In this document: positions 1-64,000 of the stretch, piece after piece | Layout: each line of letters starts with the position of its first letter | How positions within the stretch are numbered: the first letter of the stretch is position 1 | Assembly: GCA_963763145.1 (NCBI GenBank) | Contig: CAVXMZ010000010.1 | Span: 22,141-86,140 of the forward strand | DNA: 64,000 bases | Source: an uncultured Acidobacteriaceae bacterium | Lineage (GTDB): Bacteria > Acidobacteriota > Terriglobia > Terriglobales > Acidobacteriaceae | Direction of reading: 5' to 3' | Notes under the pieces: generated by a model | Databases searched by the model: none | The model's input: the letters and a program-made list of their open reading frames with translations, nothing else | What the model was told of the DNA's origin: nothing | Translations under genes and position numbers: made by a program

Positions 1-3000
1 GCGAGCGCCATGTGCGAAGTGTGCAGGCCCGGCAGATTAATCTTGAGCGCAAAGTTCAATGCGCCGTGGTAGTCGCCTTTGCGGTAGGCATTGGAAAACA
101 GCGGAAACCAATACCATCCGGGGTGATGAGGATTGAGGTTTACTGCCTGTTCCACTAACCCGCAGCCGCGCTCCCATTCGCCCGCGTATGCGATATACGC
201 ACCTAATAAGGCGACGTTGCATCCGTCCATGGGGTTCAGCGCGATGGCCTTCTCCGCGGCGGTTCGGAACGCGTGCATCTCTTTTCGGGCGAACAGAACG
301 ATGGCCAGAGCCTGGTAGCCACGATGCCCGGCCGAGTCGAGCTCGACCGCTCGCCGCGCGGCCTGGAGCGCACGTTCCAAGGGCTCGGGCTTCGGATTGA
401 ATCCCATTTCATGCTCAGCCGTGTTGAGCAACGACAGCATGGCCCAGGCATACGCATAGTTCGGAGCCACTTGGACGGCCCGCTCCAGCGCGTCCCGCGC
501 CACCGCATGCTCCTCGGGGCTGACGCGCTCGGCATAACTGAAACCGCGCAACACCGCCTCATACGGGGTCAGCTGCTCGGGACTCTTGCTCCGGATCCCT
601 TCGCTCATGGTATGGGGCAGAATCCCGTGGGCATCGGCAATGGTGGAGACGATGCGCGGCACCAGCTCGTCCTGAAGTGCGAAAATCGCCTCCGGACTAA
701 AACTGCGCTCGTAGGTTTCAGCCCACAGATGGGCGCCCGAAACTGCGTCCACCAGTTGCACCGCCAGGCGCAGCTTGGTCCCCGCCTGGCGCAAACTGCC
801 TTCCATCACAAAGCGTGCGCCCAGCTCCGTGCCCGCCGAGCGCACGTCCACAGCGCCGCTGGCATAGCGAGCGGTCGAGCTTCGGGCGATGACCTTGAGA
901 TAGGAGAAACGCGACAGCCCAGTAACAATATCCTCGGTCAGCCCATCCGCCAGGGCCGTGAGGTCCGCATTGCTTCCGCTGTATTTGAACGGCAGCACCG
1001 CAACCCAGAAACCTTCCTCGGCGCGTGCGGCGCCGGAAGCGGGGACCGCTCCTGTACGCAACGTCGAGGAGCTTGGATGCGCTGGACTCTTCTGGTCCGT
1101 CATCGTTCCGGCTTCCGGAATCTCCAGCCCGGCTTTACGCAGTCCGTCGATCAGTTGCTCGATCAGTTCCGGGGCGTACCATTTGGCGTACTCCTGGCGC
1201 GCTGCGGCGGCGAAGTCAGGACGGAGGGCCAGCAGCTCCTCCAGGGCTTTCCGCGCGTCGTCTTGCCGGCCCATCTGGCCGAGCGCGGCCGCCCGCAACG
1301 CGTGGGTGTGGAAGTAGCTCGGCATGTTCACGCGAGCTGCGGCCTCTAGCACCTCCGCATATCTGCCCTGCCGGTAACCGTTGCAGCATCTGGCGAAATA
1401 GAAATATCCCGGACAGTTGGGATTCAGCTGCATTGCGGACTCCACTATCTCGCAACCGCGGTCCCACTCGCCCGCCGCGGCAATCAGCAAGCCAAGATAA
1501 GCTCGCACCGAGGCGTCCAGCGGATTGAGGGCCAGGGCCCGTTCCGCCTCGACGCGGAAGGAGACCGTCTCTTTACGGAAGAAATAGACCGTCGCCAGCG
1601 CGTAGTGGCCGAGAGCGTGGGTAGCAGCCAGATCCACGGCGCGCTGAGCGGCTGCCAGAGCGCGATCCAGCGAGTTAGGCCTGGCATTGAAGCCCTGCGC
1701 AAATTCGCCGCGATAGATCATGGACAACATGGCCCAGCTGTCGGCATGAGACGGAGCTTCGCGAACGGCGCGCTCGAGGATATCCCGAACGGCGGCATGT
1801 TCCTCGGGTGTGATGCGCGAAAAATAGCTGATGGCGCGCAGTACGGCCTCGTGCGGAGTCAACGAGTCTTCGCTCTTGCCGCGCATTGCTTCGCTCATAC
1901 TGCGTGGCAGAACACCGTACTGATCGGCAACGGAGGAGACGATACGGGGAACAAGGTCATCCTGTAGTGCAAAAATGTCATCCGCAGTGAAAGCGCGCTC
2001 GTAAGTTTCGGCCCAGAGATGCGCTCCGCTGGTCGCATCGACAAGTTGAACGGCGAGGCGCAGCTTGGTTCCCGCCTGGCGCAAGCTGCCTTCCATCACA
2101 TAACGCGCCTCCAGTTCCTTGCCCACCGTCCGCAAATCGGTTGCCTGATTTGCATATCGTAACGTCGATCCGCGTGCGATCACCCGCAGATAAGAGAATC
2201 GCGACAATCCCGTTACGACGTCTTCCGAGAGGGCGTCAGCTAACGCGGTGATTTCAGCGTTGCCGCCGCTGTACTTGAAGGGCAGCACTGCGACCCAGAA
2301 ACCTTCGTCGGCGCGCGTAGCGCCCGACCCCACCGCAGCCACGGCGTGCGCAGTCGAAGTCCTCGCTGGCCCTGTCTTATGTGAAATTTCTCGCGCCATA
2401 TCGCGAAACTCGTTGCTGACGTCCCGCGCCGTCTGCAGGCGGTGCCGGGGATCTTTCTCCAGGCAGCGCCGAACGATGCGCGCCAGATCGCCAGGCAGGT
2501 CCGACCGCAAGTCTGTAACGGACGGGGGCGTATCCCGCAGAATCGCGGAGATCAATTCCGCCGAAGAAGTTCCGTCGAACGGGCGCCGGCCCGTCGCCAT
2601 CTCGTGAAGCATGATGCCCAGCGAGAAAATGTCGGTGCGGTGGTCGAGCGGGCGGCCGGAAGTTTGTTCAGGGGACATATAGGCCGGCGTCCCCATCACC
2701 ATGCCGGCTTCCGTTCGGTTGGCCGACGTCATGGTTGCGTTGCCGGGATCGAAGCCGCGAACATCCTTGGCCAACCCGAAGTCCAATACCTTGACGCGGC
2801 CATCGCTCGTCACCATTACATTGGCCGGCTTCAAGTCGCGGTGCACGATGCCTTTGTCGTGCGCCGCTGCCAGCGCGTCGCCCAGCGCGCTCGCAATCTC
2901 GACTATTCGTTCTACTGGCAGTCCTCCCTGGGGAATCAGGCGATCGAGCGGCTGGCCTTCCACTAATTGCATGGTCAGGAAGTGAATGCCGTCAGACTCC

Positions 3001-3236
3001 TCTACCGAATGGATGGTGACGATGTTCGGATGGTCGAGTTGGGCAAGCGTCTTGGCCTCGCGGCGAAAGCGCGCCAGTCGCTCCGGATCGCCCGCCATCT
3101 CGGCGGGCAACACCTTGAGCGCGACATCCCGGCCAAGCTTCGTATCGGTGGCGCGATACACCTCACCCATGCCACCCGCGCCTAGCGGCGCCTGAATTTC
3201 ATACAGGCCGAGCTTTGTTCCGGAAGCGAGCACCAT
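1..3236 (-). CDS. Hanks-type Ser/Thr protein kinase followed by two tandem copies of an LPF-motif + TPR-like sensor module; C-terminus lies beyond the left window edge (partial)
   Basis: Absent from the ORF track because no stop codon falls inside the window. Reverse translation from ATG at 3236-3234 gives MVLASGTKLGLYEIQAPLGAGGMGEVYRATD..., with HRDLKPAN, DFG and GTPAYMSPE kinase motifs. The block EGFWVAVLPFKYSG...LWAETYE...helical TPR-like region then occurs twice (about nt 2320-1030 and 1029-1). The frame stays open to nt 1. Confidence 0.85.
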   Translation of the reverse strand, partial: MVLASGTKLGLYEIQAPLGAGGMGEVYRATDTKLGRDVALKVLPAEMAGDPERLARFRREAKTLAQLDHPNIVTIHSVEESDGIHFLTMQLVEGQPLDRLIPQGGLPVERIVEIASALGDALAAAHDKGIVHRDLKPANVMVTSDGRVKVLDFGLAKDVRGFDPGNATMTSANRTEAGMVMGTPAYMSPEQTSGRPLDHRTDIFSLGIMLHEMATGRRPFDGTSSAELISAILRDTPPSVTDLRSDLPGDLARIVRRCLEKDPRHRLQTARDVSNEFRDMAREISHKTGPARTSTAHAVAAVGSGATRADEGFWVAVLPFKYSGGNAEITALADALSEDVVTGLSRFSYLRVIARGSTLRYANQATDLRTVGKELEARYVMEGSLRQAGTKLRLAVQLVDATSGAHLWAETYERAFTADDIFALQDDLVPRIVSSVADQYGVLPRSMSEAMRGKSEDSLTPHEAVLRAISYFSRITPEEHAAVRDILERAVREAPSHADSWAMLSMIYRGEFAQGFNARPNSLDRALAAAQRAVDLAATHALGHYALATVYFFRKETVSFRVEAERALALNPLDASVRAYLGLLIAAAGEWDRGCEIVESAMQLNPNCPGYFYFARCCNGYRQGRYAEVLEAAARVNMPSYFHTHALRAAALGQMGRQDDARKALEELLALRPDFAAAARQEYAKWYAPELIEQLIDGLRKAGLEIPEAGTMTDQKSPAHPSSSTLRTGAVPASGAARAEEGFWVAVLPFKYSGSNADLTALADGLTEDIVTGLSRFSYLKVIARSSTARYASGAVDVRSAGTELGARFVMEGSLRQAGTKLRLAVQLVDAVSGAHLWAETYERSFSPEAIFALQDELVPRIVSTIADAHGILPHTMSEGIRSKSPEQLTPYEAVLRGFSYAERVSPEEHAVARDALERAVQVAPNYAYAWAMLSLLNTAEHEMGFNPKPEPLERALQAARRAVELDSAGHRGYQALAIVLFARKEMHAFRTAAEKAIALNPMDGCNVALLGAYIAYAGEWERGCGLVEQAVNLNPHHPGWYWFPLFSNAYRKGDYHGALNFALKINLPGLHTSHMAL

Positions 3237-3247
3237 GAGTGGCACCG

Positions 3248-3276
3248 ATTATAACCTCGGAATCCCTTGCTGTTTA
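3248..3276 (-). promoter_or_regulatory. Candidate sigma70-type promoter of the left kinase gene (TAAACA-17 nt-TATAAT)
   Basis: On the minus strand, TATAAT (3253-3248) lies 11 nt upstream of the ATG at 3236, and TAAACA (3276-3271) lies 17 nt further upstream. This would give a very short or absent 5' leader. Pattern match only. Confidence 0.3.
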
Positions 3277-3483
3277 TGTTTCAGCTCCAGGTAGACGAAG
3301 CCTTGAGGCGAGAACCAGTGAGTCTCCAGAGTTGCGCCTCCGGAAATTGGTCCCGGGAAATGCCCCAGCAGCGATAGTCCGATTGGGGAGACAAGCCGCC
3401 TCTGAGGAGTAACTTCCCACTTGCCGGTTTTCTGGCTAAGTACGGCCGGCCGACCGCCGACAGTCTGAACAGTTGAGCGCAAA

Positions 3484-3512
3484 TTGACTGCCCGTCGTTA
3501 GCGCCCTATCAT
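3484..3512 (+). promoter_or_regulatory. Candidate sigma70-type promoter of the right kinase gene (TTGACT-17 nt-TATCAT)
   Basis: TTGACT at 3484-3489, a 17-nt spacer, and TATCAT at 3507-3512, 26 nt upstream of the ATG at 3539. Pattern match only. Confidence 0.35.
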
Positions 3513-3538
3513 CAGGGATTCATTACCCTGCTCGGAAC

Positions 3539-5875
3539 ATGATCGACACCACAATCTCGCACTATCGCATCGTCGAAAAGCTCGGCGGCGGTGGTATGGG
3601 TGTTGTGTACAAGGCTGAGGATACCGAGCTTGGCCGCTTCGTTGCCCTCAAGTTCCTGCCCGACGAGCTTTCGCAGGACCCGGCAGCCCTGGAACGCTTT
3701 CGCCGCGAGGCGCGAGCTGCGTCCGCGCTCAACCATCCCAACATTTGCACCATCTACGAAATCGGCAAACATGGCGAGCAGTCGTTCATCGCCATGGAGT
3801 TTCTGGACGGCGTAACCCTGAAACATCTGATCGCCGGGAAACCGTTAGACACCGAGACTGTGCTCGATCTGGCCATTGAGATTGCCGACGGGTTGGATGC
3901 CGCGCACGCCGAAGGAATCATCCATCGCGACATCAAACCCGCCAACATCTTTGTCACCAAGCGTGGTCACGCCAAGATTCTCGATTTCGGGCTGGCCAAG
4001 GTCGCGCTGGGGGCCCGTTCGCCGAACAATATGGCTGGTGTCAGCACCATGCCCACCGACGAACAGCACCTCACCAGCCCAGGTTCTACGCTGGGCACTG
4101 TTGCCTATATGTCGCCGGAACAGGCGCGCGGGAAAGAACTGGACGCAAGGAGCGACTTGTTCTCCTTCGGGGCAGTGCTGTATGAGATGACGACGGGCAT
4201 GCTGCCGTTTCGCGGAGAGAGTTCTGCTGTCATCTTCAAAGCCATTCTGGATGGGGCGCCAACCTCAGCGGTGCGGCTGAATCCTGAAGTGCCGGCCGAT
4301 CTGGAACGCATCATCCAGAAGGCCCTGGAGAAAGACCGGGATTTGCGTTACCAGCATGCGTCCGAAATGCGCGCAGACCTCAAGCGGCTGAATCGGGAAA
4401 CCGAATCGGGGAAATCCGTCGCTGTATCGCCGGCCGCTAGCTTTGGAACTTCAGTCCGCAAGGTTTGGATCGCGGCAATTGTTGTCTTGCTCATGGCCGC
4501 GGCGGCAGTTGGTATTTGGTACTGGCGCACTAAGGCCTCTGCTCCGCAAATCACATCCATCGCCGTGCTTCCCTTCGTCAACGCCACTTCTGACCCAAAT
4601 AACGAATACCTCAGCGATGGCCTGACCGAGAGCCTGATCGGCACTCTTTCTCAATTGCCAAACATCAAAGTCATGGCCCGCAGCACGGTTTTCCGCTTCA
4701 AAGGAAAAGAGGATGACCCGCGCCAGATTGGCCAGACGCTCAAGGTTGGCGCCGTTCTTATGGGCCGCGTCACGCAGCATGGCGACGAAGTGGGTGTCGA
4801 TGCCGACCTGGTCGATACCGCCGATGGCACGGAACTGTGGGGCTCGCACTACGTTCGCAAGCTGGCCGACGTCACCGAAGTGCAGGGCGAGATCACTCGC
4901 GATATTTCCAACAGCCTGCGAATCCACCTGACCGGCAACGAGCAACAGCGGCTGGGCCGCGCCGGAACCACCAACCCGGAAGCCTACCGCCTGTACCTCG
5001 AAGGGCGCCAGCTTTGGTATGGACGCACTCCGGAGGGCATCCAGAAAAGCATTGGTTTATTCCAGCAGGCAATTGCCGCCGACCCCAACTACGCGCTCGC
5101 TTACGCAGGGCTTGCCGACACCTATAACATTGCCCCCAGCTATATTCCACTACCGTCAAAGCAGGCGGAACTGCTGGCCGACGAAGCGGCGCGTAAAGCT
5201 CTCGAACTCGACGACACGCTGCCCGAGGCGCACACCGCGCACGCTATCGCGCTGGCCAATGAGTGGAAATGGAAGGAGGCGGAGTCCGAATTTCGCCGGG
5301 CCATCGAGTTAAACCCCAACAACGCCACTGCCCGGTATTTCTATGCCATGACCTATCTGGCTCCCCAAAATCGCAACGACGAGGCGCTGGAGCAGTATCG
5401 AATTGCCTTGTCGCTCGACCCGCTTTCCTCGATCGTGAACACAAACTACGCCTTGATGTTGATGCAGGCGCGGCGCTATCCCGAATCGCTCGCGCAATTC
5501 CAGAAAGTTCTTGCACGAGACCCAAACTTCAATCCGGCGCATTACAAGCTGGGGCAGCTGTATGCCAACACCGGCCGTTTTGCGGATGCGGTAAATGAAA
5601 TTCGGCAAATAATTTCGAAGCCGGTCTCCGCCAGCCCCGACGCCAAGGGCTATCTCGCCCTCACACTGGCGATGACCGACTCGGATCGCTCGGCCGCCGT
5701 GGCCGTCGCAGCCGCTCTCGCTGGAGATCGTAATCAGGCATTCGAATATCTGGAGAAAGCATATTCTGACGGAGACAACGAATTGCTCTTCGTCATTCGC
5801 TTCCCCGCGCTGGACCAGCTTCGCACCGATCCCCGCTTTAAGGACCTGATGCGCCGTCTCGGACTTCCCGAGTAA
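3539..5875 (+). CDS. Ser/Thr protein kinase with one transmembrane segment, an LPF-motif domain and C-terminal TPR repeats
   Basis: 778-aa ORF. Kinase motifs are [27 protein letters not shown] and [11 protein letters not shown] hydrophobic segment follows ([21 protein letters not shown]), then [12 protein letters not shown]...LWGSHY, then multiple TPR-like repeats ([33 protein letters not shown] and others). Confidence 0.9.
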
Positions 5876-6051
5876 GGCTAGCCCAATCGGAAAGCGGACC
5901 GACTCGTTGAACTCTCGCCAATGTTTCTGGGCGGTTGCCGGGCAAACAGGCAGTTAACGGCGCATGCAGCACGGCGTGAGACTCGTCGGCAGCAGTCCGC
6001 CAAAGAACGAATTCCTAATGAAGCTGTGATTAATCCGGGTTTTGAAAGGGC

Positions 6052-6246
6052 ACGGCTTCACAGGCCGTTGAAAAAGCCGGAATTTCGGCCCTTTCCGGTA
6101 GAGCTAGCCTTCAGGCTGGCGTTCTAAGTCCTTTCTTTCATCTGCGAGTCGGCTTCAGCCGACGGGACAACCGGTTCTTAGCCGACTTTTTCAACAGCCT
6201 GTTCAGCAGTGTAGCAAGCATCGGAAAATCAATAGGGCTTTAGCCC
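6052..6246. repeat. Cluster of small GC stem / TTCA-loop hairpins (REP-like), plus a 17-nt imperfect inverted repeat bracketing about 135 nt
   Basis: Hairpins: ACGGC-ttcacag-GCCGT (6052-6068), CTAGCC-ttca-GGCTGG (6104-6119), GTCGGC-ttca-GCCGAC (6148-6163) and GGGC-ttta-GCCC (6235-6246). The inverted repeat GCCGTTGAAAAAGCCGG (6064-6080) matches 6182-6198 at 15/17. The cluster sits in a convergent intergenic region. A related AGTCGGTTCAGCCG motif is at 9616-9629. Confidence 0.5.
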
Positions 6247-6298
6247 CTGCGGCAAGTTCGGCAAGTTAATCAGAGTTTCTAAAGTGATCCCCGTCCGC

Positions 6299-8713
6299 TC
6301 AGCTGAACCAGTACGGCGTTTTTGTTGTCCACTCCGACTTGGGATACTTTCGATGCAGCAGATCGAATGCTTCCCGGCTGTATGGGCCGATCGATTGATC
6401 GACGCAGCCGTATCGGGTAGAACGCACGAAATAATGCAGCGCTTCCGGAACGCGGGGATCGTCAGGATGCGCTTTTGCCCAGTCGAGCACCGCTGGAGCG
6501 AAGTACAACGGAGCGGGGCCAATCGCCGACAGCTTGCGCCACTCCCGCTCGCCGGCTTCTCTTTCCAGCGGCGTCAACCATGACGGCGCGGGCGGAAGCG
6601 CGAGCTTCGGCTTCGAATGCGCTCCCGATGCGTCAGACCAGAATGGGCTCTGATACGACCGGTGCTCCTGGTCTCCGCCGACGTCATAGCACCACCAGCT
6701 ACCCGATGAGATCGCGTCGCTGGTCTCTTTGCCAATCACATCTCCCATTCCCATTGCGTTAACGAAGGGCTGCATGCCAGGGAAGCGCATCAGCATGAAC
6801 ACCAGGGCGAAGCGCCGCGCCCGCGGCGAATCGGCGCGGTCATATTGCTCCACGTAGCTGTGCGCCTGCGGAAACTTCGCCAGCAGGTGCGGCTCCAGCT
6901 CGTGCGCTGTGGTTGTATCGTCGAGAATTGCCGCCCGCAACCAAGTGCGCGCCGCCACTTGGTCGCGCAGGTTCGCGGGCAGCGTTTTTCCATTAGCGGC
7001 CTGCACCAGCATGGACAGCGGCAGGCGCTGGTTAAAGATTTCCACCGAATCGAAGTCCAGCTCTTGCGGCGCTTCGGTCTGCACCCCGCTGTAACTGCTG
7101 CACTTTCCGTTAAGACAGTAGTAATCGCCGTAACCGATCTGCAATATGGTGCGCGGCGCAAAGCGCAGAAATTCCTCATAGCTGATGGCCACGGCAAAAC
7201 GCTGTGCAAGAAATGCGTTCCGGTTCGAGGGCGACTCCTTATCGATACGCCCCCAGTTCGCGTCCAGCAGGTTGCGCGCCTGCTGACTCTTGTTTTCCTC
7301 CTCCAGCAGGCGGACCCAGTGATACAGCGCCGTCTGGTACGCGGGCGAGTCTGCGCCAATGGTCGCCGCCGCTCGCTCCAGTTCGGCCGTGTGAGAATCG
7401 CCGGCACGCATTGTCGCTAGCGCGCTCAGCAACCACGGCGTGGATTTCGTCGCCTGCCAGCGCTCGAAGCGGTACTGCCTGGTCTGCGCATCGTCGAGCT
7501 GAAACGTGAGCACCCAATCGGTCAGGTCATCGAAGCTTTGGGAATTGTTGGCCTCGGCTCGCCATTGATTCGCCGGCAAGTCTTCTCTGAACTTCGACGT
7601 GTCGACAGGCACCCCCGGACGGGCTTCCGTTGCTTGCTTCAGTTCTGCGTTCCATACCCCTTGCAACATGCGATCGAGCAGGAAGGTGTAGTCGAAAAGA
7701 TCGCAATCGAAGTTCTCGCCGGCCCCGGACGCAAGCTGCCCGGCAATTGCGTGCAACCTCTGCGCGGGATGCAGTCGTGCCTCCACATAGTCGAGCAGTC
7801 TCTGCGCCGCCGGATGCATGCCGGCCAGCGACTTGTCGGCCAGGATGGCCTGTAGACGCTCTTCAGCGGCCTGCATCGGCTCGGGCAAGAAAGTGCCCTC
7901 GTCCTTGCTCCCGAGCGTCGCTTTGCGGATATAGCATCGCGCCACCAGGTACGGCGCCAGCGTGTGCCATGGCGAATCCTTCTCGCCCGCGATTTCCTCA
8001 AATTCGCTGACCGCGCTGTCCAGATTCTCGGCGTAGAAGTTGGCCGCAGCCATCTGGTACTGCCGGTCGAGTTTCAGTAGCGCATTGTCCACGGTTGCGG
8101 GAGGCGGCAAATGCAGGGTCGGGAGCGGCCGCTTTTCGTCCGGACGGTAATAGTGATGATCCGCAGCGCCGCCGCAGTTCTGGAAGACCGCGTCCTGACC
8201 GGCAACCCATTCGCGCATGAGTGCCGAGGCAATGCCAAATGTTTGTGCCCGGCTCATCGCGATGGCAGAGGCATTGATAAACGCATCGTCCCCGCAATTG
8301 GGATACTCCGCGAAGCCGTTCCTTCGGTACCGCTGGGTGTCCGTCTTCTGCACCTCCTTCAGCCCCAGCACGTAGCTGCGGGCCTTCAGCCATGCCGTTA
8401 CCGGAGGATCAGGATCGTACGGCGCGCCCGGTGGAGTGACTTGGGGTACTGCGTCATCTCCCAGGCTGTGGCGCTCTTGCGCGCTCAGCGGTCTTTGCTC
8501 CAGGTAACGATAGGCAATCACCAGGTAGCGCCGGTCAAACTTGGGCCACAGGATGCCGAGCTTGCCTCCATCGAAGGCTTTCATAGGCCCGTCTGGCTGG
8601 CGCTTCAGAACGAATGTCGCCTCCACCCAACCGCCGGACGAAAGGATGTTGGGTGGAACCAGCAACACGCCGAGCAGCAGAAGTCCCAGCGCAAGACGCG
8701 GCCTCAGCTTCAT
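6299..8713 (-). CDS. Large secreted protein of unknown function (about 804 aa)
   Basis: Long ORF. I prefer the start MKLRPRLALGLLLLGVLLVPP (signal-peptide-like) at 8713 because its ATG overlaps the upstream gene's stop as ATGA. I recognised no motif. Confidence 0.7.
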   Translation of the reverse strand: MKLRPRLALGLLLLGVLLVPPNILSSGGWVEATFVLKRQPDGPMKAFDGGKLGILWPKFDRRYLVIAYRYLEQRPLSAQERHSLGDDAVPQVTPPGAPYDPDPPVTAWLKARSYVLGLKEVQKTDTQRYRRNGFAEYPNCGDDAFINASAIAMSRAQTFGIASALMREWVAGQDAVFQNCGGAADHHYYRPDEKRPLPTLHLPPPATVDNALLKLDRQYQMAAANFYAENLDSAVSEFEEIAGEKDSPWHTLAPYLVARCYIRKATLGSKDEGTFLPEPMQAAEERLQAILADKSLAGMHPAAQRLLDYVEARLHPAQRLHAIAGQLASGAGENFDCDLFDYTFLLDRMLQGVWNAELKQATEARPGVPVDTSKFREDLPANQWRAEANNSQSFDDLTDWVLTFQLDDAQTRQYRFERWQATKSTPWLLSALATMRAGDSHTAELERAAATIGADSPAYQTALYHWVRLLEEENKSQQARNLLDANWGRIDKESPSNRNAFLAQRFAVAISYEEFLRFAPRTILQIGYGDYYCLNGKCSSYSGVQTEAPQELDFDSVEIFNQRLPLSMLVQAANGKTLPANLRDQVAARTWLRAAILDDTTTAHELEPHLLAKFPQAHSYVEQYDRADSPRARRFALVFMLMRFPGMQPFVNAMGMGDVIGKETSDAISSGSWWCYDVGGDQEHRSYQSPFWSDASGAHSKPKLALPPAPSWLTPLEREAGEREWRKLSAIGPAPLYFAPAVLDWAKAHPDDPRVPEALHYFVRSTRYGCVDQSIGPYSREAFDLLHRKYPKSEWTTKTPYWFS

Positions 8714-9477
8714 GGCTCTAACCTCCGCTGGACCGCGGCAAAACTCTCCGCAGTCCAGGCCCGCGGATGAAAGACGTACACATGCCGGCGCAACAGCGGC
8801 GGCGCAGGCCACGGCTCGTCAGTGGAGACGCCCACACTGCCCCGGCAGAGCGGCTCGCGAAAGTCCTCGCCCAGGGCCAGCGATTGCATAATGTCCGCGC
8901 GGTCCGCCCCCATGCGGAACAGCATGGGCACGGCCTCGGCAATAGGCAGGCCACTCATCCAGTCATCGCCCATGCACCACGAGCCCAGCGCAGTAATGGA
9001 GAGCGGTATCGAAGCAGGCAACCGCCGCCGCACATCGCTGATCAGGGCGCGATAAAAGTCGTGCTGCGAACGCGTGGCGTCAAGGTCGATCTGTAGCGCA
9101 GAAGCCTGGGGGGCGGTGGACAGTCGCACGATTTGCTCGGCCAGCCGGGCGCGATATTCGTCCGCGAAAACCGCAGGCGTACTCTTCGTAGGTTCCAGCC
9201 GGACAACGGCTGTGACCGGCGTATGTTCGCCCACGCGGAGCGGTTGCAGCCGCGGGCGCACCACCGGTGATTGCTCCAGGTACACCGAGCCGGCCAGATA
9301 GGCCACTCCCACATTGTCAGAGTGAAGGAAGCGCAGGTCTTCCGGACGCTCCCACGCCCAGAGCGTCAGCTGCGGCGTCGTTCGTGCCCCGCCAGGCCGC
9401 CAAAGCGCACCAACTCCACTGATCACCAGTAGCGCGAGTAGTGCAGCCCACCGTGCAGGCTTGTGCAAAAGCGACAT
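8710..9477 (-). CDS. Membrane-anchored or secreted protein of unknown function (about 255 aa)
   Basis: The ORF has an N-terminal hydrophobic segment (MSLLHKPARWAALLALLVISGVGALW). The upstream in-frame ATG at 9510 lies inside the candidate promoter, so the start at 9477 is preferred. A 4-nt ATGA overlap couples it to the downstream gene. Confidence 0.6.
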   Translation of the reverse strand: MSLLHKPARWAALLALLVISGVGALWRPGGARTTPQLTLWAWERPEDLRFLHSDNVGVAYLAGSVYLEQSPVVRPRLQPLRVGEHTPVTAVVRLEPTKSTPAVFADEYRARLAEQIVRLSTAPQASALQIDLDATRSQHDFYRALISDVRRRLPASIPLSITALGSWCMGDDWMSGLPIAEAVPMLFRMGADRADIMQSLALGEDFREPLCRGSVGVSTDEPWPAPPLLRRHVYVFHPRAWTAESFAAVQRRLEP

Positions 9478-9497
9478 GGCCGTTGGGAGAACGCAAG

Positions 9498-9526
9498 ACT
9501 GTAGTCCCATTTCTGTGCAGAGTCAA
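9498..9526 (-). promoter_or_regulatory. Candidate promoter (TTGACT-17 nt-TACAGT) for the two-gene operon 9477->6299
   Basis: Minus strand: TTGACT at 9526-9521, a 17-nt spacer, and TACAGT at 9503-9498, about 20 nt upstream of the ATG at 9477. Pattern match only. Confidence 0.35.
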
Positions 9527-9715
9527 GCCGCGTTTTTTGCCTTGGTTACTTGGCGGGAAATCGGTTTCGGATGAACCGCAGCGCACGATTGGCGCACGTT
9601 AGGAAGCCTTCCACAGTCGGTTCAGCCGGGCCGAAAACTGTGCATGCCTGTTTTGGAAAGCTCTCACACTGGCTGTGAAAGCTCTCACTAACGACGATTG
9701 CAAACAGCCCCTCGC

Positions 9716-12247
9716 CTACCCGATCATTTTGCGTTGATCGCCGATGCGGCGCTCGCGTTCGTTGGCGAACCGCTCCACCCCAGCGAAAATCGAATCGGGA
9801 TCGAGATGCGCTTCTGCGATCACTTCCAATTCGAGTCCGCCGCTTCTCCAGTGATTGTCGAAGTCGGAGGTGAGGGAATACTCGTCCGTCAACGGACCTA
9901 GGTTGCGCAGCGGCCACATGCGTCGCGTGCCCGTCGATACCACCATCAAATCGTAGCGGGCTTCGGGCGGCAGCACGGAATCGCGATAGGCTTGCGGCTG
10001 GCGATCGAACAAATCCTCGCTGATCGCCGCGATCACCTTCACGTTCACTCCCGCAGCCTCGAGTTTCGGCAGAACTTTCACCAGGTTCACCGTGGAACTC
10101 GATCCTTGTGCGATCACGTAACCGTGGCGCGGCTTGTCCGGCGCGAAATCGCGGATCACGTACAGGCCTTTTGCCGCAGCCCGCAGATCGGTGTCGGCGA
10201 AACGACTGCGGTCCGCGACCGCGAAGTCGGGTCGCGCCACTTCCAGCGTAATGATGCCCACGCGCGGATCGCGCGCCGCGATCTCAGCCGCCGCGAAATA
10301 GCCGGGCGCAACGTCGTTGTAATCCCAAAAGCTCAAATTAATCACCTGACCGCGCGGGAACAGCTTCCATACCTGCGGCGCGAAGATGCCGAAGTGGGTG
10401 CGCGCGTCAGCTGCGGTTTCAGGGCCGGAGTGCGCGGTAAGAATGTGCAGCACGCCGACACGGAATTTGCTGTCCTGGTTTTGCTGACTCCAGACCCGCG
10501 CCGGAGTGTACATCAGTGGCGTGAACGCTCCGTAGGTGCCGCTCAAAGCCCAAACGCCGGCGAATTTTTGGGGATCCACGGAAGCACTTTGGCTCACCAG
10601 TCCGATGGCGGTAGAAACATTGCCCGCTTCCTGAATGGGAGCTTTCAAGCGCGTGCCCAGCGGGTTCTCCGTGGGACTGTAGTGCCCCCACAAACTGCCG
10701 TGCTCCACGTTAATGGACTCCGAAAGGTCGGCGGCCACAGTGAAGAACCGTCCGTCGGTGACGTAATTCATCCACTTGATGATTTCGGAAATCGCGCGCC
10801 GCGCTCCGGCGACCTCGCCCGGCTTCTTGAACAGCGCAATGCTGACTTGCTTCTCCGCACCGGAGAGCGCATTGCGAATCGAGATCTTCTGCGGTTCTTC
10901 CGGTAGCGCCGCGACGCGCAGGCGATCGTCGAGGAACGGATCGCTCGTGGCTGAGATGCGCAACTTCACGTCGTCGCGTACGGTGTCGCCGATTTCCACC
11001 AGGCGATCGGCGAGGCGATCGCCCAATCCGTTGCGGTCGAGCAGCGACATCACCACGTCGATGTTCGTCTTGAACTGGATCAAGCGCTCGCGATTGTCGG
11101 TAACCGGACCCTTGCGAATGCCTTCGAACTCCACGCCGTAATGCTTCTCGAACGTCTGTGCCAGCGCGACAAAATACTCCGAGTTCATCTTCAGCGCGTA
11201 GGGATGGCTGGGATAACTCACCAATTGATCGCCATTGTAACCGGGAATTTTTCCGTCGACAGCGGTGGGCCAGTAGCCCTTGATGGTCTTGCCGATCGCG
11301 ACGATGGGACGGCGGTCCTGCGGATCCACTTCGTCCATGGCTTTCAACGCCGCAGTCACCTCACCGTAATGGTTGCCGTTGGACATGGTGAAGACGTTCC
11401 ATCCATACGACGTCCATTGATTCACCAGATCGTAGACCTCGCAGAAGTGCGAGGCGATTACGCCGCCTATCTTGCCGCCGATCAGGCAGTCGTCGATGCC
11501 CGCGTTGTTGTCGGAAACCATCACCCGCAAACGTTTGCCTACTTGCAGCGCAAGCGCCTGCGTCTTCAACTCCTGCGCGTGACCTTCGGTGAGCGCGAAT
11601 TCGCCTTCCAGCGCGATCACTTTCGGCGAGGCTGGCGCGCCCACGATATCCCAGAACGCCGCTTTGCCTGCGGCCGTCGCGATGCCGATGCCCGATGGCC
11701 CGCCGTTCACGTCGTTGGTTAGGTCGGTGCTTTCGGCATGTCCCATGAGCGCCCGAATGCCACGGCCCTTAGCTTGCGCGAATAGCGGATTGTCTTCCAG
11801 CCCCGTTTCGCGCAGCAGCGTCTTCAACGCGCCCGCGCCGCGCCGGAATCCCAGCGCGTCGATCGGCAGCATGGCGACATGCGGGTCGACGTGATAACGC
11901 GGATCGCCGGTCTGCTGATACTTGCGATACAGGGCCTGGCCCATGATCATCCACAGCGCATAGCACGTCGGGACCGAGTGGCCCGCCGCCATCATGAACT
12001 TGTCGGAGTATGGATGTTTCGGCCGGCGGTAATCGTAACGGAGTCCGCCGTTTTCAGGGCCGGCCAAGTGGGCCGCAACATTGTACGGTGTGTAGGCGAG
12101 CGGTCCGCCCAGATGCCCGGTCTGCGCGTAATTTCCCAGCAGTACCAGGGTCATGCAGGTCATGTATCCCACGTCGTCGAGCAGCGGATCGTAGGCCAAA
12201 GGTTGTTGCCGGGAGGGAGAAGGAACTACGTGAATGAGCGAAGTCAT
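9716..12247 (-). CDS. Transketolase-family thiamine-diphosphate enzyme (long, 843 aa, divergent)
   Basis: TGHLGGPLAYTP resembles the transketolase GH(P/L)GG motif. ALEGEFALTEGHAQE...VSDNNAGIDD aligns by eye to the ThDP/Mg motif GDGxxxEG...DDNxxxID. The C-terminal half looks like the Pyr and C-terminal domains. The specific function is unknown. Confidence 0.55.
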   Translation of the reverse strand: MTSLIHVVPSPSRQQPLAYDPLLDDVGYMTCMTLVLLGNYAQTGHLGGPLAYTPYNVAAHLAGPENGGLRYDYRRPKHPYSDKFMMAAGHSVPTCYALWMIMGQALYRKYQQTGDPRYHVDPHVAMLPIDALGFRRGAGALKTLLRETGLEDNPLFAQAKGRGIRALMGHAESTDLTNDVNGGPSGIGIATAAGKAAFWDIVGAPASPKVIALEGEFALTEGHAQELKTQALALQVGKRLRVMVSDNNAGIDDCLIGGKIGGVIASHFCEVYDLVNQWTSYGWNVFTMSNGNHYGEVTAALKAMDEVDPQDRRPIVAIGKTIKGYWPTAVDGKIPGYNGDQLVSYPSHPYALKMNSEYFVALAQTFEKHYGVEFEGIRKGPVTDNRERLIQFKTNIDVVMSLLDRNGLGDRLADRLVEIGDTVRDDVKLRISATSDPFLDDRLRVAALPEEPQKISIRNALSGAEKQVSIALFKKPGEVAGARRAISEIIKWMNYVTDGRFFTVAADLSESINVEHGSLWGHYSPTENPLGTRLKAPIQEAGNVSTAIGLVSQSASVDPQKFAGVWALSGTYGAFTPLMYTPARVWSQQNQDSKFRVGVLHILTAHSGPETAADARTHFGIFAPQVWKLFPRGQVINLSFWDYNDVAPGYFAAAEIAARDPRVGIITLEVARPDFAVADRSRFADTDLRAAAKGLYVIRDFAPDKPRHGYVIAQGSSSTVNLVKVLPKLEAAGVNVKVIAAISEDLFDRQPQAYRDSVLPPEARYDLMVVSTGTRRMWPLRNLGPLTDEYSLTSDFDNHWRSGGLELEVIAEAHLDPDSIFAGVERFANERERRIGDQRKMIG

Positions 12248-12447
12248 AGACGGTCTTAAAGATCATAGCACCCGTGAAGCCAAGGATTTCAAGGCAGCAC
12301 CGATTGTTGAGGAAGCTTAAGGCGCGGGGCACTCCCTTATCAAGGAAGCAACGGAAACAGATCGAGGAATGGAAACAAACGATCGTGCCGCAGACGTTCG
12401 CGGGCGGTGACAACTGTGAACAGCAATGAAATTAAGGCTTCTCGCGC

Positions 12448-13368
12448 CTAAGTTCCAATCACAACACCGCCGTCCACTGAGATCACCGTTCCATGGATGA
12501 AGCTGGCCTGGTCCGAAGCGAGCCAGAAATAAGCGTTGGCCACGTCTTCCGGAGTCCCTGCCCGTCCCATGGGAGTTCGCGCCACCATGGCTTCCAACAC
12601 CTTGGGCGGCATGGCCCTCACCATGTCGGTCGCGATGAATCCCGGCGCCACGGCATTCACCCGGATCTTGTACTTGCCCAATTCCCGCGCCCAAGTGCGC
12701 GTCATGCCGATGACACCGGCCTTGGATGCCACGTAGTTGGTTTGCCCGAAGTTTCCCAGAAGTCCCACAACCGAGGCGGCGGACAAAATTACTCCGCCTC
12801 CGCCCTTGATCATATGGGGCACAATCGCGCGCGTCACCAGGAAGACGCCCTTCATGTTGACCCCGATTACCGAGTCCCAGGTGTCCTCACTCATGATCGA
12901 CTCGGGACAGCCGCCGTTCCACTTCACCAACTGTGCATCACGAACGATGCCGGCATTGTTGATTAGAACGTCGATGCGCCCCCACCTCTCGACCACTGCC
13001 TCGGCGGCGGCTTCCACAGCCTTTGCGTTGGTAACGTCAACCGCTTGAAATTGACATTCCCCTCCGGCCCACTGGACCGCCGACTCCACTTGAGAAGCAG
13101 TCTTGGCGGAAACGTCCCACGCTGCAATCTGCGCGCCGGCTTCGGCAAAGCGAAGCGCGGTAGCACGGCCTATTCCCGCGGCAGCTCCGGTGATGACCAC
13201 TACTTTCCGATGCTGTTCACGCTCTCTGGCCGGCAGGCGCGCATCATGGAACACAGGTACACCGTCGGGGGTCAGTGCAGTTTGTTGATGAAGGGTGGAA
13301 ATTGTTAGGTTTTCACGCGGAAGGGAAACGTCTTCACTAACGGATTCTTCTTTAACGCGAGGCATCAA
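12448..13368 (-). CDS. Short-chain dehydrogenase/reductase, FabG/PhaB-like 3-oxoacyl reductase, with an N-terminal extension of about 55 aa
   Basis: TGAAAGIGRA (Rossmann TGxxxGxG), NNAGI, and S...YxxSK (NYVASKAG). The start is uncertain, because the extension has no recognisable motif. Confidence 0.8.
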   Translation of the reverse strand: MMPRVKEESVSEDVSLPRENLTISTLHQQTALTPDGVPVFHDARLPAREREQHRKVVVITGAAAGIGRATALRFAEAGAQIAAWDVSAKTASQVESAVQWAGGECQFQAVDVTNAKAVEAAAEAVVERWGRIDVLINNAGIVRDAQLVKWNGGCPESIMSEDTWDSVIGVNMKGVFLVTRAIVPHMIKGGGGVILSAASVVGLLGNFGQTNYVASKAGVIGMTRTWARELGKYKIRVNAVAPGFIATDMVRAMPPKVLEAMVARTPMGRAGTPEDVANAYFWLASDQASFIHGTVISVDGGVVIGT

Positions 13369-13482
13369 TGCTCCTGTTGAGCGCGTACTGCTCGGGAGAG
13401 CGTCCTGGTCGGAGCAATATCAAGTTCGTGACCTCATCGGCTCTAGCGCCGCAGAACAGACTAGACCTTTCGCCGCAGTGCG

Positions 13483-14073
13483 TCAAGACTTGCGGCGAAG
13501 TTTCCCATTTTGGGAAAGCTTTTTCTTCTTCGCTTTCTTGGACGCACGCCTGGTGAGCAACGATTCCAATTCTTCGACTCTCTGCTTCAGTTCGTCCACC
13601 TCGCTGGCGGTCGTCGCAGGCGCTGGGGTTGCGGTCCGCTGCTCTGCCGGCGGCGCTTGCTCTCCGGCGCCTCGATTTCCATCTCCCGTCTGTCCCAGCC
13701 GCCCCTGTAGAAACTCAAACGGATTCACAGCCGGGGGCAGGGAGCGGTAGGCATTCTGATACATCTCCATCATGCCTTTCATGTAGCGCAAGGCATTTTC
13801 CTGGGTCGCGCGGCCTGAGGCCAGGATCATGTGGCGCAGGACATCGAGAGGAAAAATCGAGTCCGGAGTCTTGGCATCTTCCACCACGATCTGGGCCAGC
13901 ACCAGCCGGGTCACGTCCTCGCCGCTGGCGGCGTCTATCACGCGCAGCTCGTGGCCATCGCGCACCAGTTGCGCCACCTGCTCCTGGTTGATGTACTGGC
14001 TGGTTAAGGTGTTGTAAAGACGCCGGTTCTCGTATTTCTTGATGATCAGGGGCTCAGTAGCAGTTTTTTTCAT
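13483..14073 (-). CDS. phaR: Polyhydroxyalkanoate synthesis repressor PhaR
   Basis: The N-terminus LIIKKYENRRLYNTLTSQYINQEQVAQLVRDGHELRVIDAASGEDVTRLVLAQIV is the typical PhaR DNA-binding and PHB-accumulation-regulatory domain signature. The C-terminus has a Lys/Arg-rich tail. Confidence 0.9.
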   Translation of the reverse strand: MKKTATEPLIIKKYENRRLYNTLTSQYINQEQVAQLVRDGHELRVIDAASGEDVTRLVLAQIVVEDAKTPDSIFPLDVLRHMILASGRATQENALRYMKGMMEMYQNAYRSLPPAVNPFEFLQGRLGQTGDGNRGAGEQAPPAEQRTATPAPATTASEVDELKQRVEELESLLTRRASKKAKKKKLSQNGKLRRKS

Positions 14074-14080
14074 TTTGCTC

Positions 14081-14108
14081 TTGACACGCTGCCAGAAGGA
14101 GGTATGAT
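14081..14108 (+). promoter_or_regulatory. Candidate promoter of the phasin gene (TTGACA-16 nt-TATGAT)
   Basis: TTGACA at 14081-14086, a 16-nt spacer, and TATGAT at 14103-14108. It lies in the phaR/phasin divergent intergenic region, immediately upstream of the inverted repeat at 14115-14143. Confidence 0.45.
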
Positions 14109-14114
14109 TAGGTT

Positions 14115-14143
14115 ATGTTGCATTGCAGCATAATATGCAACAT
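14115..14143. promoter_or_regulatory. Inverted repeat ATGTTGCAT-N11-ATGCAACAT; candidate PhaR operator
   Basis: Perfect 9-bp arms (14115-14123 and 14135-14143) with a TGC/GCA-rich core (TTGCATTGCAGCA). The site lies between the candidate -10 and the phasin RBS, and upstream of phaR on the other strand. Confidence 0.45.
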
Positions 14144-14175
14144 CAGCGTATACGCCGTCTTCAAAGGAGCAGATC

Positions 14176-14781
14176 ATGCCAAATACCTCTAAGTCAAGCA
14201 AACACAGCACAACCGCAACCGCCGCCACCACCACCACTGAGATCGTGGACGTTTTTTCGCCTGTCATCATCAACAGCGTGGAGCAGGTTGCCAAGCTGCA
14301 AAAGCAGACCCTGGACCTGGCCGCCGAACAGAGCGCCGAGTGGCTCGGGGCCTGGAAGCAGGCCTTCAGCTTTTTCCCGGTGACCCCTCCGGCCTACATC
14401 TTCGACGCAGCCAGCCAGGCCGTGCAGACCGCCATTGAAAACCAGAAGAACGCCATCGACTTGATCGTGGAACAGACCAAGTCGGCGGCCGAGATCACCA
14501 CGGTGCGCGCCGAAGCTTACGGCAAGATCGCCAGCGGCGTCACCGCGACCATCCAGAAGTCGGTGCAGCGCACGGTGGAAGCCCAGAACAAGGTCCTGGA
14601 GTTCGCCAGTGAGCAGAACAAGACGGTTTTTGCCGCCGCCAAGAAGCAGTTGGGCGGAGCCACCGGGCCGGCAGCCGCGGTCGTCGACGCCTTCCAGCGC
14701 GGCACCGATGCGGTGATCGAAGCGCAGAAGTCGGTCCTGAACATCGCCTCGCAGCCGTTCCTGGCCAACAGCAAGAACTAA
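14176..14781 (+). CDS. Phasin-like PHA granule-associated protein
   Basis: 201-aa ORF that is Ala/Gln/Lys/Glu-rich and looks helical by composition (LQKQTLDLAAEQSAEW..., AIENQKNAIDLIVEQTK..., VEAQNKVLEFASEQNK...). AAGGAG sits 6 nt before the ATG. The gene lies between phaR and phaEC. Confidence 0.6.
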   Translation: MPNTSKSSKHSTTATAATTTTEIVDVFSPVIINSVEQVAKLQKQTLDLAAEQSAEWLGAWKQAFSFFPVTPPAYIFDAASQAVQTAIENQKNAIDLIVEQTKSAAEITTVRAEAYGKIASGVTATIQKSVQRTVEAQNKVLEFASEQNKTVFAAAKKQLGGATGPAAAVVDAFQRGTDAVIEAQKSVLNIASQPFLANSKN

Positions 14782-14820
14782 CGTCTGTCGAATTCGCGGC
14801 AACGCAGTCGCAAGGAAATG

Positions 14821-14856
14821 CCGCCCGCGCGAAAACCCGGGCGGAATTTCTTTGTG
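14821..14856 (+). terminator. Candidate intrinsic terminator after the phasin gene
   Basis: Stem CCGCCCG (14821-14827) / CGGGCGG (14838-14844) with a 10-nt loop, followed by AATTTCTTTGTG. Confidence 0.45.
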
Positions 14857-14894
14857 ACCCTTACTGGTGTATCGTCAGTCTGAAGGAGTTCCGC

Positions 14895-15341
14895 ATGGGT
14901 GAAGATCCAACTCAGGATGGCAAGCGTTTCGACCCGCTGGACGCTTGGCGAGGCGTGCGCGACGTCTATATGGATGCCTGGTCCAAGAACATGGTCGAAA
15001 TGGTAAACACCGAAGCCTATGCGCAAGCGACAGGAGCGATGCTCGACACGTATCTGACAGCCTCAACTCCATTCCGCGAAGCGCTGGAAAAGGCGATGGT
15101 GAAGACGCTTGAGCAATTGGCGATGCCCTCACGGGCCGATGTTGTTTCGATTGCCGAGCGCATGACCAACATCGAGATGCGCCTGGACGACCTCGATGCT
15201 AAGCTGGACAGTATTCACCGTTTGATCACGCAAGCTGTTGGGCCGCCTCCGCCGCCGCGAAAAGCCCAGCAAGCAGCTAAGGCGCAGCAACCAGCCAAGA
15301 AAACCGTCACAGCGAAGAAAGCTAAGAGAGGAAGAAAGTAG
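14895..15341 (+). CDS. phaE: Small PhaE-type subunit of class III/IV PHA synthase with a histone-H1-like basic tail
   Basis: 148 aa. The LAMPSRADVVSIAERMTNIEMRLDDLDAKLD block resembles the conserved PhaE C-terminal box. Its stop lies 1 nt before the phaC ATG, and AAGGAG precedes the start. The tail is PPPPPRKAQQAAKAQQPAKKTVTAKKAKRGRK. Confidence 0.65.
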   Translation: MGEDPTQDGKRFDPLDAWRGVRDVYMDAWSKNMVEMVNTEAYAQATGAMLDTYLTASTPFREALEKAMVKTLEQLAMPSRADVVSIAERMTNIEMRLDDLDAKLDSIHRLITQAVGPPPPPRKAQQAAKAQQPAKKTVTAKKAKRGRK

Positions 15342-15342
15342 G

Positions 15343-16413
15343 ATGGCAGAAGCCACGGTTATCACCGACCCGTATACCGAGACCGCAGAGCGGCTGAAAA
15401 CTCTCACCAAGGTGATGACTACCAAGGCTGCCATCGCCCAGACGCCGAAAGAATTGGTCTGGACGCTCAACAAGGCCAAGCTCTACCGTTACACCCCGGT
15501 TCTGCCCAAAGAAAAGCGCCATCCGATTCCCCTGGTGCTGGTCTTTGCCCTGATGAACCGGCCTTATATTCTCGACCTGCGTCCCGGTCACAGTTTCGTC
15601 GAGTACATGGTCAATAAGGGATACGATCTCTACCTGCTCGACTGGGGAGCGCCGGGCCTGGAAGACAAGAACCTCAAGTTTGACGACTACACTTTGGATT
15701 ACATGCCCCGCGCCATCCGTAAATTGAAAGCGACCTTCGGCGTGAACCAGTTCAGTCTCCTCGGTTGGTGCATCGGAGCCATACTTACCACAATCTATGC
15801 CGCCCTGCGGGGTGACGAAGACGGTCTGCGTAACTTGATCCTGCTGACTGCGCCTCTGGACTTTTCTAACAGGCAGGGACTGACGTTCGCCCGCTGGACC
15901 GACGAGCGTTACTTCGATATCGACAAGGTGCTGGCCGCCTTCGGCAATATGCCGGGCGAAATGATCGACTACGGGGCAAAGGCGCTCAAGCCCGTGGAGA
16001 ACTACATTGGGAATTACGTGAAGCTATGGGACAACATCGACGATCCGCGCATCGTCGAGTCCTGGCATGCGATGAACACCTGGGTCACCGACAACGTGCC
16101 TTTGGCGGGAGGCGCGTTCCGCCAATTGATAGTCGATCTCTATCGCAACGACAAGCTGATGCGCGGCGAACTCATGATTCGCGGCGAGCGAGTCGACCTC
16201 AGCCGGATCCATGCCAATCTATTGACGGTGATTGCTGAGGACGACCACATTACCCCGTCCTGCCAGTCTGAGCCCATCATGTCGAAGGTGAGCAGCGCAG
16301 ACAAGGAACTGTTTCGGGTCAGGGGTGGTCACATCGGAATCATGGCGGGCAGCGGAGCCAGCAAGTTCACCTGGCCGCACATTGATGGCTGGCTCGCCAC
16401 ACGCTCCAAGTAA
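15343..16413 (+). CDS. phaC: Class III-type poly(3-hydroxyalkanoate) synthase catalytic subunit PhaC (about 356 aa)
   Basis: The size, the alpha/beta-hydrolase pattern and the lipase-like box G-W-C-I-G (GxCxG with the catalytic Cys) all fit. ATG at 15343 (MAEATVITDPYTE...) directly follows the phaE stop. The longer track ORF starting at 15238 overlaps phaE and is rejected. Confidence 0.85.
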   Translation: MAEATVITDPYTETAERLKTLTKVMTTKAAIAQTPKELVWTLNKAKLYRYTPVLPKEKRHPIPLVLVFALMNRPYILDLRPGHSFVEYMVNKGYDLYLLDWGAPGLEDKNLKFDDYTLDYMPRAIRKLKATFGVNQFSLLGWCIGAILTTIYAALRGDEDGLRNLILLTAPLDFSNRQGLTFARWTDERYFDIDKVLAAFGNMPGEMIDYGAKALKPVENYIGNYVKLWDNIDDPRIVESWHAMNTWVTDNVPLAGGAFRQLIVDLYRNDKLMRGELMIRGERVDLSRIHANLLTVIAEDDHITPSCQSEPIMSKVSSADKELFRVRGGHIGIMAGSGASKFTWPHIDGWLATRSK

Positions 16414-16425
16414 GCTCGTCACTCC

Positions 16426-19110
16426 TTACATGTGGTATCCACCGTTCACGTTCAACTCCTGACCGGTGATGTAATCCCCATCGGCGGCAAGGAAAGCAGC
16501 CGCTTTGGCGATTTCCTCCACGGTTGCGAAACGCCCCAAGGGAATCTTTGCCTTGATCTGGGCCGCAATCTCTTCCGGAATGGCATCCACCATTTCGGTG
16601 GAAGTGAATCCCGGCGCAATCGCATTCGCGGTGATGTTGAACTTGGCCATCTCCAGGGCGAGCGTCTTGGTGAAGGCGATGATGCCGCCCTTGCTGGCCG
16701 AGTAGTTGGCCTGGCCGAATGCCCCCATCTGTCCCACGACGGAGCTGATATTGATGATCCGCCCAAACCTCTGATTGACCATGGCCGGCACCGCTGCGCT
16801 GGTGCAATAAAAGGTGCCGTTCAGGTTGGTGTTAATGACGGCCACCCAGTCGTCATCGGTCATCTTGCGCATGCTGCGGTCGCGCGTAATGCCGGCGTTG
16901 TTCACCAGGATGTCCAGGCGCTGCCATTTATCCAGCACTTCTTTAACGATGCGTGCGGCGACGCCCTTCTCGGCGACATCGCCCTGCACCAGCAGGCACT
17001 CGACGCCGATCTCGCGGACTTCTTCAGCCGCAGTCTCTGCTTGTTTGGCATCGGAGCGGAAGTTCAAAGCGATGTTCGCTCCGCGGCGTGCGAGTTCCAA
17101 AGCGATTGCGCGTCCGATGCCGCGCGAAGAACCGGTGACCAGTGCGACCTTACCTGCGAGCGAGGTCGCATTGTAATTTCCATTTCCGCCTGCAATGTTT
17201 GCCATCTCAAGACTCCTATCTTCAGAACTACAACTCACAACCGCGGGATCCACGCGCATCACCACGTAACCGCCAACCGCACCGGCTCCGAAACAAGGTG
17301 TAAAGATACGCATTGGCCGGTCAATTCGCCCTTCTTGTACTGCGTCATGGACAGCCAGAAGAATGCTGGCGGATGACGTGTTGCCCATCCGCTCGATGTT
17401 GAAGAAAATCCGGTCGCCGGGAATGCCGGCAGCCTCAGCCAGAGTGAGAACCATGTTCTTATTGGCCTGATGCGGAACTACCAGATCGATCGCGTCGATG
17501 AGCGACCCCTCGCCGCCGTCAGGGTTGGGAAGCCGGCCCAACTCACTCATCATCACTTTCAGATAGCGAGTCACCAGCGCTTTCACCTCGGGCCCGTACA
17601 CGGTGATGTTGTTGTCGAACTCAGGATTAGGCCAGATGATCGAATTCACCTCCGACCACGGACCGCTGGCATAGGTTTGGAAGTATTCAATGTCTGACGG
17701 CGCGCCTTCAGGTGCGGGGCCAATCACGACCGAGGCTGCACCGTCACCAAAAATCATTCGCGAGGTGCGTACCGTCCCGATCTTGTCGGAGAACTTTTCG
17801 GCACACACCAATAGCACGGGCCGGTCAATCTCCTGTAACAGGCGCACGGCTTCGCCAATGCCGTAAGCCATGCCGGCGCAGGCGGCAACTATGTCGCACG
17901 AATTATGGGTCTGCAACAATCCCAGCTCGCCCGACAGCCAGGTGGCCACCGATGGAATCAATCTGGTGCTGGTGCAACTGCAAAACAGCACGGCGCCGAT
18001 CTCCGCGGGACGCCGCCCGGATTTGGCCAAGGCGCTCTTGGCGGCCAGCAGGGCCATTTCCTCCAGTGGCAATTCGGTATAGCAGCGTTGCTCGATGCCG
18101 GTCTTTTCGCCGATCTCCGCCTCCGTCATGCGCGACCAGCAGTAAGCATGGTTGCGGATGAGGTCCGCATTGGTACAGGGGACCTCGCCTTCGTACACCG
18201 CGATGGCCTCGATGCGGGGCAGGATGGCGAAGCGCTTGCTTACCTCGACCGCGGGATAAGGGGTGATCGGCTCGCTCAAAGCGAGCGTGTCGGGCGCTTT
18301 GCGCTCCTGGCGAACTCGCGGACCCCAGTCAGTGTCTTGCCTGACGCGCTGGATGAACCGCAGCACTTCCTGGTTACGCGGATAGAAGGCAACTACATAA
18401 TCATCGTCCTTCAAACTACTGATTTCGCTTTGCGCGCTGGTCGCCGGGTCCCACGGATATTGGTTGTGAAGGATCATGCACTGCCGCATCAAGGCCTCAA
18501 GTTCCGACACCGGATGCAGGCAGTCCAGCACATCGTTATAGGTGTAGCGCAAGTAATCGGGATCGTAGGAGGTCAGCACACGAGTGCGGTTCCTGGGATC
18601 GGCAAGCGCCTCCTCTACCGTCGGTCGCAGAGGCCGGAGCTCTCCACCAGAGCTGAGTTTATTGCGAAAAACATCGAGCAGAATACCGAAAGCGCGGTCC
18701 TCCAGATCTTCGTCCCAAGCTGAAGGCAGGTCCCAGTAGCCGGCTTGGATAGCAGTCGTGATTGCCGAGTCATCGCGCGGCTTGTACACCGGAAGGAAGA
18801 CATCGTGCTTATGACGAGGCAAGTCACCCCAGCGGGTGGGGCGTTTCTCGTACATCGTCAGCGTGTAGCGATTTACCCAAAGCCGGTTCAGCACCAGATC
18901 GCGGCAAAGCTCATACCGGTTCTTGTACTCGCCGGCTTGCAGGCGGCCCGCAATCTCCACATCGGTGAAGGCTTTCTCGCCAAAGTCACGCCGGATGACG
19001 GCGGCAAACTGCTTTAGCGTCTTGAAAACAGAAAAGTCCAACTCGGGGAAAAAATTGCCCGGGAAGACAATGCGTCCGTGAGAATTGATAACGAAAGGTT
19101 TCAGCGACAT
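16426..19110 (-). CDS. Three-part fusion protein: unknown N-terminal domain (about aa 1-295), KASIII/FabH-like condensing enzyme (about aa 296-625), and FabG-like SDR ketoreductase (about aa 651-894)
   Basis: A single uninterrupted 894-aa ORF. KASIII triad context: VAACAGMAYG (Cys411), VVPHQANKN (His547), MGNTSSAS (Asn577). SDR: VTGSSRGIGRA, NNAGI, NYSASKGG. I recognised no motif in the N-terminal domain. Confidence 0.8.
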   Translation of the reverse strand: MSLKPFVINSHGRIVFPGNFFPELDFSVFKTLKQFAAVIRRDFGEKAFTDVEIAGRLQAGEYKNRYELCRDLVLNRLWVNRYTLTMYEKRPTRWGDLPRHKHDVFLPVYKPRDDSAITTAIQAGYWDLPSAWDEDLEDRAFGILLDVFRNKLSSGGELRPLRPTVEEALADPRNRTRVLTSYDPDYLRYTYNDVLDCLHPVSELEALMRQCMILHNQYPWDPATSAQSEISSLKDDDYVVAFYPRNQEVLRFIQRVRQDTDWGPRVRQERKAPDTLALSEPITPYPAVEVSKRFAILPRIEAIAVYEGEVPCTNADLIRNHAYCWSRMTEAEIGEKTGIEQRCYTELPLEEMALLAAKSALAKSGRRPAEIGAVLFCSCTSTRLIPSVATWLSGELGLLQTHNSCDIVAACAGMAYGIGEAVRLLQEIDRPVLLVCAEKFSDKIGTVRTSRMIFGDGAASVVIGPAPEGAPSDIEYFQTYASGPWSEVNSIIWPNPEFDNNITVYGPEVKALVTRYLKVMMSELGRLPNPDGGEGSLIDAIDLVVPHQANKNMVLTLAEAAGIPGDRIFFNIERMGNTSSASILLAVHDAVQEGRIDRPMRIFTPCFGAGAVGGYVVMRVDPAVVSCSSEDRSLEMANIAGGNGNYNATSLAGKVALVTGSSRGIGRAIALELARRGANIALNFRSDAKQAETAAEEVREIGVECLLVQGDVAEKGVAARIVKEVLDKWQRLDILVNNAGITRDRSMRKMTDDDWVAVINTNLNGTFYCTSAAVPAMVNQRFGRIINISSVVGQMGAFGQANYSASKGGIIAFTKTLALEMAKFNITANAIAPGFTSTEMVDAIPEEIAAQIKAKIPLGRFATVEEIAKAAAFLAADGDYITGQELNVNGGYHM

Positions 19111-19373
19111 GGACTATATCTTCATTTCTATGGAAGTTTTGACCGCAGCAGGCCAATCGCTGCGCTCAACCAACATCAAAAAAAGGGTGGAACAAACGCC
19201 AGTTATTACGCCACTCGAATGAAAGACCTGAACGCTCACTGAAGTCAGAATCTATGGGAAAGCTTAAGTTGTGCTACGAACACGAGCTTGTGACCGACGC
19301 CGTTTTCCGATGTGACTTGAATCACCGACAAACCCCACATTCTCAATTAGATCACAACCGGGTTACAGCCAGG

Positions 19374-19766
19374 TCAATCGAATTCCACCAGGACCTGGTT
19401 GGCCTTCACCGAGTCCCCCGGCGCGACATTTACCGATTTCAACTTTCCCGCCACCGGGGCCGTGACCGCGGTCTCCATCTTCATCGCTTCCAGCATGACC
19501 ATGAGATCGTTGACCTGCAACTGCTGACCGGCAACCACCGGCACTCGCACCACGATTCCAGCCAACGGACTACGGCACAACTTGGCTTCGTTGGTGTCCT
19601 GATTCAGAGACGAACCCGGTTTAGGGGGCGTTCGCAATACGGTCGATTGAATCGTGGCCGCCGCCGGCGCCGGAAGGTTGTCCTGGTTCTGCGGAGAATA
19701 ATCCTCCTCAGCTATTTCTACTTCCACTTCGTAGGTCTTCGCGTCAATCGAGATTTGCAGTTTCAT
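19374..19766 (-). CDS. Biotin carboxyl carrier protein, transcarboxylase 1.3S-like (about 131 aa)
   Basis: Biotinylation motif LEAMKMET. The N-terminus MKLQISIDAKTYEVEVEI resembles the 1.3S-type N-terminal assembly segment (MKLKVTVNG..Y.V.V.V, recalled from memory). A Pro/Ala linker is present. The start at 19766 is preferred over the track start at 19889. Confidence 0.8.
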   Translation of the reverse strand: MKLQISIDAKTYEVEVEIAEEDYSPQNQDNLPAPAAATIQSTVLRTPPKPGSSLNQDTNEAKLCRSPLAGIVVRVPVVAGQQLQVNDLMVMLEAMKMETAVTAPVAGKLKSVNVAPGDSVKANQVLVEFD

Positions 19767-19812
19767 GGACTGTTCCAGTCGTAAGCTTGCTTCGCTTCGT
19801 GACTCGGGTTGT

Positions 19813-20016
19813 TCAGCGTCGGGTGGGGCCAAGATTGTGCGAACCCTGCACCATTGTCCGCCCCTGGCGCACCCAGCGGCTGACCGCATCCGAATCCGGC
19901 AACGCCTTCACCGAACGAATGCGGACCTTCTTGCCGAGATATTCCGTGACAGCGGCGGCGATAATCGATACCGTCCGGGGCGTAACCTCAACAGACGAGT
20001 TTGACTTCGAATCCAT
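19813..20016 (-). CDS. Small OadG-like accessory peptide (67 aa)
   Basis: VSIIAAAVTEYLGKKVRIRSVK...W.RQGR resembles the conserved C-terminal motif of gamma/delta-type small subunits of biotin-dependent decarboxylases (recalled pattern). It has no clear TM helix. GGGAG precedes the ATG. It lies between the 12S and biotin-carrier genes. Confidence 0.4.
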   Translation of the reverse strand: MDSKSNSSVEVTPRTVSIIAAAVTEYLGKKVRIRSVKALPDSDAVSRWVRQGRTMVQGSHNLGPTRR

Positions 20017-20033
20017 GTTTGCTCCCAGCTCCG

Positions 20034-21608
20034 TTACAGGGGAATCAGCCCGTGTTTCTTGGCTGGCCGAAGCTCCCGCTTGGTGTGCAGCGCCTCTAAC
20101 GCCCGGGCCAGATATCGCCTGGTCTGGGAGGGCTCGATAACGTCATCCACCAGGCGCCGGCCGGCGGACACATACGGGTTGGCAAAAGTCTTGCGATAGA
20201 GTTCGATCAACTCATCCCGCTTTTGCACCTTGTCATCGGCGGCGTCAATCTCATGGCGAAACACGATTTCCGCGGCGCCTTCGGCGCCCATGACCGCGAT
20301 TTCCGCGGTTGGCCAGGCCACCACGCGGTCGGCTCCCAGGTCTTTGCAGCACATGCCGATGTAAGCTCCACCATACGCTTTGCGCAATACAACCGTTATC
20401 TTTGGCACGGTTGCCGCTGAGTAGGCGAACAGGATCTTCGCTCCATGGCGGATAATGCCGCCGTACTCCTGTTCAACCCCAGGCAGAAATCCGGGCACAT
20501 CGACGAAGGTCAGCAAGGGGATATTGAAGGCGTTGCAGAATCGAATGAACCGGGCAATCTTGCTGGAAGCGTCGATATCCAATGCTCCCGCCAGCACGCT
20601 AGGCTGATTGGACACGATTCCCACCGTGCGTCCCTGGATACGCCCGAAGCCGATCACCGCATTCGCCGCGAAGCCGGGCTGGATCTCGAAGAAGTCCTGA
20701 TGGTCAAGCAATGGCTTCAGCACGGTACGGATGTCGTAAGCGATTTTAGATTCCGTTGGGACCAGGTCATTCAGGCTCAGATCGTCCTCCAGGTCCTGGG
20801 TGTAGGGGAGCCGCGGAGGGTCTTCCAGGTTGTTCGAGGGCAGAAAACTCAGCAGACGGCGCCCGAGTGCCAGCGCCCCTTCATCGTCTTCCGCAATCAG
20901 ATGAATGACGCCAGAGCGGTTCATCTGGGCCGCCGGACCGCCCAATGCATCAGCGGTTACGGTCTCGCCAGTTACTTGTTTGATGACTTGCGGACCGGTG
21001 ATGAATATCTGCGCCCGCTTGGTTTGAATGATGAAATCGGTCAGCGCCGGACTATAGGCTGCGCCTCCGGCACACGGTCCGCAAATGATGGAAATTTGCG
21101 GCACAATCCCTGAAAGCATGACATTGTTGTAGAACACACTCGCATAGCCGGCCAGGCTGTCGATGCCTTCCTGCACGCGCGCCCCCCCGGAATCGTTCAC
21201 GAAGATGAACGGACTCCCGGTCTTCAGGGAAAGCTTCATCATCTCGACAATTTTGGCGCAGTGCACTTCGCCGGCCGCTCCGCCGGCTACCGTGAAATCC
21301 TGCGAGGCCAGGTGAACCAGACGGCCGTCAATGGTCGCGCACCCGGTGACGACGCCGTCAGCAGGAATGTCCTTGTCAGCCATGCCAAACAAGGTGGCCC
21401 GATGCTTGGCGAATAGTCCGATCTCCTGGAAGCTTTCGCCGTCGACCAGTTTGTCGATGCGCTCGCGTGCGGTGAGCTTTCCACCCTCGTGTTGCTTCTG
21501 GATACGCTTTGCGCCTCCACCCTCTTCTATCTTCGCGCGCTTCCCGCGAAGCTCAGCGATGCGCTCGGTCATGGTAGCGCTTGCCGGCTTGGGTGTTGCT
21601 GTCGCCAT
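20034..21608 (-). CDS. Acyl-CoA carboxyltransferase (PccB / MmdA / transcarboxylase 12S family)
   Basis: 524 aa. Typical blocks are KLTARERIDKLVDGESFQEIG, VTGCATIDGR, FVNDSGGARVQEG, GPCAGGAAYSPALTDF and AWPTAEIAVMG. AGGAGG precedes the ATG. Confidence 0.93.
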   Translation of the reverse strand: MATATPKPASATMTERIAELRGKRAKIEEGGGAKRIQKQHEGGKLTARERIDKLVDGESFQEIGLFAKHRATLFGMADKDIPADGVVTGCATIDGRLVHLASQDFTVAGGAAGEVHCAKIVEMMKLSLKTGSPFIFVNDSGGARVQEGIDSLAGYASVFYNNVMLSGIVPQISIICGPCAGGAAYSPALTDFIIQTKRAQIFITGPQVIKQVTGETVTADALGGPAAQMNRSGVIHLIAEDDEGALALGRRLLSFLPSNNLEDPPRLPYTQDLEDDLSLNDLVPTESKIAYDIRTVLKPLLDHQDFFEIQPGFAANAVIGFGRIQGRTVGIVSNQPSVLAGALDIDASSKIARFIRFCNAFNIPLLTFVDVPGFLPGVEQEYGGIIRHGAKILFAYSAATVPKITVVLRKAYGGAYIGMCCKDLGADRVVAWPTAEIAVMGAEGAAEIVFRHEIDAADDKVQKRDELIELYRKTFANPYVSAGRRLVDDVIEPSQTRRYLARALEALHTKRELRPAKKHGLIPL

Positions 21609-21658
21609 GTTGGACCTCCTGGGTCGATTCGAAATCGGAGCCTTGATTAAGACCAGGC

Positions 21659-23167
21659 TTACTGCACCGGTCGGACCGTGACGCTGTGTTCCTCACCGCC
21701 AACTTTGACGATGTAGGTTCGGGATTCTGCCGGTGTAGCCTCGCCGCTGACGGCTGTTTCCTGGTGAGATTCGGGGATGCCTCGCGCTTCCCTCGATAAG
21801 GTCGGTGCATCCTTCGACCCTGCGGTTCGCGCCTGGAAGAACCGTGCTGCGACATTCGGAAACATGGCGTAAGTCAGCACATCTTCATCGCTGCCGTTAC
21901 TGCCGGCCGCTGATGCCTCGGTGCGCCGGTTTTCCCAGGATGGCTCCAGCAAGTCAGCCGGACGACAGGTGATCGCGGCCTTGTTCTGGCGGATCGCTGC
22001 CTGGCGCATGACTTCTTCGTCTCTTGCCCCAGGAGTCGCCCCGTAATAGCCGAGCATCAGGTCGGCGAACTCACTGGTGATCGTGTTGTATTTCCCTTGC
22101 AGAACATTGAACATTGCCTGGGTCCCGAGGATTTCACTCGCCGGGATGGCGAGCGCAGGATAACCAGCGTCCCGGCGAACATTTTGGATTTCTTCTGCCA
22201 CCTGAGCGAGCAACTGAGGCGTACCCTGGCCCTTCAGTTGGTATTCCATGTTCAAGACGAGGGCTGCCGGTATGTGATGCTGGAAGGTCTCCGGCTCAAC
22301 CGCGACGTGCTGAGCATAAAATTCGTCGTACCTTGGCCGCACTGTGGCGATATGTTGCTTTACGCGATGCAGGCGTTTGGTGTCGAGGCGTGAGTCGAAT
22401 CCGGTACCCTCCAACATCGCAACCAGACTCTCGGTCGGGTTGTGGCCGTGGCCCAGCGACAGGGCGCTGATTGCCGTATCTACAATGTCGCATCCGGCTT
22501 CGATCGCCTTCATCAGCGAAACCATGGTCACGCCCGTCGTTGAATGAGTATGGACGCTAACCAGGGTGTCGCTTCCACATCTTTGTTTGATTCCCTTAAC
22601 CAGGTCGTAGGCCGCCTGCGGCTTGAGCAGACCATCAACGTCCTGCACGCAAATAGAGTCGCATCCCAACTCTTTAATCTGCTGCGCAATGTTGAGAAAC
22701 GCCGGGACCGTGTGCACTGGACTTGGGCTGTAGCAGATCGCGCCCTGAGCATGTTTGCCGGCTTTTTTCACGGCCTCAACGCTGGCCCGCAAGTTACGCA
22801 CGTCGTTCAATGCGTCGTAAATGCGGAAGACATCAACGCCATTCAGCGCCGCCTTCTCTACAAAGCGGCTGACAATAGAGTCGTCAAAGTTCCGATGCGC
22901 AACCAGGTTCTGCCCACGCAGCAGCATTTGCAGTCTGGTCTTGGGCAGCAGTTTGCGATAGGTCCGTAGCCTCTCCCATGGATCTTCATTCAGGAAGCGG
23001 ATGCTGGAATGAAATGCCGTTCCGCCCCAACACTCCAGCGACCAATAACCCGCGTTGTCCAGGTCTTCAAAGACGGGTGCGACATCATCGAGGGCCATGC
23101 TGGTTTTCAGAAGGCTCTGCTGGGCTTCGCGCAACAGCAATTCGGTGACTTCCACGGTTCGTGCCAT
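21659..23167 (-). CDS. Transcarboxylase 5S / oxaloacetate decarboxylase-alpha-like carboxyltransferase subunit without a biotinyl domain; non-canonical active-site motifs
   Basis: HMGL-like barrel blocks: YWSLECWGG, RFLNEDPWERLR, QMLLRGQNL, VDVFRIYDALND, KKAGKHAQGAICY, HTHSTTG, AISALSLGHGHNPTES. The C-terminus is TYIVKVGGEEHSVTV. ATG at 23167 (preceded by GAAGGA) is preferred over the TTG at 23188. Confidence 0.85.
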   Translation of the reverse strand: MARTVEVTELLLREAQQSLLKTSMALDDVAPVFEDLDNAGYWSLECWGGTAFHSSIRFLNEDPWERLRTYRKLLPKTRLQMLLRGQNLVAHRNFDDSIVSRFVEKAALNGVDVFRIYDALNDVRNLRASVEAVKKAGKHAQGAICYSPSPVHTVPAFLNIAQQIKELGCDSICVQDVDGLLKPQAAYDLVKGIKQRCGSDTLVSVHTHSTTGVTMVSLMKAIEAGCDIVDTAISALSLGHGHNPTESLVAMLEGTGFDSRLDTKRLHRVKQHIATVRPRYDEFYAQHVAVEPETFQHHIPAALVLNMEYQLKGQGTPQLLAQVAEEIQNVRRDAGYPALAIPASEILGTQAMFNVLQGKYNTITSEFADLMLGYYGATPGARDEEVMRQAAIRQNKAAITCRPADLLEPSWENRRTEASAAGSNGSDEDVLTYAMFPNVAARFFQARTAGSKDAPTLSREARGIPESHQETAVSGEATPAESRTYIVKVGGEEHSVTVRPVQ

Positions 23168-23579
23168 GTGACGTTCCTTCTGAGCCAATATTCGGGTTGC
23201 GTCAAACCAGGCGTGCTTGTTCCGCCGAGGCGACTAGCAGACTACGACACTAGAGTCCGAAACCCCATTGCCGAACAGAAATCCAGCCTAAGAAACACCT
23301 GGGTCGCGATTGCAGCAAGTGCTGATAACGCAACGGCGCCCGATACTTGTGTTTATAGTGGCACCACCGCCCGCAGGTCAAAAGTGATTCATGTCACAAA
23401 GTCCCGGTATCGCATCACAGAAATCGGGGTGGGGTAATACTCCGCAGTGGCAAGCCGTTTCCGGTGGCTGGCCGTAAGCCCTGGAGCGAATCGCGCGGCC
23501 TTCAAGTTGCGCATCACAGACCCTCCCGCAGTCTGTGAGATATAATCGCCGCCGACTTTCACAATCCAAGGTGGCGTTT

Positions 23580-25127
23580 ATGATATCGACGCTCACTCCG
23601 CTGGAGTTTCTTGCTCGCAACGCCAGCGCCTACCGCGACTGCACGGCCGCCGTCGACGGCGACCGGCGCTTCACGTACTCCGAATTGCAGCATCGCGTAC
23701 ATTCTTTCGGCGCCGCGTTGCAGCAGTCTGGCATTGCGCCCGGAGACCGGGTTGCTGTGTTGGCACGCAACGGAATCCTGCCGCTGGAAGCGCACTTCGC
23801 TGTCCCACTGATCGGCGCAGTGCTGGTCCCGCTCAATATTCGGCTGCAAAGCGGTGAGTTGGCCACGATCCTGAACCACAGCGGCGCCAGAATCCTGCTG
23901 GGCGATGCTGACCTCCTCGCACCTCTGTTGACAGCGCGCGCGGAGACTCCGCAAGTCGAGCGAATCGTCTCCGATTACGAATCTTTTCTCAGCGAGAGCC
24001 GCAGCCCCGTTTTGCCGCACTTGCCGGAGGAAGAGGACGTGATCTCCATTAACTATACGAGTGGCACGACCGGCGTTCCCAAAGGCGTGATGTACACGCA
24101 CCGCGGAGCATTTCTCAACGCCATTGGTGAAGTGGTTGAACACGGGCTGTCGTACCGGTCGGTTTATCTGTGGACGCTGCCCATGTTCCACTGCAATGGC
24201 TGGTGCTTCCCCTGGGCAGTCACGGCCGTCGGAGGGCGCCAGATATGTCTGCCGGAAGTGAACGCGGAATGCGCCGTCAAGCTGATCGAGAGGGAAGGTG
24301 TTACTCATCTCTGCGGTGCGCCCATCGTGGTACGGACGCTAACGGAATACTGCTCGCGCCAGGGGATTCGTTTCCGCTCGGGACTGAAGATGGTGATCGC
24401 GGCTGCGCCTCCACCGCCCGCCGTGATTCGGGCTGCCGAAGAGGTTGGTATCCATTTGACCCACGTCTATGGGCTCACCGAGACCTATGGGCCGCACTCG
24501 GTCTGTGCCTGGCATTCGGACTGGGACGACGCGCCGCTGGAAGAACGTGTGCTGCTGAAGGCGCGGCAGGGTGTTCCGTATTTAGTTTTTGGAACCGATA
24601 TGCGAGTTGTGGATGAAGACATGCGAGATGTTCCTGCTGACGCACGCAGCGTAGGAGAGGTCGTGATGCGCGGTAACAATGTGATGCTGGGCTACTACCG
24701 CGATCCTGAGGCAACTGCAACCGCCTTCCGCGGCGGCTGGTTCCACTCCGGGGACCTGGCCGTGATGCATCCGGATGGCTATATCGAAGTGCGTGACCGC
24801 TCGAAGGACATCATCATCTCTGGAGGAGAGAACATTTCCTCGCTTGAGGTGGAGCGCGTGTTGTATGAGCATCCTGCTGTACTGGAGGCGGCGATTGTCG
24901 CCCAACACGACGAGAAGTGGGGTGAGGTGCCGCACGCCTACGTGTTACTGAGGGAAGACGCCGTGGTCAGCGAACAGGAGTTGATGGCCTTCTGTCGCGA
25001 ACGTTTGGCTCATTTCAAATGCCCGAAAGCGGTACACTTTGGTGCATTGCCCAAGACCTCAACCGGCAAGATCCGCAAGAACGTGCTGCGCCAACAAGCG
25101 CGCGCCGCAGTCGAAGGAGCGTCGTGA
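23580..25127 (+). CDS. AMP-forming acyl-CoA synthetase / fatty-acid-CoA ligase family
   Basis: AMP-binding motif INYTSGTTGVPKGVMYTHRG, plus YGLTET, GWFHSGD and the final PKTSTGKIRK. ATG at 23580 is preceded by AAGGTGG. Confidence 0.88.
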   Translation: MISTLTPLEFLARNASAYRDCTAAVDGDRRFTYSELQHRVHSFGAALQQSGIAPGDRVAVLARNGILPLEAHFAVPLIGAVLVPLNIRLQSGELATILNHSGARILLGDADLLAPLLTARAETPQVERIVSDYESFLSESRSPVLPHLPEEEDVISINYTSGTTGVPKGVMYTHRGAFLNAIGEVVEHGLSYRSVYLWTLPMFHCNGWCFPWAVTAVGGRQICLPEVNAECAVKLIEREGVTHLCGAPIVVRTLTEYCSRQGIRFRSGLKMVIAAAPPPPAVIRAAEEVGIHLTHVYGLTETYGPHSVCAWHSDWDDAPLEERVLLKARQGVPYLVFGTDMRVVDEDMRDVPADARSVGEVVMRGNNVMLGYYRDPEATATAFRGGWFHSGDLAVMHPDGYIEVRDRSKDIIISGGENISSLEVERVLYEHPAVLEAAIVAQHDEKWGEVPHAYVLLREDAVVSEQELMAFCRERLAHFKCPKAVHFGALPKTSTGKIRKNVLRQQARAAVEGAS

Positions 25128-25933
25128 TGTCTGATCTGCAAACCGTTGCCAGCAGTGCCAAATACCAGCACATCCTGTTCGAGGCCGAAGGGCCGATAGC
25201 GATTGTGACACTGAACCGGCCGCAGCGACGCAATGCGCTGTCGCTGGAGTTAATGACCGAGCTGATCGACTGCCTGAACGAAATTGGGCGCGATCGTGCG
25301 ATGCGGGTCGTCGTGTTGCGTGCCGCCGGCAAAGTCTTCTCCTCCGGCCACGATTTGAGCGAGATGGTGGGACGCGATATCAACGAGTACCGCGAGGTGT
25401 TCGAGGTCTGTACCGAGTTGATGACGCACGTGCAGTCGATTCCGCAGCCCGTGATCGCAGAAGTGCAAGGTATCGCCACGGCGGCCGGATGCCAACTGGT
25501 GGCGACCTGTGACTTGGCCGTGGCCTCCGATCAGGCCGCTTTTGCAACCCCGGGGGTGAAGATTGGACTGTTCTGTACTACGCCGATGGTGGCGCTGAGC
25601 CGGGCAATCGGGCGCAAGCGAGCGATGCAGATGCTGCTGACCGGCGAGATGATCGACGCGGTGACCGCAGCGGAGTGGGGACTGATCAACCTGGTCGTTC
25701 CTGCCGCTGAGTTGGCGGAGCAGAGCCGCAAGCTGGCGACGCGCATTGCTGACGCCAGCTCTTTTACGGTGGCGCTGGGCAAGCAGGCCTTCTACACGCA
25801 GATTGATCTCGATCAGCCGAAAGCCTATGCCTATGCCAAAGAGGTGATGAGCATGAATTCGCTCGCTGCCGACGCGCAGGAGGGGATATCGGCGTTCCTG
25901 GAGAAACGCCCCGCGTGCTGGACCGGAAAGTGA
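25127..25933 (+). CDS. Enoyl-CoA hydratase/isomerase (crotonase) family protein
   Basis: IAIVTLNRPQRRNALS, VVLRAAGKVFSSGHDL, and the oxyanion-hole-type region GIATAAGCQLVATCDLAVAS. The ATG overlaps the upstream stop (TGATG). Confidence 0.88.
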   Translation: MSDLQTVASSAKYQHILFEAEGPIAIVTLNRPQRRNALSLELMTELIDCLNEIGRDRAMRVVVLRAAGKVFSSGHDLSEMVGRDINEYREVFEVCTELMTHVQSIPQPVIAEVQGIATAAGCQLVATCDLAVASDQAAFATPGVKIGLFCTTPMVALSRAIGRKRAMQMLLTGEMIDAVTAAEWGLINLVVPAAELAEQSRKLATRIADASSFTVALGKQAFYTQIDLDQPKAYAYAKEVMSMNSLAADAQEGISAFLEKRPACWTGK

Positions 25934-26169
25934 TCACTGCTGGGTTATTGGTGTAACATGGCAGGCCAGAGACAGTATGTGCAGTAACTTCGGATTTAAT
26001 CATCATCCTGAAGGCCCTCCTTGCGCGCTGGAGTCGCACTGGTATTACACCCTGGTGCGATGGATGGCCTGGTTGCGCCTGAGATTTGTCACCAAGTCTT
26101 CCCAAATAATCACGCAAGACGGCCACCCTCGCCGGCCCATCTAATAGGTAGCGGCGACCTAAGGCCGGA

Positions 26170-26883
26170 TCACACTGCCAGCAGGCCGGAGTAAATCGCC
26201 ATGCCCACGACGGCGTCGACGCCGATATGGTTGAGCGCTTCGATCTCGTCGTTGCGGCAAATCCCGCCAGCCGCGATCAGCTGGCGCGACGTCTTCTGGC
26301 GCAGGCTGCGGACCACATCCATCGGGATTCCCCTCAGCAGTCCCTCGGTATCAATGTGCGTGTAGAGGAAGGCGGAACAGAATGGCTCGAGCTGTTGCAT
26401 CATGGCTGCGGGCTCGATGTCCGTGATGGTCTTCCAGCCGTGAATGGCAACTCGCCCGCCGCGTGCATCGACGGCAAAGACAAGGCGCTCGATGCCGAAT
26501 CGCTCACTCAAGGCTTGGGCGAAGGTCGCGTTAATCGTTGTGCGAGGATTTCCGGCACGACCTTCGTTCGCTTGTGGGGACAGGTGAACCAAAGAGGAAC
26601 CGATGATTACTCGTTTCGCGCCGCACTCAAGCATGGCTTGCGCATCGTCCAGGGAACGAATGCCTCCACCTACCTGGCAGGGCAGCTTGCGGCAAAATTC
26701 GGCGACCAGCGGGCGATTCGAGCCGCTGCCCATGGCCGCATCCAGATCAACCAGCTGCACCAGCGGATAGCGCGAGAAGCGCGCTACCCACTCGCCGAAA
26801 TTCTCGAACTCCAGGGCCTTCTTCTCGCCTTGGACAAGCTGCACAATCCTGCCGCCCATCAGGTCAATGGAGGGAATCAGCAT
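26170..26883 (-). CDS. hisA: ProFAR isomerase HisA
   Basis: [19 protein letters not shown]..., VGGGIRS, and a C-terminal [11 protein letters not shown]. The start at 26883 overlaps the hisF stop by 7 nt. The longer track ORF reaching 27228 is an in-frame artefact inside hisF. Confidence 0.85.
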
Positions 26884-27680
26884 GCGAGCCTCACGGAGAT
26901 CCCCGCCGCGCGCAACTCCTGCTTGATGGCGTGGACCGACTCCAGTCCGAAGTGAAAGACGGACGCTGCCAGGGCCGCATCGGCAGCGCCCTGCTGGAAC
27001 ACTTCCACGAAGTGCCGCGGCTCGCCCGCTCCTCCCGAGGCGATCACGGGAATGTTCACGCTGGTGGCGATGGTGCGAGTCAGTTCGCAATCGAATCCTG
27101 ACTTGGTGCCGTCGCGATCCATCGAGGTCAGCATGATTTCGCCTGCTCCTCGTTGCTCGGCCTCGATCGCCCAAGCTTGAGCGTCGGTACCTGTCGGCTT
27201 GCGCCCGCCCCAGACATACACCTCCCACGCGTCACCACTACGCCGAGCATCGATTGCTACCACCACCGCCTGTGAGCCATACCGTTCCGCAATCCTGGTG
27301 ATCAGTGCCGGGTCGGCAACGGCGGCGGAGTTGATGGTGACTTTGTCTGCGCCGCAATCCAGGACCGAAGCCGCATCGTCCAACGAACGAATACCGCCGC
27401 CCACGGCGAATGGGATAAAGAGCTGGTTCGCAGTGCGCCGCACGGTGTCGAGCAGGGTATTGCGCGATTCAGCGGTTGCCGTGATGTCAAGCAAGACGAT
27501 CTCGTCAGCGCCCGCCGCGCTGTGGGCCGCCGCTAATTCGGCAGGATCGCCCGCATCGTGCAGCTGCACAAACTGAATGCCTTTCACCACTCTGCCGGCG
27601 TTTACGTCGAGGCACGCGATGATGCGCTTGGCCAGCGATTCAGATGGCACAGAAATTCTCCAGGATACTGATTCCGACAT
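26877..27680 (-). CDS. hisF: Imidazole glycerol phosphate synthase cyclase subunit HisF
   Basis: [59 protein letters not shown]. The start is either the ATG at 27680 or the GTG at 27650. Both overlap the hisH 3' end. Confidence 0.9.
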
Positions 27681-28230
27681 CCCCGGATTTTTCCGGATGG
27701 AATTGCACTCCGAACAGATTGCCGCGTTCCGCCGCAGCCGTGAACGGCGCTTCATAGACACATGTGGCAACCGTGTCAGCACACAGCGGGGCCCAATACG
27801 AATGCGTGAAGTAAACATAGGAGTCAGACGGAATATTCCTCAGCAACCGCGAGCGCGGTTCAATCGCGATGCGGTTCCAGCCCACGTGCGGCGATTTCAC
27901 ACGGTCGGAAAAGCGCGTGCAATTGCCGGGAAAGACCCCCAGACTGCGCAGTTCCGTGGCTTCGTCGCTGCCCTCGAACATCCATTGCAAGCCGAGGCAA
28001 ATGCCAAGCACCGGTTTCTCGCTGACGACTGCTTCCCGCAGCGCAGTGCCGAGACAGCCGCCCGTCAAGGGCAGTGTCGCCCGGAAATTGCCGACGCCCG
28101 GAATGATCAGCCGGTCCGCGGCAGACACAACATCAGCATCATCCGTCACTACACACTCGCGCCCCAGGTGCCTGACGGCCTTGAACACCGAGGCCAGGTT
28201 GCCGGCACCGTAATCGACGATGGCAATCAC
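27640..28230 (-). CDS. hisH: Imidazole glycerol phosphate synthase glutamine amidotransferase subunit HisH
   Basis: (GTG)[29 protein letters not shown] (catalytic Cys), FHPEKS. The start overlaps the hisB stop as GTGA. Confidence 0.92.
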
Positions 28231-28814
28231 AGCAGTCCTTTGGTGCTGGGCAGCATGCGCCCGAGTTGGCGATCTTTAGAGCAGGCCACGCGCAACGCGC
28301 GCGCGAACGCCTTGAACAGGGCTTCGATCTTGTGATGGTTTGACCGTCCGTAGAGAACTTTGGCATGTACGTTGGCCTTTGCGCCACGGGCGAATCCGTC
28401 GAAGAAGTCGGCAACCAGTTCCGTCTGCAAATCGCCAACCAGTCGCGTCCGAACCTTGGTGTCAACCACCGCCGCGCTGCGTCCGCCGAAATCGACTGCG
28501 ACGACTCCCAGGGTTTCGTCCATGGGCATCACGAAGTATCCGGCGCGCAGAATGCCGCGTTTGCTGCCCAGCGCCTGCGCAAACGCCTCGCCCAGGGCGA
28601 TGCCGACGTCTTCGACGGTGTGGTGCTGATCGACGTCAAGATCGCCCTTCGCCTGCAACTCAAGATCGAACGCGCCATGCCGAGCCACTAGTTCCAGCAT
28701 GTGGTCCAGGAAGCGGATGCCGGTGCTGACTTTGGCGCGACCACGACCTTCCAGGGTGAGCGCGACGCGGATGTTAGTCTCGTTGGTTTTGCGATCTATG
28801 CGCCCGCGTCTCAT
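28227..28814 (-). CDS. hisB: Imidazoleglycerol-phosphate dehydratase HisB
   Basis: [44 protein letters not shown]. The start overlaps the hisC stop as ATGA. Confidence 0.92.
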
Positions 28815-29887
28815 GCTGTCACCTCGCGCCCCAGTTCGAGTTCGCACACGATCTCTCGCAGGGCGGCAAGGAGCCGGGAAGTCTGGACGTCGTTACCTAT
28901 GGTGATGCGTACGCAGCCTTCGCAGCCCGGATCGGCAGAGCGGTCGCGAACCAGAATGCCGCGCTGCCGCATGGCCATCACGAACTGGTGGTGCTTTGCG
29001 CCAATCCGCACCAGAAGAAAGTTCGCCTGACTGGGCCAGCTGTAAAGCCCCAGCGTGCTCAATTCGGCTGCAAGCCGCTCGCGGCCGTTCTTGACTTGCG
29101 CGACGTAGCGACTGATGTGGCCGCTGTCTTCCAGTGCGGCGGGCAACACCGCCAACGCCAGGGCATTGACGCTATAGGGGGAAGATACGCGGCGCACGCC
29201 TGGCATCAGCGCGCCGGGGCCGGCCAGAATGCCGACGCGAAATCCAGCCAGTCCGTAGGCCTTCGAAAAAGTTCGGGTCACAAATAGATTTTCAAGCCTT
29301 TCGACATCGCGGATGACGGTTTCGCCGTGAAACTCGAAATAAGCCTCATCCACTAGAAGTGCGGCGTCAGGCGCGGCTGCGGCGATAGCCAGTAGTTCTT
29401 CGCGAGGTGCAGCCGTGCCGGTCGGGTTATTCGGACTGGCAAGCGCGATCAGGCGGGTCGCTGGAGTAATGGCGGCCAATACCCTTGCCAGGGAAAAGCG
29501 GAAGTCGGCGCCACACTGCACGCGAATCACCTTCGCCCCGGTTGCGCCGGCATAGATTTCGTACATGCTGAACGTGGGCGTCACCACCAGCACGTCGTCG
29601 GCCGGCTCGAGAAAGGTCTCGCACAGCAGATGAATAGCTTCATCGACGCCATTGGTGAGCAGCACTTGTTCCGGCGCCAATCCAAGATGCGCGGCGACTA
29701 CGGCCTCCACCGGCCCGCGCTCGGGATAACGTGCGAGATCGTCTGCCGTAATACTTTGCAGCCGCTCCAGTACGCGCGGCGAACATCCTTCGACGTTTTC
29801 GTTGAAATCCAGGCGCAACCCGTCGCGACGCGCGAGCGGGGGATGATATTCCTGAAGATTCCGGACCGCTTTCCTGGCGCTAAGCAT
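28811..29887 (-). CDS. hisC: Histidinol-phosphate aminotransferase HisC
   Basis: [39 protein letters not shown] (PLP Lys). The start at 29887 overlaps the hisD stop by 8 nt. Confidence 0.9.
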
Positions 29888-31121
29888 GGGTGCTCCTCGC
29901 GCGCACCGATGCGGCGTGAGCGTGCAGGCCCTCAGCCTCGGCAAGGGTGGTGATGATGGGCGCAATTTTGTTCAGGCCGGCCGCATGGAAGCGCTGCACC
30001 GTGATAATTTTGACGAAATCGTGCACGCTCAGGCCTCCGCGAAAGCGTGCTGCGCCGGCGGTAGGCAGAACGTGATTTGGTCCGGCAGCATAGTCTCCGG
30101 CAGATTGCGGTGAGTAATCGCCGACGAAAATCGAGCCTGCACTACGGAGCTCAGTAAGATCGTTATCGTCAACCGTCAGGTGTTCCGGAGCGATGCGGTT
30201 GATCCATTCGGTAGCTTGCTGTGGCGAGGCTGCAATCAGCAGGTAGCCATTTCGGCGGATCGCCTGCCGCGCGATGATGTTCCCGCGGCTTGCAAGAACA
30301 ATTGCCGATTGCACACTCTTTGCCAGGGCCGGCTTCGTGGTAATCAACACCACCACAGCGTCGGGATCGTGCTCGGCCTGCGCCACCATGTCAGCCGCAA
30401 GAAATCCGGGATCACCCTTGTCGCTCGCGAACACGGCTTCAGTGGGCCCGGCGAGCATGTCGATGGCGCAGTCAGAGCCAACCAGCTTTTTGGCAGCGGT
30501 AACAAAGCTGTTGCCGGGGCCGACAATCTTATCTACACGAGGAATGGTTTCCGTGCCGTAAGCGAGGGCTGCGACTGCCTGTGCACCACCGCAGCGATAG
30601 ACTTCGCGAACGCCAAGCAGAGCGGCCGCAGCCAACGTGGCCGGCTGTGGGCGCGGCGACGCCACGCAAATGCGCGGCACGCCCGCAACCTGCGCGGGCA
30701 CCACGGTCATCAGGAGGGTCGAGGGCAGGGGATAGCGGCCACCGGGCACGTAGCAACCAACCGCTTCCAGCGGGCGCACGATTTGACCGAGTTCACCGCC
30801 GGAGACCGGCTTGCGCCACTCGCGCGGCATCTGCCATTGGCAGAAGCGCCGGATATTCGCTGCGGCAGAGCGCAAAGCACTCTGTGTATTGCGGGGAATC
30901 GAATGCCACGCCTCGGCTATTTCCTCGTCTGAAACCCTGATGGGCTGGCCCATTGGCAGACTATCCCACAATGTGGCATAGCGAAGCAGGGCCTTATCCC
31001 CGCCGCGCCGTACGGCACGAATGGTCCGGCGCACTCGCGGTTCCACCATCTCCAACTGAGATTTGCGAGTGGCCAGAGTTACGACTGCGTTCTCCGCTGC
31101 TTTGCCCGCAAGAATCCGCAT
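29880..31121 (-). CDS. hisD: Histidinol dehydrogenase HisD
   Basis: VGCYVPGGRYPLPSTLLM, IVGPGNSFVTAAK, AGPTE, QAEHDP, GDYAAGPNHVLPT. The start at 31121 shares 1 nt with the hisG stop (TGATG). Confidence 0.92.
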   Translation of the reverse strand: MRILAGKAAENAVVTLATRKSQLEMVEPRVRRTIRAVRRGGDKALLRYATLWDSLPMGQPIRVSDEEIAEAWHSIPRNTQSALRSAAANIRRFCQWQMPREWRKPVSGGELGQIVRPLEAVGCYVPGGRYPLPSTLLMTVVPAQVAGVPRICVASPRPQPATLAAAALLGVREVYRCGGAQAVAALAYGTETIPRVDKIVGPGNSFVTAAKKLVGSDCAIDMLAGPTEAVFASDKGDPGFLAADMVAQAEHDPDAVVVLITTKPALAKSVQSAIVLASRGNIIARQAIRRNGYLLIAASPQQATEWINRIAPEHLTVDDNDLTELRSAGSIFVGDYSPQSAGDYAAGPNHVLPTAGAARFRGGLSVHDFVKIITVQRFHAAGLNKIAPIITTLAEAEGLHAHAASVRARSTHA

Positions 31122-31990
31122 CACAGCACGACCTTGTTGAGGGGATACTCGACGATGCCCTGGGCGTTGGCCGCCTTGAGCCGCGGCAGCACTTCCCAGC
31201 AAGCGGCTTCTTCGAGGATGGTGTTGACGGCGACCCAGGTGCTGTCGCTCAACTGCGAAATTGTCGGACTATTCAGCGCGGGCAGAACGCTCAGCACCCC
31301 CGGGAGATCTTCAACCTTAACGTTGAGCATCAGTCCCACGCGGCCCTGGGCTTCCATGGCGCCGCGCAACATGAGGGACAGGTTCTCGACCTTCTGGCGC
31401 GTGGCGGGTTCGGCCCAGGCCTTAGGGTTAGCGATGATCTGGGTGTTCGACTCGAGCACGGTGTCAATGATGCGCAGGCGGTTCGCCTTCAGCGAGCTTC
31501 CGGTCTCCGTGACTTCGACGATGGCGTCAGCCAAAGTGGGTGGCTTCACTTCGGTCGCTCCCCATGAAAACTCGACCTTCACCTGGATGCCTCGCTGCTG
31601 AAAGTAGCGAGTGGTGACACTGACCAGCTCGGTTGCGACCGTCGCCCCTCGAAGATCTTCCGGACGTCGGGCAGGAGAATCTTCCGGCACGGCCAGCACC
31701 CATCGCACCTTGCCGCGGCTTTGCTTGGCGTAGATGAGGTCGGCCACAGCGACCACCTCAAGTCCGCTCTCCAGCACCCAATCCAAGCCGGTGAGTCCAG
31801 CGTCGAGCGCGCCGTGATCGACGTAGCGGGCCATCTCCTGAGCGCGAATCAACATGCATTCAATCTCAGGATCATTGGTGCCGGCAAAGTACGAGCGGGG
31901 GCTGACGTAGACTTGCAGCCCAGCCCGCGCCAGCAGCGCCAGCGTTGCCTCTTGAAGACTTCCCTTGGGAATGCCGAGACGAAGTTTCAT
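31121..31990 (-). CDS. hisG: ATP phosphoribosyltransferase, long form (HisG-L)
   Basis: [33 protein letters not shown], plus a C-terminal regulatory-domain-length extension (289 aa). The start overlaps the hisI stop as ATGA. Confidence 0.9.
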
Positions 31991-32334
31991 CGCGCACCTT
32001 CAGCGGCAGGAAGCGTCAGCCTGGTGTTGAAACAGGTGCGAGCCCCGGTGTGGCAGACTACGCCTTCTCCCTCTACGTGGACGCGGCAGAGGACAGTGTC
32101 GAGGTCGCAATCCGCAGCCGCACTGATGACTCTCAGGCGGTTGCCTGAGGTCTCGCCTTTGGTCCAGAGCTGATTGCGGGTGCGGCTAAAGAAAGTTACG
32201 TACCCGCTCTGCAAGGTTTTTTCATACGCTGCCTGGTTCATGAAGCCCAGCATAAGCACCTCGCCGGTAACGTCATCCTGGACGATGGCCGGAGTCAAGC
32301 CACCCATTTTGTTGAAGTCGAGTTCCACTGCCAT
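31987..32334 (-). CDS. hisI: Phosphoribosyl-AMP cyclohydrolase HisI (monofunctional, 115 aa)
   Basis: [61 protein letters not shown]. There is no HisE (pyrophosphohydrolase) extension. Confidence 0.9.
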
Positions 32335-32351
32335 GGCGTTTCCTTTCGGGC

Positions 32352-32386
32352 AAAAACAAAAACCCCGCTGATCGGTGTCAGCGGGG
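32352..32386 (-). terminator. Intrinsic terminator (attenuator) between the His leader ORF and hisI
   Basis: Minus strand: CCCCGCTGA (32386-32378), a 6-nt loop, TCAGCGGGG (32371-32363), then TTTTTGTTTTT (32362-32352). It lies 17 nt before the hisI ATG region, which carries an AAGGAAA RBS. Confidence 0.75.
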
Positions 32387-32411
32387 GGAGGAGATCTGTA
32401 TTAAGAAATAA

Positions 32412-32480
32412 TCAGATGATCTCCGCTGACACGTTCGCCACGTGACGATGGTGATGATGGCGATGGGTCAACGAAGTCAT
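32412..32480 (-). CDS. His-rich leader peptide of the his operon (22 aa: MTSLTHRHHHHRHVANVSAEII)
   Basis: Minus-strand mini-ORF: ATG ACT TCG TTG ACC CAT CGC CAT CAT CAC CAT CGT CAC GTG GCG AAC GTG TCA GCG GAG ATC ATC TGA. Six His codons fall within eight consecutive codons. It is too short for the supplied ORF track. Confidence 0.7.
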   Translation of the reverse strand: MTSLTHRHHHHRHVANVSAEII

Positions 32481-32489
32481 GCTGAAACG

Positions 32490-32519
32490 AGGATAGAGTG
32501 CGCATCGCTTGACTGTCAA
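32490..32519 (-). promoter_or_regulatory. Candidate his operon promoter (TTGACA-18 nt-TATCCT)
   Basis: Minus strand: TTGACA at 32519-32514, an 18-nt spacer, and TATCCT at 32495-32490. The -10 lies only 9 nt upstream of the leader ATG, implying a leaderless or nearly leaderless leader-peptide mRNA. Pattern match only. Confidence 0.35.
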
Positions 32520-32583
32520 TACGACATTCCGGGGACGCGACAGATCTGAAATCATCGCCTCAAGCATCGATTCCTCGAGGACG

Positions 32584-33327
32584 CTACTGCGTGGAGGGAG
32601 GTTGGTGCAGCTTGACCGGATTCAGATCGATGCTGCTCTCCAGGATCATCTCTACCGAATCGCCGGTGGCAAGATGGACCTCGGGGCCACGAGTCAGCAG
32701 AACGGTTGCCAATCCAATGACTCCTCCGGTGGCAGCGCCGACGCCCGCACCTTCAGCGCCACCCGCGATCGCTCCGATACCAGCTCCCGGAATAGTAGTA
32801 GCTGCGATGGTGCCAGCGTCTTTGCCCTTGCCGCCCGGACCCTGAATGGTCCCCTCTTTTCCTGCAACGGTGTTGTCCTTGGAACCCGGAGTATTCTGCA
32901 CTGCACCGGGCAACATGATGGTGTAGCCGTTGGGGAAGATCATGGAAGTGAAGCTCATCTGTAGCTGGGCGCGGCCTTTGACCCGTCCCGGCCGGACCAC
33001 ACTGCGAACTTCACCCTGGACGAACGTCCCTGCGGGAATCACGATCTGGTTATTTTGGGTAACAGGGAAAGCGGTTTGAGCGTAGACGGGATCGCCCGGT
33101 CGCGCGCTCTTGCTGTTGACGCCTTGCTTCAGGGTGAGAGGAATCTTAGTTCCAGCAGCAACCGTGATGGACGGTTGGGGATCGGGCTCAGGCTTGGCTG
33201 GCACCTCAGGAGCTGCGCCGCTGCGCGAGGTGAGGTGCGGGGCATCCTGGCTGGTTTGAGCGGTGGCTGGCAAAGTGCCGACCGCAGCGCTGATGGCCAC
33301 AACAAGCAGAGCGACAACGGCTCTCAT
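32584..33327 (-). CDS. Secreted protein with a TrbI/VirB10-like beta-barrel pattern and a C-terminal glycine-zipper region
   Basis: Signal peptide MRAVVALLVVAISAAVGTLPATAQ. The pattern AGTKIPLTLKQGVNSKSARPGDPVYAQTAFPV...IVIPAGTFVQGEV...GRAQLQMSF..MIFPNGY follows, then GAGIGAIAGGAEGAGVGAATGGVIG. GGAGGA precedes the ATG at 33327. Confidence 0.4.
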   Translation of the reverse strand: MRAVVALLVVAISAAVGTLPATAQTSQDAPHLTSRSGAAPEVPAKPEPDPQPSITVAAGTKIPLTLKQGVNSKSARPGDPVYAQTAFPVTQNNQIVIPAGTFVQGEVRSVVRPGRVKGRAQLQMSFTSMIFPNGYTIMLPGAVQNTPGSKDNTVAGKEGTIQGPGGKGKDAGTIAATTIPGAGIGAIAGGAEGAGVGAATGGVIGLATVLLTRGPEVHLATGDSVEMILESSIDLNPVKLHQPPSTQ

Positions 33328-33432
33328 TGGTTCCTCCAACAGGCTGGGCGCGCTCTCCTTAGGAACTCGGAAGCGGCGGAAAAGTCGCGCACCGATTGCC
33401 TTCGCCAATCTTAGCGTTCCCAGCGGCGTGCC

Positions 33433-34170
33433 CTACTTCAGGTTATACAACGCGTTCACATGGGCGGTCACCGTAATCTTCTCGGCGCTGAACTCGGCGG
33501 TCGGCGGGGGCGCAGCCTGGGCAGTCATCGAGAGGGCCTTCGCCATCATCGGACGCACCGGCTGTTGCTCGTAGGTGTCGACCGACGCGTACGATAACTC
33601 ACCCAGCGTTCGCGCGCTGGATTGCGCGACGGCGTTGGCTTCGTTATGCGCGCGACGCAGCGCGTCTTCCACTGCTTTGATCTTGGCCGCGTCCATGTCC
33701 TCCAGCAGATAACTGATGGAGGTATCAGTGACCTCCAAACCCGCCAGCCCTTCGGCGATGGGCCCGATCTTGGAGAAATCCTTGAGCTTGATGCTGATGT
33801 TGGCGTCCACGCGATAGCCGACCAGTTTGCGCTTGGGATTCTTGTAGTCGTAAACCGGCTGCGTGGCGAAGCGGCTGATCTGCGCGTCCTTGGGATCGAG
33901 ACCGTTGCTGCGCAGCAGTTGCCGGATTTGCTCGGCTGCCTGCGTGGCCTTCTGGCTCGCATCCGATAGCTTCTCTTCCTGGGCCGAGACCCCGAATTGC
34001 ACCAGCGCAGTGTCGGGATCGGATTCAAACTTGCCGTCGGCGCCCACCCAAATAGCATTCGGAATCACTTTGCCGGATTGCTCTTGCGCCACCGCCCGCG
34101 TTCCGATCGTGAGCCCGGCGGTAAGCGTCATCAACAATGCAACGAAAAGCGATTTTGGTTTTTGCATCAT
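33433..34170 (-). CDS. SIMPL/DUF541-family periplasmic protein
   Basis: Signal peptide MMQKPKSLFVALLMTLTAGLTIGTRAVAQ. The length (245 aa) and the pattern fit: PDTALVQFGVSAQ..., GYRVDANISIKLKDFSKIG, ALRRAHNEANAVAQSSARTLG. The start at 34170 is preferred over the track start at 34395. Confidence 0.55.
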   Translation of the reverse strand: MMQKPKSLFVALLMTLTAGLTIGTRAVAQEQSGKVIPNAIWVGADGKFESDPDTALVQFGVSAQEEKLSDASQKATQAAEQIRQLLRSNGLDPKDAQISRFATQPVYDYKNPKRKLVGYRVDANISIKLKDFSKIGPIAEGLAGLEVTDTSISYLLEDMDAAKIKAVEDALRRAHNEANAVAQSSARTLGELSYASVDTYEQQPVRPMMAKALSMTAQAAPPPTAEFSAEKITVTAHVNALYNLK

Positions 34171-34648
34171 GCTGTCTAGACTCCTCGCGTTAACAAGGGT
34201 AAGCCAAAGACTGAAATACCCCAAGCAACAGGTGGCCCCTTCTCTGGTCCGCCGGGACTGCGGCTTGGCCCGGACCGAAAAGGCTCTTCGCGGTCGGCCC
34301 TTTCCTTCTTCGGAGGCAAATTGTTCCACGTGGAACATTTGCAAAATATCACAAAGTAACCCGCTAAGTGATTGAAAACAATCGGTCTTCTGCACTTAGG
34401 TGCTAAGTAGCGAACGTTCGTTCGGATCCTCTCCCCATGCCTCGGCACGCCTCAACTCGGCCGCAAGCAAGATTTATTTTCCACAGCCGCCGATGCTGTA
34501 TACTCCGCGGGTCATTTCGCGCACTCATCTCCGCGCATACCTGAGGTTGCGCCATACCCGCAGACTCCTGGCCCGATTCTTCGTAAAATGAGGTAGCGCC
34601 GTGATTCGAAAGTTCGGCGTTCGCAGCATTAGTTTAGGACAGTCTCCG

Positions 34649-35953
34649 ATGGACAAGTTTGTGGTTCGCGGCGGAAATCCGCTGTTGGGCACCGTGCGTA
34701 TCAGCGGTGCGAAGAACGCTGCCTTGCCGGCCATGGCAGCCGCCCTGCTCACCGACGAGCCGGTCATCCTGGAAAACATCCCGCAGGTCCGCGACATCGA
34801 GACCGAGCGCAAGCTGCTTTCCGCCATGGGCGCGGAAGTCGAGCTCGGCTATGGCCGCGCCCAGCATCGCACCACTATCTGCTGCCGCGATCTGGTCAAT
34901 CCGGAAGCTTCCTACGATCTGGTCAAGACCATGCGCGCTTCCACTCTGGTGCTGGGCCCACTGCTGGCTCGCATGGGCGCCGCACGCGTGTCGCTGCCGG
35001 GCGGCTGCGCCATTGGCGCCCGTCCCATCAACCTTCACCTTAAGGGGTTGGAAAAGCTGGGCGCGAAAATCACCCAGGAGCATGGCTACATCCAGGCGCG
35101 CGCCACGCGCTTGAAGGGCGCGCGCATCGTCTTCGAGAAAATTACCGTTACCGGCACCGAGGACCTGCTAATGGCTGCGACCCTGGCCGATGGCGAAACC
35201 GTGTTGGAGAATTGCGCCCGCGAACCCGAGGTAGTCGACTTGGCTGTCCTGCTGGGCAAGATGGGTGCGCAGATCGAAGGCGCGGGGACGCATACCATCC
35301 GCATTCGCGGCGTCGAGAAGCTGCGCGGAGCGCGTCACCGTATCATCCCTGACCGCATCGAGGCCGGCACGTTCATCGTGGCCGGTGCTCTTACCGGCGG
35401 CGACCTGCTCGTCACCGCGTGCGACCCGCTTCACCTCGGCGCATTGCTTCAGAAGTTAGAGGAATGCGGCGTGACCGTTCATACGAACGGTGATTCGGTA
35501 CGCGTCGTGGCCAACGGGCCGCTGAAGAGCGCCGACATGGTTACCGAAGAGTATCCCGGCTTCCCAACCGACATGCAGGCGCAGTACATGGCGCTGGCGA
35601 CGCAGGCCGACGGCAGCAGCGTGGTGACCGAAAACATCTTCGAGAACCGCTTCATGCATGCCCAGGAGCTGGTCCGCATGGGAGCGAACGTCAAGATCGA
35701 GGGCAGCCGGGCCGTGGTTCGCGGGCGCACTCCCCTGAGCGGCGCCGCGGTGCAGGCCAGCGATCTGCGCGCTTCGGCGTCTTTGGTGTTGGCTGCGCTC
35801 GTCGCCGATGGCGAGACCATCATTGATCGCGTCTACCACATCGACCGCGGCTACGAGCACATCGAAGAGAAGTTGCGCAGTGTGGGCGCGCAGATCCGCC
35901 GCATCGGCGAACTCCTGCCACGGCGCGTGGCTGCTCCGGCCGTCGCGAGTTAA
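34649..35953 (+). CDS. murA: UDP-N-acetylglucosamine 1-carboxyvinyltransferase MurA
   Basis: [55 protein letters not shown] (catalytic Cys), [16 protein letters not shown]. Confidence 0.93.
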
Positions 35954-36254
35954 AGTTGCGAGTTAAAGAAGATTCGAACCAGACAGCCCCACCTTGGCCA
36001 ACCGAATGCTGGAACGGGACACCTGAGAGCTGACGGATAGGAATATTTCCTCGTTCATCGCCCAAGGTGTCATTCCGGCCGAGGGCTTGAGAGTCTGCGC
36101 GGGAACTAACGTTTCTTTTGGGCAACGGCGTAAGAAGCTCGAAAAACGAGCGCCGAAGGCGCGGCGTCATGATAGCTCAGCACGCAGCGGAGCGGAGTGC
36201 TGGGTTGGGCTTTTCACCAAGCCGCGCCTTGGAGCATCCAGTCTGCGTCCATTC

Positions 36255-37115
36255 CTACGCCGCTTCTGATCTTGCCGCCGCCTCGATCTCCTGCATTTCT
36301 TCGTCGGACAGCGCGATCTCCGCGGCCTTCATGTTTTCTTCCAGATGCTTGACAGAAGAGGTTCCGGGGATCGGCAGCATCACGGGGCTATGATGCAGCA
36401 GCCATGCCACCGAGATCTGCGCGACCGTCGCGCCATGCCGTTTAGCAATATCACCCAATTTGCCCCCTGGCTGCGCCAGCTTGCCGGCTGCCACCGGGAA
36501 CCATGGGATAAATGCCAGCTTGTTCTTCTCGCAATATTGCAGCACGTCTTCATGCTGGCGATCGGCCACGTTGTAGATGTTCTGCACGCTGACGATCTCG
36601 ACGACCTTGCGCGCCCGGTCAATCTCGTGCGGCTTCACTTCGCTCAGGCCCACATGGCGGATCTTGCCCTGCTTCTGTAGCTTCACAATCGGGGCCAGCG
36701 ACTCTTCCAGCGGGACCTTGGGATCGATGCGGTGTAGTTGCCACAGAGCGATGGTGTCCGTCTTCAGCCAGCGCAGGCTCATCTCCACCTGCTGCTCCAG
36801 GTACTCGGGCCGGCCGACAATTGCCCATACGTTCGGTCCCTGGCGGGTAAAGCCGCCTTTGGTAGCCACCACCAGGCCGTTAGGAAATGGGGCCAGGCTC
36901 TCGCCAATCAGGCGCTCGCTGACCGCCGGTCCATAGGCGTCAGCCGTGTCGATGAAATTCACGCCCAGTTCCACGGCGCGCTTCAGAACGCGTTTCGCCT
37001 CGTCGCGGTCCTTCGGTTCACCCCAGATGCCCTCACCGGTAAGGCGCATCGCTCCGAATCCCAGGCGATTCACTTCCATGTCGCCGCCAATCTTGAGTGT
37101 CTTTGCTATTGCCAT
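36255..37115 (-). CDS. Aldo/keto reductase family oxidoreductase
   Basis: LGFGAMRLTG, FIDTADAYG, and LQKQGKIRHVGLSE, within a 286-aa ORF. Confidence 0.85.
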   Translation of the reverse strand: MAIAKTLKIGGDMEVNRLGFGAMRLTGEGIWGEPKDRDEAKRVLKRAVELGVNFIDTADAYGPAVSERLIGESLAPFPNGLVVATKGGFTRQGPNVWAIVGRPEYLEQQVEMSLRWLKTDTIALWQLHRIDPKVPLEESLAPIVKLQKQGKIRHVGLSEVKPHEIDRARKVVEIVSVQNIYNVADRQHEDVLQYCEKNKLAFIPWFPVAAGKLAQPGGKLGDIAKRHGATVAQISVAWLLHHSPVMLPIPGTSSVKHLEENMKAAEIALSDEEMQEIEAAARSEAA

Positions 37116-37313
37116 ACTCGCTCCTCTTTTAACGATTGCGCTAACAACGCTTCTAACAACACTTCATTGATGGATGAGAGCGTCGCGGCCACGGATTCAG
37201 GAGCCCTGTCGAATGCCATGCCACGTTTTCACAATTGATGTCACCGGCATGTGTGATCCAGTTCGCAGCGTTCCCGGCCCAATCGCGCGAAGGTAAAGAC
37301 GAGGAGAATCTGC

Positions 37314-37784
37314 ATGCGTGGTGACCAGAAGGTAATCGAGCAATTGAATACCGCTCTCAGCAACGAGATGACAGCGGTTGTGCAGTACATGGTGCAAGCC
37401 GAGACTTGCGAAAACTGGGGTTATGGCCGGCTGGCCGGACTTACCAAGGCGCGGGCCATCGAAGAGATGCGCCACGCCGAAGCGCTCATCGAGCGCATCA
37501 TCTTTTTCGATGCCGTGCCCAACGTCAATGTCCCGCTGACGCCGACGCTCGGAAGCGACGTGCCACAGCAACTCGAAGCCGGCTTGACCGACGAGACGAA
37601 TGCCATCCGCGAATATAACGATGCGATCCTGGCCTGCGCTCAGGCGGGCGATGCCGGCAGCAAGGATCTGTTCGAACGGCTGCTTCACGATGAGGAACGC
37701 CACGCCGATTTCCTGGAAGCGCAACTGCATTCCATCAAGGAGATGGGTATCGGCCCGTACCTGGCGCAACAGATGAACAAGTAA
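37314..37784 (+). CDS. bfr: Bacterioferritin
   Basis: 156 aa. MRGDQKVIEQLNTALSNEMTAVVQYMVQA, EEMRHAEALIERI (ferroxidase Glu/His and heme-ligand Met context), and EERHADFLEAQL. Confidence 0.88.
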   Translation: MRGDQKVIEQLNTALSNEMTAVVQYMVQAETCENWGYGRLAGLTKARAIEEMRHAEALIERIIFFDAVPNVNVPLTPTLGSDVPQQLEAGLTDETNAIREYNDAILACAQAGDAGSKDLFERLLHDEERHADFLEAQLHSIKEMGIGPYLAQQMNK

Positions 37785-37961
37785 GCTGAGTAGTAAGGAT
37801 CTCTTGCGGGCGCCGCCAGGCGTCTGCTCGGGCATCCCGCATCGGGAATCGGACCGTTTCTAGACTGGTCCGCATTGTTTGCTGTCCCATCCTGGCAGAT
37901 GTCACTGCCAGGCGATCGCCATCAGGCATGCAATGGTCGTGAAAGAAGGCTCACGACCCCT

Positions 37962-39434
37962 ATGAAGACAATTGGCATCGCCTCGCAGTTATTCCTGGTT
38001 TTGGCCCTGGCGCTGTTGGCGGGATGCGGCGGCTCCGCGCGTCCCGATCCGCCAACGCCGCAAACTCCCGCTCCACTGGGCCCCGGCAATCTCAACCTCA
38101 TTTTCGTGGTCAGCGAGGATTTGGCGTATCAGGCCGCCGGCGACATCAATTCCCGGACCGCCAATCTCACCAACCGGGGACTACAGCGGTCGCTTCGCAT
38201 GGCTACGTTCCTCAAGCAGCAGGTACTGGGCACAGAGAATGTCACCAGCATCTACGCGCTGGAACCGATGACCCATTTGCAAACCGCAAACAATTATCCC
38301 GACATGGCCGGCATTGAAACGGTCCAACAGTTCGCCATGTTGAACCAGATCTCTCTGTCCTATCCGCCTTATCCCTCGTATACCGGCAACAACTACCCTA
38401 TCAACGCATCCTATGCGTCAGGAGTGCTGCCCAGCGATGTTGCCCCGCCGCCGCAACAGTTCTGCCTCACCTGCCAGGGTCTGGACTTCAACGACCAGGA
38501 CGGCGATAACGAAGCCCTCGTAACCCGCATCCTGAAGCCGTTCGTCCCGGGTTTTTATGTCTTCTCGGCGCCATGGGAGACCACCCGCGCCCTGTTGGCA
38601 AACATCAACCAGCTTCAAGGCTACAACCTGGCTGTTCCGGCCAGCTATCAAGGCCCCAACTACGTCTATGCGATTTCGATCGCGCCGTCAGGCAGCGCCA
38701 CCATGGTTGCCTACAACAGCAGTCTGGATCCGCCTTTTACGTACCCTGACCTGCCTGCCGGGAAAATCGTTAGCACTGCTTGCACGGCGCAACCGCCGTT
38801 CAGCATCACTGTGACTGGCGGTCAGGGTGGGGCCGTGGTTCCGGCGGGAACCAACACCAATGAGACGGTTTACTTCATTCGCCACGCAGAAGCCCATCCG
38901 CGGAGCTATTGGTCTGACAACAACTATGTTGGTGCGGGGCAATGGCGTGCGCTGGACCTTCCCAACGCACTTCGCGGCAAGGTCAGCCCGCAGCGGGTTG
39001 TCTCGGCGGATCCGGGCCAGTTTGGCGCAGGCTCGAACAGTTCCACCGGCGATTCCAACTATTCCACGATTGCGCCGGCTTTTACTGCTGAACCCTATGC
39101 CATCGCCAATGGCTTACCCTACACCCTGGCCGCCGGCGTCCAGCTCTCCGATTCGAATGCCGACCAGCAAACCAGTGATTTCTTGTTCACTGGCGGCACA
39201 TTCTCCAATCAGAGAGTGTTGGTGGCGTGGGTATTCCAACAAATCGCACCCACAGTAAATAAGCTGTTGGCGAGCTACCACGGCGATGGCCCTACCGCGC
39301 CCGATTGGCCGGACAATGACTACGACTCAATTTGGCTGGTGCAGCTTGACGCCAATGGGAATTTGAGCGTGAGCAAGACCATGTGCGAGGGCATCAACTC
39401 CGGAGCGCTGCCGCCAACAGCGCCGCAGTTTTGA
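37962..39434 (+). CDS. Lipoprotein of unknown function; possible tandem histidine-phosphatase-like halves
   Basis: Lipobox LALALLAGC. The second half carries TVYFIRHAEAHP (RH(G/A)E-like motif). The first half carries the analogous NLIFVVSEDL...LTNRGLQRSL without RH. The fold assignment is speculative. Confidence 0.45.
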   Translation: MKTIGIASQLFLVLALALLAGCGGSARPDPPTPQTPAPLGPGNLNLIFVVSEDLAYQAAGDINSRTANLTNRGLQRSLRMATFLKQQVLGTENVTSIYALEPMTHLQTANNYPDMAGIETVQQFAMLNQISLSYPPYPSYTGNNYPINASYASGVLPSDVAPPPQQFCLTCQGLDFNDQDGDNEALVTRILKPFVPGFYVFSAPWETTRALLANINQLQGYNLAVPASYQGPNYVYAISIAPSGSATMVAYNSSLDPPFTYPDLPAGKIVSTACTAQPPFSITVTGGQGGAVVPAGTNTNETVYFIRHAEAHPRSYWSDNNYVGAGQWRALDLPNALRGKVSPQRVVSADPGQFGAGSNSSTGDSNYSTIAPAFTAEPYAIANGLPYTLAAGVQLSDSNADQQTSDFLFTGGTFSNQRVLVAWVFQQIAPTVNKLLASYHGDGPTAPDWPDNDYDSIWLVQLDANGNLSVSKTMCEGINSGALPPTAPQF

Positions 39435-39449
39435 GGACCGCTGCAACGC

Positions 39450-42400
39450 CTATTTCTTCTTTACCGCAATTACGTTGTCGTCCGGATTGCGGTCGATCAA
39501 CTTGTCCACGGGATCAATCCCGGCCTGCACCGGGAGCTTATCGACTGTAACGGTCAGCTCGGTCTTCTCCTGATCGATTTTGTGCTTTTGCAGATAGAGA
39601 TACTTTCCATTGGCATCCAGCACGCCAATATCGATCATGTCGTTCAAGGGAACCGCATGTTCCTCGCCCCGGCCGTTGGCGCGGAACTTCTTGGCCTCGA
39701 CTGTTAAGTGCACGTCATATTTGCCATCGGGCCGCTGTACGTAATCGGCGGAAAGGGCGCGATCGTCGTACAGGGTGATGTTCAGGAACATGTCGTCGAA
39801 CAGATACTGATATTCGGGAGGCGTCACCTTGCGGAAGTAGCCTTCCAGATCGAGCGAAGTCGGGTACGGCGGACCCTTGAAGGCAAACTCCTTCAGGAAG
39901 CCGCGAATTGCCTCGTTGACCTTGTCCTCGCCGATGTAGTCCTGTAGCGCGTACATCACCATCGCGCCCTTGTTGTAGTGAATGTATCCCTGATTGGGAT
40001 CGACATTGTACAGCGGATATTCTTCGTTGCGTTCCTGGGCGCGGCCGCGGAGATACTGGTCAAGTTCAAAGCGCAGGAACTTCTGCATTGATTCCGCCCC
40101 GAAGTGGTGCTTCATCACCATCAGCGCGGTGTACTGCGCCATGGTTTCGTCGATTGAGGTAGCGCCTTGCACGTAGCCGGAAATCACCTGATGCGCCCAC
40201 CACTGGTGTCCGGTCTCATGCGCGGTCACGTAGAAGGGAAGGTCGACCGCATCCGATTTCTTGCTGACCTTGGTGATGAAGCCGATGGCCTCCGAGAACG
40301 GAATGGTGTTGGCGAACGACTCGGCAAAGGTTCCGTAGCCCGGAAATTCGATGATGCGAAGCTGGTGGAACTGGAAAGGGCTGAAGTTCGCGGTGCAGTA
40401 GTCCAGCGTCTCCTTCATGCTCTGCATCATGTCGTCCAGGTTGAACTCGTGTCCCGGCTGGTAATAGATCTCCAGGTTGACGCCGTTCCAGTGGTCGCGG
40501 CGCACCGCGTAGCGCGCCGATTGGATTGAGTAGATGTCCAGGATGGGCGCATCCATCTTGTAATGGAAGTAGCGCCGCCCGTTTTCCACCCATTCCTTCT
40601 GAAGATATCCCGGAGCAATTGCAATCTGATCTTCACTGGTGCTGAGGGTGACGTCCAGATTGATCCAGTCGGCGTTGAAGCTGACGCTGTTGTATTGCCG
40701 CGCGGCCAGGTCATCCGGCCTCGATAGCCGGCGCACCTTCTCCAGTCCATGCTTGTGGCGCGTACTGTCGTCCGTCAATTCGATCTCGGGCGCATACCCG
40801 ATGTAAGGAAGGTAGCGATCGTTGACGAAGCTCCCGTTGCGCACAATGTCGGTATTGGGTTGCGAATTCTCGAAGCCCGGGTTGTCGTACTGCAATGCAA
40901 AATCAAGTTGAATGCGGCCATGCGGCGGCAACGGCGCGGGAAGCTTGTAAAGATAGAAGCCGAGCGATGGGTCCTCGATCAGCGCAGTCTGCCCGCCCGT
41001 GAAGTTGAGGCGGTCGATCCGAATATGGGGCACAGGCCGCGGAATGAGATCGACGGGCTGCACCGTCACGGCAATGCGGTCGATAGCTACGTTCGTCCTG
41101 TTTTCCATCCACATGGTGCCATGGGCGGAGACCGACCGCTTTTCCGGGTAGATGTCAATCTCTGTCGTCACGTCGGTAACGCGCGGTTGCGGTAGCGACC
41201 AGTACTGCCGGTATTTCTTCTCATACTGGGCGCGCCCTTCGTCGACATTGCGGGCGGTGCGATAGGGATTGAGAATGTGCGTGTTGTAGAAGATATAGCC
41301 GCCGACGCCCAGCATCAGCACGACGCAGACAGTTGCGCCTGCCATCGTCGCTCGCGAGAATCTTGCTGCCGCAAGACTCATCCGCACCCGCCAGCTGCTC
41401 TCCGTGCCTCGCACCCAGAGCAGGTTGGTCAGGATCGCCAGCAGCACTGCGGCGATTGCCCAGTAAATCCGGAACCACACGAGCGGCTGAAGGTAAGGAC
41501 CATAGCCATTCATGTCGGAATAGATGACCTGCGGTGTTTGTCCAAAGCGGTAGAGAAAATCTTCAAATCCCGCCGGCGGCAGCGCCAGCGTCGCGATGAC
41601 GTACAACACCATCACAAAATGGCCGAGGTATTTGTTGTTGACGATGGTCTGAATAAACATCGCCAGGACGCATAGAATCCAGAGCCCTATCAGCCGGTTG
41701 AAAGAGAGTTCGCGGAAGTACAACCCGAGTTCGAAGTGGTAATAGCCCTGGGCAATCTGCACGACCATGCCTGCGGCGAGGACCAGCACCACTACCACCA
41801 CCTGCACCAGCATCAGAGAAAAAAGCTTGGAGCAGAACAGCACCCAGCGCTGCAAGGGCAGCGCGTCCATCACCTGATTCAGCCGCGCGTCGCGCTCTCG
41901 CCACACCAGTTCGCCAGAGTAAAAGATGATGATGGCAATGGCGAACAGGTTAAAGCCCGCGTTGGCCAGCAACAGCATCTGGTTGGTGACTGGCCACGTC
42001 CGGGAAGCCTGCGGATTGCTTAACCCCGCAGCCGCGAAGATCGAGAACAGAAAGCCGGCCAACATCAGTACCACGAAGAAAACGTTCTTGGTAGTTTCCT
42101 TAAATTGGATCCGGGTCAGCGACAGCACATGCCGCAGAGACGCCCCTGCGGAGAATGTGGGATGCGCAATGGGCAACGCTTCCGCCGTCCGAGGCGCTTC
42201 TTTCTCGTCGACCACCTGCCGGCGTTTGCTCTTTTCGGCTGGGTAAGCAAAGGCAAACTTCCCATAGGTAATGGCCAGGAAAATGGCTCCCACGCCCAGC
42301 CATAGAGCGCGGTTTGCCAGCAGGATTCCCTGCAACGGGATGAGTTGCGTGTTGCGCTGGAACGGTGGCCAGTAGCGAGTGATACGGTCGATGGCCGCGC

Positions 42401-43058
42401 CGCCCAGCGGATCGGCCAATGCCGCGTGCACGCTCACCGTCAATGCCGTGCCGGAGAGTTGCCCCACGGCGAAATACCCGATCAGCACCAGCACGCTGGC
42501 GACATACACGGGCAACATTTTGCGCGAGAGCGCCGCCAGTGCGAAGAAGATCGCCGTAAGAAACAGCAGGTTCGGCAGGACATTGATGACGTACGGTTGA
42601 AAGTACGCCGCAACCATCTGTGGCCCCAACCGGGTCTTATCGATCCAGGGCATGAGTGTACCGATCCACGCTCCCAGGCCGACGCTCGCGAAAATCGGGA
42701 CTTGCACCGCGACGGCTGCCAGATAGCGCCCACCCAGGTAGTCGAGCTTGGTAATGGGCGCGGTGTAGAAAAAGGGTGTCGAGTTACTGTCGATGTCCTG
42801 ATACGTTGCCTGACCCGCAATGGCTCCGGTAATAACCAGGCCAAAGAAACTGATGTAGGTGATGATGGAGTTCAACGCGTAGGGTGAATTGATCAGCACC
42901 TTGCCGCCAGTGCCGAAGTCGACGCTGCCCCCGGCGAAAGCGCCACCGGATAGCAACGTGAACAGGCAGCCCAGCGCGAAGAAGACGAGGCAGTACACCC
43001 ACGTCGAAATGCGCCGCAGGCGCTGTTGAAGCTCGAAGAGGAAAATGTTAATCAGCAT
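39450..43058 (-). CDS. ABC-2-type permease fused to an M1-family (gluzincin) metallopeptidase domain (about 1202 aa)
   Basis: The N-terminal part (about 600 aa) has about 12 hydrophobic segments. The C-terminal part has HETGHQWWAH (HExxH) and a downstream Glu (SIDET). The start MLINIFLFELQQR at 43058 lies 4 nt after the ATPase gene stop. Confidence 0.8.
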   Translation of the reverse strand: MLINIFLFELQQRLRRISTWVYCLVFFALGCLFTLLSGGAFAGGSVDFGTGGKVLINSPYALNSIITYISFFGLVITGAIAGQATYQDIDSNSTPFFYTAPITKLDYLGGRYLAAVAVQVPIFASVGLGAWIGTLMPWIDKTRLGPQMVAAYFQPYVINVLPNLLFLTAIFFALAALSRKMLPVYVASVLVLIGYFAVGQLSGTALTVSVHAALADPLGGAAIDRITRYWPPFQRNTQLIPLQGILLANRALWLGVGAIFLAITYGKFAFAYPAEKSKRRQVVDEKEAPRTAEALPIAHPTFSAGASLRHVLSLTRIQFKETTKNVFFVVLMLAGFLFSIFAAAGLSNPQASRTWPVTNQMLLLANAGFNLFAIAIIIFYSGELVWRERDARLNQVMDALPLQRWVLFCSKLFSLMLVQVVVVVLVLAAGMVVQIAQGYYHFELGLYFRELSFNRLIGLWILCVLAMFIQTIVNNKYLGHFVMVLYVIATLALPPAGFEDFLYRFGQTPQVIYSDMNGYGPYLQPLVWFRIYWAIAAVLLAILTNLLWVRGTESSWRVRMSLAAARFSRATMAGATVCVVLMLGVGGYIFYNTHILNPYRTARNVDEGRAQYEKKYRQYWSLPQPRVTDVTTEIDIYPEKRSVSAHGTMWMENRTNVAIDRIAVTVQPVDLIPRPVPHIRIDRLNFTGGQTALIEDPSLGFYLYKLPAPLPPHGRIQLDFALQYDNPGFENSQPNTDIVRNGSFVNDRYLPYIGYAPEIELTDDSTRHKHGLEKVRRLSRPDDLAARQYNSVSFNADWINLDVTLSTSEDQIAIAPGYLQKEWVENGRRYFHYKMDAPILDIYSIQSARYAVRRDHWNGVNLEIYYQPGHEFNLDDMMQSMKETLDYCTANFSPFQFHQLRIIEFPGYGTFAESFANTIPFSEAIGFITKVSKKSDAVDLPFYVTAHETGHQWWAHQVISGYVQGATSIDETMAQYTALMVMKHHFGAESMQKFLRFELDQYLRGRAQERNEEYPLYNVDPNQGYIHYNKGAMVMYALQDYIGEDKVNEAIRGFLKEFAFKGPPYPTSLDLEGYFRKVTPPEYQYLFDDMFLNITLYDDRALSADYVQRPDGKYDVHLTVEAKKFRANGRGEEHAVPLNDMIDIGVLDANGKYLYLQKHKIDQEKTELTVTVDKLPVQAGIDPVDKLIDRNPDDNVIAVKKK

Positions 43059-43062
43059 GGCG

Positions 43063-43950
43063 TTAGTTGGCCGTGCCTTGCGTAAAGCCGCGGATGGTCG
43101 CGAAGTAGAGATCTTCCAGGTCGGGGACCACCGGCTCGAAACCCGGTTCCGGGAGATCATCCTGCAAAACATGCAGCAGCGTCCTGCCCGCTACCAGTCG
43201 CATGGAGATGACGCGGAGGCGTTGCTGATACTCGGGCACATCAGCGCGCGCGATTGCCTTCTTCCAGACGCGGCCGTTAAGGTCCGCGACCAGTGCAGCG
43301 GGATCGCCCGCAGCGTGCACGCGGCCCTGATGGATGATTGCCATGTTGCGGCAGAGGTCGCTTACGTCAGAGACGATGTGCGTCGAAAGAATGACGACGA
43401 CATTCTCGCCGATGGCGCTGAGCAGGTTGTGGAAGCGGACGCGTTCCTCGGGATCGAGACCGGCGGTTGGCTCGTCCACGATGATGAGTCGCGGATTACC
43501 CAGCAACGCCTGCGCAATGCCGAAGCGCTGCTTCATGCCGCCGGAGTAGCTGCCCAGCGGCTTGGTCCGATGGTCCCAAAGGTTCGTCTGCCGAAGCAAA
43601 GCCTGCACCACCTCGCGTCGCTCCTTAGCGTTCTCGATTCCTTTGAGCTCCGCAAAGTGGGTAAGCAGTTTTTCCGCCGTGACCTTGGGATACAGCCCGA
43701 ACTCCTGCGGCAGGTAGCCGAGCAGCTTGCGGACTTCGTCTTTCTGGCGCAGCACGTCAATGCCGTCCAGCTTTGCGCTGCCGCTGTCAGCTTCCTGCAA
43801 CGTGGCCAGGGTTCGCATTAGCGTGGATTTGCCGGCTCCGTTAGGGCCAAGTAGTCCGAACATGCCTTGAGGAATGGACAGCGAGACGTCCTGCAACGCC
43901 TGCGTCCCATTGGAATAACGCTTGGAGAGGTTTTCGATTTGTAGTTGCAT
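43063..43950 (-). CDS. ABC transporter ATP-binding protein
   Basis: Walker A GPNGAGKST, signature YSGGMKQR, Walker B LIIVDEPTAGLD, H-loop STH. Confidence 0.92.
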   Translation of the reverse strand: MQLQIENLSKRYSNGTQALQDVSLSIPQGMFGLLGPNGAGKSTLMRTLATLQEADSGSAKLDGIDVLRQKDEVRKLLGYLPQEFGLYPKVTAEKLLTHFAELKGIENAKERREVVQALLRQTNLWDHRTKPLGSYSGGMKQRFGIAQALLGNPRLIIVDEPTAGLDPEERVRFHNLLSAIGENVVVILSTHIVSDVSDLCRNMAIIHQGRVHAAGDPAALVADLNGRVWKKAIARADVPEYQQRLRVISMRLVAGRTLLHVLQDDLPEPGFEPVVPDLEDLYFATIRGFTQGTAN

Positions 43951-44218
43951 CAGCCTGCCTGTCAATCTGTAATACGAAGACTACGAGAGAAGGTTCCCGC
44001 TATTCTACGGCGTTATTAGCTGGTCGAAGTCCTCACTGGGATCGCACGCCGCGAACCGAAACCAGGGATTGGCGGAAACGCCGCGGATCACCTTACGTCG
44101 ATTGCTTACTTACCCCTGGTTCTTCGGCGGCAGAAATAAAGATGCGGGGCGATTTTCGGAAACCGCCCTGGCGATACTTAGTCAGTAAGCGTCGCACGCT
44201 GATTGCTGAGTCAGGCCT

Positions 44219-45469
44219 TTACTGCGGGGTGAATTCGAAGATCATGCCGCAGCCGCTTTGAATGCATCGCAGCGGGCCTCCCCCGACCGTGCTGTAAAAG
44301 TTCCCTTCGGGATCCTGAATCAGCCCTGCGTAAGGAACTCCTCCGTTCAGTCCGCCTTCGAAGTTGTACTCATTAGTGAACGTTCCATCCGTAGTCATTT
44401 TGAAAATCGTGCCTTGATCGTGGGCGCCTCCGAAAGCGGTTGTGCCCCACAGGTTGCCCTGGGCATCGAACATAAGCTCATTGGGAGACGCGCCGTCGGT
44501 ATTGCGAAAGGTGTGCAGTATGGTCTCCTGCCCGCCTGGGGTTACTTTGAAGATTATGCCGCAGCCATAGAAGGGACAGGCTGTGGCGTCACCTCCCTCC
44601 GATGTGCTGCCATAGATGTTTCCCTGCGCGTCCAGCACTACCGATCCTGGCAGGTAACCGTCGGGCGCGCAGGTGAAGTTGTAGAGCACGGTGAAGCCCG
44701 CGCCATTGTTCCTCATCTTGTAGACAACGCCGCAGTCACTGCTGCCGCCTTGACCCGCAGTGCCATAGAGGTTCCCTGCGCCATCGGATGCAACGCTCCC
44801 TTGTGGCAAGGCGCCATCACTAAAGCTGAAACCATGCAGGACAACATCGCTGCCAACGCCGGCTTTAGACAGGGCGAAAACCGTTCCATAACCGTTGTTA
44901 CCGCCGGGACCGCCGCCAAAAGTCGTGCCGTAGATTATGCCGGTGGTCGCATCGCGAAGCAGGGTAAACTGCGGGCCCAGGCCGTCGTTAGGGGAAGAAG
45001 GGAAGGTGTGCAGGACGGTAAACCCTCCTGAGGGAGTTATACGGAACAAGGTGCCGTTATCATGAAGACCGCCTATAGATGCCACGCCATATAAATTACC
45101 GGCTGGATCGGGGATGAGGGACCCCCAGGTTGCGTTGGGCCAGCCATCTGCGCCGCCGGTAAAGGTGTGCAATACGGTGAGCTGGCCGCTCGGAGCCAGC
45201 TTGTAGACAGTGCCACAGCCGTAGTCGTTGCAATCGTTGCGATTGCCGGCCGTATTGGTTATGCCGTAGAGATTTCCGGAAGCATCGCGGTAAAGTCCAC
45301 CCTGCGGAAAGCCGCCATCCGTTCCTCCCTGGAAGGTATAGAGGATGGTATACGTTTGCGCTGCGGCCTTCTGCGCAGCAAATGTCAATAGCAATACGAC
45401 CGCAAGGGCCGCAATCGCGGCGCGGTCGAAACGCGATGCCTCGCTCCTGGACTGCTCTCGAGTAACCAT
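44219..45469 (-). CDS. Secreted GloVer (Gloeo_Verruco) tandem-repeat, beta-propeller-like protein
   Basis: A signal-like N-terminus is followed by repeats of about 45 aa of the type ...L(Y/H)(T/N)F.GG.DG..P.G.L..D..GNLYGTT..GG....GTV(F/Y)K(L/M). AAGGAG precedes the ATG at 45469. Confidence 0.7.
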   Translation of the reverse strand: MVTREQSRSEASRFDRAAIAALAVVLLLTFAAQKAAAQTYTILYTFQGGTDGGFPQGGLYRDASGNLYGITNTAGNRNDCNDYGCGTVYKLAPSGQLTVLHTFTGGADGWPNATWGSLIPDPAGNLYGVASIGGLHDNGTLFRITPSGGFTVLHTFPSSPNDGLGPQFTLLRDATTGIIYGTTFGGGPGGNNGYGTVFALSKAGVGSDVVLHGFSFSDGALPQGSVASDGAGNLYGTAGQGGSSDCGVVYKMRNNGAGFTVLYNFTCAPDGYLPGSVVLDAQGNIYGSTSEGGDATACPFYGCGIIFKVTPGGQETILHTFRNTDGASPNELMFDAQGNLWGTTAFGGAHDQGTIFKMTTDGTFTNEYNFEGGLNGGVPYAGLIQDPEGNFYSTVGGGPLRCIQSGCGMIFEFTPQ

Positions 45470-45766
45470 TCTGATCTCCTTACCGCAGGTGCAAATTAGG
45501 TGAAGCTCTGGGAGCGGGCTGAATGGCGTGCCCAGTCCCGCCCGCACTTTATACGACCGAAGCAGAGAAGACAAAGGACAACGAGCTCCGACACAAAACT
45601 TTTACAACTTGGTTGCCCAAGGTGGGACACGCGGCCACGGCATCGCCGCGACATCTAAAACTCCGCACCCCCGATTTTGGCCAATCGGTACTGATAGCAT
45701 TTACAAAACTTATGTTTTCTTAACACAGGCCCGTATCGCCATATGTTTAGGTAATAGCAGGTGCAA

Positions 45767-46996
45767 ATGGGTAGCTTAGTACGATCGAAGATCCTGGGTG
45801 CTCGCGCGCTCGTTCTTGCCGTGTTGTTGATTGCCGGTTTGCGCGTCTCGCTGGGGCAACAAGGCGATGCTGCGCAACAGGCGGCCGCCCCGAAGAAGGC
45901 GCGGGTAGTCGGAGTCGTTAAAACGGTGAGCGGCAACACCGTGACGTTGACCACCGATGCCGGCACGGAGGCCAGCGTCGTCATTCAGCCGACGACCCGC
46001 CTCGTCCGCATGGCTCCGGGTCAGACTGACCTGAAGACCGCGACCGCCATCCAGTTGAGCGACGCGCAAGTCGGCGATCGCATGTTGGCTGGGGGGACCG
46101 CTTCCGACGATGGCAAGGCGGTCGCGGCGACGTCCGCAGTGATCATGAAGAAGTCCGACGTCGCCGAGAAACAGCAGCATGATCGCGAGGAGTGGCAGAA
46201 ACACGGCACCGGTGGAGTGGTGAAGGCGGTCGATGTCGGCAGTGGAACCATCACCCTCTCAACCGGGACGCTGGGCGCGCCGAACACGTTGGCGGTGAAG
46301 GTCTCGAAGGACACTATCATCCGCCGCTACGCGCCCGATTCGGTGAAGTTTGACGATGCCAAGCCGGGCACTCTGGAGCAGATCAAGCCCGGCGATCAGC
46401 TACGCGCTCGCGGCACGAAGAGCGAGGACGGCAAGGAGATGGCGGCGGGGGAGATTGTCTCCGGTACCTTCCGCAGCATCGCCGCCGCGGTGGTTTCCGC
46501 GGATGCGGCGAACAACACCATCACCGTTACCGATCTCGCAAACAAGCGGCTCGTGACGTTGAAGATTGCTCCTGATTCGCAGATGCACCAGCTGCCGGCG
46601 ATGTTCGCGCAGCGCATCGCCATGCGGCTTAAGAGTGGTGCGGCTGCCGGCGCAGGAGGAACACCCGCAGCCGGAGGGTCTCCGACGCGACCGCAGGGCG
46701 GGGAAGCGCGACCCGGTGGCGATGCTGCTGCTGGAGGCGCGAGGCAGGGCGGACCGCCTGACTTCCAACAGATTCTGAATCGCATGCCCGCCGTCACTCT
46801 GAGTCAGTTACAGAAGGGCGATGCGTTGATGATCGTGGCCACAGAGGGCGCAGCGGATTCGCCGTCGCAAGTCATTATTCTGCTTAGTGGCGTCGAGCCG
46901 ATCCTTACTGCCGCCTCTCCCGCTGCGGCCAGCACTATTTTGTCCCCCTGGAATCTCTCCACCAACGCAAATGCGGGAACGGGAGACGCACCGTAA
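45767..46996 (+). CDS. Secreted repeat protein of unknown function (three units of about 70 aa, then a Gly/Ala/Pro-rich linker and a C-terminal domain)
   Basis: A signal-like N-terminus is followed by repeated blocks GVVK(T/A)V..(N/G)T(V/I)TL(T/S)T....V.(V/I)......R.AP........A......(Q/K).GD....G....DGK..AA. The alternative GTG start is at 45761. The gene sits immediately upstream of the OM receptor-like gene. Confidence 0.55.
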   Translation: MGSLVRSKILGARALVLAVLLIAGLRVSLGQQGDAAQQAAAPKKARVVGVVKTVSGNTVTLTTDAGTEASVVIQPTTRLVRMAPGQTDLKTATAIQLSDAQVGDRMLAGGTASDDGKAVAATSAVIMKKSDVAEKQQHDREEWQKHGTGGVVKAVDVGSGTITLSTGTLGAPNTLAVKVSKDTIIRRYAPDSVKFDDAKPGTLEQIKPGDQLRARGTKSEDGKEMAAGEIVSGTFRSIAAAVVSADAANNTITVTDLANKRLVTLKIAPDSQMHQLPAMFAQRIAMRLKSGAAAGAGGTPAAGGSPTRPQGGEARPGGDAAAGGARQGGPPDFQQILNRMPAVTLSQLQKGDALMIVATEGAADSPSQVIILLSGVEPILTAASPAAASTILSPWNLSTNANAGTGDAP

Positions 46997-47052
46997 GGGA
47001 ATACATACAGCAACGATACCGTTCTGTCTTGATAAAGGTCTAAATACTCCAA

Positions 47053-50004
47053 ATGCGTTCGTCTGCCATCGTCTTTTTGCTGATTTCTGTCAGTCTGGGC
47101 TCCGTCTCCGCGCAGACTTCATTGGGAAGCTTGCGGGGCAAGATCACCGATCCCTCTGGCGCGGTGGTTCAGCAGGCGACGGTCACGGCCACTGGCGCCG
47201 ATGGCAAGACTCTGACCGTCCAGAGCAATCACGATGGAGTTTACGAAATCCGCGGACTTGCGCCGGGCTCCTACACGGTAACCGCGGTCGCCAAAGGCTT
47301 TGCTTTGGATACGGAAGCCGACGTACAAATCAATCCCGGACAGGTGCAGGCCTTCGACATCCAGCTCCAGATTGCGGTCGAGCAGCAGCATGTAGAAGTG
47401 CAGGAAGAATCGCCGACCGTGAGCGTGAGTCCCGAAAACAGTGCGGGGACGATCGTGCTGAAGGGCAAGGACCTCGACGCACTGTCTGACGATCCCGATG
47501 AGCTGCAATCGGAGTTGGAAGCGCTGGCCGGCCCTTCCGCGGGGCCTAACGGCGGGCAGATCTACGTCGATGGCTTCACGGCCGGACAACTCCCGCCGAA
47601 ATCGGCCATCCGCGAAATCCGCATTAACCAGAATCCCTTCTCGGCCGAGTATGACAAGCTCGGCTATGGAAGAATCGAAATCTTCACCAAGCCGGGGACC
47701 GACAAGTTTCACGGGCAACTCCTGGTGAACGGCAACTCGTCGGCGTTCAATTCGCTGAATCCATTTATCACATCGACGCCCGGTTATTACTCGGAAATCT
47801 TCAACGGCAACCTCAGCGGACCCATCGACAAGAACGCGTCCTTCTTCTTCACCGTTCAGCAGCGGGACATCGACAACGTCAGCGTGATCGTGGGGACGGT
47901 GCTCGGTCCCGGCAATATTGCGACTCCTTACAGCGCCGCGGTGCCCAGTCCGTCGAGGCGGCTCAACATCAGTCCGCGGGTCGACTTCCAGCTCAGCCCG
48001 AAAAACACCTTGACCATCCGCTATCAGTACTCGCAAAACACGCAGGACAACGGCGGGATTGGAGGATTCTCGCTGGCTTCAACGGGCTACAATTCCGGCA
48101 GCACGGAAAACACGGTGCAGATCACTGACACCCAGATCATCAGCCCAACCATCGTTAACGAAACACGCTTCCAGTACATTCGCGACAGCGACAATCAAAC
48201 TCCTTTGAGTTTGGACCCCACGCTGGTGGTGCAGGGCGCCTTTACCAGCGGAGGCAGTTCGTCCGGCACCACAGCCAGCAATCAGGACCATTACGAATTA
48301 CAGAATTTCACCTCCATCGCGCACGGGAAACACTTCATCAAGTTTGGCGGAAGGTTGCGCGGGACATTGTTCTCCAGCAACGAGGATTCGGGATTTAACG
48401 GAGCGTATAACTTTTCCTCGCTGAACGCCTACCAGATCACCGTAAACGGACTGGAGCAGGGCTTGACCCCGGCAGAGATTCGCGCGATGGGCGGGGGAGC
48501 CAGTCAATTCACGCTGGTCGCGGGGCAGCCGCTCTCCGACGTGTCCATGGTTGACGTAGGACTTTATGCGCAGGACGAGTGGAAGATCCGTCCGAATATC
48601 ACGCTCAGCTATGGCCTGCGCTATGAGACGCAAACCGGCATTCCCTACGAAGGTAACTGGGCGCCGCGGGTGAGCGTAGCGTGGGGGCTGGGACACAGCA
48701 AGAGCGCGCCCAAGACGGTGCTGCGCGGCGGCTATGGCATCTTCTACGATCGCTTCTCCTACAATTACATCCTCCAGGCCGAGCGCTACAACGGCATCAC
48801 GCAGCAGCAATATGTGGTGGCCAATCCCAATTTCTATCCGCTGATTCCGACGCCGGCCCAACTGGCTACCCTCGCCACCAACTCGCCAACGACGTACGAA
48901 GTACAGAACAATCTGCACGTGCCTTACACCATGGAAGCGGCATTCAGTGTGGAGCGGCAAGTTACCAAGAACGCCACCGTTTCGGTCACTTATCTCAATT
49001 CGCGCGGCGTTCATCAGCTGTTCTTGCGCAATGCCAACGCGCCTTTGCCCGGGACGTATCCGCCCAGCGGCGTCACCCCGCTCGGCAATAACGACAATAT
49101 CTACCAGTACAACTCCGGCGGCGTATTCGAGCAGAACCAACTCATCACCAATGTACGGTTCAGCCTTGGGAACAAGATTTCGCTGTTTGGCTTTTACGCT
49201 CTGGGCTTCGCCAATAGCGATCTGGGCTCCGGCGGAGGGGCGGCCGTTGTTGCCGGCGGGGGCGGCTTTGGCGGAGCGTTTGGCGGTGGTGGCGGAGGTT
49301 CTCCGCAATTCCTGATGAACTCCTACGATCCGACGGAGGACTGGGGGCGCGCCGCCTTCGACGTTCGCAACAGGGCCTTTGTCGGCGGGACGATTTCTCT
49401 GCCGTACGCGTTTCGTCTAAGTCCGTTCATTATTGCGGACTCAGGTACGCCATTTAACATCATCGTTGGACAAGACCTGAACGGCGACTCAATTTTCAAC
49501 GATCGCCCCGCGCTGGCCTCTACGCCGGGGCCGGGCGGCAAGGTTTACGTGACGCCCTACGGCACATTCAACTCGGTGCCACTTCCCGGCCAACCCATCG
49601 TACCTATCAACTATGGGTCTGGGCCGCCGCTCTTCACGCTGAACCTGCGACTGAGTAAGACGTTTGGGTTGGGACCGAAGCTGGAAAAGGGCGCCTCGAG
49701 CGGACCCACGGGCGGTGGCCCAGGCGGCGGAGGTGGTCGCGGCGGTGGCGGTGGTGGGTTAGGAGGCCGCGGACTGGCCGGCGGTGGTGGCAGTCCATTC
49801 ACCTTCGGCAACGAAACCAGTCACAAATACAACCTGACCTTCAGTGTCAGCGCACGCAACTTGTTGAACAATGTGAATTACGCTCCGCCTATCGGCAATC
49901 TCAACTCGCCTCAGTTCGGTACCTCGAACGCGCTGGCCCCTGCGCCGTTTTCGTCCGGCTCCGCCAATCGACGTATCGATCTACAGATGCTGTTTTCGTT
50001 CTAG
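47053..50004 (+). CDS. TonB-dependent-receptor-like outer membrane beta-barrel with an N-terminal carboxypeptidase-regulatory-like domain
   Basis: The signal peptide is followed by LRGKITDPSGAVVQQATVTATGADGKTLTVQSNHDGVYEIRGLAPGSYTVTA (CarboxypepD_reg pattern). A long region with beta-strand-type alternation follows. The C-terminal residues ...LQMLFSF end in an aromatic residue. Confidence 0.75.
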   Translation: MRSSAIVFLLISVSLGSVSAQTSLGSLRGKITDPSGAVVQQATVTATGADGKTLTVQSNHDGVYEIRGLAPGSYTVTAVAKGFALDTEADVQINPGQVQAFDIQLQIAVEQQHVEVQEESPTVSVSPENSAGTIVLKGKDLDALSDDPDELQSELEALAGPSAGPNGGQIYVDGFTAGQLPPKSAIREIRINQNPFSAEYDKLGYGRIEIFTKPGTDKFHGQLLVNGNSSAFNSLNPFITSTPGYYSEIFNGNLSGPIDKNASFFFTVQQRDIDNVSVIVGTVLGPGNIATPYSAAVPSPSRRLNISPRVDFQLSPKNTLTIRYQYSQNTQDNGGIGGFSLASTGYNSGSTENTVQITDTQIISPTIVNETRFQYIRDSDNQTPLSLDPTLVVQGAFTSGGSSSGTTASNQDHYELQNFTSIAHGKHFIKFGGRLRGTLFSSNEDSGFNGAYNFSSLNAYQITVNGLEQGLTPAEIRAMGGGASQFTLVAGQPLSDVSMVDVGLYAQDEWKIRPNITLSYGLRYETQTGIPYEGNWAPRVSVAWGLGHSKSAPKTVLRGGYGIFYDRFSYNYILQAERYNGITQQQYVVANPNFYPLIPTPAQLATLATNSPTTYEVQNNLHVPYTMEAAFSVERQVTKNATVSVTYLNSRGVHQLFLRNANAPLPGTYPPSGVTPLGNNDNIYQYNSGGVFEQNQLITNVRFSLGNKISLFGFYALGFANSDLGSGGGAAVVAGGGGFGGAFGGGGGGSPQFLMNSYDPTEDWGRAAFDVRNRAFVGGTISLPYAFRLSPFIIADSGTPFNIIVGQDLNGDSIFNDRPALASTPGPGGKVYVTPYGTFNSVPLPGQPIVPINYGSGPPLFTLNLRLSKTFGLGPKLEKGASSGPTGGGPGGGGGRGGGGGGLGGRGLAGGGGSPFTFGNETSHKYNLTFSVSARNLLNNVNYAPPIGNLNSPQFGTSNALAPAPFSSGSANRRIDLQMLFSF

Positions 50005-50047
50005 CAATGTTGGCAGGGGCAGGCTCACGCCGCAGCCATCAGGCGAG

Positions 50048-51616
50048 TCACTTCTTGTCTTCCATCAACCGGACGACGATGCGATCAATCGTATCCAGCG
50101 CCTTCCTGGTTGTCACGTTATTGTTGTTGGTCATCACCGAGAACGCGATATGGTCGCCCGACTGGGTGGTACCATAACCGGCCAGGGAATACACGTGTGT
50201 CAGCGAACCGGTCTTGGCGTGGACGACGCCGGCGGCGGCTGTATTGCGGAAACGATCGGCGAGCGAGCCGTCAACCGCGGCAATGGGTAGGGTATCGCTG
50301 TACGCCTGTCCCCAAGACTGGCGCCGGCAGTATTGCAATAAAGTCACCAGAGCTTGCGGCGTCACCAAGTCCTCGCGCGACAGTCCGGAGCCATCGTAAA
50401 ACACAAATTGATCGGCTTTGACGCCGGCATTCACCAGAAAGGCGCGCACTACTTCAAGGCCGGACTCGATTGATCCGGAGGTGCCTTTCTCCTTGCCCAA
50501 CAGGCGCAGCATCAATTCAGCATGGAGGTTCTGACTAACCTTGTTAATCACGCGCAGGTCCTGCGCGACCGGTTGCGACTGATAGCTGGCCAATACTAAA
50601 GGGGCGAGATTGGGCGCACGTGTAGCATCGCCCCCTCCAGATGCGATGGACGTCACGCTGAACGTCTGAGTGGAAGCCAATTCGGTGTGATGAGTGCGCG
50701 CGCGCCCGTAGATGGTCACGCCGCGCTCTTCCAGCAACTGACGAAATAGCCGTGCGCTGAAATCGGCGGGGTCGTCGATAGCCAAGGACTCACCGAAACC
50801 GGGATCGTCCTGGGGGATGTTGCCCCAGAAGGTCAGCTGATTGGAGCCGGGCTCGCGGTTGATGGAAACGGTTCGCGGCCCGCTTGCCGCCGGCGTGGTC
50901 ATCACGCGATTATCGATCTTGTAATACTCCGGAAAAGGCGTGATGCTCAGGAACGCCCGCTCCCCGGGCCGGGCAGCGGGCATGATATTCACGAAGATCA
51001 CGTTGTCATTGATGGTGAGCGCCGACATCGGAGCGCCCCACTCGCGCGCCAGGTCATCCTGTGACCAGCCTTCGTCGTAACGCTCCCAGACGAAATAGGA
51101 ATCGTCGGCCACTACGTCGCCGTCCACGTACTTCAACCCATGCTGCACCAGTTGATCCGCCAGTTCCTGTAGCACCTGAATGGGTGGCGCTTTGCGTTCG
51201 GTGTGCATGTTGTAAGGCAAGGCCCGACCGGAAAGATTTGGGTCACCGCGTCCCACCAGAACAAGATCGGAGTTCAAGCGGCCGTACTTATCCAGTTCGC
51301 CGAGAGTTTCCACCGTGGTCTTGAAGCGGTAATCAGGGCCGATTAGACCGAACACCGCGGCGGTGGTAAAAAGCTTGGCGTTGGAGGCAGGAGTAAACAG
51401 CTTGTCCTGGTTCAGGGCGAAAATTGTCCTGCCGCTGTCCAGTGAGACGGCATAGATTCCCCAGAAACCGCGGGCGCAATCAGGATCGTCGAGGACCGCC
51501 CGAATATCGCGAGTGAGTTGACCAGCAGATTGCGGCTTGCGGATGTTGCCGGCAAAGGCGGGAGGGAGCAGCGCAACGCCGATGATTAGTGTGACGAAAT
51601 AACGGACCCGGAACAT
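50048..51616 (-). CDS. dacB: D-alanyl-D-alanine carboxypeptidase/endopeptidase (PBP4, peptidase S13 family)
   Basis: Signal peptide, then PASNAKL (SxxK), YDGSGLS (SxN-like) and HAKTGSL (KTG). Confidence 0.85.
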   Translation of the reverse strand: MFRVRYFVTLIIGVALLPPAFAGNIRKPQSAGQLTRDIRAVLDDPDCARGFWGIYAVSLDSGRTIFALNQDKLFTPASNAKLFTTAAVFGLIGPDYRFKTTVETLGELDKYGRLNSDLVLVGRGDPNLSGRALPYNMHTERKAPPIQVLQELADQLVQHGLKYVDGDVVADDSYFVWERYDEGWSQDDLAREWGAPMSALTINDNVIFVNIMPAARPGERAFLSITPFPEYYKIDNRVMTTPAASGPRTVSINREPGSNQLTFWGNIPQDDPGFGESLAIDDPADFSARLFRQLLEERGVTIYGRARTHHTELASTQTFSVTSIASGGGDATRAPNLAPLVLASYQSQPVAQDLRVINKVSQNLHAELMLRLLGKEKGTSGSIESGLEVVRAFLVNAGVKADQFVFYDGSGLSREDLVTPQALVTLLQYCRRQSWGQAYSDTLPIAAVDGSLADRFRNTAAAGVVHAKTGSLTHVYSLAGYGTTQSGDHIAFSVMTNNNNVTTRKALDTIDRIVVRLMEDKK

Positions 51617-51738
51617 AGCACTACTCTTTCGATAATAGCATCGTCACGCAAGCCCACTTTCATTAATTCACCTGTCGTTCGGTCCTGCGAACGACCTGCC
51701 CGGCTCGGGCGCGCTGGGCCGCCAGTTACAATCGCGGA

Positions 51739-52695
51739 ATGCGACCTCGCTACCGCTGGCAACTGCGCTCCCACTTACTTGAGCTGGGCGTGCGCACCCT
51801 CGTCACGGGCATTGTCAACGTTACTCCTGACTCGTTTTACGACGGTGGGAGCTTTCTGGCCGCGGACAAAGCAGTGGAACACGCCCTGCGCTTGCTGGAG
51901 GAAGGGGCCGATCTCCTCGACATTGGCGGAGAGTCGACCCGCCCGGGAGCCCACGTCAGCGGCGACGATATGCGTAGTGATGGCGCGCTGAAGCCCGTCG
52001 TCAGCGCAGAAGAAGAACTGCGTCGGGTCATGCCAGTGCTGGAAGGCGTCTTACGAGCACGCCCGGACGCGATTCTCTCCGTGGATACGTATAAGGCGCC
52101 CGTCGCTCAGGCTGCCGTTACCGCAGGAGCGGAAATCGTCAATGACGTCAGCGCCCTGCAATGGGATTCGCAGATGGTGTCGGTTTGCGCTGCACTGGAA
52201 TGCGGCGTAGTGCTGATGCACACCCGCGGCAAGCCCGGGCAATGGCGGAATTTGCCACCCGAGCCGAACGTGGTTTCGGTGGTGCAGCACGAGCTGGCAG
52301 AGCGGCTGCGGGTTGCCATCGAGGGTGGTATCCAACCCGACCACATTGTGCTCGATCCCGGCTTTGGCTTCGGCAAGAACTTCAACGAAAACTATCCTCT
52401 CCTGGCATATCTGGATCAGTTGCAGCGGCTTGGGTTCCCGTTGCTGGCGGGAACCTCGCGCAAGTCCTTCATTGGTCGCACGATTGGCAGGCGATCGGGA
52501 GAGGATGCGCCACCCTCAGCCCGGCTTTATGGATCCCTTGCCGCAATGGTGGCCAGTATTCTGCGCGGCGCCCACATCGTCCGCGTCCATGACGTGAAAC
52601 CGGCGGTGGAAGCAGCAGCAATAGCCGACGAAGTGCTGGCCGCGAGCCGGGAACTTGACCTCTTACCGCTGTGTGATCTGAAGCCGGAAGTTTAG
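51739..52695 (+). CDS. folP: Dihydropteroate synthase
   Basis: GIVNVTPDSFYDGG, GADLLDIGGESTRPGA, ILSVDTYK, VNDVSAL, LDPGFGFGK, GTSRKSF. Confidence 0.9.
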   Translation: MRPRYRWQLRSHLLELGVRTLVTGIVNVTPDSFYDGGSFLAADKAVEHALRLLEEGADLLDIGGESTRPGAHVSGDDMRSDGALKPVVSAEEELRRVMPVLEGVLRARPDAILSVDTYKAPVAQAAVTAGAEIVNDVSALQWDSQMVSVCAALECGVVLMHTRGKPGQWRNLPPEPNVVSVVQHELAERLRVAIEGGIQPDHIVLDPGFGFGKNFNENYPLLAYLDQLQRLGFPLLAGTSRKSFIGRTIGRRSGEDAPPSARLYGSLAAMVASILRGAHIVRVHDVKPAVEAAAIADEVLAASRELDLLPLCDLKPEV

Positions 52696-52969
52696 TAACT
52701 TACCCCTCCGGAATCGCGATCTGTTGATCGAGTCATTTCTGCCCAATTTGCCGCGGCCTTACTCTGCGCGGTTACTACGAGATTCTAAAGTAACGTTGCT
52801 GAATGTTACTTTCGTGTATTCCGAAGGTACTTTCCGGTGCACTTTAGTGCGCGGAAGGGGGATACTCTGAACACTCCCATTTCCCGTCATGTATAGGAGC
52901 ACTCGGCGGATCACGTTCCATGAACCCCCGCCCGCAACAGTTTTGTGTCAGGAGCAAGGAGATTCGACG

Positions 52970-55654
52970 ATGACATCCGGTTTTACCAATTTCCCCAGGA
53001 TATCTACCGCAACACCCTGTTGGCAAAGGCTAAAGCTCTGGTCGGCATTCATGTTTCTTGGACTTCTGCTCGCGACGCCGTTGTCCGCGACGGTTAACCC
53101 CGGTGAGATCGTTCAGAACACCGTATCGGCGACCATCGGCACCACCTACGACCCGGTAAACGGCGTATCGGTTACCTTCCAGTGGCAGACGCTCCACCCA
53201 GGTAACTCGATCGTGGTCATTGAAAACGACCTGGATTACCAGGGAAATGACAATTCCTCGTCGCGGCAAATCGTTCAGAACGACTTTACGACCAACCATG
53301 TCGTCGTCGTCGATCATTTCCCGGCATACAGCATTGACCCGACTTGGGGTTTCTATGTTGCGAGTCAGGTATTTCACCAGCGCTGCAATATCGCGAGGGA
53401 GGCTACGTGCCCTATCTGGGCGACCTACCCGGGGCCGAACAATTACCTTCCCTTGCCCGCCCCACCTTTAGCCTACCCGACTAATCCCACCAATCCCAGC
53501 GGAGCTCTCGTGTTCAGCATGTGGCCAGTCGGAGGCCAGAACGTCTATCAAGGCGATCCCACGCAATCGCCCGCTTGCACTCCTACCTCGAAGAGCTCGC
53601 GTGAGTGCAACGATCTTTACGTGGCAACCCAGACGAATTTGCTCAGCGGCTCGCCGCAGGCGATCGTGCTCATGCAAAGTGTCGTGATCACAAATCTGGA
53701 TACAGGCCAGATTGTTACCGACAATAGCGTTACCGCTCAGTATCTTTGCGATCTGGACGCCCCTTGGAACCCTCCTCCGGCGGGCTGGGATGGAGACTAC
53801 AATTCAGCCAACGAGGCTTGTTCGAACGGGGCGGTCTACACTACCAACACGACCGTCCGGCTGCGAGTGAATTCTCAGGCCGTACCCGGACATTATCAGT
53901 TCATGGCTTTCTTCCAGGGGCAGCTGAACGGATTAAACACCGGCGCCGGAACGCAGATGACTTACAACTTCACGGTGCTGCCGACCGCGTCCTTTACGGC
54001 AACTCCGCCTACTACTTTCCCCGCGATTCCCGGGCGCACTACCTGGGAAACTAACATGGTGAACTTCAACGGCCCTGCGGGACGCGACAATGCGGACTTC
54101 TGGTGCACCAACGTTACCGATACAAATCCGTGGTGGAGCCTCGACAACGGTAACTTTTCCGGATACATGGACATTCCAGCCGGCTGGTATTTTGAAGCAT
54201 GGAACTATGACGGCGGGCGGGTCTACCAGCAAGTATTGGATTATGACGCGTATCACCAAATGCAGTACAAGTCGACCGATCCTGACGAATGGCATCGCTG
54301 CACTGAACTAGCGATGGAACCCTACAAAGACACCGTAATCGGGACCAACGGCGGATTCGCCCAGGAGCCCAATCAATTCCCCTTCGGTATGGCGATGAAC
54401 TACATGCGTACCGGGGATACTACCTACCAGGACGCTGTCTACCTGCTGGCCTTTAATCCAGGATACTTCTACTGGTACAGCGGAAGCGTTTACGCAGAAA
54501 GCGTTAGAGTGAGCGCCTACATGATGGATGACCGTCTGGCCAACGAAATCATTGGCGCGCAGCGCGACACAGCGTTTACCTTGCGCGCGGTCGACGTCAT
54601 GCTAGGTTATCTCGATCAGAGCTACAACCTTAGTCTAAGCAACCCGAACCAGCAGGAATATAATATTCATCCGTTTATGGTCGGGCTTGCGATGGAAGCT
54701 CTGATAACCTACTACGAGCTGGATCTGGCTGAAGGCAACACGCCGGACGCCAGGATACCACTGGAGATCAAGAAGGTCCTGGACTGGTGGCAAGCTACCC
54801 AATATGTTGCTTCCACCCATACCCTGGCGTATGGAGCTTACGACGTTCCACCCAGAAATCCACAGCTTGTCTCGGGCACTCTGTACCAGGCCACGGAGCT
54901 GAATGATCTGGTGGCTACTGCCTACGCTTGGTACTGGTACAAGACCGGCAACAATACTTACCTGACCGAAGGGGACGACCTGTTTTCCAATGTGTGGGAT
55001 AGCGCCGGAGGTCAAACCGGCGGAGGTGACAGCGGATGGACCTGGTCAGTGAAGGAATACAACCAGGTCTATAAATGGAGTTTCGACTATGTACGGTGGA
55101 GATCAGGTGCGAACCCGGATGGTACGCAGCCGCCTGTAGAAACCGTTCTGGCGGCGGCCAACCCTTATAGTGGGCCCTTGACTGACTACACCACGCCAGT
55201 GCAATTCTTTTGGACGCCGGCCCAGAATGGCCAAGTGGCCATGATTGATCCCAAACTCTCCGATTCGCTTAACACGGTGACTGTTACCCCTACCACCGCC
55301 ACAATTTACCTGAATGTGTTTAAGCCAAACACCACGATGCAGGTCTGGTATGGGACCGCAACTCCTCCCACCTGCAATATCAACAACCCGCAGCCGCCCT
55401 ACTGCATGCAACCGTATCCCAACTTCGGTTACTTGCAGATGCTAAACGCCAGCTACCCCTATCAGTCCCTGGTCACGACGGGAGTCCCAGACCAAATAGC
55501 TCTGAGTGAGGGGATTCCCAATATTTACGATGAGACCGTCACTATCACGGGGCTGACACCCGGCACCACATATCACTGGCGACCCCTGACAACCGATCCT
55601 TTAGGGAATATGGCAGCCTACACGGATCAAATGTTCACTACTTTGGCCCAGTAG
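52970..55654 (+). CDS. Large secreted protein of unknown function (about 894 aa); possibly polysaccharide-active, with Fn3-like terminal modules
   Basis: AAGGAG sits 8 nt before the ATG at 52970, and the N-terminus is signal-like. The central Trp/Tyr-rich region looks like an alpha/alpha toroid (a guess). The C-terminal TITGLTPGTTYHWRP is Fn3/PAP-N-like. GC content is visibly lower than in the flanks. Confidence 0.5.
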   Translation: MTSGFTNFPRISTATPCWQRLKLWSAFMFLGLLLATPLSATVNPGEIVQNTVSATIGTTYDPVNGVSVTFQWQTLHPGNSIVVIENDLDYQGNDNSSSRQIVQNDFTTNHVVVVDHFPAYSIDPTWGFYVASQVFHQRCNIAREATCPIWATYPGPNNYLPLPAPPLAYPTNPTNPSGALVFSMWPVGGQNVYQGDPTQSPACTPTSKSSRECNDLYVATQTNLLSGSPQAIVLMQSVVITNLDTGQIVTDNSVTAQYLCDLDAPWNPPPAGWDGDYNSANEACSNGAVYTTNTTVRLRVNSQAVPGHYQFMAFFQGQLNGLNTGAGTQMTYNFTVLPTASFTATPPTTFPAIPGRTTWETNMVNFNGPAGRDNADFWCTNVTDTNPWWSLDNGNFSGYMDIPAGWYFEAWNYDGGRVYQQVLDYDAYHQMQYKSTDPDEWHRCTELAMEPYKDTVIGTNGGFAQEPNQFPFGMAMNYMRTGDTTYQDAVYLLAFNPGYFYWYSGSVYAESVRVSAYMMDDRLANEIIGAQRDTAFTLRAVDVMLGYLDQSYNLSLSNPNQQEYNIHPFMVGLAMEALITYYELDLAEGNTPDARIPLEIKKVLDWWQATQYVASTHTLAYGAYDVPPRNPQLVSGTLYQATELNDLVATAYAWYWYKTGNNTYLTEGDDLFSNVWDSAGGQTGGGDSGWTWSVKEYNQVYKWSFDYVRWRSGANPDGTQPPVETVLAAANPYSGPLTDYTTPVQFFWTPAQNGQVAMIDPKLSDSLNTVTVTPTTATIYLNVFKPNTTMQVWYGTATPPTCNINNPQPPYCMQPYPNFGYLQMLNASYPYQSLVTTGVPDQIALSEGIPNIYDETVTITGLTPGTTYHWRPLTTDPLGNMAAYTDQMFTTLAQ

Positions 55655-55668
55655 TTCCTAATTCACCC

Positions 55669-55710
55669 TTTGGATGGATCCGTGGCCGAACCAACATGGA
55701 TCCATCCAAA
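55669..55710. terminator. Perfect 13-bp inverted repeat hairpin between convergent genes (possible bidirectional terminator or RNA-stabilising element)
   Basis: TTTGGATGGATCC (55669-55681), a 16-nt loop, and GGATCCATCCAAA (55698-55710). There is no flanking T/A tract. Confidence 0.4.
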
Positions 55711-55794
55711 CTCGAACTAAGCTGAGTTAACTGTACTAGTTCACTTCGGGGGAAAATACCGGGTAGAGTTCTGCGTGCCTGTCTTGACCGACCG

Positions 55795-56853
55795 CTATTC
55801 TGGCGCCACATCCAACACAACACTCTTGCGCCGTGGTATTAAGGCTGAGAGTCCAGTCAACCACCCTTCGAACTCTACGTCGCCGAGTCCGTCCTGATCA
55901 AGCAAGCGAGGTAACCGGAACGGGTCGCCGCCTTGTGTCGCTAAGTCGTGAACACAGGTTGTAGCTGACTCGACCCCAGCTTCTTTCAGCCAAGGGATGA
56001 AGTCGTCGCGGACCGCACCGCTCGGATAGCAGAAATGCACATGGTTTCCCGCTCCAGTCATTTCGGTGATGAGGTCGCGGTTTTGCTCGATTTCACCGAT
56101 AAATAAATCGCGGTCAAGAGGCGTGCGATGCCGGTGGGTGTGGAGTTGGAAGTCGACTCCTGCCCGGGCCATCGTCGCGACCTCTTCCGGGTTCATAAGC
56201 TGGAAAAGACGTTCTTTGCAAAAGGCTGAATAGTCGAAACCGATGGTGGTCGCCAATGCTGCGGCCAGGTCGTCCTTTTGCTTTCCAGAGAGATCATGTT
56301 GTTTGGCGTAGCTGTCGATCTTCCAGAGAAATGAAGTTCGGTCGGCCTCAGTCCGCAAGTCAAGCTGCTCCGGTAAATAGGGAAACGTCCGGTTGTCAAT
56401 GACCTGCGACTGTAGCTTCCACATCATATGTGCCAGGGCAAAGCGGAAAAGTGGCCGGCTGAAAAGACAATAATAGGTTGTCAAGTACACGGTCGCTGGA
56501 AAGCCATGCTTTTGCAAGACTGGGAAGGCATGCAGAGGGAAATCCGCCCATCCATCGTCGAATGTTATTGCCACAGTACGTGGTGGCAGCCGTTCTTGGT
56601 GGAGAAGCCGCAAAGCTTCCGACAGGCCGAGCACTTTGCATCCTGATTGCGCCAGCAGCTCCATCCGGCGCGCGAATACCTCTGGCGGCATGAACATTTC
56701 CGGATGCGACCCATGTTCTTCCCCTATAGAGATGCCGTGATAGCAAAGGATTAGCAGCCGCTGGCGGCGCCAATTACTGCGCGCTATCACCTGCGCCAAT
56801 CCCAGACCGTTGGTCGCCAGCAGTGCCCGTTTGATTCGCCGCAGTGGATTCAT
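55795..56853 (-). CDS. Polysaccharide deacetylase (NodB-homology, CE4-like) family protein
   Basis: VAITFDDGWADF (TFDDG motif), HTHRH, and a 352-aa ORF. Confidence 0.8.
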   Translation of the reverse strand: MNPLRRIKRALLATNGLGLAQVIARSNWRRQRLLILCYHGISIGEEHGSHPEMFMPPEVFARRMELLAQSGCKVLGLSEALRLLHQERLPPRTVAITFDDGWADFPLHAFPVLQKHGFPATVYLTTYYCLFSRPLFRFALAHMMWKLQSQVIDNRTFPYLPEQLDLRTEADRTSFLWKIDSYAKQHDLSGKQKDDLAAALATTIGFDYSAFCKERLFQLMNPEEVATMARAGVDFQLHTHRHRTPLDRDLFIGEIEQNRDLITEMTGAGNHVHFCYPSGAVRDDFIPWLKEAGVESATTCVHDLATQGGDPFRLPRLLDQDGLGDVEFEGWLTGLSALIPRRKSVVLDVAPE

Positions 56854-56899
56854 AGAGACTTATGTGTACTGAGAGGACGGGGTGCCTAAGCACCAACAA

Positions 56900-58621
56900 T
56901 CAGATGGGGTCCGCCGCGATTCTGATCCTAGCGGTGCCGAATCGTACCTCTCGAATAATACTATTCTGATATTTGAAACCTGCCTTTTCAATCAACTGTA
57001 GGGCTGCCCGATTGCCGGCCGGAACGGCGGTATAGACGAACCCGATACTTCCGATTGACGCCACGTCGTTCAAGATACCTTTCAGCACACGCGAGCAAAA
57101 GCCCTGTTGTCGATAGGAGGGATGAGTCCAAGTCTGCTCCAGCATGGCCGAGTTCGGCGGAAATTTGTACGCATTTTGCATTTCGGGAAGTAATGACCTG
57201 CCAGCCCGAGGAGTAATCCACGCATAGCTCACGAGGGCGTTGTCATGTACGATGGAATAAGAGTGGTCTCCAGATTCAATCCTGGACATAGCGCCACTGA
57301 AGAAGTTTTGCCTGGACGGGTTACTCTTATCAACAGGTCGATACTTTAACAAGTCCGGCAAACTATCTCGCCGTACGGTGTCGCTGGAGTTTGGGGCTGG
57401 GTTCGTCTGTGCACGATAAAGGCGTAGCTCGGTAGAGCTCCAGATACGGTCCTTGATGGATCTGAATAGAGAACGCAGTGACGAAATCGGATGGCTTGCT
57501 AAGGATCGCCCGCGCGATAGTTTCCGGTTATCCAGATGAAGGATGCCAGCTATTCTCTTGGCGACAGACCGGATCCCCGAGGACATGCGGTGTCGAGCCC
57601 AGGCCTTCCCGTCGAGAAATATCGATAGCACATACGCTTCATCGTAGCGCGTTGCGCGGTCATCCTTGTAGGCGTCGCCTCCGGGAGTGAGATCTAAGCT
57701 GGAGAACCCTTCTTGATGAAGCAACAATCCTAGTTGCAAGATGTGCAGTTTGCCCGGAGAGTGTTCGGCTAGAAATGGGGAGTGCCCGACTATTCCCAAA
57801 ATCACTTCGCTCTTGTTGCGAATGCCGATATGCGCGGCAGCCAGTTGCCGTCCTAGCGTCATGACGGTGACATGGAGTAATCCTTCCTGAGCCATCAACG
57901 CTTGGTAGAAAGCGCGCTTTTTGGGGTCCTCGCGGAATGGGCAACTGCCGTGGACCGCGCCGGTCCGGAAGTCGCAAAAATCTATAATTTCGTCATAGTA
58001 AGTATCGAGTTCGTCAGGTGTGTGCAATTCAAGGAAGCTAAGAGGTCCCTCGGCCTGAAGTTTTTCCAGTCTCCGCCGGTTTTTCTTCTTATTAAGTGAG
58101 TCGCGGACCGCTTCTATATTGTCCACGGCGAGTAGTGGCCTTCGCACCGCGCGCAGTGTGCTTCTGCGGTTCCAACCGTCCTGCAACCATTCCAACGGTG
58201 TGCCCGGCGGGAGGTAGGTGAAAGTCAACGAGGAGACGCCAAGCTGCTTTAACTGGCGCAGAGCCTCAATTATGAATGTCTGCTCGCCGGGCAAGGCCAG
58301 CCAGACGTGGTACTCGGCTTGGTGCGCTCCGGCAAAAGTGAGTTTGCCGCCGGCCCGTTCCGTGGCCAGAGCCATGAGGCCGTCCATCTCTCCCGTTGCG
58401 GCGTAGCGCACCAGGATCAGGGGACGGTAGACTTCTTCGTAGCACTGATACCACGTGCACGCGAACTCGGGTGTCTGGAGAGCGGTGCCCCACGGACAGT
58501 TGCGGGCCAAGGCCCTCCACTGCGCTTGAAATTCAGGTGATGCGATGACTGGGAGCGCCTCCGACCCGGAGTAGACCAGCAAAGGTGCGGCTTGGCAGGA
58601 AGCGACCGGCTGACTCGTCAT
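56900..58621 (-). CDS. Double acetyltransferase: CelD/BcsL-like (FemAB-type GNAT) domain plus a C-terminal GNAT domain
   Basis: The central region (LEKLQAEGPLSF..., AAHIGIRNKSEV..., SPGKLHILQL) resembles CelD-like GNATs. The C-terminal QQGFCSRVLKGILNDV...NRAALQLIEKAGF is a GNAT acetyl-CoA motif-A-like block. The start at 58621 (MTSQPVAS) is preferred over the track start at 59002. Confidence 0.6.
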   Translation of the reverse strand: MTSQPVASCQAAPLLVYSGSEALPVIASPEFQAQWRALARNCPWGTALQTPEFACTWYQCYEEVYRPLILVRYAATGEMDGLMALATERAGGKLTFAGAHQAEYHVWLALPGEQTFIIEALRQLKQLGVSSLTFTYLPPGTPLEWLQDGWNRRSTLRAVRRPLLAVDNIEAVRDSLNKKKNRRRLEKLQAEGPLSFLELHTPDELDTYYDEIIDFCDFRTGAVHGSCPFREDPKKRAFYQALMAQEGLLHVTVMTLGRQLAAAHIGIRNKSEVILGIVGHSPFLAEHSPGKLHILQLGLLLHQEGFSSLDLTPGGDAYKDDRATRYDEAYVLSIFLDGKAWARHRMSSGIRSVAKRIAGILHLDNRKLSRGRSLASHPISSLRSLFRSIKDRIWSSTELRLYRAQTNPAPNSSDTVRRDSLPDLLKYRPVDKSNPSRQNFFSGAMSRIESGDHSYSIVHDNALVSYAWITPRAGRSLLPEMQNAYKFPPNSAMLEQTWTHPSYRQQGFCSRVLKGILNDVASIGSIGFVYTAVPAGNRAALQLIEKAGFKYQNSIIREVRFGTARIRIAADPI

Positions 58622-59042
58622 AACACCCTGAAGAAACTTGGCATTGCAGAAAAGCCATCGTTCCTGACGGTCCAGCTGTGGACCCGCCAGCAATAAGAAA
58701 TTGGGAACTAGATTTGTTGATTCCGGCACGCTGCCGCCGACTTTTCCGAGTCTAGCAGATTCGTGCCTGCGTCCTGGACGGGTCGGGAGAGGCTCGAACC
58801 CTGTGGCAATTCTGGGTGACGTGGCTTCGCCTTGACACTGACCTAAAGTGAATTTATGCTTATAGTTCGCCTTAGGGTGATCCCGCCCGTCTGTACCTGC
58901 CAGTGTTTTCCGTCCGGAGCTTGGCCTGCCAAAACGGGGTTTGTCCCGTGCCGGTTCTGCGCGGGACGAAACGGCTGAGATCCATTTCCAGCCGCTAGGC
59001 ATTGCGGGCGGTTTGATGAGACGGGTTGAGAACGGTGCTGAT

Positions 59043-59594
59043 ATGCTGATTCGTGTTCGGGAATTGGAACTCCGTAAGCTGGAGTTTGACGAAAACTATC
59101 AGCCCGGCGCCATCGAGTTTGGGCCCGACTTCCGTCAGGTTGGTCCGCTGCACAGCGACGGACGGGCTGAGTTGATCGTGGAGCATCGCGGTCACCATCA
59201 GGATGTTGAAGATATCAGACTGGTGGGCAAGGTCGAGGCGCATCTGGAGTTCAGTTGTGCGCGTTGCCTGGAGCCGGTAGTCGATGATGTGAATAGGGCC
59301 TTCGACCTGATCTACCGTCCGCTGGGCGTGGATCGCCGCGCCGACGAGGTCGCCATCAGCGAGGCGGAGACTGAGATCGGCTATTATCAGGGCGAAGGGC
59401 TGCTGCTGGAAGATGCTCTGCGGGAGCAGGTGCTGCTGTCCACGCCGGTAAGGGCCTTGTGCCGCGAAGATTGCAAGGGATTGTGTCCGCAATGCGGCCG
59501 CAATTTGAACGTTGAAGAATGTCATTGTGAACAGCATCTGAGCGATCCTCGCTGGGATGCATTGAGCGAGATCAAGAAGAAGCTGCAAAGCTAA
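59043..59594 (+). CDS. yceD: YceD/DUF177 family protein (large-subunit ribosome-associated)
   Basis: It sits in the canonical position upstream of rpmF-plsX. The Cys pairs CARCLEP and CKGLCPQCG are followed by an acidic C-terminus. Confidence 0.8.
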   Translation: MLIRVRELELRKLEFDENYQPGAIEFGPDFRQVGPLHSDGRAELIVEHRGHHQDVEDIRLVGKVEAHLEFSCARCLEPVVDDVNRAFDLIYRPLGVDRRADEVAISEAETEIGYYQGEGLLLEDALREQVLLSTPVRALCREDCKGLCPQCGRNLNVEECHCEQHLSDPRWDALSEIKKKLQS

Positions 59595-59642
59595 TTCCAA
59601 AGCTGCGATCGCCCTGTGCGGCGGTCTGGTTACGAGGTTATT

Positions 59643-59831
59643 ATGCCTAATCCGAAACGGCGCCATTCTCAGGCGCGCACCTCCAAACGCCGCTCGCACG
59701 ATCATCTGACGGCGCCGGGCTTGTCCGAATGCCCTAATTGTCACGAACGCAAATTGCCGCACCGCGCATGTGCCAAATGCGGGTACTATAAGGGCCGCGA
59801 GGTCATCGAGACCGAAGAAGCCACCAGCTAG
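59643..59831 (+). CDS. rpmF: 50S ribosomal protein L32
   Basis: MPNPKRRHSQARTSKRRSH...CPNCHERKLPHRACAKCGYYKGREV. Confidence 0.93.
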   Translation: MPNPKRRHSQARTSKRRSHDHLTAPGLSECPNCHERKLPHRACAKCGYYKGREVIETEEATS

Positions 59832-59988
59832 CTTTTTTCACCACAGAGGCACTGAGGACACCGAGAAAAGAATTGGGGAACGACCCCGTGTCTCCCGAGG
59901 AGATTTGGTCGCGTCCCGGCCAGGAACCTTAAGGAGTCAGTAACGCCCGGGTTCCCGTAGCCTCGAAAGTTGCAACTGCCAGGCAAGC

Positions 59989-61071
59989 ATGCCGACCATT
60001 ATTGCTGTTGACGCCATGGGTGCGGATCGAGCGCCCAAACCCGAAGTAGAGGGCGCCATTCTTGCCGCGCGCCACTATGACGTGGAAGTGGTGCTGGTCG
60101 GGAAAGAGGAAGTAATCAGCGCCGAACTGGACCTGCACCGTTTCTGGCGCCGGTTGCCGATCAGCATTGTCGGCGCGCGCGAAGTTATCGGCATGCAGGA
60201 AAAGGCGGCGCACGCCGTGCGCAGCAAGCGCGATTCCTCGTTGCGCGTGGGCCTGCGGCTGGTGCGCGACGGCCAAGCCGACGGCTTTGTCACTGCCGGC
60301 AATACCGGCGCCGCCATGGCGACCGCCAAGATGGTTTTGGGTGGTATTCCGGGCGTCGATCGTCCGGCACTGGCTGCGGTTTTTCCCACGGCACAGGGCA
60401 CTGCTACCATCCTCATCGACGTGGGCGCCAATGTCGATTCCAAGCCACAAAATCTTCAGCAGTTCGCCATCATGGGCGACATTTATTTCCGCTCCATTTT
60501 TTCCGGACGCTTCCCCAGCGCTGAAAATCCCCGCGTCGGTTTGCTCTCTATCGGCGAAGAAGAGAGCAAAGGCAACGACCTTACGCGCGAAGCCTACAAG
60601 CTGATCAAAGAGCTGCCGATGAATTTCGTTGGCAACGTCGAAGGCCGCGACCTCTATAACGGCAAGGCCGACGTCCTGGTGTGCGATGGCTTTGTGGGCA
60701 ATGTGGCGCTTAAGATTTCCGAAGGCATGGTGGAGACGGTGCGGTTTCTGTTGAAGCAGTCACTACAGGCAACGATCACCAGCCAGGTAGGATTCTTACT
60801 TTCGCGCAAGGCCTTCGCCGATTTCAAGAAGCGCCTCGACTACTCCGAATATGGGGGCGCGCCGCTTCTGGGCATCAAGGGCGTCTGCATCGTGAGCCAC
60901 GGGTCGTCGAACTCCAATGCCATCAAGAATGCGATCCGCGTGGCGATGGAGTACGCCAACAGCAAACTGAATCACACTATCGAAGAGCGCATCGCCGAGG
61001 CCAGCCGGAACCTCAATCACCAGCCCACGGAACCCGCCGCGGCCGACCCGCTACGACCAGGATTGGCATAG
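59989..61071 (+). CDS. plsX: Phosphate acyltransferase PlsX
   Basis: [42 protein letters not shown] and [11 protein letters not shown]. Confidence 0.92.
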
Positions 61072-61072
61072 T

Positions 61073-62722
61073 CTATTGGACCGCGCCCGGTGCCGCATTC
61101 GCCGCCGCATGGAAGTATTGCCGCGCGCGTTCGGGATCTCCTAAATCGCCGTAAATGTGTCCCATGTTGATGAGCACCTGGCGTCTTTCGGCGGGAGACG
61201 CGGCCGGAGAGTCCAGCACTCGCTGATAATAATCGAGCGCCGGACGCAGGTTGCCATGCTGGTGCTCATAAAAGGCGAGTGTCAGACTGTCCCTTGTGTC
61301 GTGGGGATTTAGGCTTACCACTTTGGCTAGATGTTGCATTCCTTCTGCGGTTCTTCCGTTACCTATGAGGTCGAAAGCGACGCGGCCTTCGGTGAAGGGG
61401 TTGTCAGCGGAAACCTGTAGAGCGTGGGACCATAATGTCAGGTCGTCGCGCCAATAATTCACTTGGCGATAGGTCAAGACGGTAAGTGCGCCAAGAATTG
61501 CGGCACTGATGCCCGCCAGCACCGCGACCGAAACATGCCGCTGCTCGCACCATTCCGCTGCGCTCCAGCAGACCATAATGAACAGACCACAGAGGGGCTG
61601 ATAGGCATAACGATCGGCCATAGCCTGATCGCCAAAATCGATGATGCCGCTCATCGGAAGTAGACTGACGAGGAACCACAACCAGCCGACGAGGAGATAC
61701 CGGTGGCGCCTGGTGGACAGCACCAGGACCGTGATTGCAAACAATAGCGCTGCCGCCCCGGCAATTTGCCACACAGGAAGGGTGTTGCCGGGATGCGGAT
61801 AGTAAATACTTAACCATTGCGGCCAGAAAGCCTTCGCCAGATATCGCACGTAGGCGACTAGCGCGTTCGCGGTACGGATTGAGAGCGTATAGCTCCAATA
61901 GGACGTGCGAGCGGCCCCTTGTACGTGAAGGGTTATGGCTGCGTCGAGAAGCGCGATTACGAAAAGCGGCACTTTCTCCCTGACTAAGAAGAGGAAGCTT
62001 CTTGCCGGTTTGGGTGGAAGCCCATTGGTCCCTTCCACCACAGCTGACCCCTTGGCGAACATCCGCTGTAGCGGCCAGTAGTCCCATAGCAGCAGGACGA
62101 AGGGCAGCATGATGATTTGCGACTTGGCCATCAATCCGAGCGAATAGAACAGCGCTACAAGTAAGTAACGGCCGACACCCGGATTGGCAGCATACCGGCG
62201 GTAGCAGTCCATCGTTAGCAGCAGGAAGATCATGCTTAGCATGGTCTTTAGTTCTGCGACCCAAGCAACAGGCTCCACATTAATGGGATGCAGGGCGAAC
62301 AACGCCGCTACCATGAAGCTGCGGCCCAGAAAACCAGTCGCCTGCTTTAGCGTCCAGAGCAGGAGAACGGCGGCCAGTGCGTGAAGCCATACGTTGACGA
62401 TATGATGTCCGGCAGGTTCGCTCCCGAACAGCTGGAAATCCGCAGCATGAGCCAGCCAAGTAAGCGGAATCCAGTTGACCATGTCCGTGGCAGTGAAAGC
62501 CCACTTTACGGTTGACCAACGCAGGCCGCCATGGACATGAACATTGTCGACGACGTAGAAGTTGTCGTCCGCGGGCATGAAGGGATGGGTGTGCACCGGC
62601 CAATAAACTGCGACGGTAGCGCTGACCAGCAGGAGACTTAAGATGGCAAAATGTGCCGTCGACTCCTTAAATAGCGGTCGCGACCGGTCCGCTAGCTCGT
62701 CTTGCGCGGCGATGACAGCCAT
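61073..62722 (-). CDS. Integral-membrane GT-C-type glycosyltransferase-like protein (TMTC/PMT_2/DUF1736-like) with C-terminal TPR repeats
   Basis: There are about 10 hydrophobic segments. The N-terminal motif FMPADDNFYVVDN...GHHIVNVWLHAL...FALHPINVEPVAWV is typical of the TMTC-like family. The C-terminal TPR-like part includes AFYEHQHGNLRPALDYYQRVLD and NMGHIYGDLGDPERARQYF. Confidence 0.6.
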   Translation of the reverse strand: MAVIAAQDELADRSRPLFKESTAHFAILSLLLVSATVAVYWPVHTHPFMPADDNFYVVDNVHVHGGLRWSTVKWAFTATDMVNWIPLTWLAHAADFQLFGSEPAGHHIVNVWLHALAAVLLLWTLKQATGFLGRSFMVAALFALHPINVEPVAWVAELKTMLSMIFLLLTMDCYRRYAANPGVGRYLLVALFYSLGLMAKSQIIMLPFVLLLWDYWPLQRMFAKGSAVVEGTNGLPPKPARSFLFLVREKVPLFVIALLDAAITLHVQGAARTSYWSYTLSIRTANALVAYVRYLAKAFWPQWLSIYYPHPGNTLPVWQIAGAAALLFAITVLVLSTRRHRYLLVGWLWFLVSLLPMSGIIDFGDQAMADRYAYQPLCGLFIMVCWSAAEWCEQRHVSVAVLAGISAAILGALTVLTYRQVNYWRDDLTLWSHALQVSADNPFTEGRVAFDLIGNGRTAEGMQHLAKVVSLNPHDTRDSLTLAFYEHQHGNLRPALDYYQRVLDSPAASPAERRQVLINMGHIYGDLGDPERARQYFHAAANAAPGAVQ

Positions 62723-62896
62723 GAACCCACCTGTGTACAGAAGTATAGCGGGCTGGTACTAAACCCCGCGAGCTTCTGACCACAACGGAGACAAAGGACC
62801 AAGTTCCTTTGCGACTGTCAGGCAAACCTGACAGCGAAGCCGACTACTGGTGTGAGAGGATGTTAGATTGCATGCTTTACTAATTGAACCGACACG

Positions 62897-63862
62897 ATGA
62901 CCCCACACTCCTCCCCTACTGCATTCCTCTTTCCCGGACAAGGCTCACAGTCAGTTGGCATGGGGAAGGAACTCGCCGCCATGTATCCGGTGGCGCGTGA
63001 GACTTTCGACGAGGCCGATGGCGCGCTCGGTTACAAACTCTCGCAACTGTGCTTCGAAGGGCCGGAAGATCAACTGAAGTTGACGGAGATCACGCAGCCG
63101 GCGATTCTTACCGTCTCCGTCGCGGCCTGGCGCGTATTGCAGTCCAAGGGCATCACCCCGGCCTATGTTGCGGGGCACAGCCTGGGGGAGTATTCCGCGC
63201 ACGTGGCGGCGGGAACGCTGGCGTTTGCCGATGCAGTGCGGACGGTCCGCAATCGCGGTAAATATATGCAGGAGGCGGTGCCGGTTGGCGTGGGCGCGAT
63301 GGCTGCAGTCCTGGCTCTGGCCGCGGACAAGCTACAGCAAGTGTGCGAAGCGGCCGCCCAGGGAGAGATTTGTTGCGCAGCCAATTTGAACTCGCCGGAC
63401 CAGGTAGTGATCTCCGGCAGCAAGGCCGCGATAGAGCGCGCCGCCGAGTTGGCCAAAAAGAGCGGCGCGAAGAGAGCCATCATCCTGCCGGTAAGCGCAC
63501 CCTTCCATTGCCCACTGATGCAGCCCGCGCAGGACCGTTTGGCAGCCGACCTGGCGGCCCTGACCTTCCACGCACCAGAAATTCCCGTGATGTGCAACGT
63601 GGATGCGGCGCTGATCACCACCGCTGAGCATGCCAGAGACGCGCTTATTCGCCAGGTAACGGGCGCGGTGCAATGGGACAAGGCGATGCGAGGGCTGATT
63701 GGGATGGGAGTGCAGACGGTGGTCGAAGTCGGTCCGGGAAAGGTGCTGTGCGGGCTGATGAAACAGATTGATCGATCGCGAGCTTGCTTCAATGCAGAAG
63801 ACGAATCGTCGGTGCAGAAGACGGTGACGCATTTCAGTTCGGCGTCGCCGAAACCGGATTAG
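62897..63862 (+). CDS. fabD: Malonyl-CoA:ACP transacylase FabD
   Basis: FLFPGQGSQSVGMG, AGHSLGEYSA (active-site GHSLG), and SAPFHCPLM. Confidence 0.93.
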   Translation: MTPHSSPTAFLFPGQGSQSVGMGKELAAMYPVARETFDEADGALGYKLSQLCFEGPEDQLKLTEITQPAILTVSVAAWRVLQSKGITPAYVAGHSLGEYSAHVAAGTLAFADAVRTVRNRGKYMQEAVPVGVGAMAAVLALAADKLQQVCEAAAQGEICCAANLNSPDQVVISGSKAAIERAAELAKKSGAKRAIILPVSAPFHCPLMQPAQDRLAADLAALTFHAPEIPVMCNVDAALITTAEHARDALIRQVTGAVQWDKAMRGLIGMGVQTVVEVGPGKVLCGLMKQIDRSRACFNAEDESSVQKTVTHFSSASPKPD

Positions 63863-64000
63863 CTGGGGCATTCGGCAGAAACAAGCCAGGGCGATGTCCC
63901 TCTGCAATTAGTCGCATCGGTATTGCGGCCTTTCGGACAGCCTGAAGAGTCTGAGTGAGAACCCGGTACCGTCCTTTACAGGACTCCGGTGCTTTTTCCA

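Follow-up and report, generated by a model that had tools for sequence, protein, structure and literature searches.

The 894-residue fusion protein encoded at 16426-19110 on the reverse strand of the window (i.e., the whole 64-kb stretch of DNA that was analyzed, from a soil acidobacterium) is tentatively read as an enzyme dedicated to supplying PHA monomers in Terriglobales and related MAGs of Acidobacteriota, driven by malonyl-CoA and fed with an extender made by carboxyltransferases. We assign this reading a probability of about 0.45. Within it, the link between the fusion and PHA is well supported, and the supply of malonyl-CoA through transcarboxylation is plausible for the window's clade only.

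The fusion comprises three domains. The initial annotation had described its KASIII and SDR portions, both of which are confirmed, and had missed an additional conserved domain formed by the first ~296 residues. This N-terminal domain (residues 1-296, 18223..19110, reverse strand) has no match in Pfam or NCBIfam. Its family holds 373 representative clusters, and the inspected full-length representatives run on into the KASIII domain, with which it probably forms an integral portion of the condensing enzyme. An AF2 model of the domain (pLDDT 85.8, pTM 0.80) yielded no structural match in the PDB, the best hit having an E-value of 1.8 and TM values not exceeding 0.16. The divergent KASIII domain (residues ~297-622, 17245..18222, reverse strand) matches ACP_syn_III and ACP_syn_III_C, presents the FabH fold (TM 0.88), and keeps the Cys-His-Asn triad. 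The FabG/PhaB-type ketoreductase (KR) domain (residues ~651-894 plus the stop codon, 16426..17160, reverse strand) is found as adh_short and as adh_short_C2 (E-value 1.9e-63), carries a Ser-Tyr-Lys triad, and is scored nearly equally by FabG and acetoacetyl-CoA reductase models.

The fusion gene converges on phaC, which ends at 16413, with the two stop codons 12 nt apart. PhaC, the catalytic subunit of a class III/IV-type PHA synthase (15343..16413, forward strand, 356 residues from the ATG), contains PhaC_N and Abhydrolase_1 and a GWCIG lipase box, and scores 340.8 bits with TIGR01836 against a cut-off of 365.3. Its 148-residue partner subunit (14895..15341, forward strand) ends 1 nt short of the start of phaC, and in nearly all phaC-bearing loci it immediately precedes that gene. 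The label phaE given to it holds in that the protein is PhaE/PhaR-like; it is, however, short, and is better matched by the class IV PhaR model TIGR02132 phaR_Bmeg (E-value 1.7e-13) than by PHA_synth_III_E (E-value 0.002), both matches being far under the curated cut-offs. The gene called a phasin (14176..14781, forward strand, 201 residues) fits that label in position and composition, yet has no significant family match in Pfam or NCBIfam. It lies between the PhaR and synthase genes, a position kept in nearly all loci, and is preceded by a sigma-70-like site at 14081-14108. The PHA synthesis repressor PhaR (13483..14073, reverse strand) is identified by PHB_acc_N (E-value 1.6e-25) and TIGR01848 (E-value 2e-28), and is adjoined in most loci by a second FabG/PhaB-like SDR (12448..13368, reverse strand; adh_short_C2, E-value 7.8e-67). 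The pha cluster already holds a separate SDR in this gene, which counts against the main reading.

On the other side of the fusion gene, all on the reverse strand, lie the carboxyl-transfer genes, for which the initial annotation had given positions, order and spacings that all proved correct. The 5S-type carboxyltransferase (21659..23167, 502 residues from the ATG, with the open reading frame reaching a TTG at 23188) contains HMGL-like and PYC_OADA in Pfam. Its top NCBIfam match is NF008984, 'methylmalonyl-CoA carboxytransferase subunit 5S' (723.5 bits, cut-off 827), and its top PDB match is the 5S subunit of P. shermanii transcarboxylase (1rqb/1s3h, E-value 1.5e-174), with PycB and OadA ranking lower. 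The 12S-type acyl-CoA carboxyltransferase (20034..21608, 524 residues; Carboxyl_trans, E-value 4e-181) is likewise closest in the PDB to the P. shermanii 12S subunit (1on3, E-value 1.4e-209). The 67-residue small subunit (19813..20016), located between the 12S and biotin carrier genes, has no match in Pfam or NCBIfam; its position and C-terminal motif are conserved across loci. The 1.3S-like biotin carboxyl carrier, or BCCP (19374..19766, 130 residues, with an open reading frame extending upstream to 19889 and a homologue also called at 130 residues), matches Biotin_lipoyl (E-value 4e-13) and carries an EAMKME motif; its top PDB matches include the transcarboxylase 1.3S subunit, a match that is not discriminating. 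The 263-nt gap separating the carrier from the fusion gene (19111..19373) presents no Rfam match and no promoter- or terminator-like site. Divergent from the 5S gene, on the forward strand (23580..25933), are an acyl-CoA synthetase (23580-25127; NF006020, 673 against a cut-off of 677) and an enoyl-CoA hydratase (25127-25933; NF006008, 359 against a cut-off of 313). Given that their synteny is restricted to the closest relatives (loci L001, L002 and L006-L009), their membership in the module is uncertain.

The neighborhood was compared among 45 genomes at species level, drawn from Terriglobales and related MAGs of Acidobacteriota, in which the fusion is flanked on each side by at least 8 kb. 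A distance of up to 10 kb from the fusion takes in phaC in 41 of the 45 species, the 12S and biotin carrier genes in 34, and phaC together with 12S in 32. This linkage is kept through at least four gene orders: the fusion may be convergent with phaC or in tandem downstream of it, the 12S-small subunit-BCCP genes may precede or follow the fusion, and the entire 5S-12S-small subunit-BCCP operon may be relocated beyond the pha cluster. In many species BCCP and the fusion are only 28-40 nt apart, and in others 75-80 nt separate the fusion from 12S, with the genes on the same strand in both arrangements, which implies co-transcription. The 5S gene, on the other hand, is within 10 kb in only 15 of the 45 species, and no biotin-loading enzyme is adjacent in species without a linked 5S. 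Hence, the conserved partner of the fusion is the set formed by 12S, the small subunit and BCCP. The proposal of a transcarboxylase-type operon is borne out in that 5S and 12S are nearest to genuine Propionibacterium subunits, and is restricted to the species with a linked 5S. The same restriction falls on the proposed supply of malonyl-CoA by transcarboxylation, whereas the linkage between fusion and PHA genes stands.

Thiolase-like genes occur within 10 kb in only two of 84 loci, and AccC in one. As had been claimed for the window, neither a thiolase nor a biotin carboxylase was found by Pfam scans of 20 large open reading frames. A tblastn search of the 64 kb with a verified EcFabH sequence and with CnPhaA and EcAccC as queries likewise found neither of the two and no second fabH; the sole FabH-like sequence is the fusion's own KAS domain. 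Elsewhere in the genome, outside these 64 kb, there may be phaA, accABCD or another fabH.

In the proposed route, the extender would be produced by the conserved set of 12S carboxyltransferase, small subunit and biotin carrier. Where the operon also includes 5S, as in the window's clade, this subunit would complete a transcarboxylase that might charge biotin from oxaloacetate in an ATP-independent way, if carboxyl transfer runs in the presumed direction. The KASIII domain would then carry out a condensation with loss of CO2. Its primer would be a short acyl-CoA, most likely acetyl-CoA, and its extender a carboxylated two-carbon unit, for which malonyl-CoA is the likeliest candidate; both are presumed CoA rather than ACP thioesters. 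The fused reductase would convert the 3-ketoacyl product into what is presumed to be (R)-3-hydroxyacyl-CoA, to be polymerized by the adjacent PhaC and its small partner.

The substrate of the carboxyltransferases is where a rather unlikely alternative enters: the fusion would serve PHA, the carboxyltransferases would act on propionyl-CoA and methylmalonyl-CoA, and malonyl-CoA would come from the housekeeping acetyl-CoA carboxylase. A methylmalonyl-CoA pathway could yield propionyl-CoA primers for 3-hydroxyvalerate units, or methylmalonyl-CoA could itself be the extender, giving 2-methyl-branched units. Among characterized proteins, 12S and 5S come closest to methylmalonyl-CoA:pyruvate transcarboxylase, PCC beta subunits and MmdA, which agrees with it, and the propionyl-CoA or methylmalonyl-CoA substrates of the nearest characterized 12S homologues count against an acetyl-CoA reading. 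In 5S-less relatives, moreover, the small subunit has ~150 residues and an N-terminal TM helix, a membrane anchor comparable with that of methylmalonyl-CoA decarboxylases. However, no decarboxylase beta subunit was found in the window or in the scanned flanking genes of five 5S-less related loci, and the large open reading frames of the window showed neither a methylmalonyl-CoA mutase nor an epimerase. In addition, Ile417 of 12S aligns with the ScPccB-D422/ScAcCCB-I420 specificity position, which is Ile in 50 of 50 linked 12S orthologues. This position is Asp in propionyl-CoA-specific enzymes, and the Ile variant carboxylates acetyl-CoA as well (PMC7835884). The residue is thus compatible with acetyl-CoA use, being permissive and not diagnostic.

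As to the carrier, Zhang et al. reportedly assigned ACP docking in FabH to Arg249, K256 and K257 in 2001. Across the KASIII family the Arg249 position is N, T, A or P, and the K256/K257 positions are E/A in the window's fusion and non-basic in most members. In the KR domain, Phe or Tyr takes the place of FabG's Arg172. These substitutions make it unlikely that the fusion is ACP-dependent, turning malonyl-ACP drawn from fatty-acid synthesis into a 3-hydroxyacyl-ACP that would need transfer to CoA, possibly through the N-terminal domain, before reaching PhaC. Such a pathway would also leave the tight 12S/BCCP linkage without explanation, and ACP, PhaG and FabD are all missing from the linked genes. 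It would nevertheless be a natural counterpart to the engineered FabH/FabG monomer-supply routes of E. coli, the 296-residue domain is available for an extra activity, and the KR domain retains FabG's Arg129, shows 46% identity to EcFabG against 39% to CnPhaB, and passes one FabG subfamily cut-off. Overexpression of fabH or fabD raised PHA content in E. coli, according to the part of PMC11539682 that cites Taguchi 1999. That the fusion is instead the housekeeping FabH-FabG, beside pha by chance and with the transcarboxylase serving central metabolism, is highly improbable. Although fabH is indeed missing between plsX (59989-61071) and fabD (62897-63862), where an opposite-strand TPR gene lies, and the 64 kb hold no other FabH-like sequence, locus L039 contains the C-terminus of a canonical FabH ~4 kb away from its fusion gene, and a stand-alone canonical fabH occurs on a 1 Mb contig (L085) of a soil assembly set shared with several fusion-bearing MAGs; in this lineage fabH is thus apparently not part of the fab cluster. 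The KAS domain falls far below every FabH cut-off (154.8 against 249), which together with its architecture and loss of Arg249 places it outside housekeeping FabH, and its phaC linkage has survived several rearrangements. It is quite improbable, too, that the N-terminal, KASIII and perhaps KR domains make another beta-keto or beta-hydroxy thioester (a lipid, signal or polyketide-like precursor), tied to PHA in Acidobacteriota by regulation or shared precursors. Unfused N-terminal-KASIII proteins of Rokubacteria and Methylomirabilota have variable neighbors and no pha linkage, hence the core enzyme is not intrinsically PHA-specific; in loci L062 and L063 the fusion and a tandem SDR occur with neither phaC nor 12S within 10 kb, and the N-terminal domain matches no known function. 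Against this, polyketide and lipid tailoring genes are absent from the linked genes, the linkage is very strongly conserved, and the product type of a KS-KR pair is exactly what a class III/IV PhaC requires.

In comparison with known systems, the KASIII domain had been likened to NphT7, a malonyl-CoA user. It shares with NphT7 the absence of Arg249 (Val in that enzyme), but is not its orthologue, given an identity of 24% (67 bits), below the 29-32% (up to 124 bits) found with FabHs, a proximity that favors ACP dependence. If the malonyl-CoA-driven reading is true, an irreversible decarboxylative step takes the place of the thermodynamically unfavorable thiolase step, and the linkage without a thiolase in dozens of related species suggests a natural PHA route of this kind, undescribed so far. 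The engineered NphT7-PhaB-PhaC route is functional, and was termed 'non-canonical' by its authors (PMC11539682).

The carboxyl-transfer genes and the fusion gene are all read from the reverse strand. The 5S-like protein (21659-23167) matches the Pfam families HMGL-like and PYC_OADA, and the 12S-like carboxyltransferase (20034-21608) matches Carboxyl_trans with an E-value of 4e-181. These are followed by a 67-aa small-subunit ORF (19813-20016), which has no family match, and by a 130-aa biotin carrier (BCCP, 19374-19766) with a Biotin_lipoyl domain and an EAMKME motif. After an intergenic gap of 263 nt, in which no Rfam match and no promoter- or terminator-like site was found, comes the fusion ORF (16426-19110), whose 894-aa product has three domains: an N-terminal domain (residues 1-296), a KASIII domain (approximately 297-622) and a ketoreductase (KR) domain (approximately 651-894). 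Its stop codon is 12 nt from that of phaC (15343-16413, forward strand). Beyond phaC lie the gene of a 148-aa partner subunit (14895-15341, forward strand), translationally coupled to phaC, and a phasin-like gene assigned by position (14176-14781, forward strand), while PhaR (13483-14073) and a second SDR (12448-13368) complete the pha cluster on the reverse strand.

The PhaC protein, of about 356 aa, has a GxCxG box in the form GWCIG and scores 340.8 bits with the class III model TIGR01836, just under the cut-off of 365.3. The 148-aa partner matches the class IV PhaR model TIGR02132 (E = 1.7e-13, 50.9 bits against a cut-off of 148.4) better than PHA_synth_III_E (E = 0.002). The initial annotation had named this gene phaE: a partner subunit is indeed present, but it is short and closer to the PhaR model than to PhaE, with both scores far under the curated cut-offs. 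The gene positions and order in that annotation were borne out by the ORF coordinates and by Pfam and NCBIfam scans. Its phasin gene also exists, under a name that is a positional guess, and its KASIII+SDR fusion contains both domains, although the third, N-terminal one had been overlooked.

No thiolase and no biotin carboxylase were found in the window by Pfam scans of 20 further large ORFs or by tblastn queried with FabH and AccC of E. coli and PhaA of C. necator, and Pfam scans of the large ORFs found no Na+-pump beta subunit, all in accordance with the initial annotation. The same applies to the fab cluster, which lacks fabH: between plsX (59989-61071) and fabD (62897-63862) stands a 549-aa TPR gene of the opposite strand. 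In the whole 64-kb window, tblastn and Pfam found no FabH-like sequence besides the KAS domain of the fusion; a weak FabH-like tblastn match at 183-368 was rejected, as it corresponds to a TPR-like ORF.

Other features of the window are recorded here as observations. The intergenic region between PhaR and the phasin-like gene contains a near-consensus sigma-70-type promoter, TTGACA-16-TATGAT (14081-14108, forward strand; 11/12 matches, a consensus match only), which is the place expected for a PhaR-controlled phasin promoter. Beside the second SDR, an 843-aa transketolase/E1-like protein is encoded (9716-12247, reverse strand), with weak Transketolase_N and Transketolase_C matches and 92% identity to a gene in one related locus (L068); it was excluded from the module because its synteny with pha genes is absent in relatives. 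Divergent from the 5S gene is a pair of forward-strand genes at 23580-25933, for a PRK08162-type acyl-CoA synthetase and an enoyl-CoA hydratase (PRK08139); they have one base in common and are translationally coupled, and their synteny is confined to the closest relatives (L001, L002 and L006-L009). Five large ORFs of 411-921 aa have coding-like composition and no Pfam match at E <= 1e-4 (6299-8812 and 44219-45574 on the reverse strand; 37875-39434, 45761-46996 and 52889-55654 on the forward strand).

When public assemblies were queried for the exact fusion protein, no match was returned, and close homologues were used instead. When one genome per GTDB species was scanned, more than 530 loci were found to encode relatives of the core formed by the N-terminal and KASIII domains, and the best 80 of these were analysed with 10-kb flanks. 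All 80 come from uncultured (MAG) genomes, mostly labelled Terriglobales, Acidobacteriaceae, Korobacteraceae, Sulfotelmatobacter or Acidobacteriota, the closest relatives among them, at 95% identity, being Korobacteraceae MAGs from bog and peat. Two fused-gene loci carry the label Binatia. Another set belongs to Rokubacteria/Methylomirabilota; homologues there have no reductase fusion and stand among variable genes that have no relation to PHA.

Among the best 80 of the more than 530 loci, 45 have the fused gene and at least 8 kb on each side. Within 10 kb of the fusion, phaC is present in 41/45 loci, 12S in 34/45, both in 32/45, and 5S in 15/45. For a random gene, a position at most 10 kb from phaC is expected in well below 1% of cases. 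Conservation of the neighbourhood with pha genes across Acidobacteriota, proposed as a check in the initial annotation, is thus observed, and in several gene orders. Besides the convergent fusion/phaC layout of the window, the fusion can immediately follow phaC in the same orientation (e.g., L003, L025, L031-L037 and L079). In L040-L058, L066 and L067, the 12S-small subunit-BCCP genes immediately precede the fusion, at a distance of 28-40 nt, and pha genes lie 3-6 kb downstream; in L025, L034, L035 and L079, the same three genes immediately follow the fusion, at 75-80 nt; and in L017 and L028, the entire 5S-12S-small subunit-BCCP operon is found at the other end of the pha cluster. A linkage kept through so many rearrangements is not explained by inherited synteny alone. 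The cluster is also largely free of thiolases in relatives: by tblastn with the PhaA and AccC queries, thiolase-like genes occur within 10 kb in only 2/84 loci, and AccC in 1/84. One MAG, SMAG_U12924, carries two copies of 12S-small subunit-BCCP-fusion on different contigs (L042 and L046), which could reflect a recent duplication or strain heterogeneity in the bin.

Residues 1-296 of the fusion have no Pfam or NCBIfam match, and a search of 1.84 billion representative proteins placed this N-terminal domain in only 373 clusters. The full-length representatives inspected all run on into a KASIII domain, and are either approximately 620-680 aa long without the reductase or 880-900 aa long with it. 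The AlphaFold2 model of the domain, built with full-length homologue rows, is confident (pLDDT 85.8, pTM 0.80), and a Foldseek comparison with the PDB gave no structural match for it (best E-value 1.8, TM at most 0.16). One family representative (P0129, 622 aa, N-terminal and KASIII domains) has Ala for the catalytic Cys and Asp for the catalytic Asn, and is likely to be a paralogue that is inactive or does not condense.

In structure, the KASIII domain follows the fold of FabH (TM 0.88 to the E. coli enzyme, EcFabH), and it keeps the Cys-His-Asn triad. The initial annotation had offered the alternative that the fusion is the housekeeping FabH-FabG of the cell, but several results argue against it. 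Despite the fold and the triad, the domain is far under the FabH family cut-offs (NF006829, 154.8 against 249; TIGR00747, 125.1 against 292.1). Its identity is 29-32% to the E. coli, V. cholerae and Aquifex FabHs (99-124 bits) and 24% to NphT7 (66.6 bits), whereas these reference FabHs and NphT7 are mutually 33-46% identical; the NphT7, EcFabH, EcFabG and C. necator PhaB reference sequences were exact by database look-up. The residues R249, K256/K257 and K214 of EcFabH are said to have been described by Zhang and colleagues in 2001 as its basic ACP-docking residues. Arg249 is conserved in the three FabHs and replaced by Val in NphT7, and its equivalent is non-basic throughout the fusion family (N, T, A or P, with N in the window protein). 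At the other positions, the window protein has E for K256, A for K257, A for K214 and K for R36, and keeps R151; the K256, K257 and K214 positions are non-basic in most family members, one or two of which keep Lys at K214 or K257.

Gene context points in the same direction. Housekeeping FabH is a single-domain protein of about 320 aa encoded with fab genes, whereas the fusion has 894 aa and adjoins phaC, with the plsX-fabD cluster 40 kb away. A Sulfotelmatobacter contig ends in the C-terminus of a canonical FabH, approximately 4 kb away from the fusion (L039, 8322-8510). A search with a 65-aa canonical FabH fragment returned short gene fragments only, one of which led to a stand-alone canonical fabH outside any fab cluster on a 1-Mb contig (L085, 5303-6303), which belongs to the soil assembly set that includes several fusion-bearing MAGs. 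Hence, a plsX-fabD cluster without fabH appears normal for the lineage. By its sequence, the KASIII domain forms a separate lineage, outside both the NphT7 clade and housekeeping FabH.

The KR domain has the equivalents of S138, Y151 and K155 and a TGSSRGIG motif, and matches adh_short_C2 with an E-value of 1.9e-63. Identity to EcFabG is 46%, against 39% to C. necator PhaB. The domain scores 294 with TIGR01830 (FabG; cut-off 297.75), 270 with TIGR01829 (acetoacetyl-CoA reductase; cut-off 302) and 250.6 with the FabG subfamily model NF009466 (cut-off 222). Of the ACP-docking arginines of EcFabG, R129 is kept and R172 is lost, a mixed pattern that does not discriminate. In six loci of distant Acidobacteriota (L060, L061, L062, L063, L069 and L083), one or two stand-alone SDR genes adjoin the fusion; being 61-80% identical to the fused KR, they look like duplicates of that domain.

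For the carboxyl-transfer proteins, the best PDB match of 12S is the 12S subunit of Propionibacterium shermanii transcarboxylase (1on3, E = 1.4e-209), and 5S likewise matches the 5S subunit of that enzyme best (E = 1.5e-174), with pyruvate carboxylase subunit B and oxaloacetate decarboxylase alpha far behind. The top NCBIfam model of 5S is the 5S equivalog NF008984, with 723.5 bits, under the cut-off of 827, and the protein has no fused biotin domain. The 1.3S subunit is among the top PDB matches of the biotin carrier, which is non-discriminating. The 12S and 5S matches suggest, for the clade of the window, a set of subunits of the transcarboxylase type, to which one small subunit is added. 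The latter shares the C-terminal motif PETLAxIAxxVTxxLGKKVRIRSV...W.QQGR..Q.SHNL with proteins encoded between 12S and BCCP in L040, L046, L048 and L058. In relatives without 5S, the small subunit has approximately 150 aa and contains a transmembrane helix at its N-terminus as well as a coiled coil; in the 67-aa protein of the window, this helix is lost. The transcarboxylase-type operon of the initial annotation is therefore supported as to the likeness of 12S, 5S and carrier, but the association of 5S with 12S does not extend across relatives (15/45 against 34/45 loci).

When flanking genes were scanned in five loci without 5S, no biotin carboxylase, pump subunit or substitute biotin-loading gene was found beside 12S, whose neighbours include acetyl-CoA synthetase, pyruvate:ferredoxin oxidoreductase (PFOR), a permease and others. 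The flanks of two such loci (L046, 5226-7133 and 17326-20118; L041, 2472-5630) encode acetyl-CoA synthetase, a Pat-like ADP-forming acyl-CoA synthetase/acetyltransferase and PFOR, all of which make or use acetyl-CoA.

The domain make-up, the closest kin of each protein, the conserved three-way linkage of pha genes, fusion and 12S/BCCP, and a cluster free of thiolase are observations; from them we infer four chemical steps. In the carboxylation, 12S/BCCP would convert acetyl-CoA to malonyl-CoA, with 5S loading the carboxyl group from oxaloacetate in the clade of the window. In the condensation, the KASIII domain would join acetyl-CoA with malonyl-CoA, yielding acetoacetyl-CoA. The fused reductase would then carry out the reduction to (R)-3-hydroxybutyryl-CoA, and PhaC with its partner subunit the polymerisation. 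The predicted entity is a natural PHA monomer-supply module in which a decarboxylative KASIII-KR enzyme bears an extra domain without recognisable fold. Comparative genomics strongly supports the link of the fusion to PHA, and its link to 12S/BCCP, both of which belonged to the route of the initial annotation; the transcarboxylase reading of that route fares less well, as 5S is linked in only 15/45 loci, and the transcarboxylase step to malonyl-CoA is plausible as a feature specific to the clade of the window. That the fusion serves PHA monomer supply is given a probability of roughly 0.6. A somewhat less than even chance is given to the linked carboxyltransferase supplying the extender of the fusion, and the full ATP-free transcarboxylase version in the clade of the window is rather unlikely. 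Equally doubtful is the general form, in which Terriglobales and related Acidobacteriota make PHA monomers by a native pathway that uses no thiolase and costs no ATP directly, leading from a transcarboxylase and a CoA-dependent three-domain enzyme to a class III/IV synthase.

In one main rival, propionyl-CoA/methylmalonyl-CoA is the substrate of the carboxyltransferase, which would then yield 3HV or methyl-branched monomers or simply take part in propionate metabolism; peatland Acidobacteria MAGs have been reported with propionate pathways (PMC6018796). The residue at one position of the carboxyltransferase bears on this. In the passage of PMC7835884 that cites Diacovich 2004, D422 of Streptomyces coelicolor PccB limits the enzyme to propionyl-CoA, its equivalent in AcCCB, Ile420, is associated with the use of acetyl-, propionyl- and butyryl-CoA, and the mutations D422I and I420D swap these behaviours. 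Alignment to the D422I structure (1xnw) places Ile417 of the window 12S at this position, and Ile is found there in 50/50 12S orthologues adjoining the fusion gene; P. shermanii 12S has Leu and the Thermotoga enzyme Ile. Ile417 would permit acetyl-CoA carboxylation, which is not proof of it. In another main rival, the fusion is ACP-dependent and its N-terminal domain is a transacylase; the non-basic Arg249 position shared by NphT7 and the fusion family is an indirect hint of malonyl-CoA rather than malonyl-ACP as the extender. The fusion may also make an unrelated product, a third main rival, to be set beside the 41/45 loci with phaC nearby. In the literature, no native KASIII-based PHA route or such a fusion was found, and no paper pairing "Sulfotelmatobacter" with "polyhydroxyalkanoate", which is weak evidence given that most subscription journals lie outside the search.

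PHA monomers have three textbook sources: thiolase/PhaB, beta-oxidation/PhaJ and fatty-acid synthesis/PhaG. If the proposed supply of monomers by the fusion holds, they would be joined by a natural route of decarboxylative type, with malonyl-CoA as its driver, as the fourth. At low acetyl-CoA the equilibrium of the thiolase reaction is unfavourable, and the new route would explain carbon storage by slow-growing, oligotrophic soil Acidobacteria under such conditions. It would also provide a natural, ready-fused counterpart of the NphT7-PhaB module of metabolic engineers, which might be paired with an ATP-free malonyl-CoA supply. The sample names of several of the best 80 loci point to peat, bog and soil; given these sources and the more than 500 loci in species-level representatives, the trait may matter for carbon storage in those soils. 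The N-terminal domain, with a confident model, no match among solved structures and a place before KASIII in the members inspected, is a defined target for structural and functional work.

In comparison with known systems, the class III (PhaEC) and class IV (PhaRC) synthase loci resemble the window in PhaC size, GxCxG box, coupled small partner, and a PhaR and a phasin-like gene nearby; the window differs in having no phaA thiolase and a partner that reaches the curated threshold of neither PhaE nor PhaR. Propionibacterium transcarboxylase (EC 2.1.3.1) provides the best 12S and 5S matches and shares the separate small biotin carrier and an operon without biotin carboxylase. However, the window has a 5S under the curated cut-off and a fourth small subunit between 12S and carrier, the context is propionate fermentation there and PHA synthesis here, and 5S is absent near 12S in most related species, so that 5S, 12S and carrier do not stay together across relatives. 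The Na+-decarboxylases MmdADCB and OadABG have the same gene order of carboxyltransferase, small subunit and biotin carrier, and the approximately 150-aa small subunit of relatives without 5S can be likened to their anchor subunit, but their beta (pump) subunit is absent from the window and from the flanking genes scanned in the five loci without 5S. FabH, and the recombinant FabH/FabG monomer supply in E. coli, a further close analogue, are alike in fold, triad and a KS and KR pairing that gives 3-hydroxyacyl units; the fusion differs from FabH in its sub-cut-off KAS score, loss of basic ACP-docking residues, three domains and place outside the fab cluster. The natural role of NphT7 is to feed the mevalonate pathway. 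The closest functional analogue of the module is the engineered NphT7-PhaB-PhaC pathway, which is synthetic and called non-canonical by its users (PMC11539682). The proposed logic is the same: a KASIII-fold decarboxylative condensation of acetyl-CoA and malonyl-CoA, followed by SDR reduction and PhaC. NphT7 likewise keeps the Cys-His-Asn triad and lacks FabH Arg249, yet at 24% identity the KASIII domain of the fusion is not its orthologue, and in the window this domain is fused to a reductase, accompanied by an extra 296-aa domain, and natively linked to pha genes.

Follow-up and report, generated by a model that had tools for sequence, protein, structure and literature searches.

A three-domain fusion of an orphan domain, a KASIII-type condensing domain and a ketoreductase encoded in PHA gene clusters of uncultured soil Acidobacteria

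The window (the whole 64-kb stretch of DNA analysed here) encodes an 894-aa fusion that is a real, conserved protein of uncultured soil Acidobacteria. The protein joins an orphan N-terminal domain, a KASIII-type condensing domain and an SDR ketoreductase (KR) in one chain, and the context of its gene, namely, PHA synthase and carboxylase genes, points to PHA precursor supply as the likely function. With moderate confidence, we propose that the fusion is an ACP-independent, NphT7-like acetoacetyl-CoA synthase joined to an acetoacetyl-CoA reductase, which would supply PHA monomers in place of PhaA and PhaB.

Architecture and conservation of the fusion protein

The gene is an uninterrupted ORF of 894 codons with an ATG start on the minus strand (stop codon at 16426–16428); the plus-strand frame across 16426–19110 contains many stops. 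Pfam and NCBIfam agree on the three-part organization described in the initial annotation, which left the strand unstated. Pfam places ACP_syn_III at residues 406–468, ACP_syn_III_C at 539–619 and adh_short at 654–846. The gene is laid out as follows.

16426–19110 including the stop codon, minus strand: whole gene, N-domain/KASIII/ketoreductase fusion, 894 aa (ORF list, translation)
18331–19110, minus strand: N-terminal globular domain, aa 1–260, alpha/beta (AF2 model, conservation)
18220–18330, minus strand: linker 1, aa 261–297, disordered, then a conserved Pro-rich lead-in to KASIII (pLDDT, alignment)
17227–18219, minus strand: KASIII (FabH-like) decarboxylating condensing domain, aa 298–628 (Pfam, PDB, Foldseek, triad)
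17155–17226, minus strand: linker 2, aa 629–652, variable Asn/Gly-rich spacer holding an internal Met (40-homologue alignment)
16429–17154, minus strand: classical SDR ketoreductase domain, aa 653–894, FabG/PhaB-like (Pfam, NCBIfam, PDB)

All three parts of the protein are under purifying selection. Synonymous differences far outnumber non-synonymous ones in every domain (relative to locus L010, 133 versus 28 codons in the KASIII domain and 96 versus 9 in the KR domain), and both linkers evolve faster. The same length and architecture recur in more than 120 protein clusters at 75–96% identity which, together with the synonymous excess in each domain, places the fusion beyond chance. An identical protein exists in public collections, with cluster mates labelled Candidatus Korobacteraceae; every three-domain gene found is of MAG or metagenome origin.

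The N-terminal domain, initially put at about 295 residues, is present, with a globular part of about aa 1–260; the rest is linker, disordered at 261–280 (pLDDT below 50 at 261–278, then 78–95) and continuing as the ordered KASIII lead-in at 281–297, where P281, P284, V290 and F294 are nearly invariant. The AF2 model of the domain has a pLDDT of 86.6 and a pTM of 0.79. As had been noted, the domain is unrecognized: there is no match in Pfam or NCBIfam even at an E-value of 10, none in the PDB below E 0.5 by phmmer and hmmsearch, and no Foldseek match below E=1 (best E 1.2 in PDB and 2.1 in BFVD). It is a well-folded, widely distributed family always attached to the KASIII subfamily of this fusion, in at least 543 species genomes, and is thus commonly fused, but not a described domain. 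Across 23 diverse members, P22, W78, R81, W94, D96, L128, A206, R209, V239 and P244 are invariant. These about 10 fully conserved positions are joined by some 40 nearly invariant ones, and charged or aromatic side chains are frequent among them. Most likely, the domain is a non-catalytic adaptor, which would help to assemble oligomers or dock the protein to the carboxyltransferase or the synthase, and does not perform a fourth catalytic step. A ligand-binding or catalytic site would also be compatible with its many invariant Arg, Asp, Trp and His residues.

The KASIII domain is recognized by Pfam (PF08545, E-value 3.3e-10; PF08541, 6.2e-21), in the PDB (FabH matches down to E 3e-34) and by Foldseek (TM 0.77–0.88 to FabH structures). 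Its motifs AACAGM at 409, PHQAN at 546 and GNTSSAS at 576 contribute Cys411, His547 and Asn577, the very residues initially reported as intact; these align to E. coli C112, H244 and N274 and are conserved in 41–42 of the 42 members. The domain scores below every curated FabH cut-off (TIGR00747, 127.8 versus 292.1; NF006829, 157.3 versus 249). In an alignment of about 26% identity, anchored on the HQAN and GNTS motifs, E. coli FabH residues R249, K256, K257 and K214, the basic ACP-docking patch reportedly described by Zhang and colleagues in 2001, are replaced in the window protein by N, E, A and A; the first three replacements recur in 33–35 of the 42 members and the last one in 26. At the position of F87, a FabH pocket residue, 39 of the 42 have Ile, and a smaller residue there reportedly loosens primer size. 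Given the replaced docking residues, the lack of a nearby ACP and the sub-cut-off FabH scores, the domain is probably ACP-independent. It is probably malonyl-CoA-using, in keeping with the docking-residue loss, the missing ACP and neighbouring enzymes, in two phyla, that would form malonyl-CoA. Identification as a bona fide FabH, the ACP-dependent FAS II initiator, was rejected on the model scores and the docking patch. The NCBIfam and PDB matches of the domain include no entry named NphT7. Within the 894-aa protein, Pfam detects no PP-binding (ACP) or acyltransferase domain, in line with the earlier observation that an ACP domain is missing, and no phosphopantetheine site of the DS[LIVM] or GxDS type is present.

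In the KR domain, the initially noted motifs are present as TGSSRGIG (659–666), NNAG (737–740) and YSASK (803–807) and, with the Ser-Tyr-Lys triad (Y803, K807), are conserved in 37 of 37 members. The PDB matches include the (3R)-hydroxyacyl-CoA dehydrogenase 2et6, at 2e-81, and several FabGs. The domain falls below TIGR01830 (294 bits versus a cut-off of 297.75) and TIGR01829 (270 versus 302.1) and passes the subfamily model NF009466 (250.6 versus 222). R15 is conserved along with S/Y/K, and FabG R129 is kept, which tells against our proposal, whereas the position of FabG R172, an ACP-docking residue, is Phe in 35 of the 37. The domain is probably NADPH-dependent.

Linker 2, with pLDDT below 50, is the fastest-evolving segment of the protein; it includes the sequence SLEMANIAGGNGNYNATSLAGK, starting at residue 633. 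The internal Met about 20 residues before the SDR core had been read as a trace of a lost junction between two genes. As evidence for this, the Met is weak, lying in a variable linker and missing in distant three-domain members such as P0241, but the fusion of two former genes is supported by the existence of two-domain N-KASIII proteins of 620–680 aa and by a separate KR near some of them. The orthologous KR, 46–48% identical in L092 and L093, immediately follows the N-KASIII gene in L091, immediately precedes it in L093, and lies just past the carboxylase gene in L092.

A conserved PHA and carboxylase neighbourhood

The fusion gene is convergent with phaC and is flanked by the following genes.

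15343–16413, plus strand: PhaC, class III-like PHA synthase (TIGR01836, motifs)
14895–15341, plus strand: 148-aa coiled-coil protein, probable short PhaE-like synthase subunit (weak PHA_synth_III_E match)
14176–14781, plus strand: 201-aa Ala/Gln-rich protein, probable phasin-like granule protein (position and composition only)
13483–14073, minus strand: PhaR, PHA synthesis repressor (PHB_acc_N 1.6e-25; TIGR01848 98.9 bits)
12448–13368, minus strand: second, stand-alone FabG-like SDR beside phaR (profile matches)
19374–19889, minus strand: biotin carboxyl carrier, 1.3S-like, with EAMKM biotinylation motif (profile matches)
20034–21608, minus strand: carboxyltransferase closest to Propionibacterium transcarboxylase 12S (1on3, TIGR01117)
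21659–23188, minus strand: transcarboxylase 5S-like/oxaloacetate decarboxylase alpha-like subunit (NF008984, Pfam)
23535–25933, plus strand: acyl-CoA synthetase (23535–25127) and enoyl-CoA hydratase (25019–25933) (profile matches)

The phaC ORF opens at 15238, with the ATG at 15343 as the likely start; its product scores 340.8 bits against TIGR01836 (cut-off 365.3) and contains a GWCIG lipase box and a GGHIG motif. The PhaE-like protein weakly matches the C-terminal part of PHA_synth_III_E (E 0.0023), and the phasin-like protein, with a promoter-like site at 14081–14108 by its gene, has no Pfam or NCBIfam family match. Copies of the stand-alone SDR, 71–91% identical, occupy the same place in close relatives. 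The biotin carboxyl carrier likely starts at Met42 (nt 19766). The carboxyltransferase matches 1on3 at E 1.4e-209 and TIGR01117 at 755 bits, and the 5S-like subunit matches NF008984 at 723.5 bits and Pfam HMGL-like and PYC_OADA. Enzymes of the 12S type classically handle methylmalonyl-/propionyl-CoA; the window enzyme has Ile417 at the position of PccB D422, the state that, reportedly after Diacovich in 2004, permits acetyl-CoA. The acyl-CoA synthetase and the enoyl-CoA hydratase possibly feed acyl-CoA primers. None of the three PROSITE thiolase signatures occurs in the 64-kb window, and profile searches found no acpP, fabD or fabF adjacent to the fusion gene. The initial annotation missed the decisive context of the fusion, namely, the operon for PHA synthase and the genes for the carboxylase; its guess of granule association for the N-terminal domain lay in the right biological area.

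This neighbourhood is conserved. In all 50 complete three-domain loci (in-frame, with at least 7 kb of flank), PhaC is encoded within 10 kb, accompanied by PhaE-like, phasin-like and, usually, PhaR homologues; a 12S carboxyltransferase is found in 38 of these loci, with none near in the other 12. When 7 kb or more of flank is required on each side of the gene, PhaC is present in 55 of 60 loci. Across 84 loci, the neighbours include PhaE-like (67/84), phasin-like (67/84) and PhaR (60/84) proteins and a BCCP homologue within 10 kb (57/84), with the 5S subunit limited to 23 of the 84, mostly close relatives. The same PHA cluster is seen in L088 and L089, a separate lineage at 56% N-domain identity, and in the Binatia MAGs L047 and L048.

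In other lineages, the association recurs independently. In L086, overlapping genes run in the order N-KAS, PhaC, SDR and acyl-CoA synthetase; in L095, the N-KAS gene adjoins a multidomain ACC, and two PhaC genes and one for a MaoC dehydratase lie no more than 8 kb away. All four long-flank actinobacterial N-KASIII loci, two of them from assemblies named Pseudonocardia bannensis and Rhodococcus zopfii, have an adjacent 1825–1882-aa BC-BCCP-central-CT carboxylase, and a stand-alone KR or PhaC gene lies close by in some of them. SACE_4237, which has the same architecture as these carboxylases, is an acetyl- and propionyl-CoA carboxylase that supplies malonyl-CoA (PMC6491548). In the two-domain loci L080, L081 and L090, neither PHA nor carboxylase genes lie within 10 kb, and a small alpha/beta hydrolase adjoins the genes in L092 and L093.

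Conserved thioesterase, ACP, cyclase or tailoring genes were not found in the Acidobacterial loci and, with one exception, neither the window nor the vicinity of the gene in about 95 loci contains an ACP-like ORF. A thiolase-like sequence occurs in the 10-kb flanks of only two of the 87 loci scanned, L058 (three signatures) and L031 (acyl-enzyme signature only); other matches to looser patterns were dismissed as chance or as a FabF-type synthase.

Proposed pathway and alternative readings

We infer a four-step pathway from these genes. The neighbouring biotin-dependent carboxyltransferase system, a 12S/5S/1.3S transcarboxylase-type set here and a giant multidomain ACC in Actinobacteria, would turn acetyl-CoA into malonyl-CoA. 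Cys411 of the KASIII domain would then be loaded with a short acyl-CoA primer, most likely acetyl-CoA, and decarboxylative condensation with malonyl-CoA via His547 and Asn577 would yield acetoacetyl-CoA, as in the NphT7 reaction. The fused SDR would use NADPH to reduce acetoacetyl-CoA to (R)-3-hydroxybutyryl-CoA, which the class III-like PhaC and its short PhaE-like partner would polymerize, with PhaR exerting control and the phasin-like protein presumably coating the PHA granule. Release of CO2 would make the condensation irreversible, so that PHA could form at low acetyl-CoA levels.

The PHA destination could hold with other substrates, that is, propionyl-CoA or other short acyl-CoA primers or a methylmalonyl-CoA extender, the transcarboxylase giving propionyl-CoA or methylmalonyl-CoA instead of malonyl-CoA and the products being 3-hydroxyvalerate or 2-methyl-branched monomers. 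We consider this unlikely. The similarity of the carboxyltransferase to methylmalonyl-CoA:pyruvate transcarboxylase 12S (1on3), the presence of a 5S subunit, the propionyl-CoA carboxylation by SACE_4237-type ACCs, the Ile at the FabH F87 position and the flanking acyl-CoA synthetase and enoyl-CoA hydratase are compatible with it, but the Ile at the PccB D422 position favours acetyl-CoA acceptance, and class III-type PHA synthases take mainly C3–C5 monomers, which restricts the use of longer primers; the sequence itself does not tell one extender unit from another. Release of a non-polymer product (a free 3-hydroxy acid, a signalling lipid or a polyketide-like starter), or catalysis of an additional step by the N-terminal domain, is quite improbable. 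PhaC, PhaE-like, phasin-like and PhaR genes adjoin essentially every complete three-domain locus, conserved thioesterase, ACP, cyclase and tailoring genes are lacking in the Acidobacterial loci, and the N-terminal domain has no detectable known catalytic fold; pointing the other way are the two-domain members without PHA genes (L080, L081, L090 and L092–L094), the hydrolase of L092 and L093, which could be a thioesterase, and the numerous invariant charged and aromatic residues of the N-terminal domain.

It is very unlikely that the protein has a housekeeping role as a FabH-FabG fusion initiating type II fatty-acid synthesis on ACP, with the PHA genes nearby by coincidence. Public annotation as FabG or KASIII, the near-cut-off KR score (294 bits versus 297.75 for TIGR01830), the very high protein conservation and the role of the multidomain ACC type next to the actinobacterial genes as the essential malonyl-CoA supplier for S. 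erythraea fatty-acid synthesis would agree with such a role. Against it stand the loss of the FabH ACP-docking residues and of FabG R172, KAS scores far under the FabH cut-offs (128 versus 292 and 157 versus 249), the lack of adjacent acpP, fabD and fabF, and the linkage to PhaC in 50 of 50 complete three-domain loci.

Relation to known systems and implications

The proposed acetoacetyl-CoA synthase-reductase can be likened to NphT7 by fold and proposed reaction. In the account of Okamura et al. 2010 given in PMC11539682, NphT7 of Streptomyces sp. CL190 has a KASIII fold, acts on CoA thioesters rather than ACP, and catalyses irreversible condensation of acetyl-CoA and malonyl-CoA, replacing thiolase. 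NphT7 is a stand-alone protein of about 330 aa from a mevalonate-pathway cluster, in contrast to the fusion with its 260-aa N-terminal domain and fused reductase. Unlike NphT7, the fusion belongs to a naturally occurring PHA cluster that has a carboxyltransferase of its own. FabH and FabG share with it the folds, Cys-His-Asn, Ser-Tyr-Lys, TGxxxGxG and NNAG, and the chemical sequence of condensation followed by (R)-specific ketoreduction, but are separate proteins acting on ACP, whereas the fusion is one chain with docking residues replaced and no ACP gene nearby. FabH and FabG have also been engineered to supply PHA monomers, as PMC11539682 notes in citing Taguchi et al. 1999.

The proposed pathway should lead to the same product as the canonical PhaA-PhaB-PhaC(E) route, namely, (R)-3-hydroxybutyryl-CoA, to be used by a class III-like PhaC alongside PhaR and phasin-like partners, but the condensation would be decarboxylative and malonyl-CoA-dependent, the reductase is covalently joined, and there is no thiolase in or near the window cluster. 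Type I PKS/FAS KS-KR modules likewise combine a condensing domain and a ketoreductase in one polypeptide; the condensing domain of the fusion, however, is KASIII-type, not KASI/II-type, and comes without acyltransferase and ACP. The neighbouring carboxyl-transfer genes closely match the Propionibacterium transcarboxylase (12S/5S/1.3S) and, in the case of the multidomain form, SACE_4237 (PMC6491548), but in the present loci they are linked to the gene of a KASIII-type condensing enzyme. Our literature search found no description of such a pairing and no characterized family with the N-domain/KASIII/KR architecture.

In textbook PHB synthesis, the first enzyme is a reversible thiolase, whose reaction requires a high acetyl-CoA/CoA ratio. 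Engineers have swapped this thiolase for the malonyl-CoA-dependent NphT7 for thermodynamic drive, in a route called non-canonical and synthetic, and NphT7-PhaB-PhaC is a working engineered PHB pathway (PMC11539682). If our proposal is correct, nature already uses an NphT7-type design in a compact, fused form, in hundreds of uncultured peat and soil Acidobacteria and in Binatia, with separate-gene versions in Actinomycetota, a phylum with cultured members. A doubtful but conceivable extension is that the N-terminal domain, as a new fold, anchors the KASIII dimer to biotin-dependent carboxyltransferases or to PHA synthase, giving an ACP-free metabolon of carboxylase, condensing enzyme and reductase that channels malonyl-CoA into storage polyester. 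Should this be so, peat and soil Acidobacteria would make PHA mainly by a thiolase-independent, CO2-driven route, which would also be present in several other phyla and would be nature's equivalent of the synthetic NphT7 pathway. Our more general proposal, if true, would offer bioplastic engineers a bifunctional enzyme that is ready for use, would change the scoring of PHA capacity in metagenomes, where phaA/phaB screens would miss carriers of the fusion, and would be relevant to how oligotrophic soil bacteria store carbon.

A single-chain fusion with an orphan N-terminal domain

The fusion gene is present at 16426-19110, as reported in the initial annotation. It lies on the minus strand, starts at an ATG and runs for 894 codons; the plus-strand frame is riddled with stops. 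Every motif quoted from the product lies at the residue given for it, and the lack of a phosphopantetheine attachment motif, first judged by eye, was borne out by a motif check. Pfam places ACP_syn_III at residues 406-468, ACP_syn_III_C at 539-619, and adh_short, adh_short_C2 and KR over 654-893. The length and domain set of the protein recur in more than 120 clusters, at 75-96% identity, and a codon comparison with nine homologues shows synonymous changes far in excess of non-synonymous ones in all three domains, with faster evolution in both linkers than in the domains. Thus, the gene is genuine, selected and encodes a single polypeptide. Its exact protein sequence is already in public collections, where the other members of its 90% cluster, from Candidatus Korobacteraceae MAGs, are annotated as FabG or KASIII; the three-domain form comes from MAGs only.

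We considered an apparent natural split form in two fetched loci (L002 and L003), with the N-domain in a separate 322-aa gene. In both, an in-frame stop (10967-10969 in L002) takes the place of the codon for the nearly invariant Trp325, so that gene callers report 322-aa and 566-aa products; the domains are not naturally split here, and the stop reflects either mutation or faulty sequencing. Several further loci from long-read MAGs (L037, L041, L052, L058, L074 and L079) have a frame-shifted gene as well. The internal Met just before the ketoreductase (KR) domain, previously read as the trace of a lost stop/start junction between two genes, does exist, but is conserved among close relatives only, in a linker (629-652) that is Asn/Gly-rich and variable. 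The first linker (261-297) is initially disordered and then forms a conserved Pro-rich lead into the first KASIII strand.

The N-domain (residues 1-260) is as unrecognised as the first reading had it, with no Pfam, NCBIfam or PDB-sequence match in single-sequence and profile searches. When 23 diverse N-domains were searched singly and as a profile for weak but consistent similarity to Pfam or PDB entries, nothing consistent was found. These 23 members, down to 26% identity, share the invariant residues P22, W78, R81, W94, D96, L128, A206, R209, V239 and P244, and about 40 further positions are nearly invariant. The AlphaFold2 model, built from a 75-sequence alignment, is confident and alpha/beta (pLDDT 86.6, pTM 0.79) and gave no Foldseek match below E=1 in PDB or BFVD; the full-length model, which is moderately confident (pLDDT 75.4, pTM 0.66), matched FabH structures only.

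This is a widely distributed orphan domain, encoded in at least 543 species-level genomes. The best-matching 80 loci are mostly Terriglobales (among them Korobacteraceae, Sulfotelmatobacter and Acidoferrum), with Binatia and Methylomirabilota also represented. The family comprises 370 clusters at 50% identity, in which a KASIII domain invariably follows the N-domain, in either a three-domain form (~880-900 aa) or a two-domain form (~620-680 aa). The constant KASIII partner, the absence of a recognisable catalytic fold and the moderately confident full-length model fit a predicted assembly or docking module; the many invariant charged and aromatic residues would likewise allow a ligand-binding or catalytic role.

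Condensing and ketoreductase domains

The fusion protein joins a KASIII enzyme to a member of the classical SDR superfamily. The KASIII domain (298-628) has its best sequence match in Vibrio FabH2 (E 3e-34) and matches FabH structures at TM 0.77-0.88. In an alignment of 42 family members with E. coli FabH, the sequence of which was checked against 1hn9, the catalytic triad is kept, in agreement with the initial annotation. The FabH pocket residue F87 is replaced by Ile. The residues R249, K256, K257 and K214, which reportedly dock ACP in E. coli FabH (Zhang et al. 2001), are lost: N, E and A, respectively, stand at the first three positions in 33-35 of the 42 members, and A at the last in 26. 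The domain also scores far under the curated FabH thresholds, and the protein differs on both counts from a bona fide FabH. Lacking both ACP and AT, and with a condensing domain of the KASIII type, it is no PKS or FAS module either.

The NNAG motif, the Ser-Tyr-Lys triad and the NADPH-binding Arg are kept in the KR domain (653-894), where intact reductase motifs had been noted. With NCBIfam, it scores 294 on the FabG equivalog model, just under that model's cut-off (297.75), and passes the cut-off of a FabG subfamily model. Among solved structures, a (3R)-hydroxyacyl-CoA dehydrogenase is the nearest by sequence; FabGs and acetoacetyl-CoA reductases come next. FabG reportedly docks ACP through two arginines (Zhang et al. 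2003), of which R129 persists here and R172 is replaced by Phe in 35 of the 37 sequences.

Gene neighbourhoods across the family

A PHA operon lies on the plus strand, downstream of and convergent with the fusion gene.

Features flanking the fusion gene
13483-14073, divergent from the PHA operon: phaR repressor gene
14081-14108, plus: near-consensus sigma-70-like promoter-like site in the phaR/phasin-like spacer (TTGACA, 16 nt, TATGAT; 11/12 matches)
14176-14781, plus: phasin-like protein, 201 aa, Ala/Gln-rich
14895-15341, plus: presumed second PHA synthase subunit, a 148-aa coiled coil weakly matching the last ~80 positions of the PhaE model (E 0.0023)
15343-16413, plus: class III-like PhaC
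19374-23188, minus: complete transcarboxylase-type set (5S-like, 12S-like, 1.3S-like), directly upstream of the fusion gene
19374-19889, minus: the 1.3S-like biotin carrier of this set, with EAMKM
23535-25933, plus: acyl-CoA synthetase (NF006020, 673 bits) and enoyl-CoA hydratase, flanking the cluster on the strand opposite to the fusion gene

A scan for promoters and terminators gave counts not above those in shuffles, and the site at 14081-14108 alone is well placed. The PhaE-like partner, at just 148 aa, is much shorter than canonical PhaE, which prompted the idea that the N-domain is the absent N-terminal part of PhaE; however, PF09712 gives no match to the N-domain up to an E of 10, and the N-domain folds as a globular alpha/beta unit in the model. 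The carboxyltransferase is closest to the 12S subunit of Propionibacterium transcarboxylase (1on3, E 1e-209). Its Ile417 occupies the position of D422 in S. coelicolor PccB, identified with the help of the crystal variants D422I and D422V; Ile at this position is reportedly the state that admits acetyl-CoA (Diacovich et al. 2004). Across the 64-kb window, none of the three PROSITE thiolase signatures has a match and there is no ACP-like ORF.

Other genes of the window were also inspected. A stand-alone second FabG-like SDR (12448-13368, minus), 71-91% identical in close relatives, adjoins phaR; in other lineages (L001 and L088), a different SDR directly follows the fusion gene. An 843-aa protein (9716-12247, minus), whose only matches, all weak, are to transketolase N- and C-domains, is possibly a pyruvate dehydrogenase E1-type enzyme of the homodimeric kind; other loci do not conserve it beside the cluster. 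In a 1240-aa protein (39450-43172, minus), an ABC-2-type membrane domain is unusually paired with a peptidase M1 domain. A histidine biosynthesis run (26170-31202, minus; hisF-/hisA-like genes, an aminotransferase and histidinol dehydrogenase) and, at 3539-5875 on the plus strand, a Ser/Thr protein kinase with TPR repeats are ordinary neighbours.

The window proteins were compared with 84 fetched loci by tblastn. PhaC is found in 55 of the 60 loci that are flanked on each side by 7 kb or more; among in-frame three-domain loci with flanks of at least 7 kb, it lies within 10 kb in all 50, and a 12S-type carboxyltransferase is present in 38. The PhaE-like and phasin-like proteins have homologues in 67 of the 84 loci, the same ones as PhaC, and the 5S subunit is found in only 23 of 84, chiefly close relatives. 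The same PHA cluster, without the carboxyltransferase, is seen in a separate three-domain lineage (L088 and L089; 56% N-domain identity). Four loci that seemed to carry the KR as a separate gene were found to have the fused KR as well, the stand-alone copy being extra. These paralogues adjoin the three-domain gene, are 78-80% identical to the fused KR domain of the window, and seem to have arisen by recent duplication of just the reductase part.

Stand-alone KR paralogues
12727-13464, in both L073 and L075
13761-14495, in L067
9003-9740, in L078

The two-domain form occurs in several other contexts. In each of the four long-flank actinobacterial loci, two of which come from assemblies that bear the names Pseudonocardia bannensis and Rhodococcus zopfii, the N-KASIII gene adjoins a single-chain carboxylase of 1825-1882 aa with the order BC-BCCP-ACC_central-CT.

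Actinobacterial N-KASIII/carboxylase loci
L092, 10026-15674
L093, 1-5273
L094, 10000-15612
L095, 2377-7866

SACE_4237, of the same architecture, is an acetyl- and propionyl-CoA carboxylase that supplies malonyl-CoA (PMC6491548). The pairing of N-KASIII with such a eukaryote-like multidomain acetyl-CoA carboxylase does not seem to have been described. L095 additionally encodes two PhaC genes and a MaoC dehydratase. A stand-alone SDR lies near N-KASIII in L091, L092 and L093, directly adjacent in the first and last of these; the SDRs of L092 and L093 share 46-48% identity with the fused KR. The order in L091, with N-KASIII immediately followed by the SDR gene, is the one expected before the fusion. 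In L086, N-KASIII heads an overlapping operon that continues with PhaC (505 aa), an SDR and, as its last gene, an acyl-CoA synthetase comparable to that of the window; a metagenome scan for relatives of this form yielded a single 3-kb contig. No informative neighbours were found in the two-domain loci L080 and L081 (Methylomirabilota and unclassified MAGs) and L090, and at L004, L085 and L087 the context is uninformative or the contigs are too short.

Proposed supply of 3-hydroxyacyl-CoA for PHA

The fusion enzyme is probably a malonyl-CoA-driven, thiolase-free source of 3-hydroxyacyl-CoA for PHA. This reading draws on the intact decarboxylating triad combined with the lost ACP-docking surface; on linkage to two non-orthologous, putative malonyl-CoA-forming systems in two phyla; on the (3R)-type ketoreductase partner, fused or neighbouring; and on the three-domain form always lying beside a PHA synthase operon, with a thiolase almost never nearby. 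From the observed architecture, residues and synteny, we infer substrates, stereochemistry, cofactor and flux as follows. A carboxyl transfer, for which oxaloacetate might be the donor via the 5S subunit, would convert acetyl-CoA to malonyl-CoA. Condensation of acetyl-CoA with malonyl-CoA, the NphT7 reaction, would then yield acetoacetyl-CoA and CO2, which would be followed by reduction of acetoacetyl-CoA with NADPH to (R)-3-hydroxybutyryl-CoA and polymerisation by PhaC. By analogy, the enzyme would work like NphT7 and PhaB combined.

The same pathway could run on propionyl-CoA primers or methylmalonyl-CoA extenders, given that 12S/5S enzymes classically handle propionyl- and methylmalonyl-CoA; we regard this variant as unlikely. 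An ACP-dependent housekeeping fusion of FabH and FabG, the reading that current FabG and KASIII labels would suggest, is more improbable still: the docking residues are lost, the FabH scores are sub-threshold, no fab or acp genes are neighbours, and the gene is linked to PhaC. A product other than PHA, or a catalytic N-domain, is possible for some two-domain members and unlikely for the three-domain form.

The NphT7-PhaB-PhaC route has been called synthetic and non-canonical (PMC11539682). The initial annotation had allowed that the architecture might already be a characterised family; the searchable full-text literature, in which subscription journals are sparsely covered, yielded no description of it, of the N-domain or of a natural KASIII-based PHA route, which is absence of evidence only. 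The gene context raises the interest of the fusion beyond what was initially realised. A malonyl-CoA-driven, thiolase-free route is in itself of a known kind; the version proposed here has a fused architecture and a widely distributed orphan domain.

Follow-up and report, generated by a model that had tools for sequence, protein, structure and literature searches.

The window, by which we mean the whole 64-kb stretch of DNA analysed here, carries on its minus strand a histidine biosynthesis operon in the order hisI-G-D-C-B-H-F-A, all eight genes being named by NCBIfam matches. Between hisI and the gene upstream lies a short leader that an initial annotation, made from the letters of the DNA, had read as a His-codon attenuator; its sequence claims all hold at the coordinates given. 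The acidobacterial lineage guessed by that annotation agrees with the top matches of HisG, which among the best 80 of 575 relatives are Terriglobales/Korobacteraceae-type MAGs with 97-93% identity. The genes and the core elements of the leader are these:

26170..31990, minus strand: hisG, hisD, hisC, hisB, hisH, hisF and hisA, the rest of the putatively controlled operon (NCBIfam, ORF coordinates)
31987..32345, minus strand: hisI, with its ATG at 32334 and its own Shine-Dalgarno site AAGGA at 32345-32341 (NCBIfam)
32352..32362, minus strand: U-tract UUUUUGUUUUU, whose T columns are conserved in leader alignment A1
32363..32386, minus strand: terminator hairpin CCCCGCUGA-CACCGA-UCAGCGGGG (regions 3:4), -17 kcal/mol
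32375..32384, minus strand: region 3, CCGCUGACAC, the partner of region 2, comprising the terminator 5' arm and the first part of the loop (pairing, covariation)
32412..32480, minus strand: leader ORF MTSLTHRHHHHRHVANVSAEII, 22 codons plus UGA (homologous ORF in 78/80 related loci)
32423..32432, minus strand: region 2, GUGUCAGCGG, antiterminator 5' strand at codons 17-20 (pairing, covariation)
32442..32465, minus strand: putative regulatory codon block H-R-H-H-H-H-R-H, with 6 His codons (CAU/CAC)

Leader ORF, terminator and alternative pairing

The leader ORF, described at the outset as a 22-codon frame with six His among eight codons, reads as such at 32480..32412 on the minus strand, with the His residues within codons 6-13 (ATG ACT TCG TTG ACC CAT CGC CAT CAT CAC CAT CGT CAC GTG GCG AAC GTG TCA GCG GAG ATC ATC TGA). 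We take the ATG at 32480 as the conserved start because related genomes have stop codons just upstream of it. An in-frame upstream ATG at 32567, which would give a 51-aa ORF, was rejected: the extension is not conserved, and the stops of the relatives lie 2-4 codons before the conserved ATG. The leader ORF is the sole His-run mini-ORF in the 64-kb window. Short Leu and Val runs also appear in the list of amino-acid-run mini-ORFs of the window, and a Thr-run mini-ORF (41746-41877, plus strand), considered as a further attenuator, was dismissed since it sits within a 1240-aa ORF of the opposite strand.

The ORF is followed by an intrinsic terminator, which had been claimed as CCCCGCTGA / TCAGCGGGG at 32386..32363 with TTTTTGTTTTT at 32362..32352, and which a consensus scan recovered independently. 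Over the 79 leaders compared below, 95.9% of cells in this helix are paired and five of its nine pairs show double changes; none of 500 shuffles reaches the observed pairing, and slid controls give 30-48%. These features bear on the possibility that control is translational, with the leader structures gating ribosome access to hisI as in the leaderless poly-Cys sORFs of mycobacteria. Leaderless sORF attenuators that sequester a ribosome-binding site are indeed documented (bioRxiv 10.1101/834739), and a structure sequestering the RBS replaces the terminator in some attenuators (PMC9413887). In the leaders studied here, however, a G+C-rich hairpin and then a conserved U-tract are found in all 79 cases, and the hisI Shine-Dalgarno site of the window (32345-32341) lies 3' of the U-tract and outside every predicted leader helix; we therefore hold gating of hisI translation to be exceedingly improbable.

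The 5' arm of the terminator has a second potential partner inside the ORF. As the initial annotation had pointed out, GUGUCAGCGG (32432-32423) and CCGCUGACAC (32384-32375) are perfectly complementary over 10 nt. The resulting 2:3 duplex has a predicted energy of -20.7 kcal/mol (z = -5.5 against a shuffled upstream segment). The 146-nt leader as a whole reaches a minimum free energy of -51.5 kcal/mol, compared with -33.0 +/- 3.7 kcal/mol for dinucleotide shuffles (z = -5.1; 0/200 as good).

Conservation and covariation across Terriglobia

We compared HisG-anchored loci from Terriglobia genomes, taking the best 80 of 575 relatives (HisG identity 97-71%). The same arrangement is present 5' of hisI at 78 of the 80 loci, and the remaining two contigs end before the leader position; the first annotation had proposed looking upstream of orthologues for conserved His-run mini-ORFs with compensatory changes, and both turned up, covariation being seen in the terminator and the antiterminator alike. 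Together with the window, the 78 related loci make up the 79 leaders analysed. Each related locus has a 20-27-codon ORF with 5-9 His codons, then a hairpin and T-run, then hisI. The order leader-hisI holds for 78/78 loci, and in 73 of them the two are 60-120 nt apart. Mini-ORF, terminator and 2:3 pairing are all found in 79/79 assessable leaders. Carriers include Korobacteraceae-type, Angelobacter, Sulfotelmatobacter and Acidobacteriaceae genomes, among them that of the cultured Paracidobacterium acidisoli 4G-K13. When about 700 kb of related loci were scanned for His runs on both strands, only the 78 syntenic leaders and 4 unrelated, out-of-frame matches were returned. G+C-rich intergenic DNA has many short ORFs and hairpins, so that a His-rich ORF might stand beside a terminator by chance; the fold and duplex z values given above speak against such a co-occurrence, and it is contradicted by the covarying copies at related loci with HisG identities as low as 71%. 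We regard coincidence as practically negligible.

Covariation also indicates what is being conserved. In the 2:3 helix, 95.2% of cells are paired over the 79 leaders and three pairs covary, compared with 30-62% pairing in slid controls. At one position, regions 2, 3 and 4 change in concert: the combination is G-C-G in 46 leaders, A-U-A in 20 and G-U-A in 10, with 3 exceptions. In Acidobacteriaceae, a UCG(Ser) codon of the ORF has become CCG(Pro) and the partner base in the RNA has changed from A to G, a compensated replacement which points to a constraint acting on the RNA, not on the peptide, in the 3' half of the ORF. This result weighs on another reading, in which a functional His-rich micropeptide, for instance one that binds metal, is the product of the mini-ORF, the hairpin serves as a plain terminator or insulator, and no switch senses codons. 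The conserved length of the ORF would suit such a peptide, as would the capacity of a His run to bind metal ions and the conservation, within clades, of parts of an HVANVSAE stretch. However, the conserved C-terminal segment coincides exactly with the RNA segment that forms a helix with the terminator arm, and residues there are free to change (Ser to Pro, VSAE to VPAN or VLAG) as long as the pairing is kept. The N-terminal residues vary freely. The strict linkage to hisI in 78/78 loci also tells against a free-standing peptide function. Moreover, at E <= 10, no family was found in Pfam for the window peptide, two relatives and the 51-aa extended ORF, or in NCBIfam for the window peptide and four relatives. 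We consider a micropeptide very unlikely.

Several indirect signs suggest that the mini-ORF is translated. The ATG and the stop codon are kept in 79/79 leaders, the start is fixed, the His codons vary synonymously (CAT 334, CAC 210) and indels inside the His run come in multiples of 3. The same signs help to judge whether the leader might be an untranslated RNA switch, that is, a T-box or another antiterminator that binds a tRNA, ligand or protein, with the ORF being incidental. T-boxes are frequent at the his operons of Firmicutes and Actinobacteria (PMC9413887), and the leader does form alternative structures and has no Shine-Dalgarno site. Synonymous His changes, in-frame indels and an invariably kept start and stop, on the other hand, fit translation and not a ligand pocket, and a leader of about 130 nt is too short for a T-box. 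Rfam searches with 2 kb and with the 191-nt leader at E <= 10 gave neither His_leader RF00514 nor T-box RF00230; the top match, anti-hemB, scored 21 bits where the gathering score is 49.5, and like the other matches, all sub-threshold, it was driven by the terminator. An RNA switch of this kind is thus most improbable.

Predicted near-leaderless start and ribosome-dependent folding

Further features upstream of the His block and within the leader are needed to describe how the pairings might be controlled:

32390..32424, minus strand: spacer hairpin GGAGAUC...GAUCUCC, between regions 2 and 3 (folds)
32435..32463, minus strand: His-codon hairpin UCGCCAU (32463-32457) / GUGGCGA (32441-32435) (MFE folds)
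32466..32485, minus strand: region 1, the predicted transcript 5' end plus codons 1-5, pairing with 32432-32412 as the outer 1:2 helix (MFE fold)
32490..32495, minus strand: -10 box TATCCT (TAnnnT), separated by 18 nt from the -35 box and by 9 nt from the ATG
32514..32519, minus strand: -35 box TTGACA (consensus scan), of which TTGAC is invariant in the 79 aligned leaders

A TAnnnT hexamer is found at 17/18-nt spacing in 79/79 leaders, and the distance from the -10 box to the ATG is 6-12 nt, with a mode of 9-10. Because the ATG follows the -10 box so closely, the predicted 5' UTR is about 0-4 nt; a transcript starting right at the AUG and one with a 2-4-nt leader are equally possible on these distances. 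The promoter position also accounts for the absence of a Shine-Dalgarno site for the mini-ORF, since it leaves no room for one in any of the 79 leaders, and translation would therefore rely on leaderless or near-leaderless initiation. The remark in the first annotation that the candidate promoter would make the mRNA almost leaderless holds for the predicted start, and the arrangement is conserved in all 79 leaders. Leaderless initiation in Acidobacteria has been predicted for 9.7-19.4% of genes in three genomes (PMC3160421).

The arrangement suggests the following course of events. From a sigma-70-type promoter, the transcript would begin at the AUG of the 22-codon ORF or within about 4 nt of it, and a ribosome would start on the mini-ORF while RNA polymerase was still inside the leader. 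If His-tRNA were scarce, the ribosome would stall in the six-His block with its 3' edge stopping just short of GUGUCAGCGG; the free region 2 would then pair with CCGCUGACAC as soon as region 3 had been made, and with the partner of the 3' arm taken, transcription would read through into hisI. If His-tRNA were plentiful, the ribosome would pass region 2 to the UGA, leaving region 2 covered or sterically blocked, so that regions 3 and 4 could form the terminator ahead of the U-tract and transcription would end near 32352. The spacing of the elements is regular: in 57/79 leaders, region 2 starts 13 nt past the first base of the final His codon, and 69/79 have their stop codon 12-18 nt beyond region 2. 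In most relatives, the footprint of a ribosome at the stop codon overlaps just 0-4 nt of region 2, and the blocking of region 2 would therefore be steric or timing-based.

Folding calculations locate the choice in the growing transcript. The initial annotation had set a 10-bp antiterminator against a 9-bp terminator. Both helices exist, but simple outcompeting fails: for the full window leader with a stalled ribosome, the equilibrium favours the terminator conformer (-29.4 compared with -23.9 kcal/mol), and full-length masked minimum-energy folds retain the terminator in 77-91% of the 79 leaders at any ribosome position. The switch must therefore be kinetic if it operates, with the order of segment synthesis setting the outcome. 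As full-length equilibrium folds fail to discriminate between ribosome positions, we used nascent-transcript folds, in which the RNA was cut before the terminator 3' arm and the ribosome footprint was masked. With the ribosome at mid-His, region 2 captures the terminator 5' arm in 66/79 leaders; with the ribosome at the stop codon, it does so in 3/79. Without a ribosome, regions 2 and 3 are already paired in 44/79. The nascent fold of the window has an energy of -24.2 kcal/mol. Conservation, 2:3 covariation and nascent folds thus support the original proposal of a His-codon leader whose mutually exclusive pairings are set by ribosome position. Judged from sequence, the element is very probably a ribosome-mediated leader-peptide transcription attenuator that ties hisIGDCBHFA expression to charged tRNA-His.

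Two further hairpins that had been suggested, UCGCCA/UGGCGA and GGAGAUC/GAUCUCC, were both found, each in minimum-energy folds. The His-codon hairpin, 77.8% paired over the 79 leaders and with covariation from CG (40 leaders) to UA (14), is a candidate for a pause hairpin or for the inner portion of a 1:2 structure. In the nascent fold, the GGAGAUC/GAUCUCC spacer hairpin stacks beneath the antiterminator instead of competing with it. Equivalent spacer hairpins of other sequence are seen in folds of sub-clade leaders, an observation made by inspection rather than by formal count. For the window clade (22 sequences), RNAalifold gives as its consensus the 1:2 helix, an anti-antiterminator joining the start of the ORF with its end. 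As a family-wide feature, it was rejected: 60% of cells are paired across clades, barely above slid controls, and Angelobacter leaders form another local hairpin. Pairing of the 5' AUGAUU with the conserved spacer motif AAUCAU in leaders of the Angelobacter type was likewise set aside (82% paired, no covariation, not above shuffles).

A stronger reading of the start region is that the attenuator is obligatorily leaderless, the sensing ribosome having to engage the emerging 5' end ahead of leader folding. We consider this plausible, while leaning slightly against it. In the window clade, it would mean that the AUG is then buried in the 1:2 helix, allowing a single pioneer ribosome per transcript. 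If true, a termination-type attenuator run by leaderless initiation would be conserved through the sampled Terriglobia families, and leaderless initiation in Acidobacteria would be quick and reliable enough to time a kinetic RNA switch.

Relation to known histidine leaders

By its sequence, the leader forms a family of soil Acidobacteria (Terriglobia) separate from the classical His leaders, lying outside Rfam, Pfam and NCBIfam. To our knowledge, regulation in Acidobacteria is almost unexplored; the supposition of the initial annotation that such control is undocumented in this lineage agrees with a literature search for a his leader in Acidobacteria, which found no report. The available text of a 2022 survey of his regulation covers attenuators in Proteobacteria and some Firmicutes, T-boxes in Firmicutes and Actinobacteria, and HisR, and does not mention Acidobacteria (PMC9413887). 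With this leader, the his operon of the sampled Terriglobia (Korobacteraceae-type, Angelobacter, Sulfotelmatobacter and Acidobacteriaceae) can be assigned a putative mechanism that responds to histidine. Its family, now missed by all three databases, appears suitable for RNA and small-ORF annotation, and in a cultivable acidobacterium it could serve as a compact natural model of leaderless initiation and of the coupling between transcription and translation.

Like enterobacterial hisL (RF00514), the leader places a short His-run ORF before the his operon and has a terminator 5' arm in common with an alternative antiterminator, the choice being decided by ribosome position in hisL (PMC9413887). 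No sequence or structure similarity to hisL is detectable, however, in the RF00514 search at E <= 10 or in the Pfam and NCBIfam peptide searches. In addition, the first structural gene is hisI and not hisG, region 2 precedes the stop codon, and the mini-ORF is without a Shine-Dalgarno site, its promoter abutting the ATG. The Salmonella his leader follows a six-segment A-F scheme, compared with which the acidobacterial leader is simpler, setting 2:3 against 3:4 with a spacer hairpin.

Firmicutes have His-leader attenuators of their own, reported for hisZ/hisS of the B. cereus group, Peptostreptococcaceae and Erysipelotrichales (PMC2965389, PMC9413887). These, too, are independently evolved combinations of a His-codon ORF, a terminator and an antiterminator that were found by comparative genomics and miss RF00514 (same sources). 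They belong to another phylum, however, and are unrelated in sequence; they have 3-5 consecutive His codons (PMC9413887) compared with 5-9 in the acidobacterial leaders, and the portions of the two papers available describe no leaderless arrangement (PMC2965389, PMC9413887). The histidine T-boxes of Firmicutes and Actinobacteria serve the same operon class and likewise choose between terminator and antiterminator by tRNA-His charging (PMC9413887). A T-box reads uncharged tRNA directly through a large, structured and untranslated RNA, whereas the acidobacterial leader has a short coding ORF.

The mycobacterial poly-Cys sORF attenuators (Canestrari et al., bioRxiv 10.1101/834739) share with the acidobacterial leader a sensory sORF at or near the 5' end without a Shine-Dalgarno site, and a run of cognate codons that stalls the ribosome and so remodels the downstream RNA. 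They sense Cys, whereas His would be sensed here, and the leaderless start of the acidobacterial transcript is predicted from promoter position. The output differs as well, being a canonical hairpin and U-tract terminator in the acidobacterial leader, with the hisI ribosome-binding site unsequestered. Set beside these systems, the leader would represent one more independent invention of the His-leader design.

The his leader and its operon

The intergenic gap of 249 nt on the minus strand, from the stop of the upstream gene (32584) to the hisI ATG (32334), houses all features of the leader. The initial annotation had placed here a His-rich ORF, an intrinsic terminator and two complementary segments, and the sequence is exactly as it described, coordinates included.

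32584-33408, minus: first gene 5' of the leader promoter; 274-aa product with a TrbI-like domain (PF03743, E = 3e-9)
32519..32490, minus: promoter-like TTGACA-18-TATCCT (consensus scan)
32480..32412, minus: leader ORF, 22 codons, product MTSLTHRHHHHRHVANVSAEII, 6 His among codons 6-13
32432-32423, minus: region 2, GUGUCAGCGG (codons 17-20)
32386..32363, minus: terminator hairpin CCCCGCUGA-CACCGA-UCAGCGGGG, then UUUUUGUUUUU
32384-32375, minus: region 3, CCGCUGACAC (terminator 5' arm and start of loop)
26170-32334, minus: operon hisI-G-D-C-B-H-F-A, hisI leading

The hairpin is the sole strong terminator-like site nearby in a consensus scan, and no mini-ORF other than the leader has a His run anywhere in the 64-kb window. 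Regions 2 and 3 are complementary without mismatch, and their duplex (2:3, the antiterminator) has a computed energy of -20.7 kcal/mol (z = -5.5); the leader as a whole folds at -51.5 kcal/mol, compared with -33.0 +/- 3.7 in shuffled versions (z = -5.1). An Rfam scan also returned anti-hemB (RF02837) at 32355-32457 (minus) with 21 bits, below the gathering score of 49.5; the alignment covers mainly the terminator hairpin and U-tract, and we dismissed this identity as generic terminator likeness at a sub-threshold score.

Downstream lie hisI, hisG, hisD, hisC, hisB, hisH, hisF and hisA, with the hisI stop and hisG start overlapping at 31987-31990. As the hisI product is monofunctional (115 aa, without a HisE part) and the next ORF after the operon (25764-26126) is no recognisable his gene, hisE must be elsewhere. 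The upstream TrbI-like protein is Gly-rich in its C-terminal part and has no match in NCBIfam; 65 nt separate its stop codon from the leader -35 box.

Conservation and covariation among Terriglobia

The window HisG was compared with a species-representative genome collection in one scan, and the best 80 of 575 relatives were used. These 80 loci, with HisG identities from 97% down to 71%, all belong to the Acidobacteriota, class Terriglobia, and derive from Korobacteraceae-type MAGs, Candidatus Angelobacter, Candidatus Sulfotelmatobacter and Acidobacteriaceae, including cultured Paracidobacterium acidisoli. The conserved His-run mini-ORFs that the initial annotation proposed to seek upstream of hisI/hisG orthologues were found: 78 of the best 80 of 575 loci carry, in the same place, an ORF of 20-27 codons with 5-9 His codons. 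Both exceptions are broken contigs, one ending inside hisI and one about 63 nt before it. The latter, locus L049, keeps just 63-69 nt of sequence upstream of hisI (positions 1-69), and no hairpin with T-run occurs in it; either its leader sits further upstream, as in long-gap loci, or the genome lacks one.

Gene order is leader, hisI, hisG in 78/78 loci, and a G+C-rich hairpin followed by a T-run occurs in every leader. The gap from leader stop to hisI is 60-120 nt in 73 of the 78 and 160-413 nt in five, all Angelobacter-type (L034, L039, L047, L053, L059), where the extra space follows the terminator. A His-run scan of all loci (~700 kb, both strands) gave, besides the leaders, only four unrelated out-of-frame matches.

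Several indirect signs suggest that the ORF is translated. Because the ATG is fixed and relatives have stop codons a few codons 5' of it, a longer 51-aa frame, mechanically allowed in the window, is ruled out. Across the 79 leaders (the window and 78 relatives), indels inside the His run have lengths divisible by three, and CAU (334) and CAC (210) interchange freely around an invariant CA dinucleotide. The N-terminal residues are clade-dependent (MTSLT, MISFA, MQVRV). Window codon 12 is a second Arg (CGU), where the closest relatives among the matches listed have His.

Base pairs were counted on A1, in which the 79 leaders were aligned with MAFFT, and the compensatory changes suggested as a check are present in both helices. 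In the terminator (3:4), 95.9% of cells are paired and 5/9 pairs have both sides changed; 0/500 shuffles were as good and slid controls reached 30-48%. The antiterminator is paired in 95.2% of cells, with three covarying pairs, compared with 30-62% in slid controls. At one position shared by region 2, the terminator 5' arm and its 3' arm, the combinations are G-C-G (46), A-U-A (20) and G-U-A (10), with three exceptions. In Acidobacteriaceae, where UCG (Ser) has given way to CCG (Pro), the opposing base of the terminator arm has changed from A to G; since the partner tracks the codon, RNA constraint best accounts for the seeming conservation of the peptide over the 3' half of the ORF (VSAE, VLAG, VPAN).

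A further hairpin within the His block, UCGCCAU/GUGGCGA (32457-32463 / 32435-32441, minus), is paired in 77.8% of cells over the 79 leaders and covaries to UCGUCA/UGACGA in Acidobacteriaceae. The Arg codon CGC in the His run (H-R-H), kept across clades, supplies its G-C pairs; polymerase may pause at this hairpin.

In the window and its 21 closest relatives among the matches listed, the 5' end, including the AUG and codons 1-5 (region 1, 32466..32485), pairs with region 2 and the ORF end. RNAalifold recovers this 1:2 helix in the window clade; over all clades its columns are paired in only 60% of cells, and in Angelobacter-type leaders the last His codons pair locally with region 2 instead. 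From these clade-specific pairings, a predicted anti-antiterminator is present, its form depending on lineage. Between leader stop and terminator, Angelobacter-type leaders L027-L065 share a motif that hardly varies, AGCGCAAUCAUA (columns ~90-103 of alignment A3; variants AGCACUCAUA), which L023-L026 and L052 have too. Its AAUCAU is complementary to the AUGAUU at the ORF 5' end (82% of cells paired); in Angelobacter-type leaders this pairing has no covariation and is not above shuffles.

Ribosome position and initiation

Counted from base 1 of the final His codon, region 2 starts 13 nt downstream in 57/79 leaders, across clades with differing peptides; in ribosome footprints, about this distance separates the 3' edge from a codon in the A site. 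From region 2 to the stop codon the distance is 12-18 nt in 69/79 leaders; the window has 9 nt.

The initial annotation had ribosome position decide between 2:3 and 3:4. Nascent folds, for which every transcript was truncated ahead of the terminator 3' arm (the point at which the choice falls), support this: a ribosome mask on the middle His codon leaves region 2 paired with the terminator 5' arm in 66/79 leaders, compared with 3/79 when the mask is at the stop codon. With no ribosome, regions 2 and 3 pair already in 44/79. In the window, the nascent antiterminator forms one long stem (-24.2 kcal/mol) in which GUGUCAGC:GCUGACAC is followed by GGAG:CUCC and by an inner hairpin. The previously listed GGAGAUC/GAUCUCC hairpin is thus present but, as GGAG:CUCC lies within this stem, it stacks with the antiterminator and supports it instead of competing. 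With the 3' arm present, the window terminator conformer is the more stable at equilibrium despite a stalled ribosome (-29.4 versus -23.9 kcal/mol), and likewise in most other leaders. Given this preference, we infer that the switch would have to be kinetic, not equilibrium-driven, as is commonly assumed of classical attenuators.

All 79 leaders have TTGAC(A), a spacer of 17 or 18 nt and TAnnnT, with 6-12 nt (mode 9-10) from the -10 hexamer to the ATG. This leaves the leader ORF no room for a Shine-Dalgarno site, unlike hisI, which has AAGGA 6 nt ahead of its ATG. Because the promoter abuts the ATG in this way, the leader mRNA is predicted to be leaderless or to have at most a few 5' nucleotides, in keeping with the 'almost leaderless' transcript first suggested. 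Leaderless genes are predicted at 9.7-19.4% in three acidobacterial genomes (PMC3160421).

Relation to known attenuators

The finding is real, and the conserved ORF, terminator and antiterminator, their covariation, the spacing and the nascent folds make attenuation as originally proposed its best explanation, and a highly probable one. By its predicted function the leader belongs to a familiar regulator class, as a new member confined to its lineage, and would not surprise an attenuation specialist. Distinctive are the promoter-ATG abutment lacking a Shine-Dalgarno site, conserved in all leaders, the unusually clear three-way covariation and the conserved 13-nt spacing between last His codon and switch strand. 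For an abundant soil phylum the leader closes a gap, and it defines a family, as RNA and as small ORF, that current databases miss. Full-text literature searches turned up no his leader described for Acidobacteria, itself no proof that none has been published.

The 191-nt leader had no match to Rfam RF00514 even at E <= 10, and so falls outside that family, nor to T-box (Rfam search, E <= 10); no model matched the leader peptides compared with Pfam (the window and two relatives) or NCBIfam (the window and four relatives). Three Firmicutes lineages have independent His-leader attenuators, which likewise fail RF00514 (PMC9413887; PMC2965389). The enterobacterial his attenuator, as outlined in PMC9413887, follows the same logic as the acidobacterial leader. 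For cysteine, mycobacteria use leaderless sensory ORFs (bioRxiv 10.1101/834739); these act on translation, whereas the predicted output of the acidobacterial leader is a hairpin and U-tract, with the hisI ribosome-binding site unsequestered.
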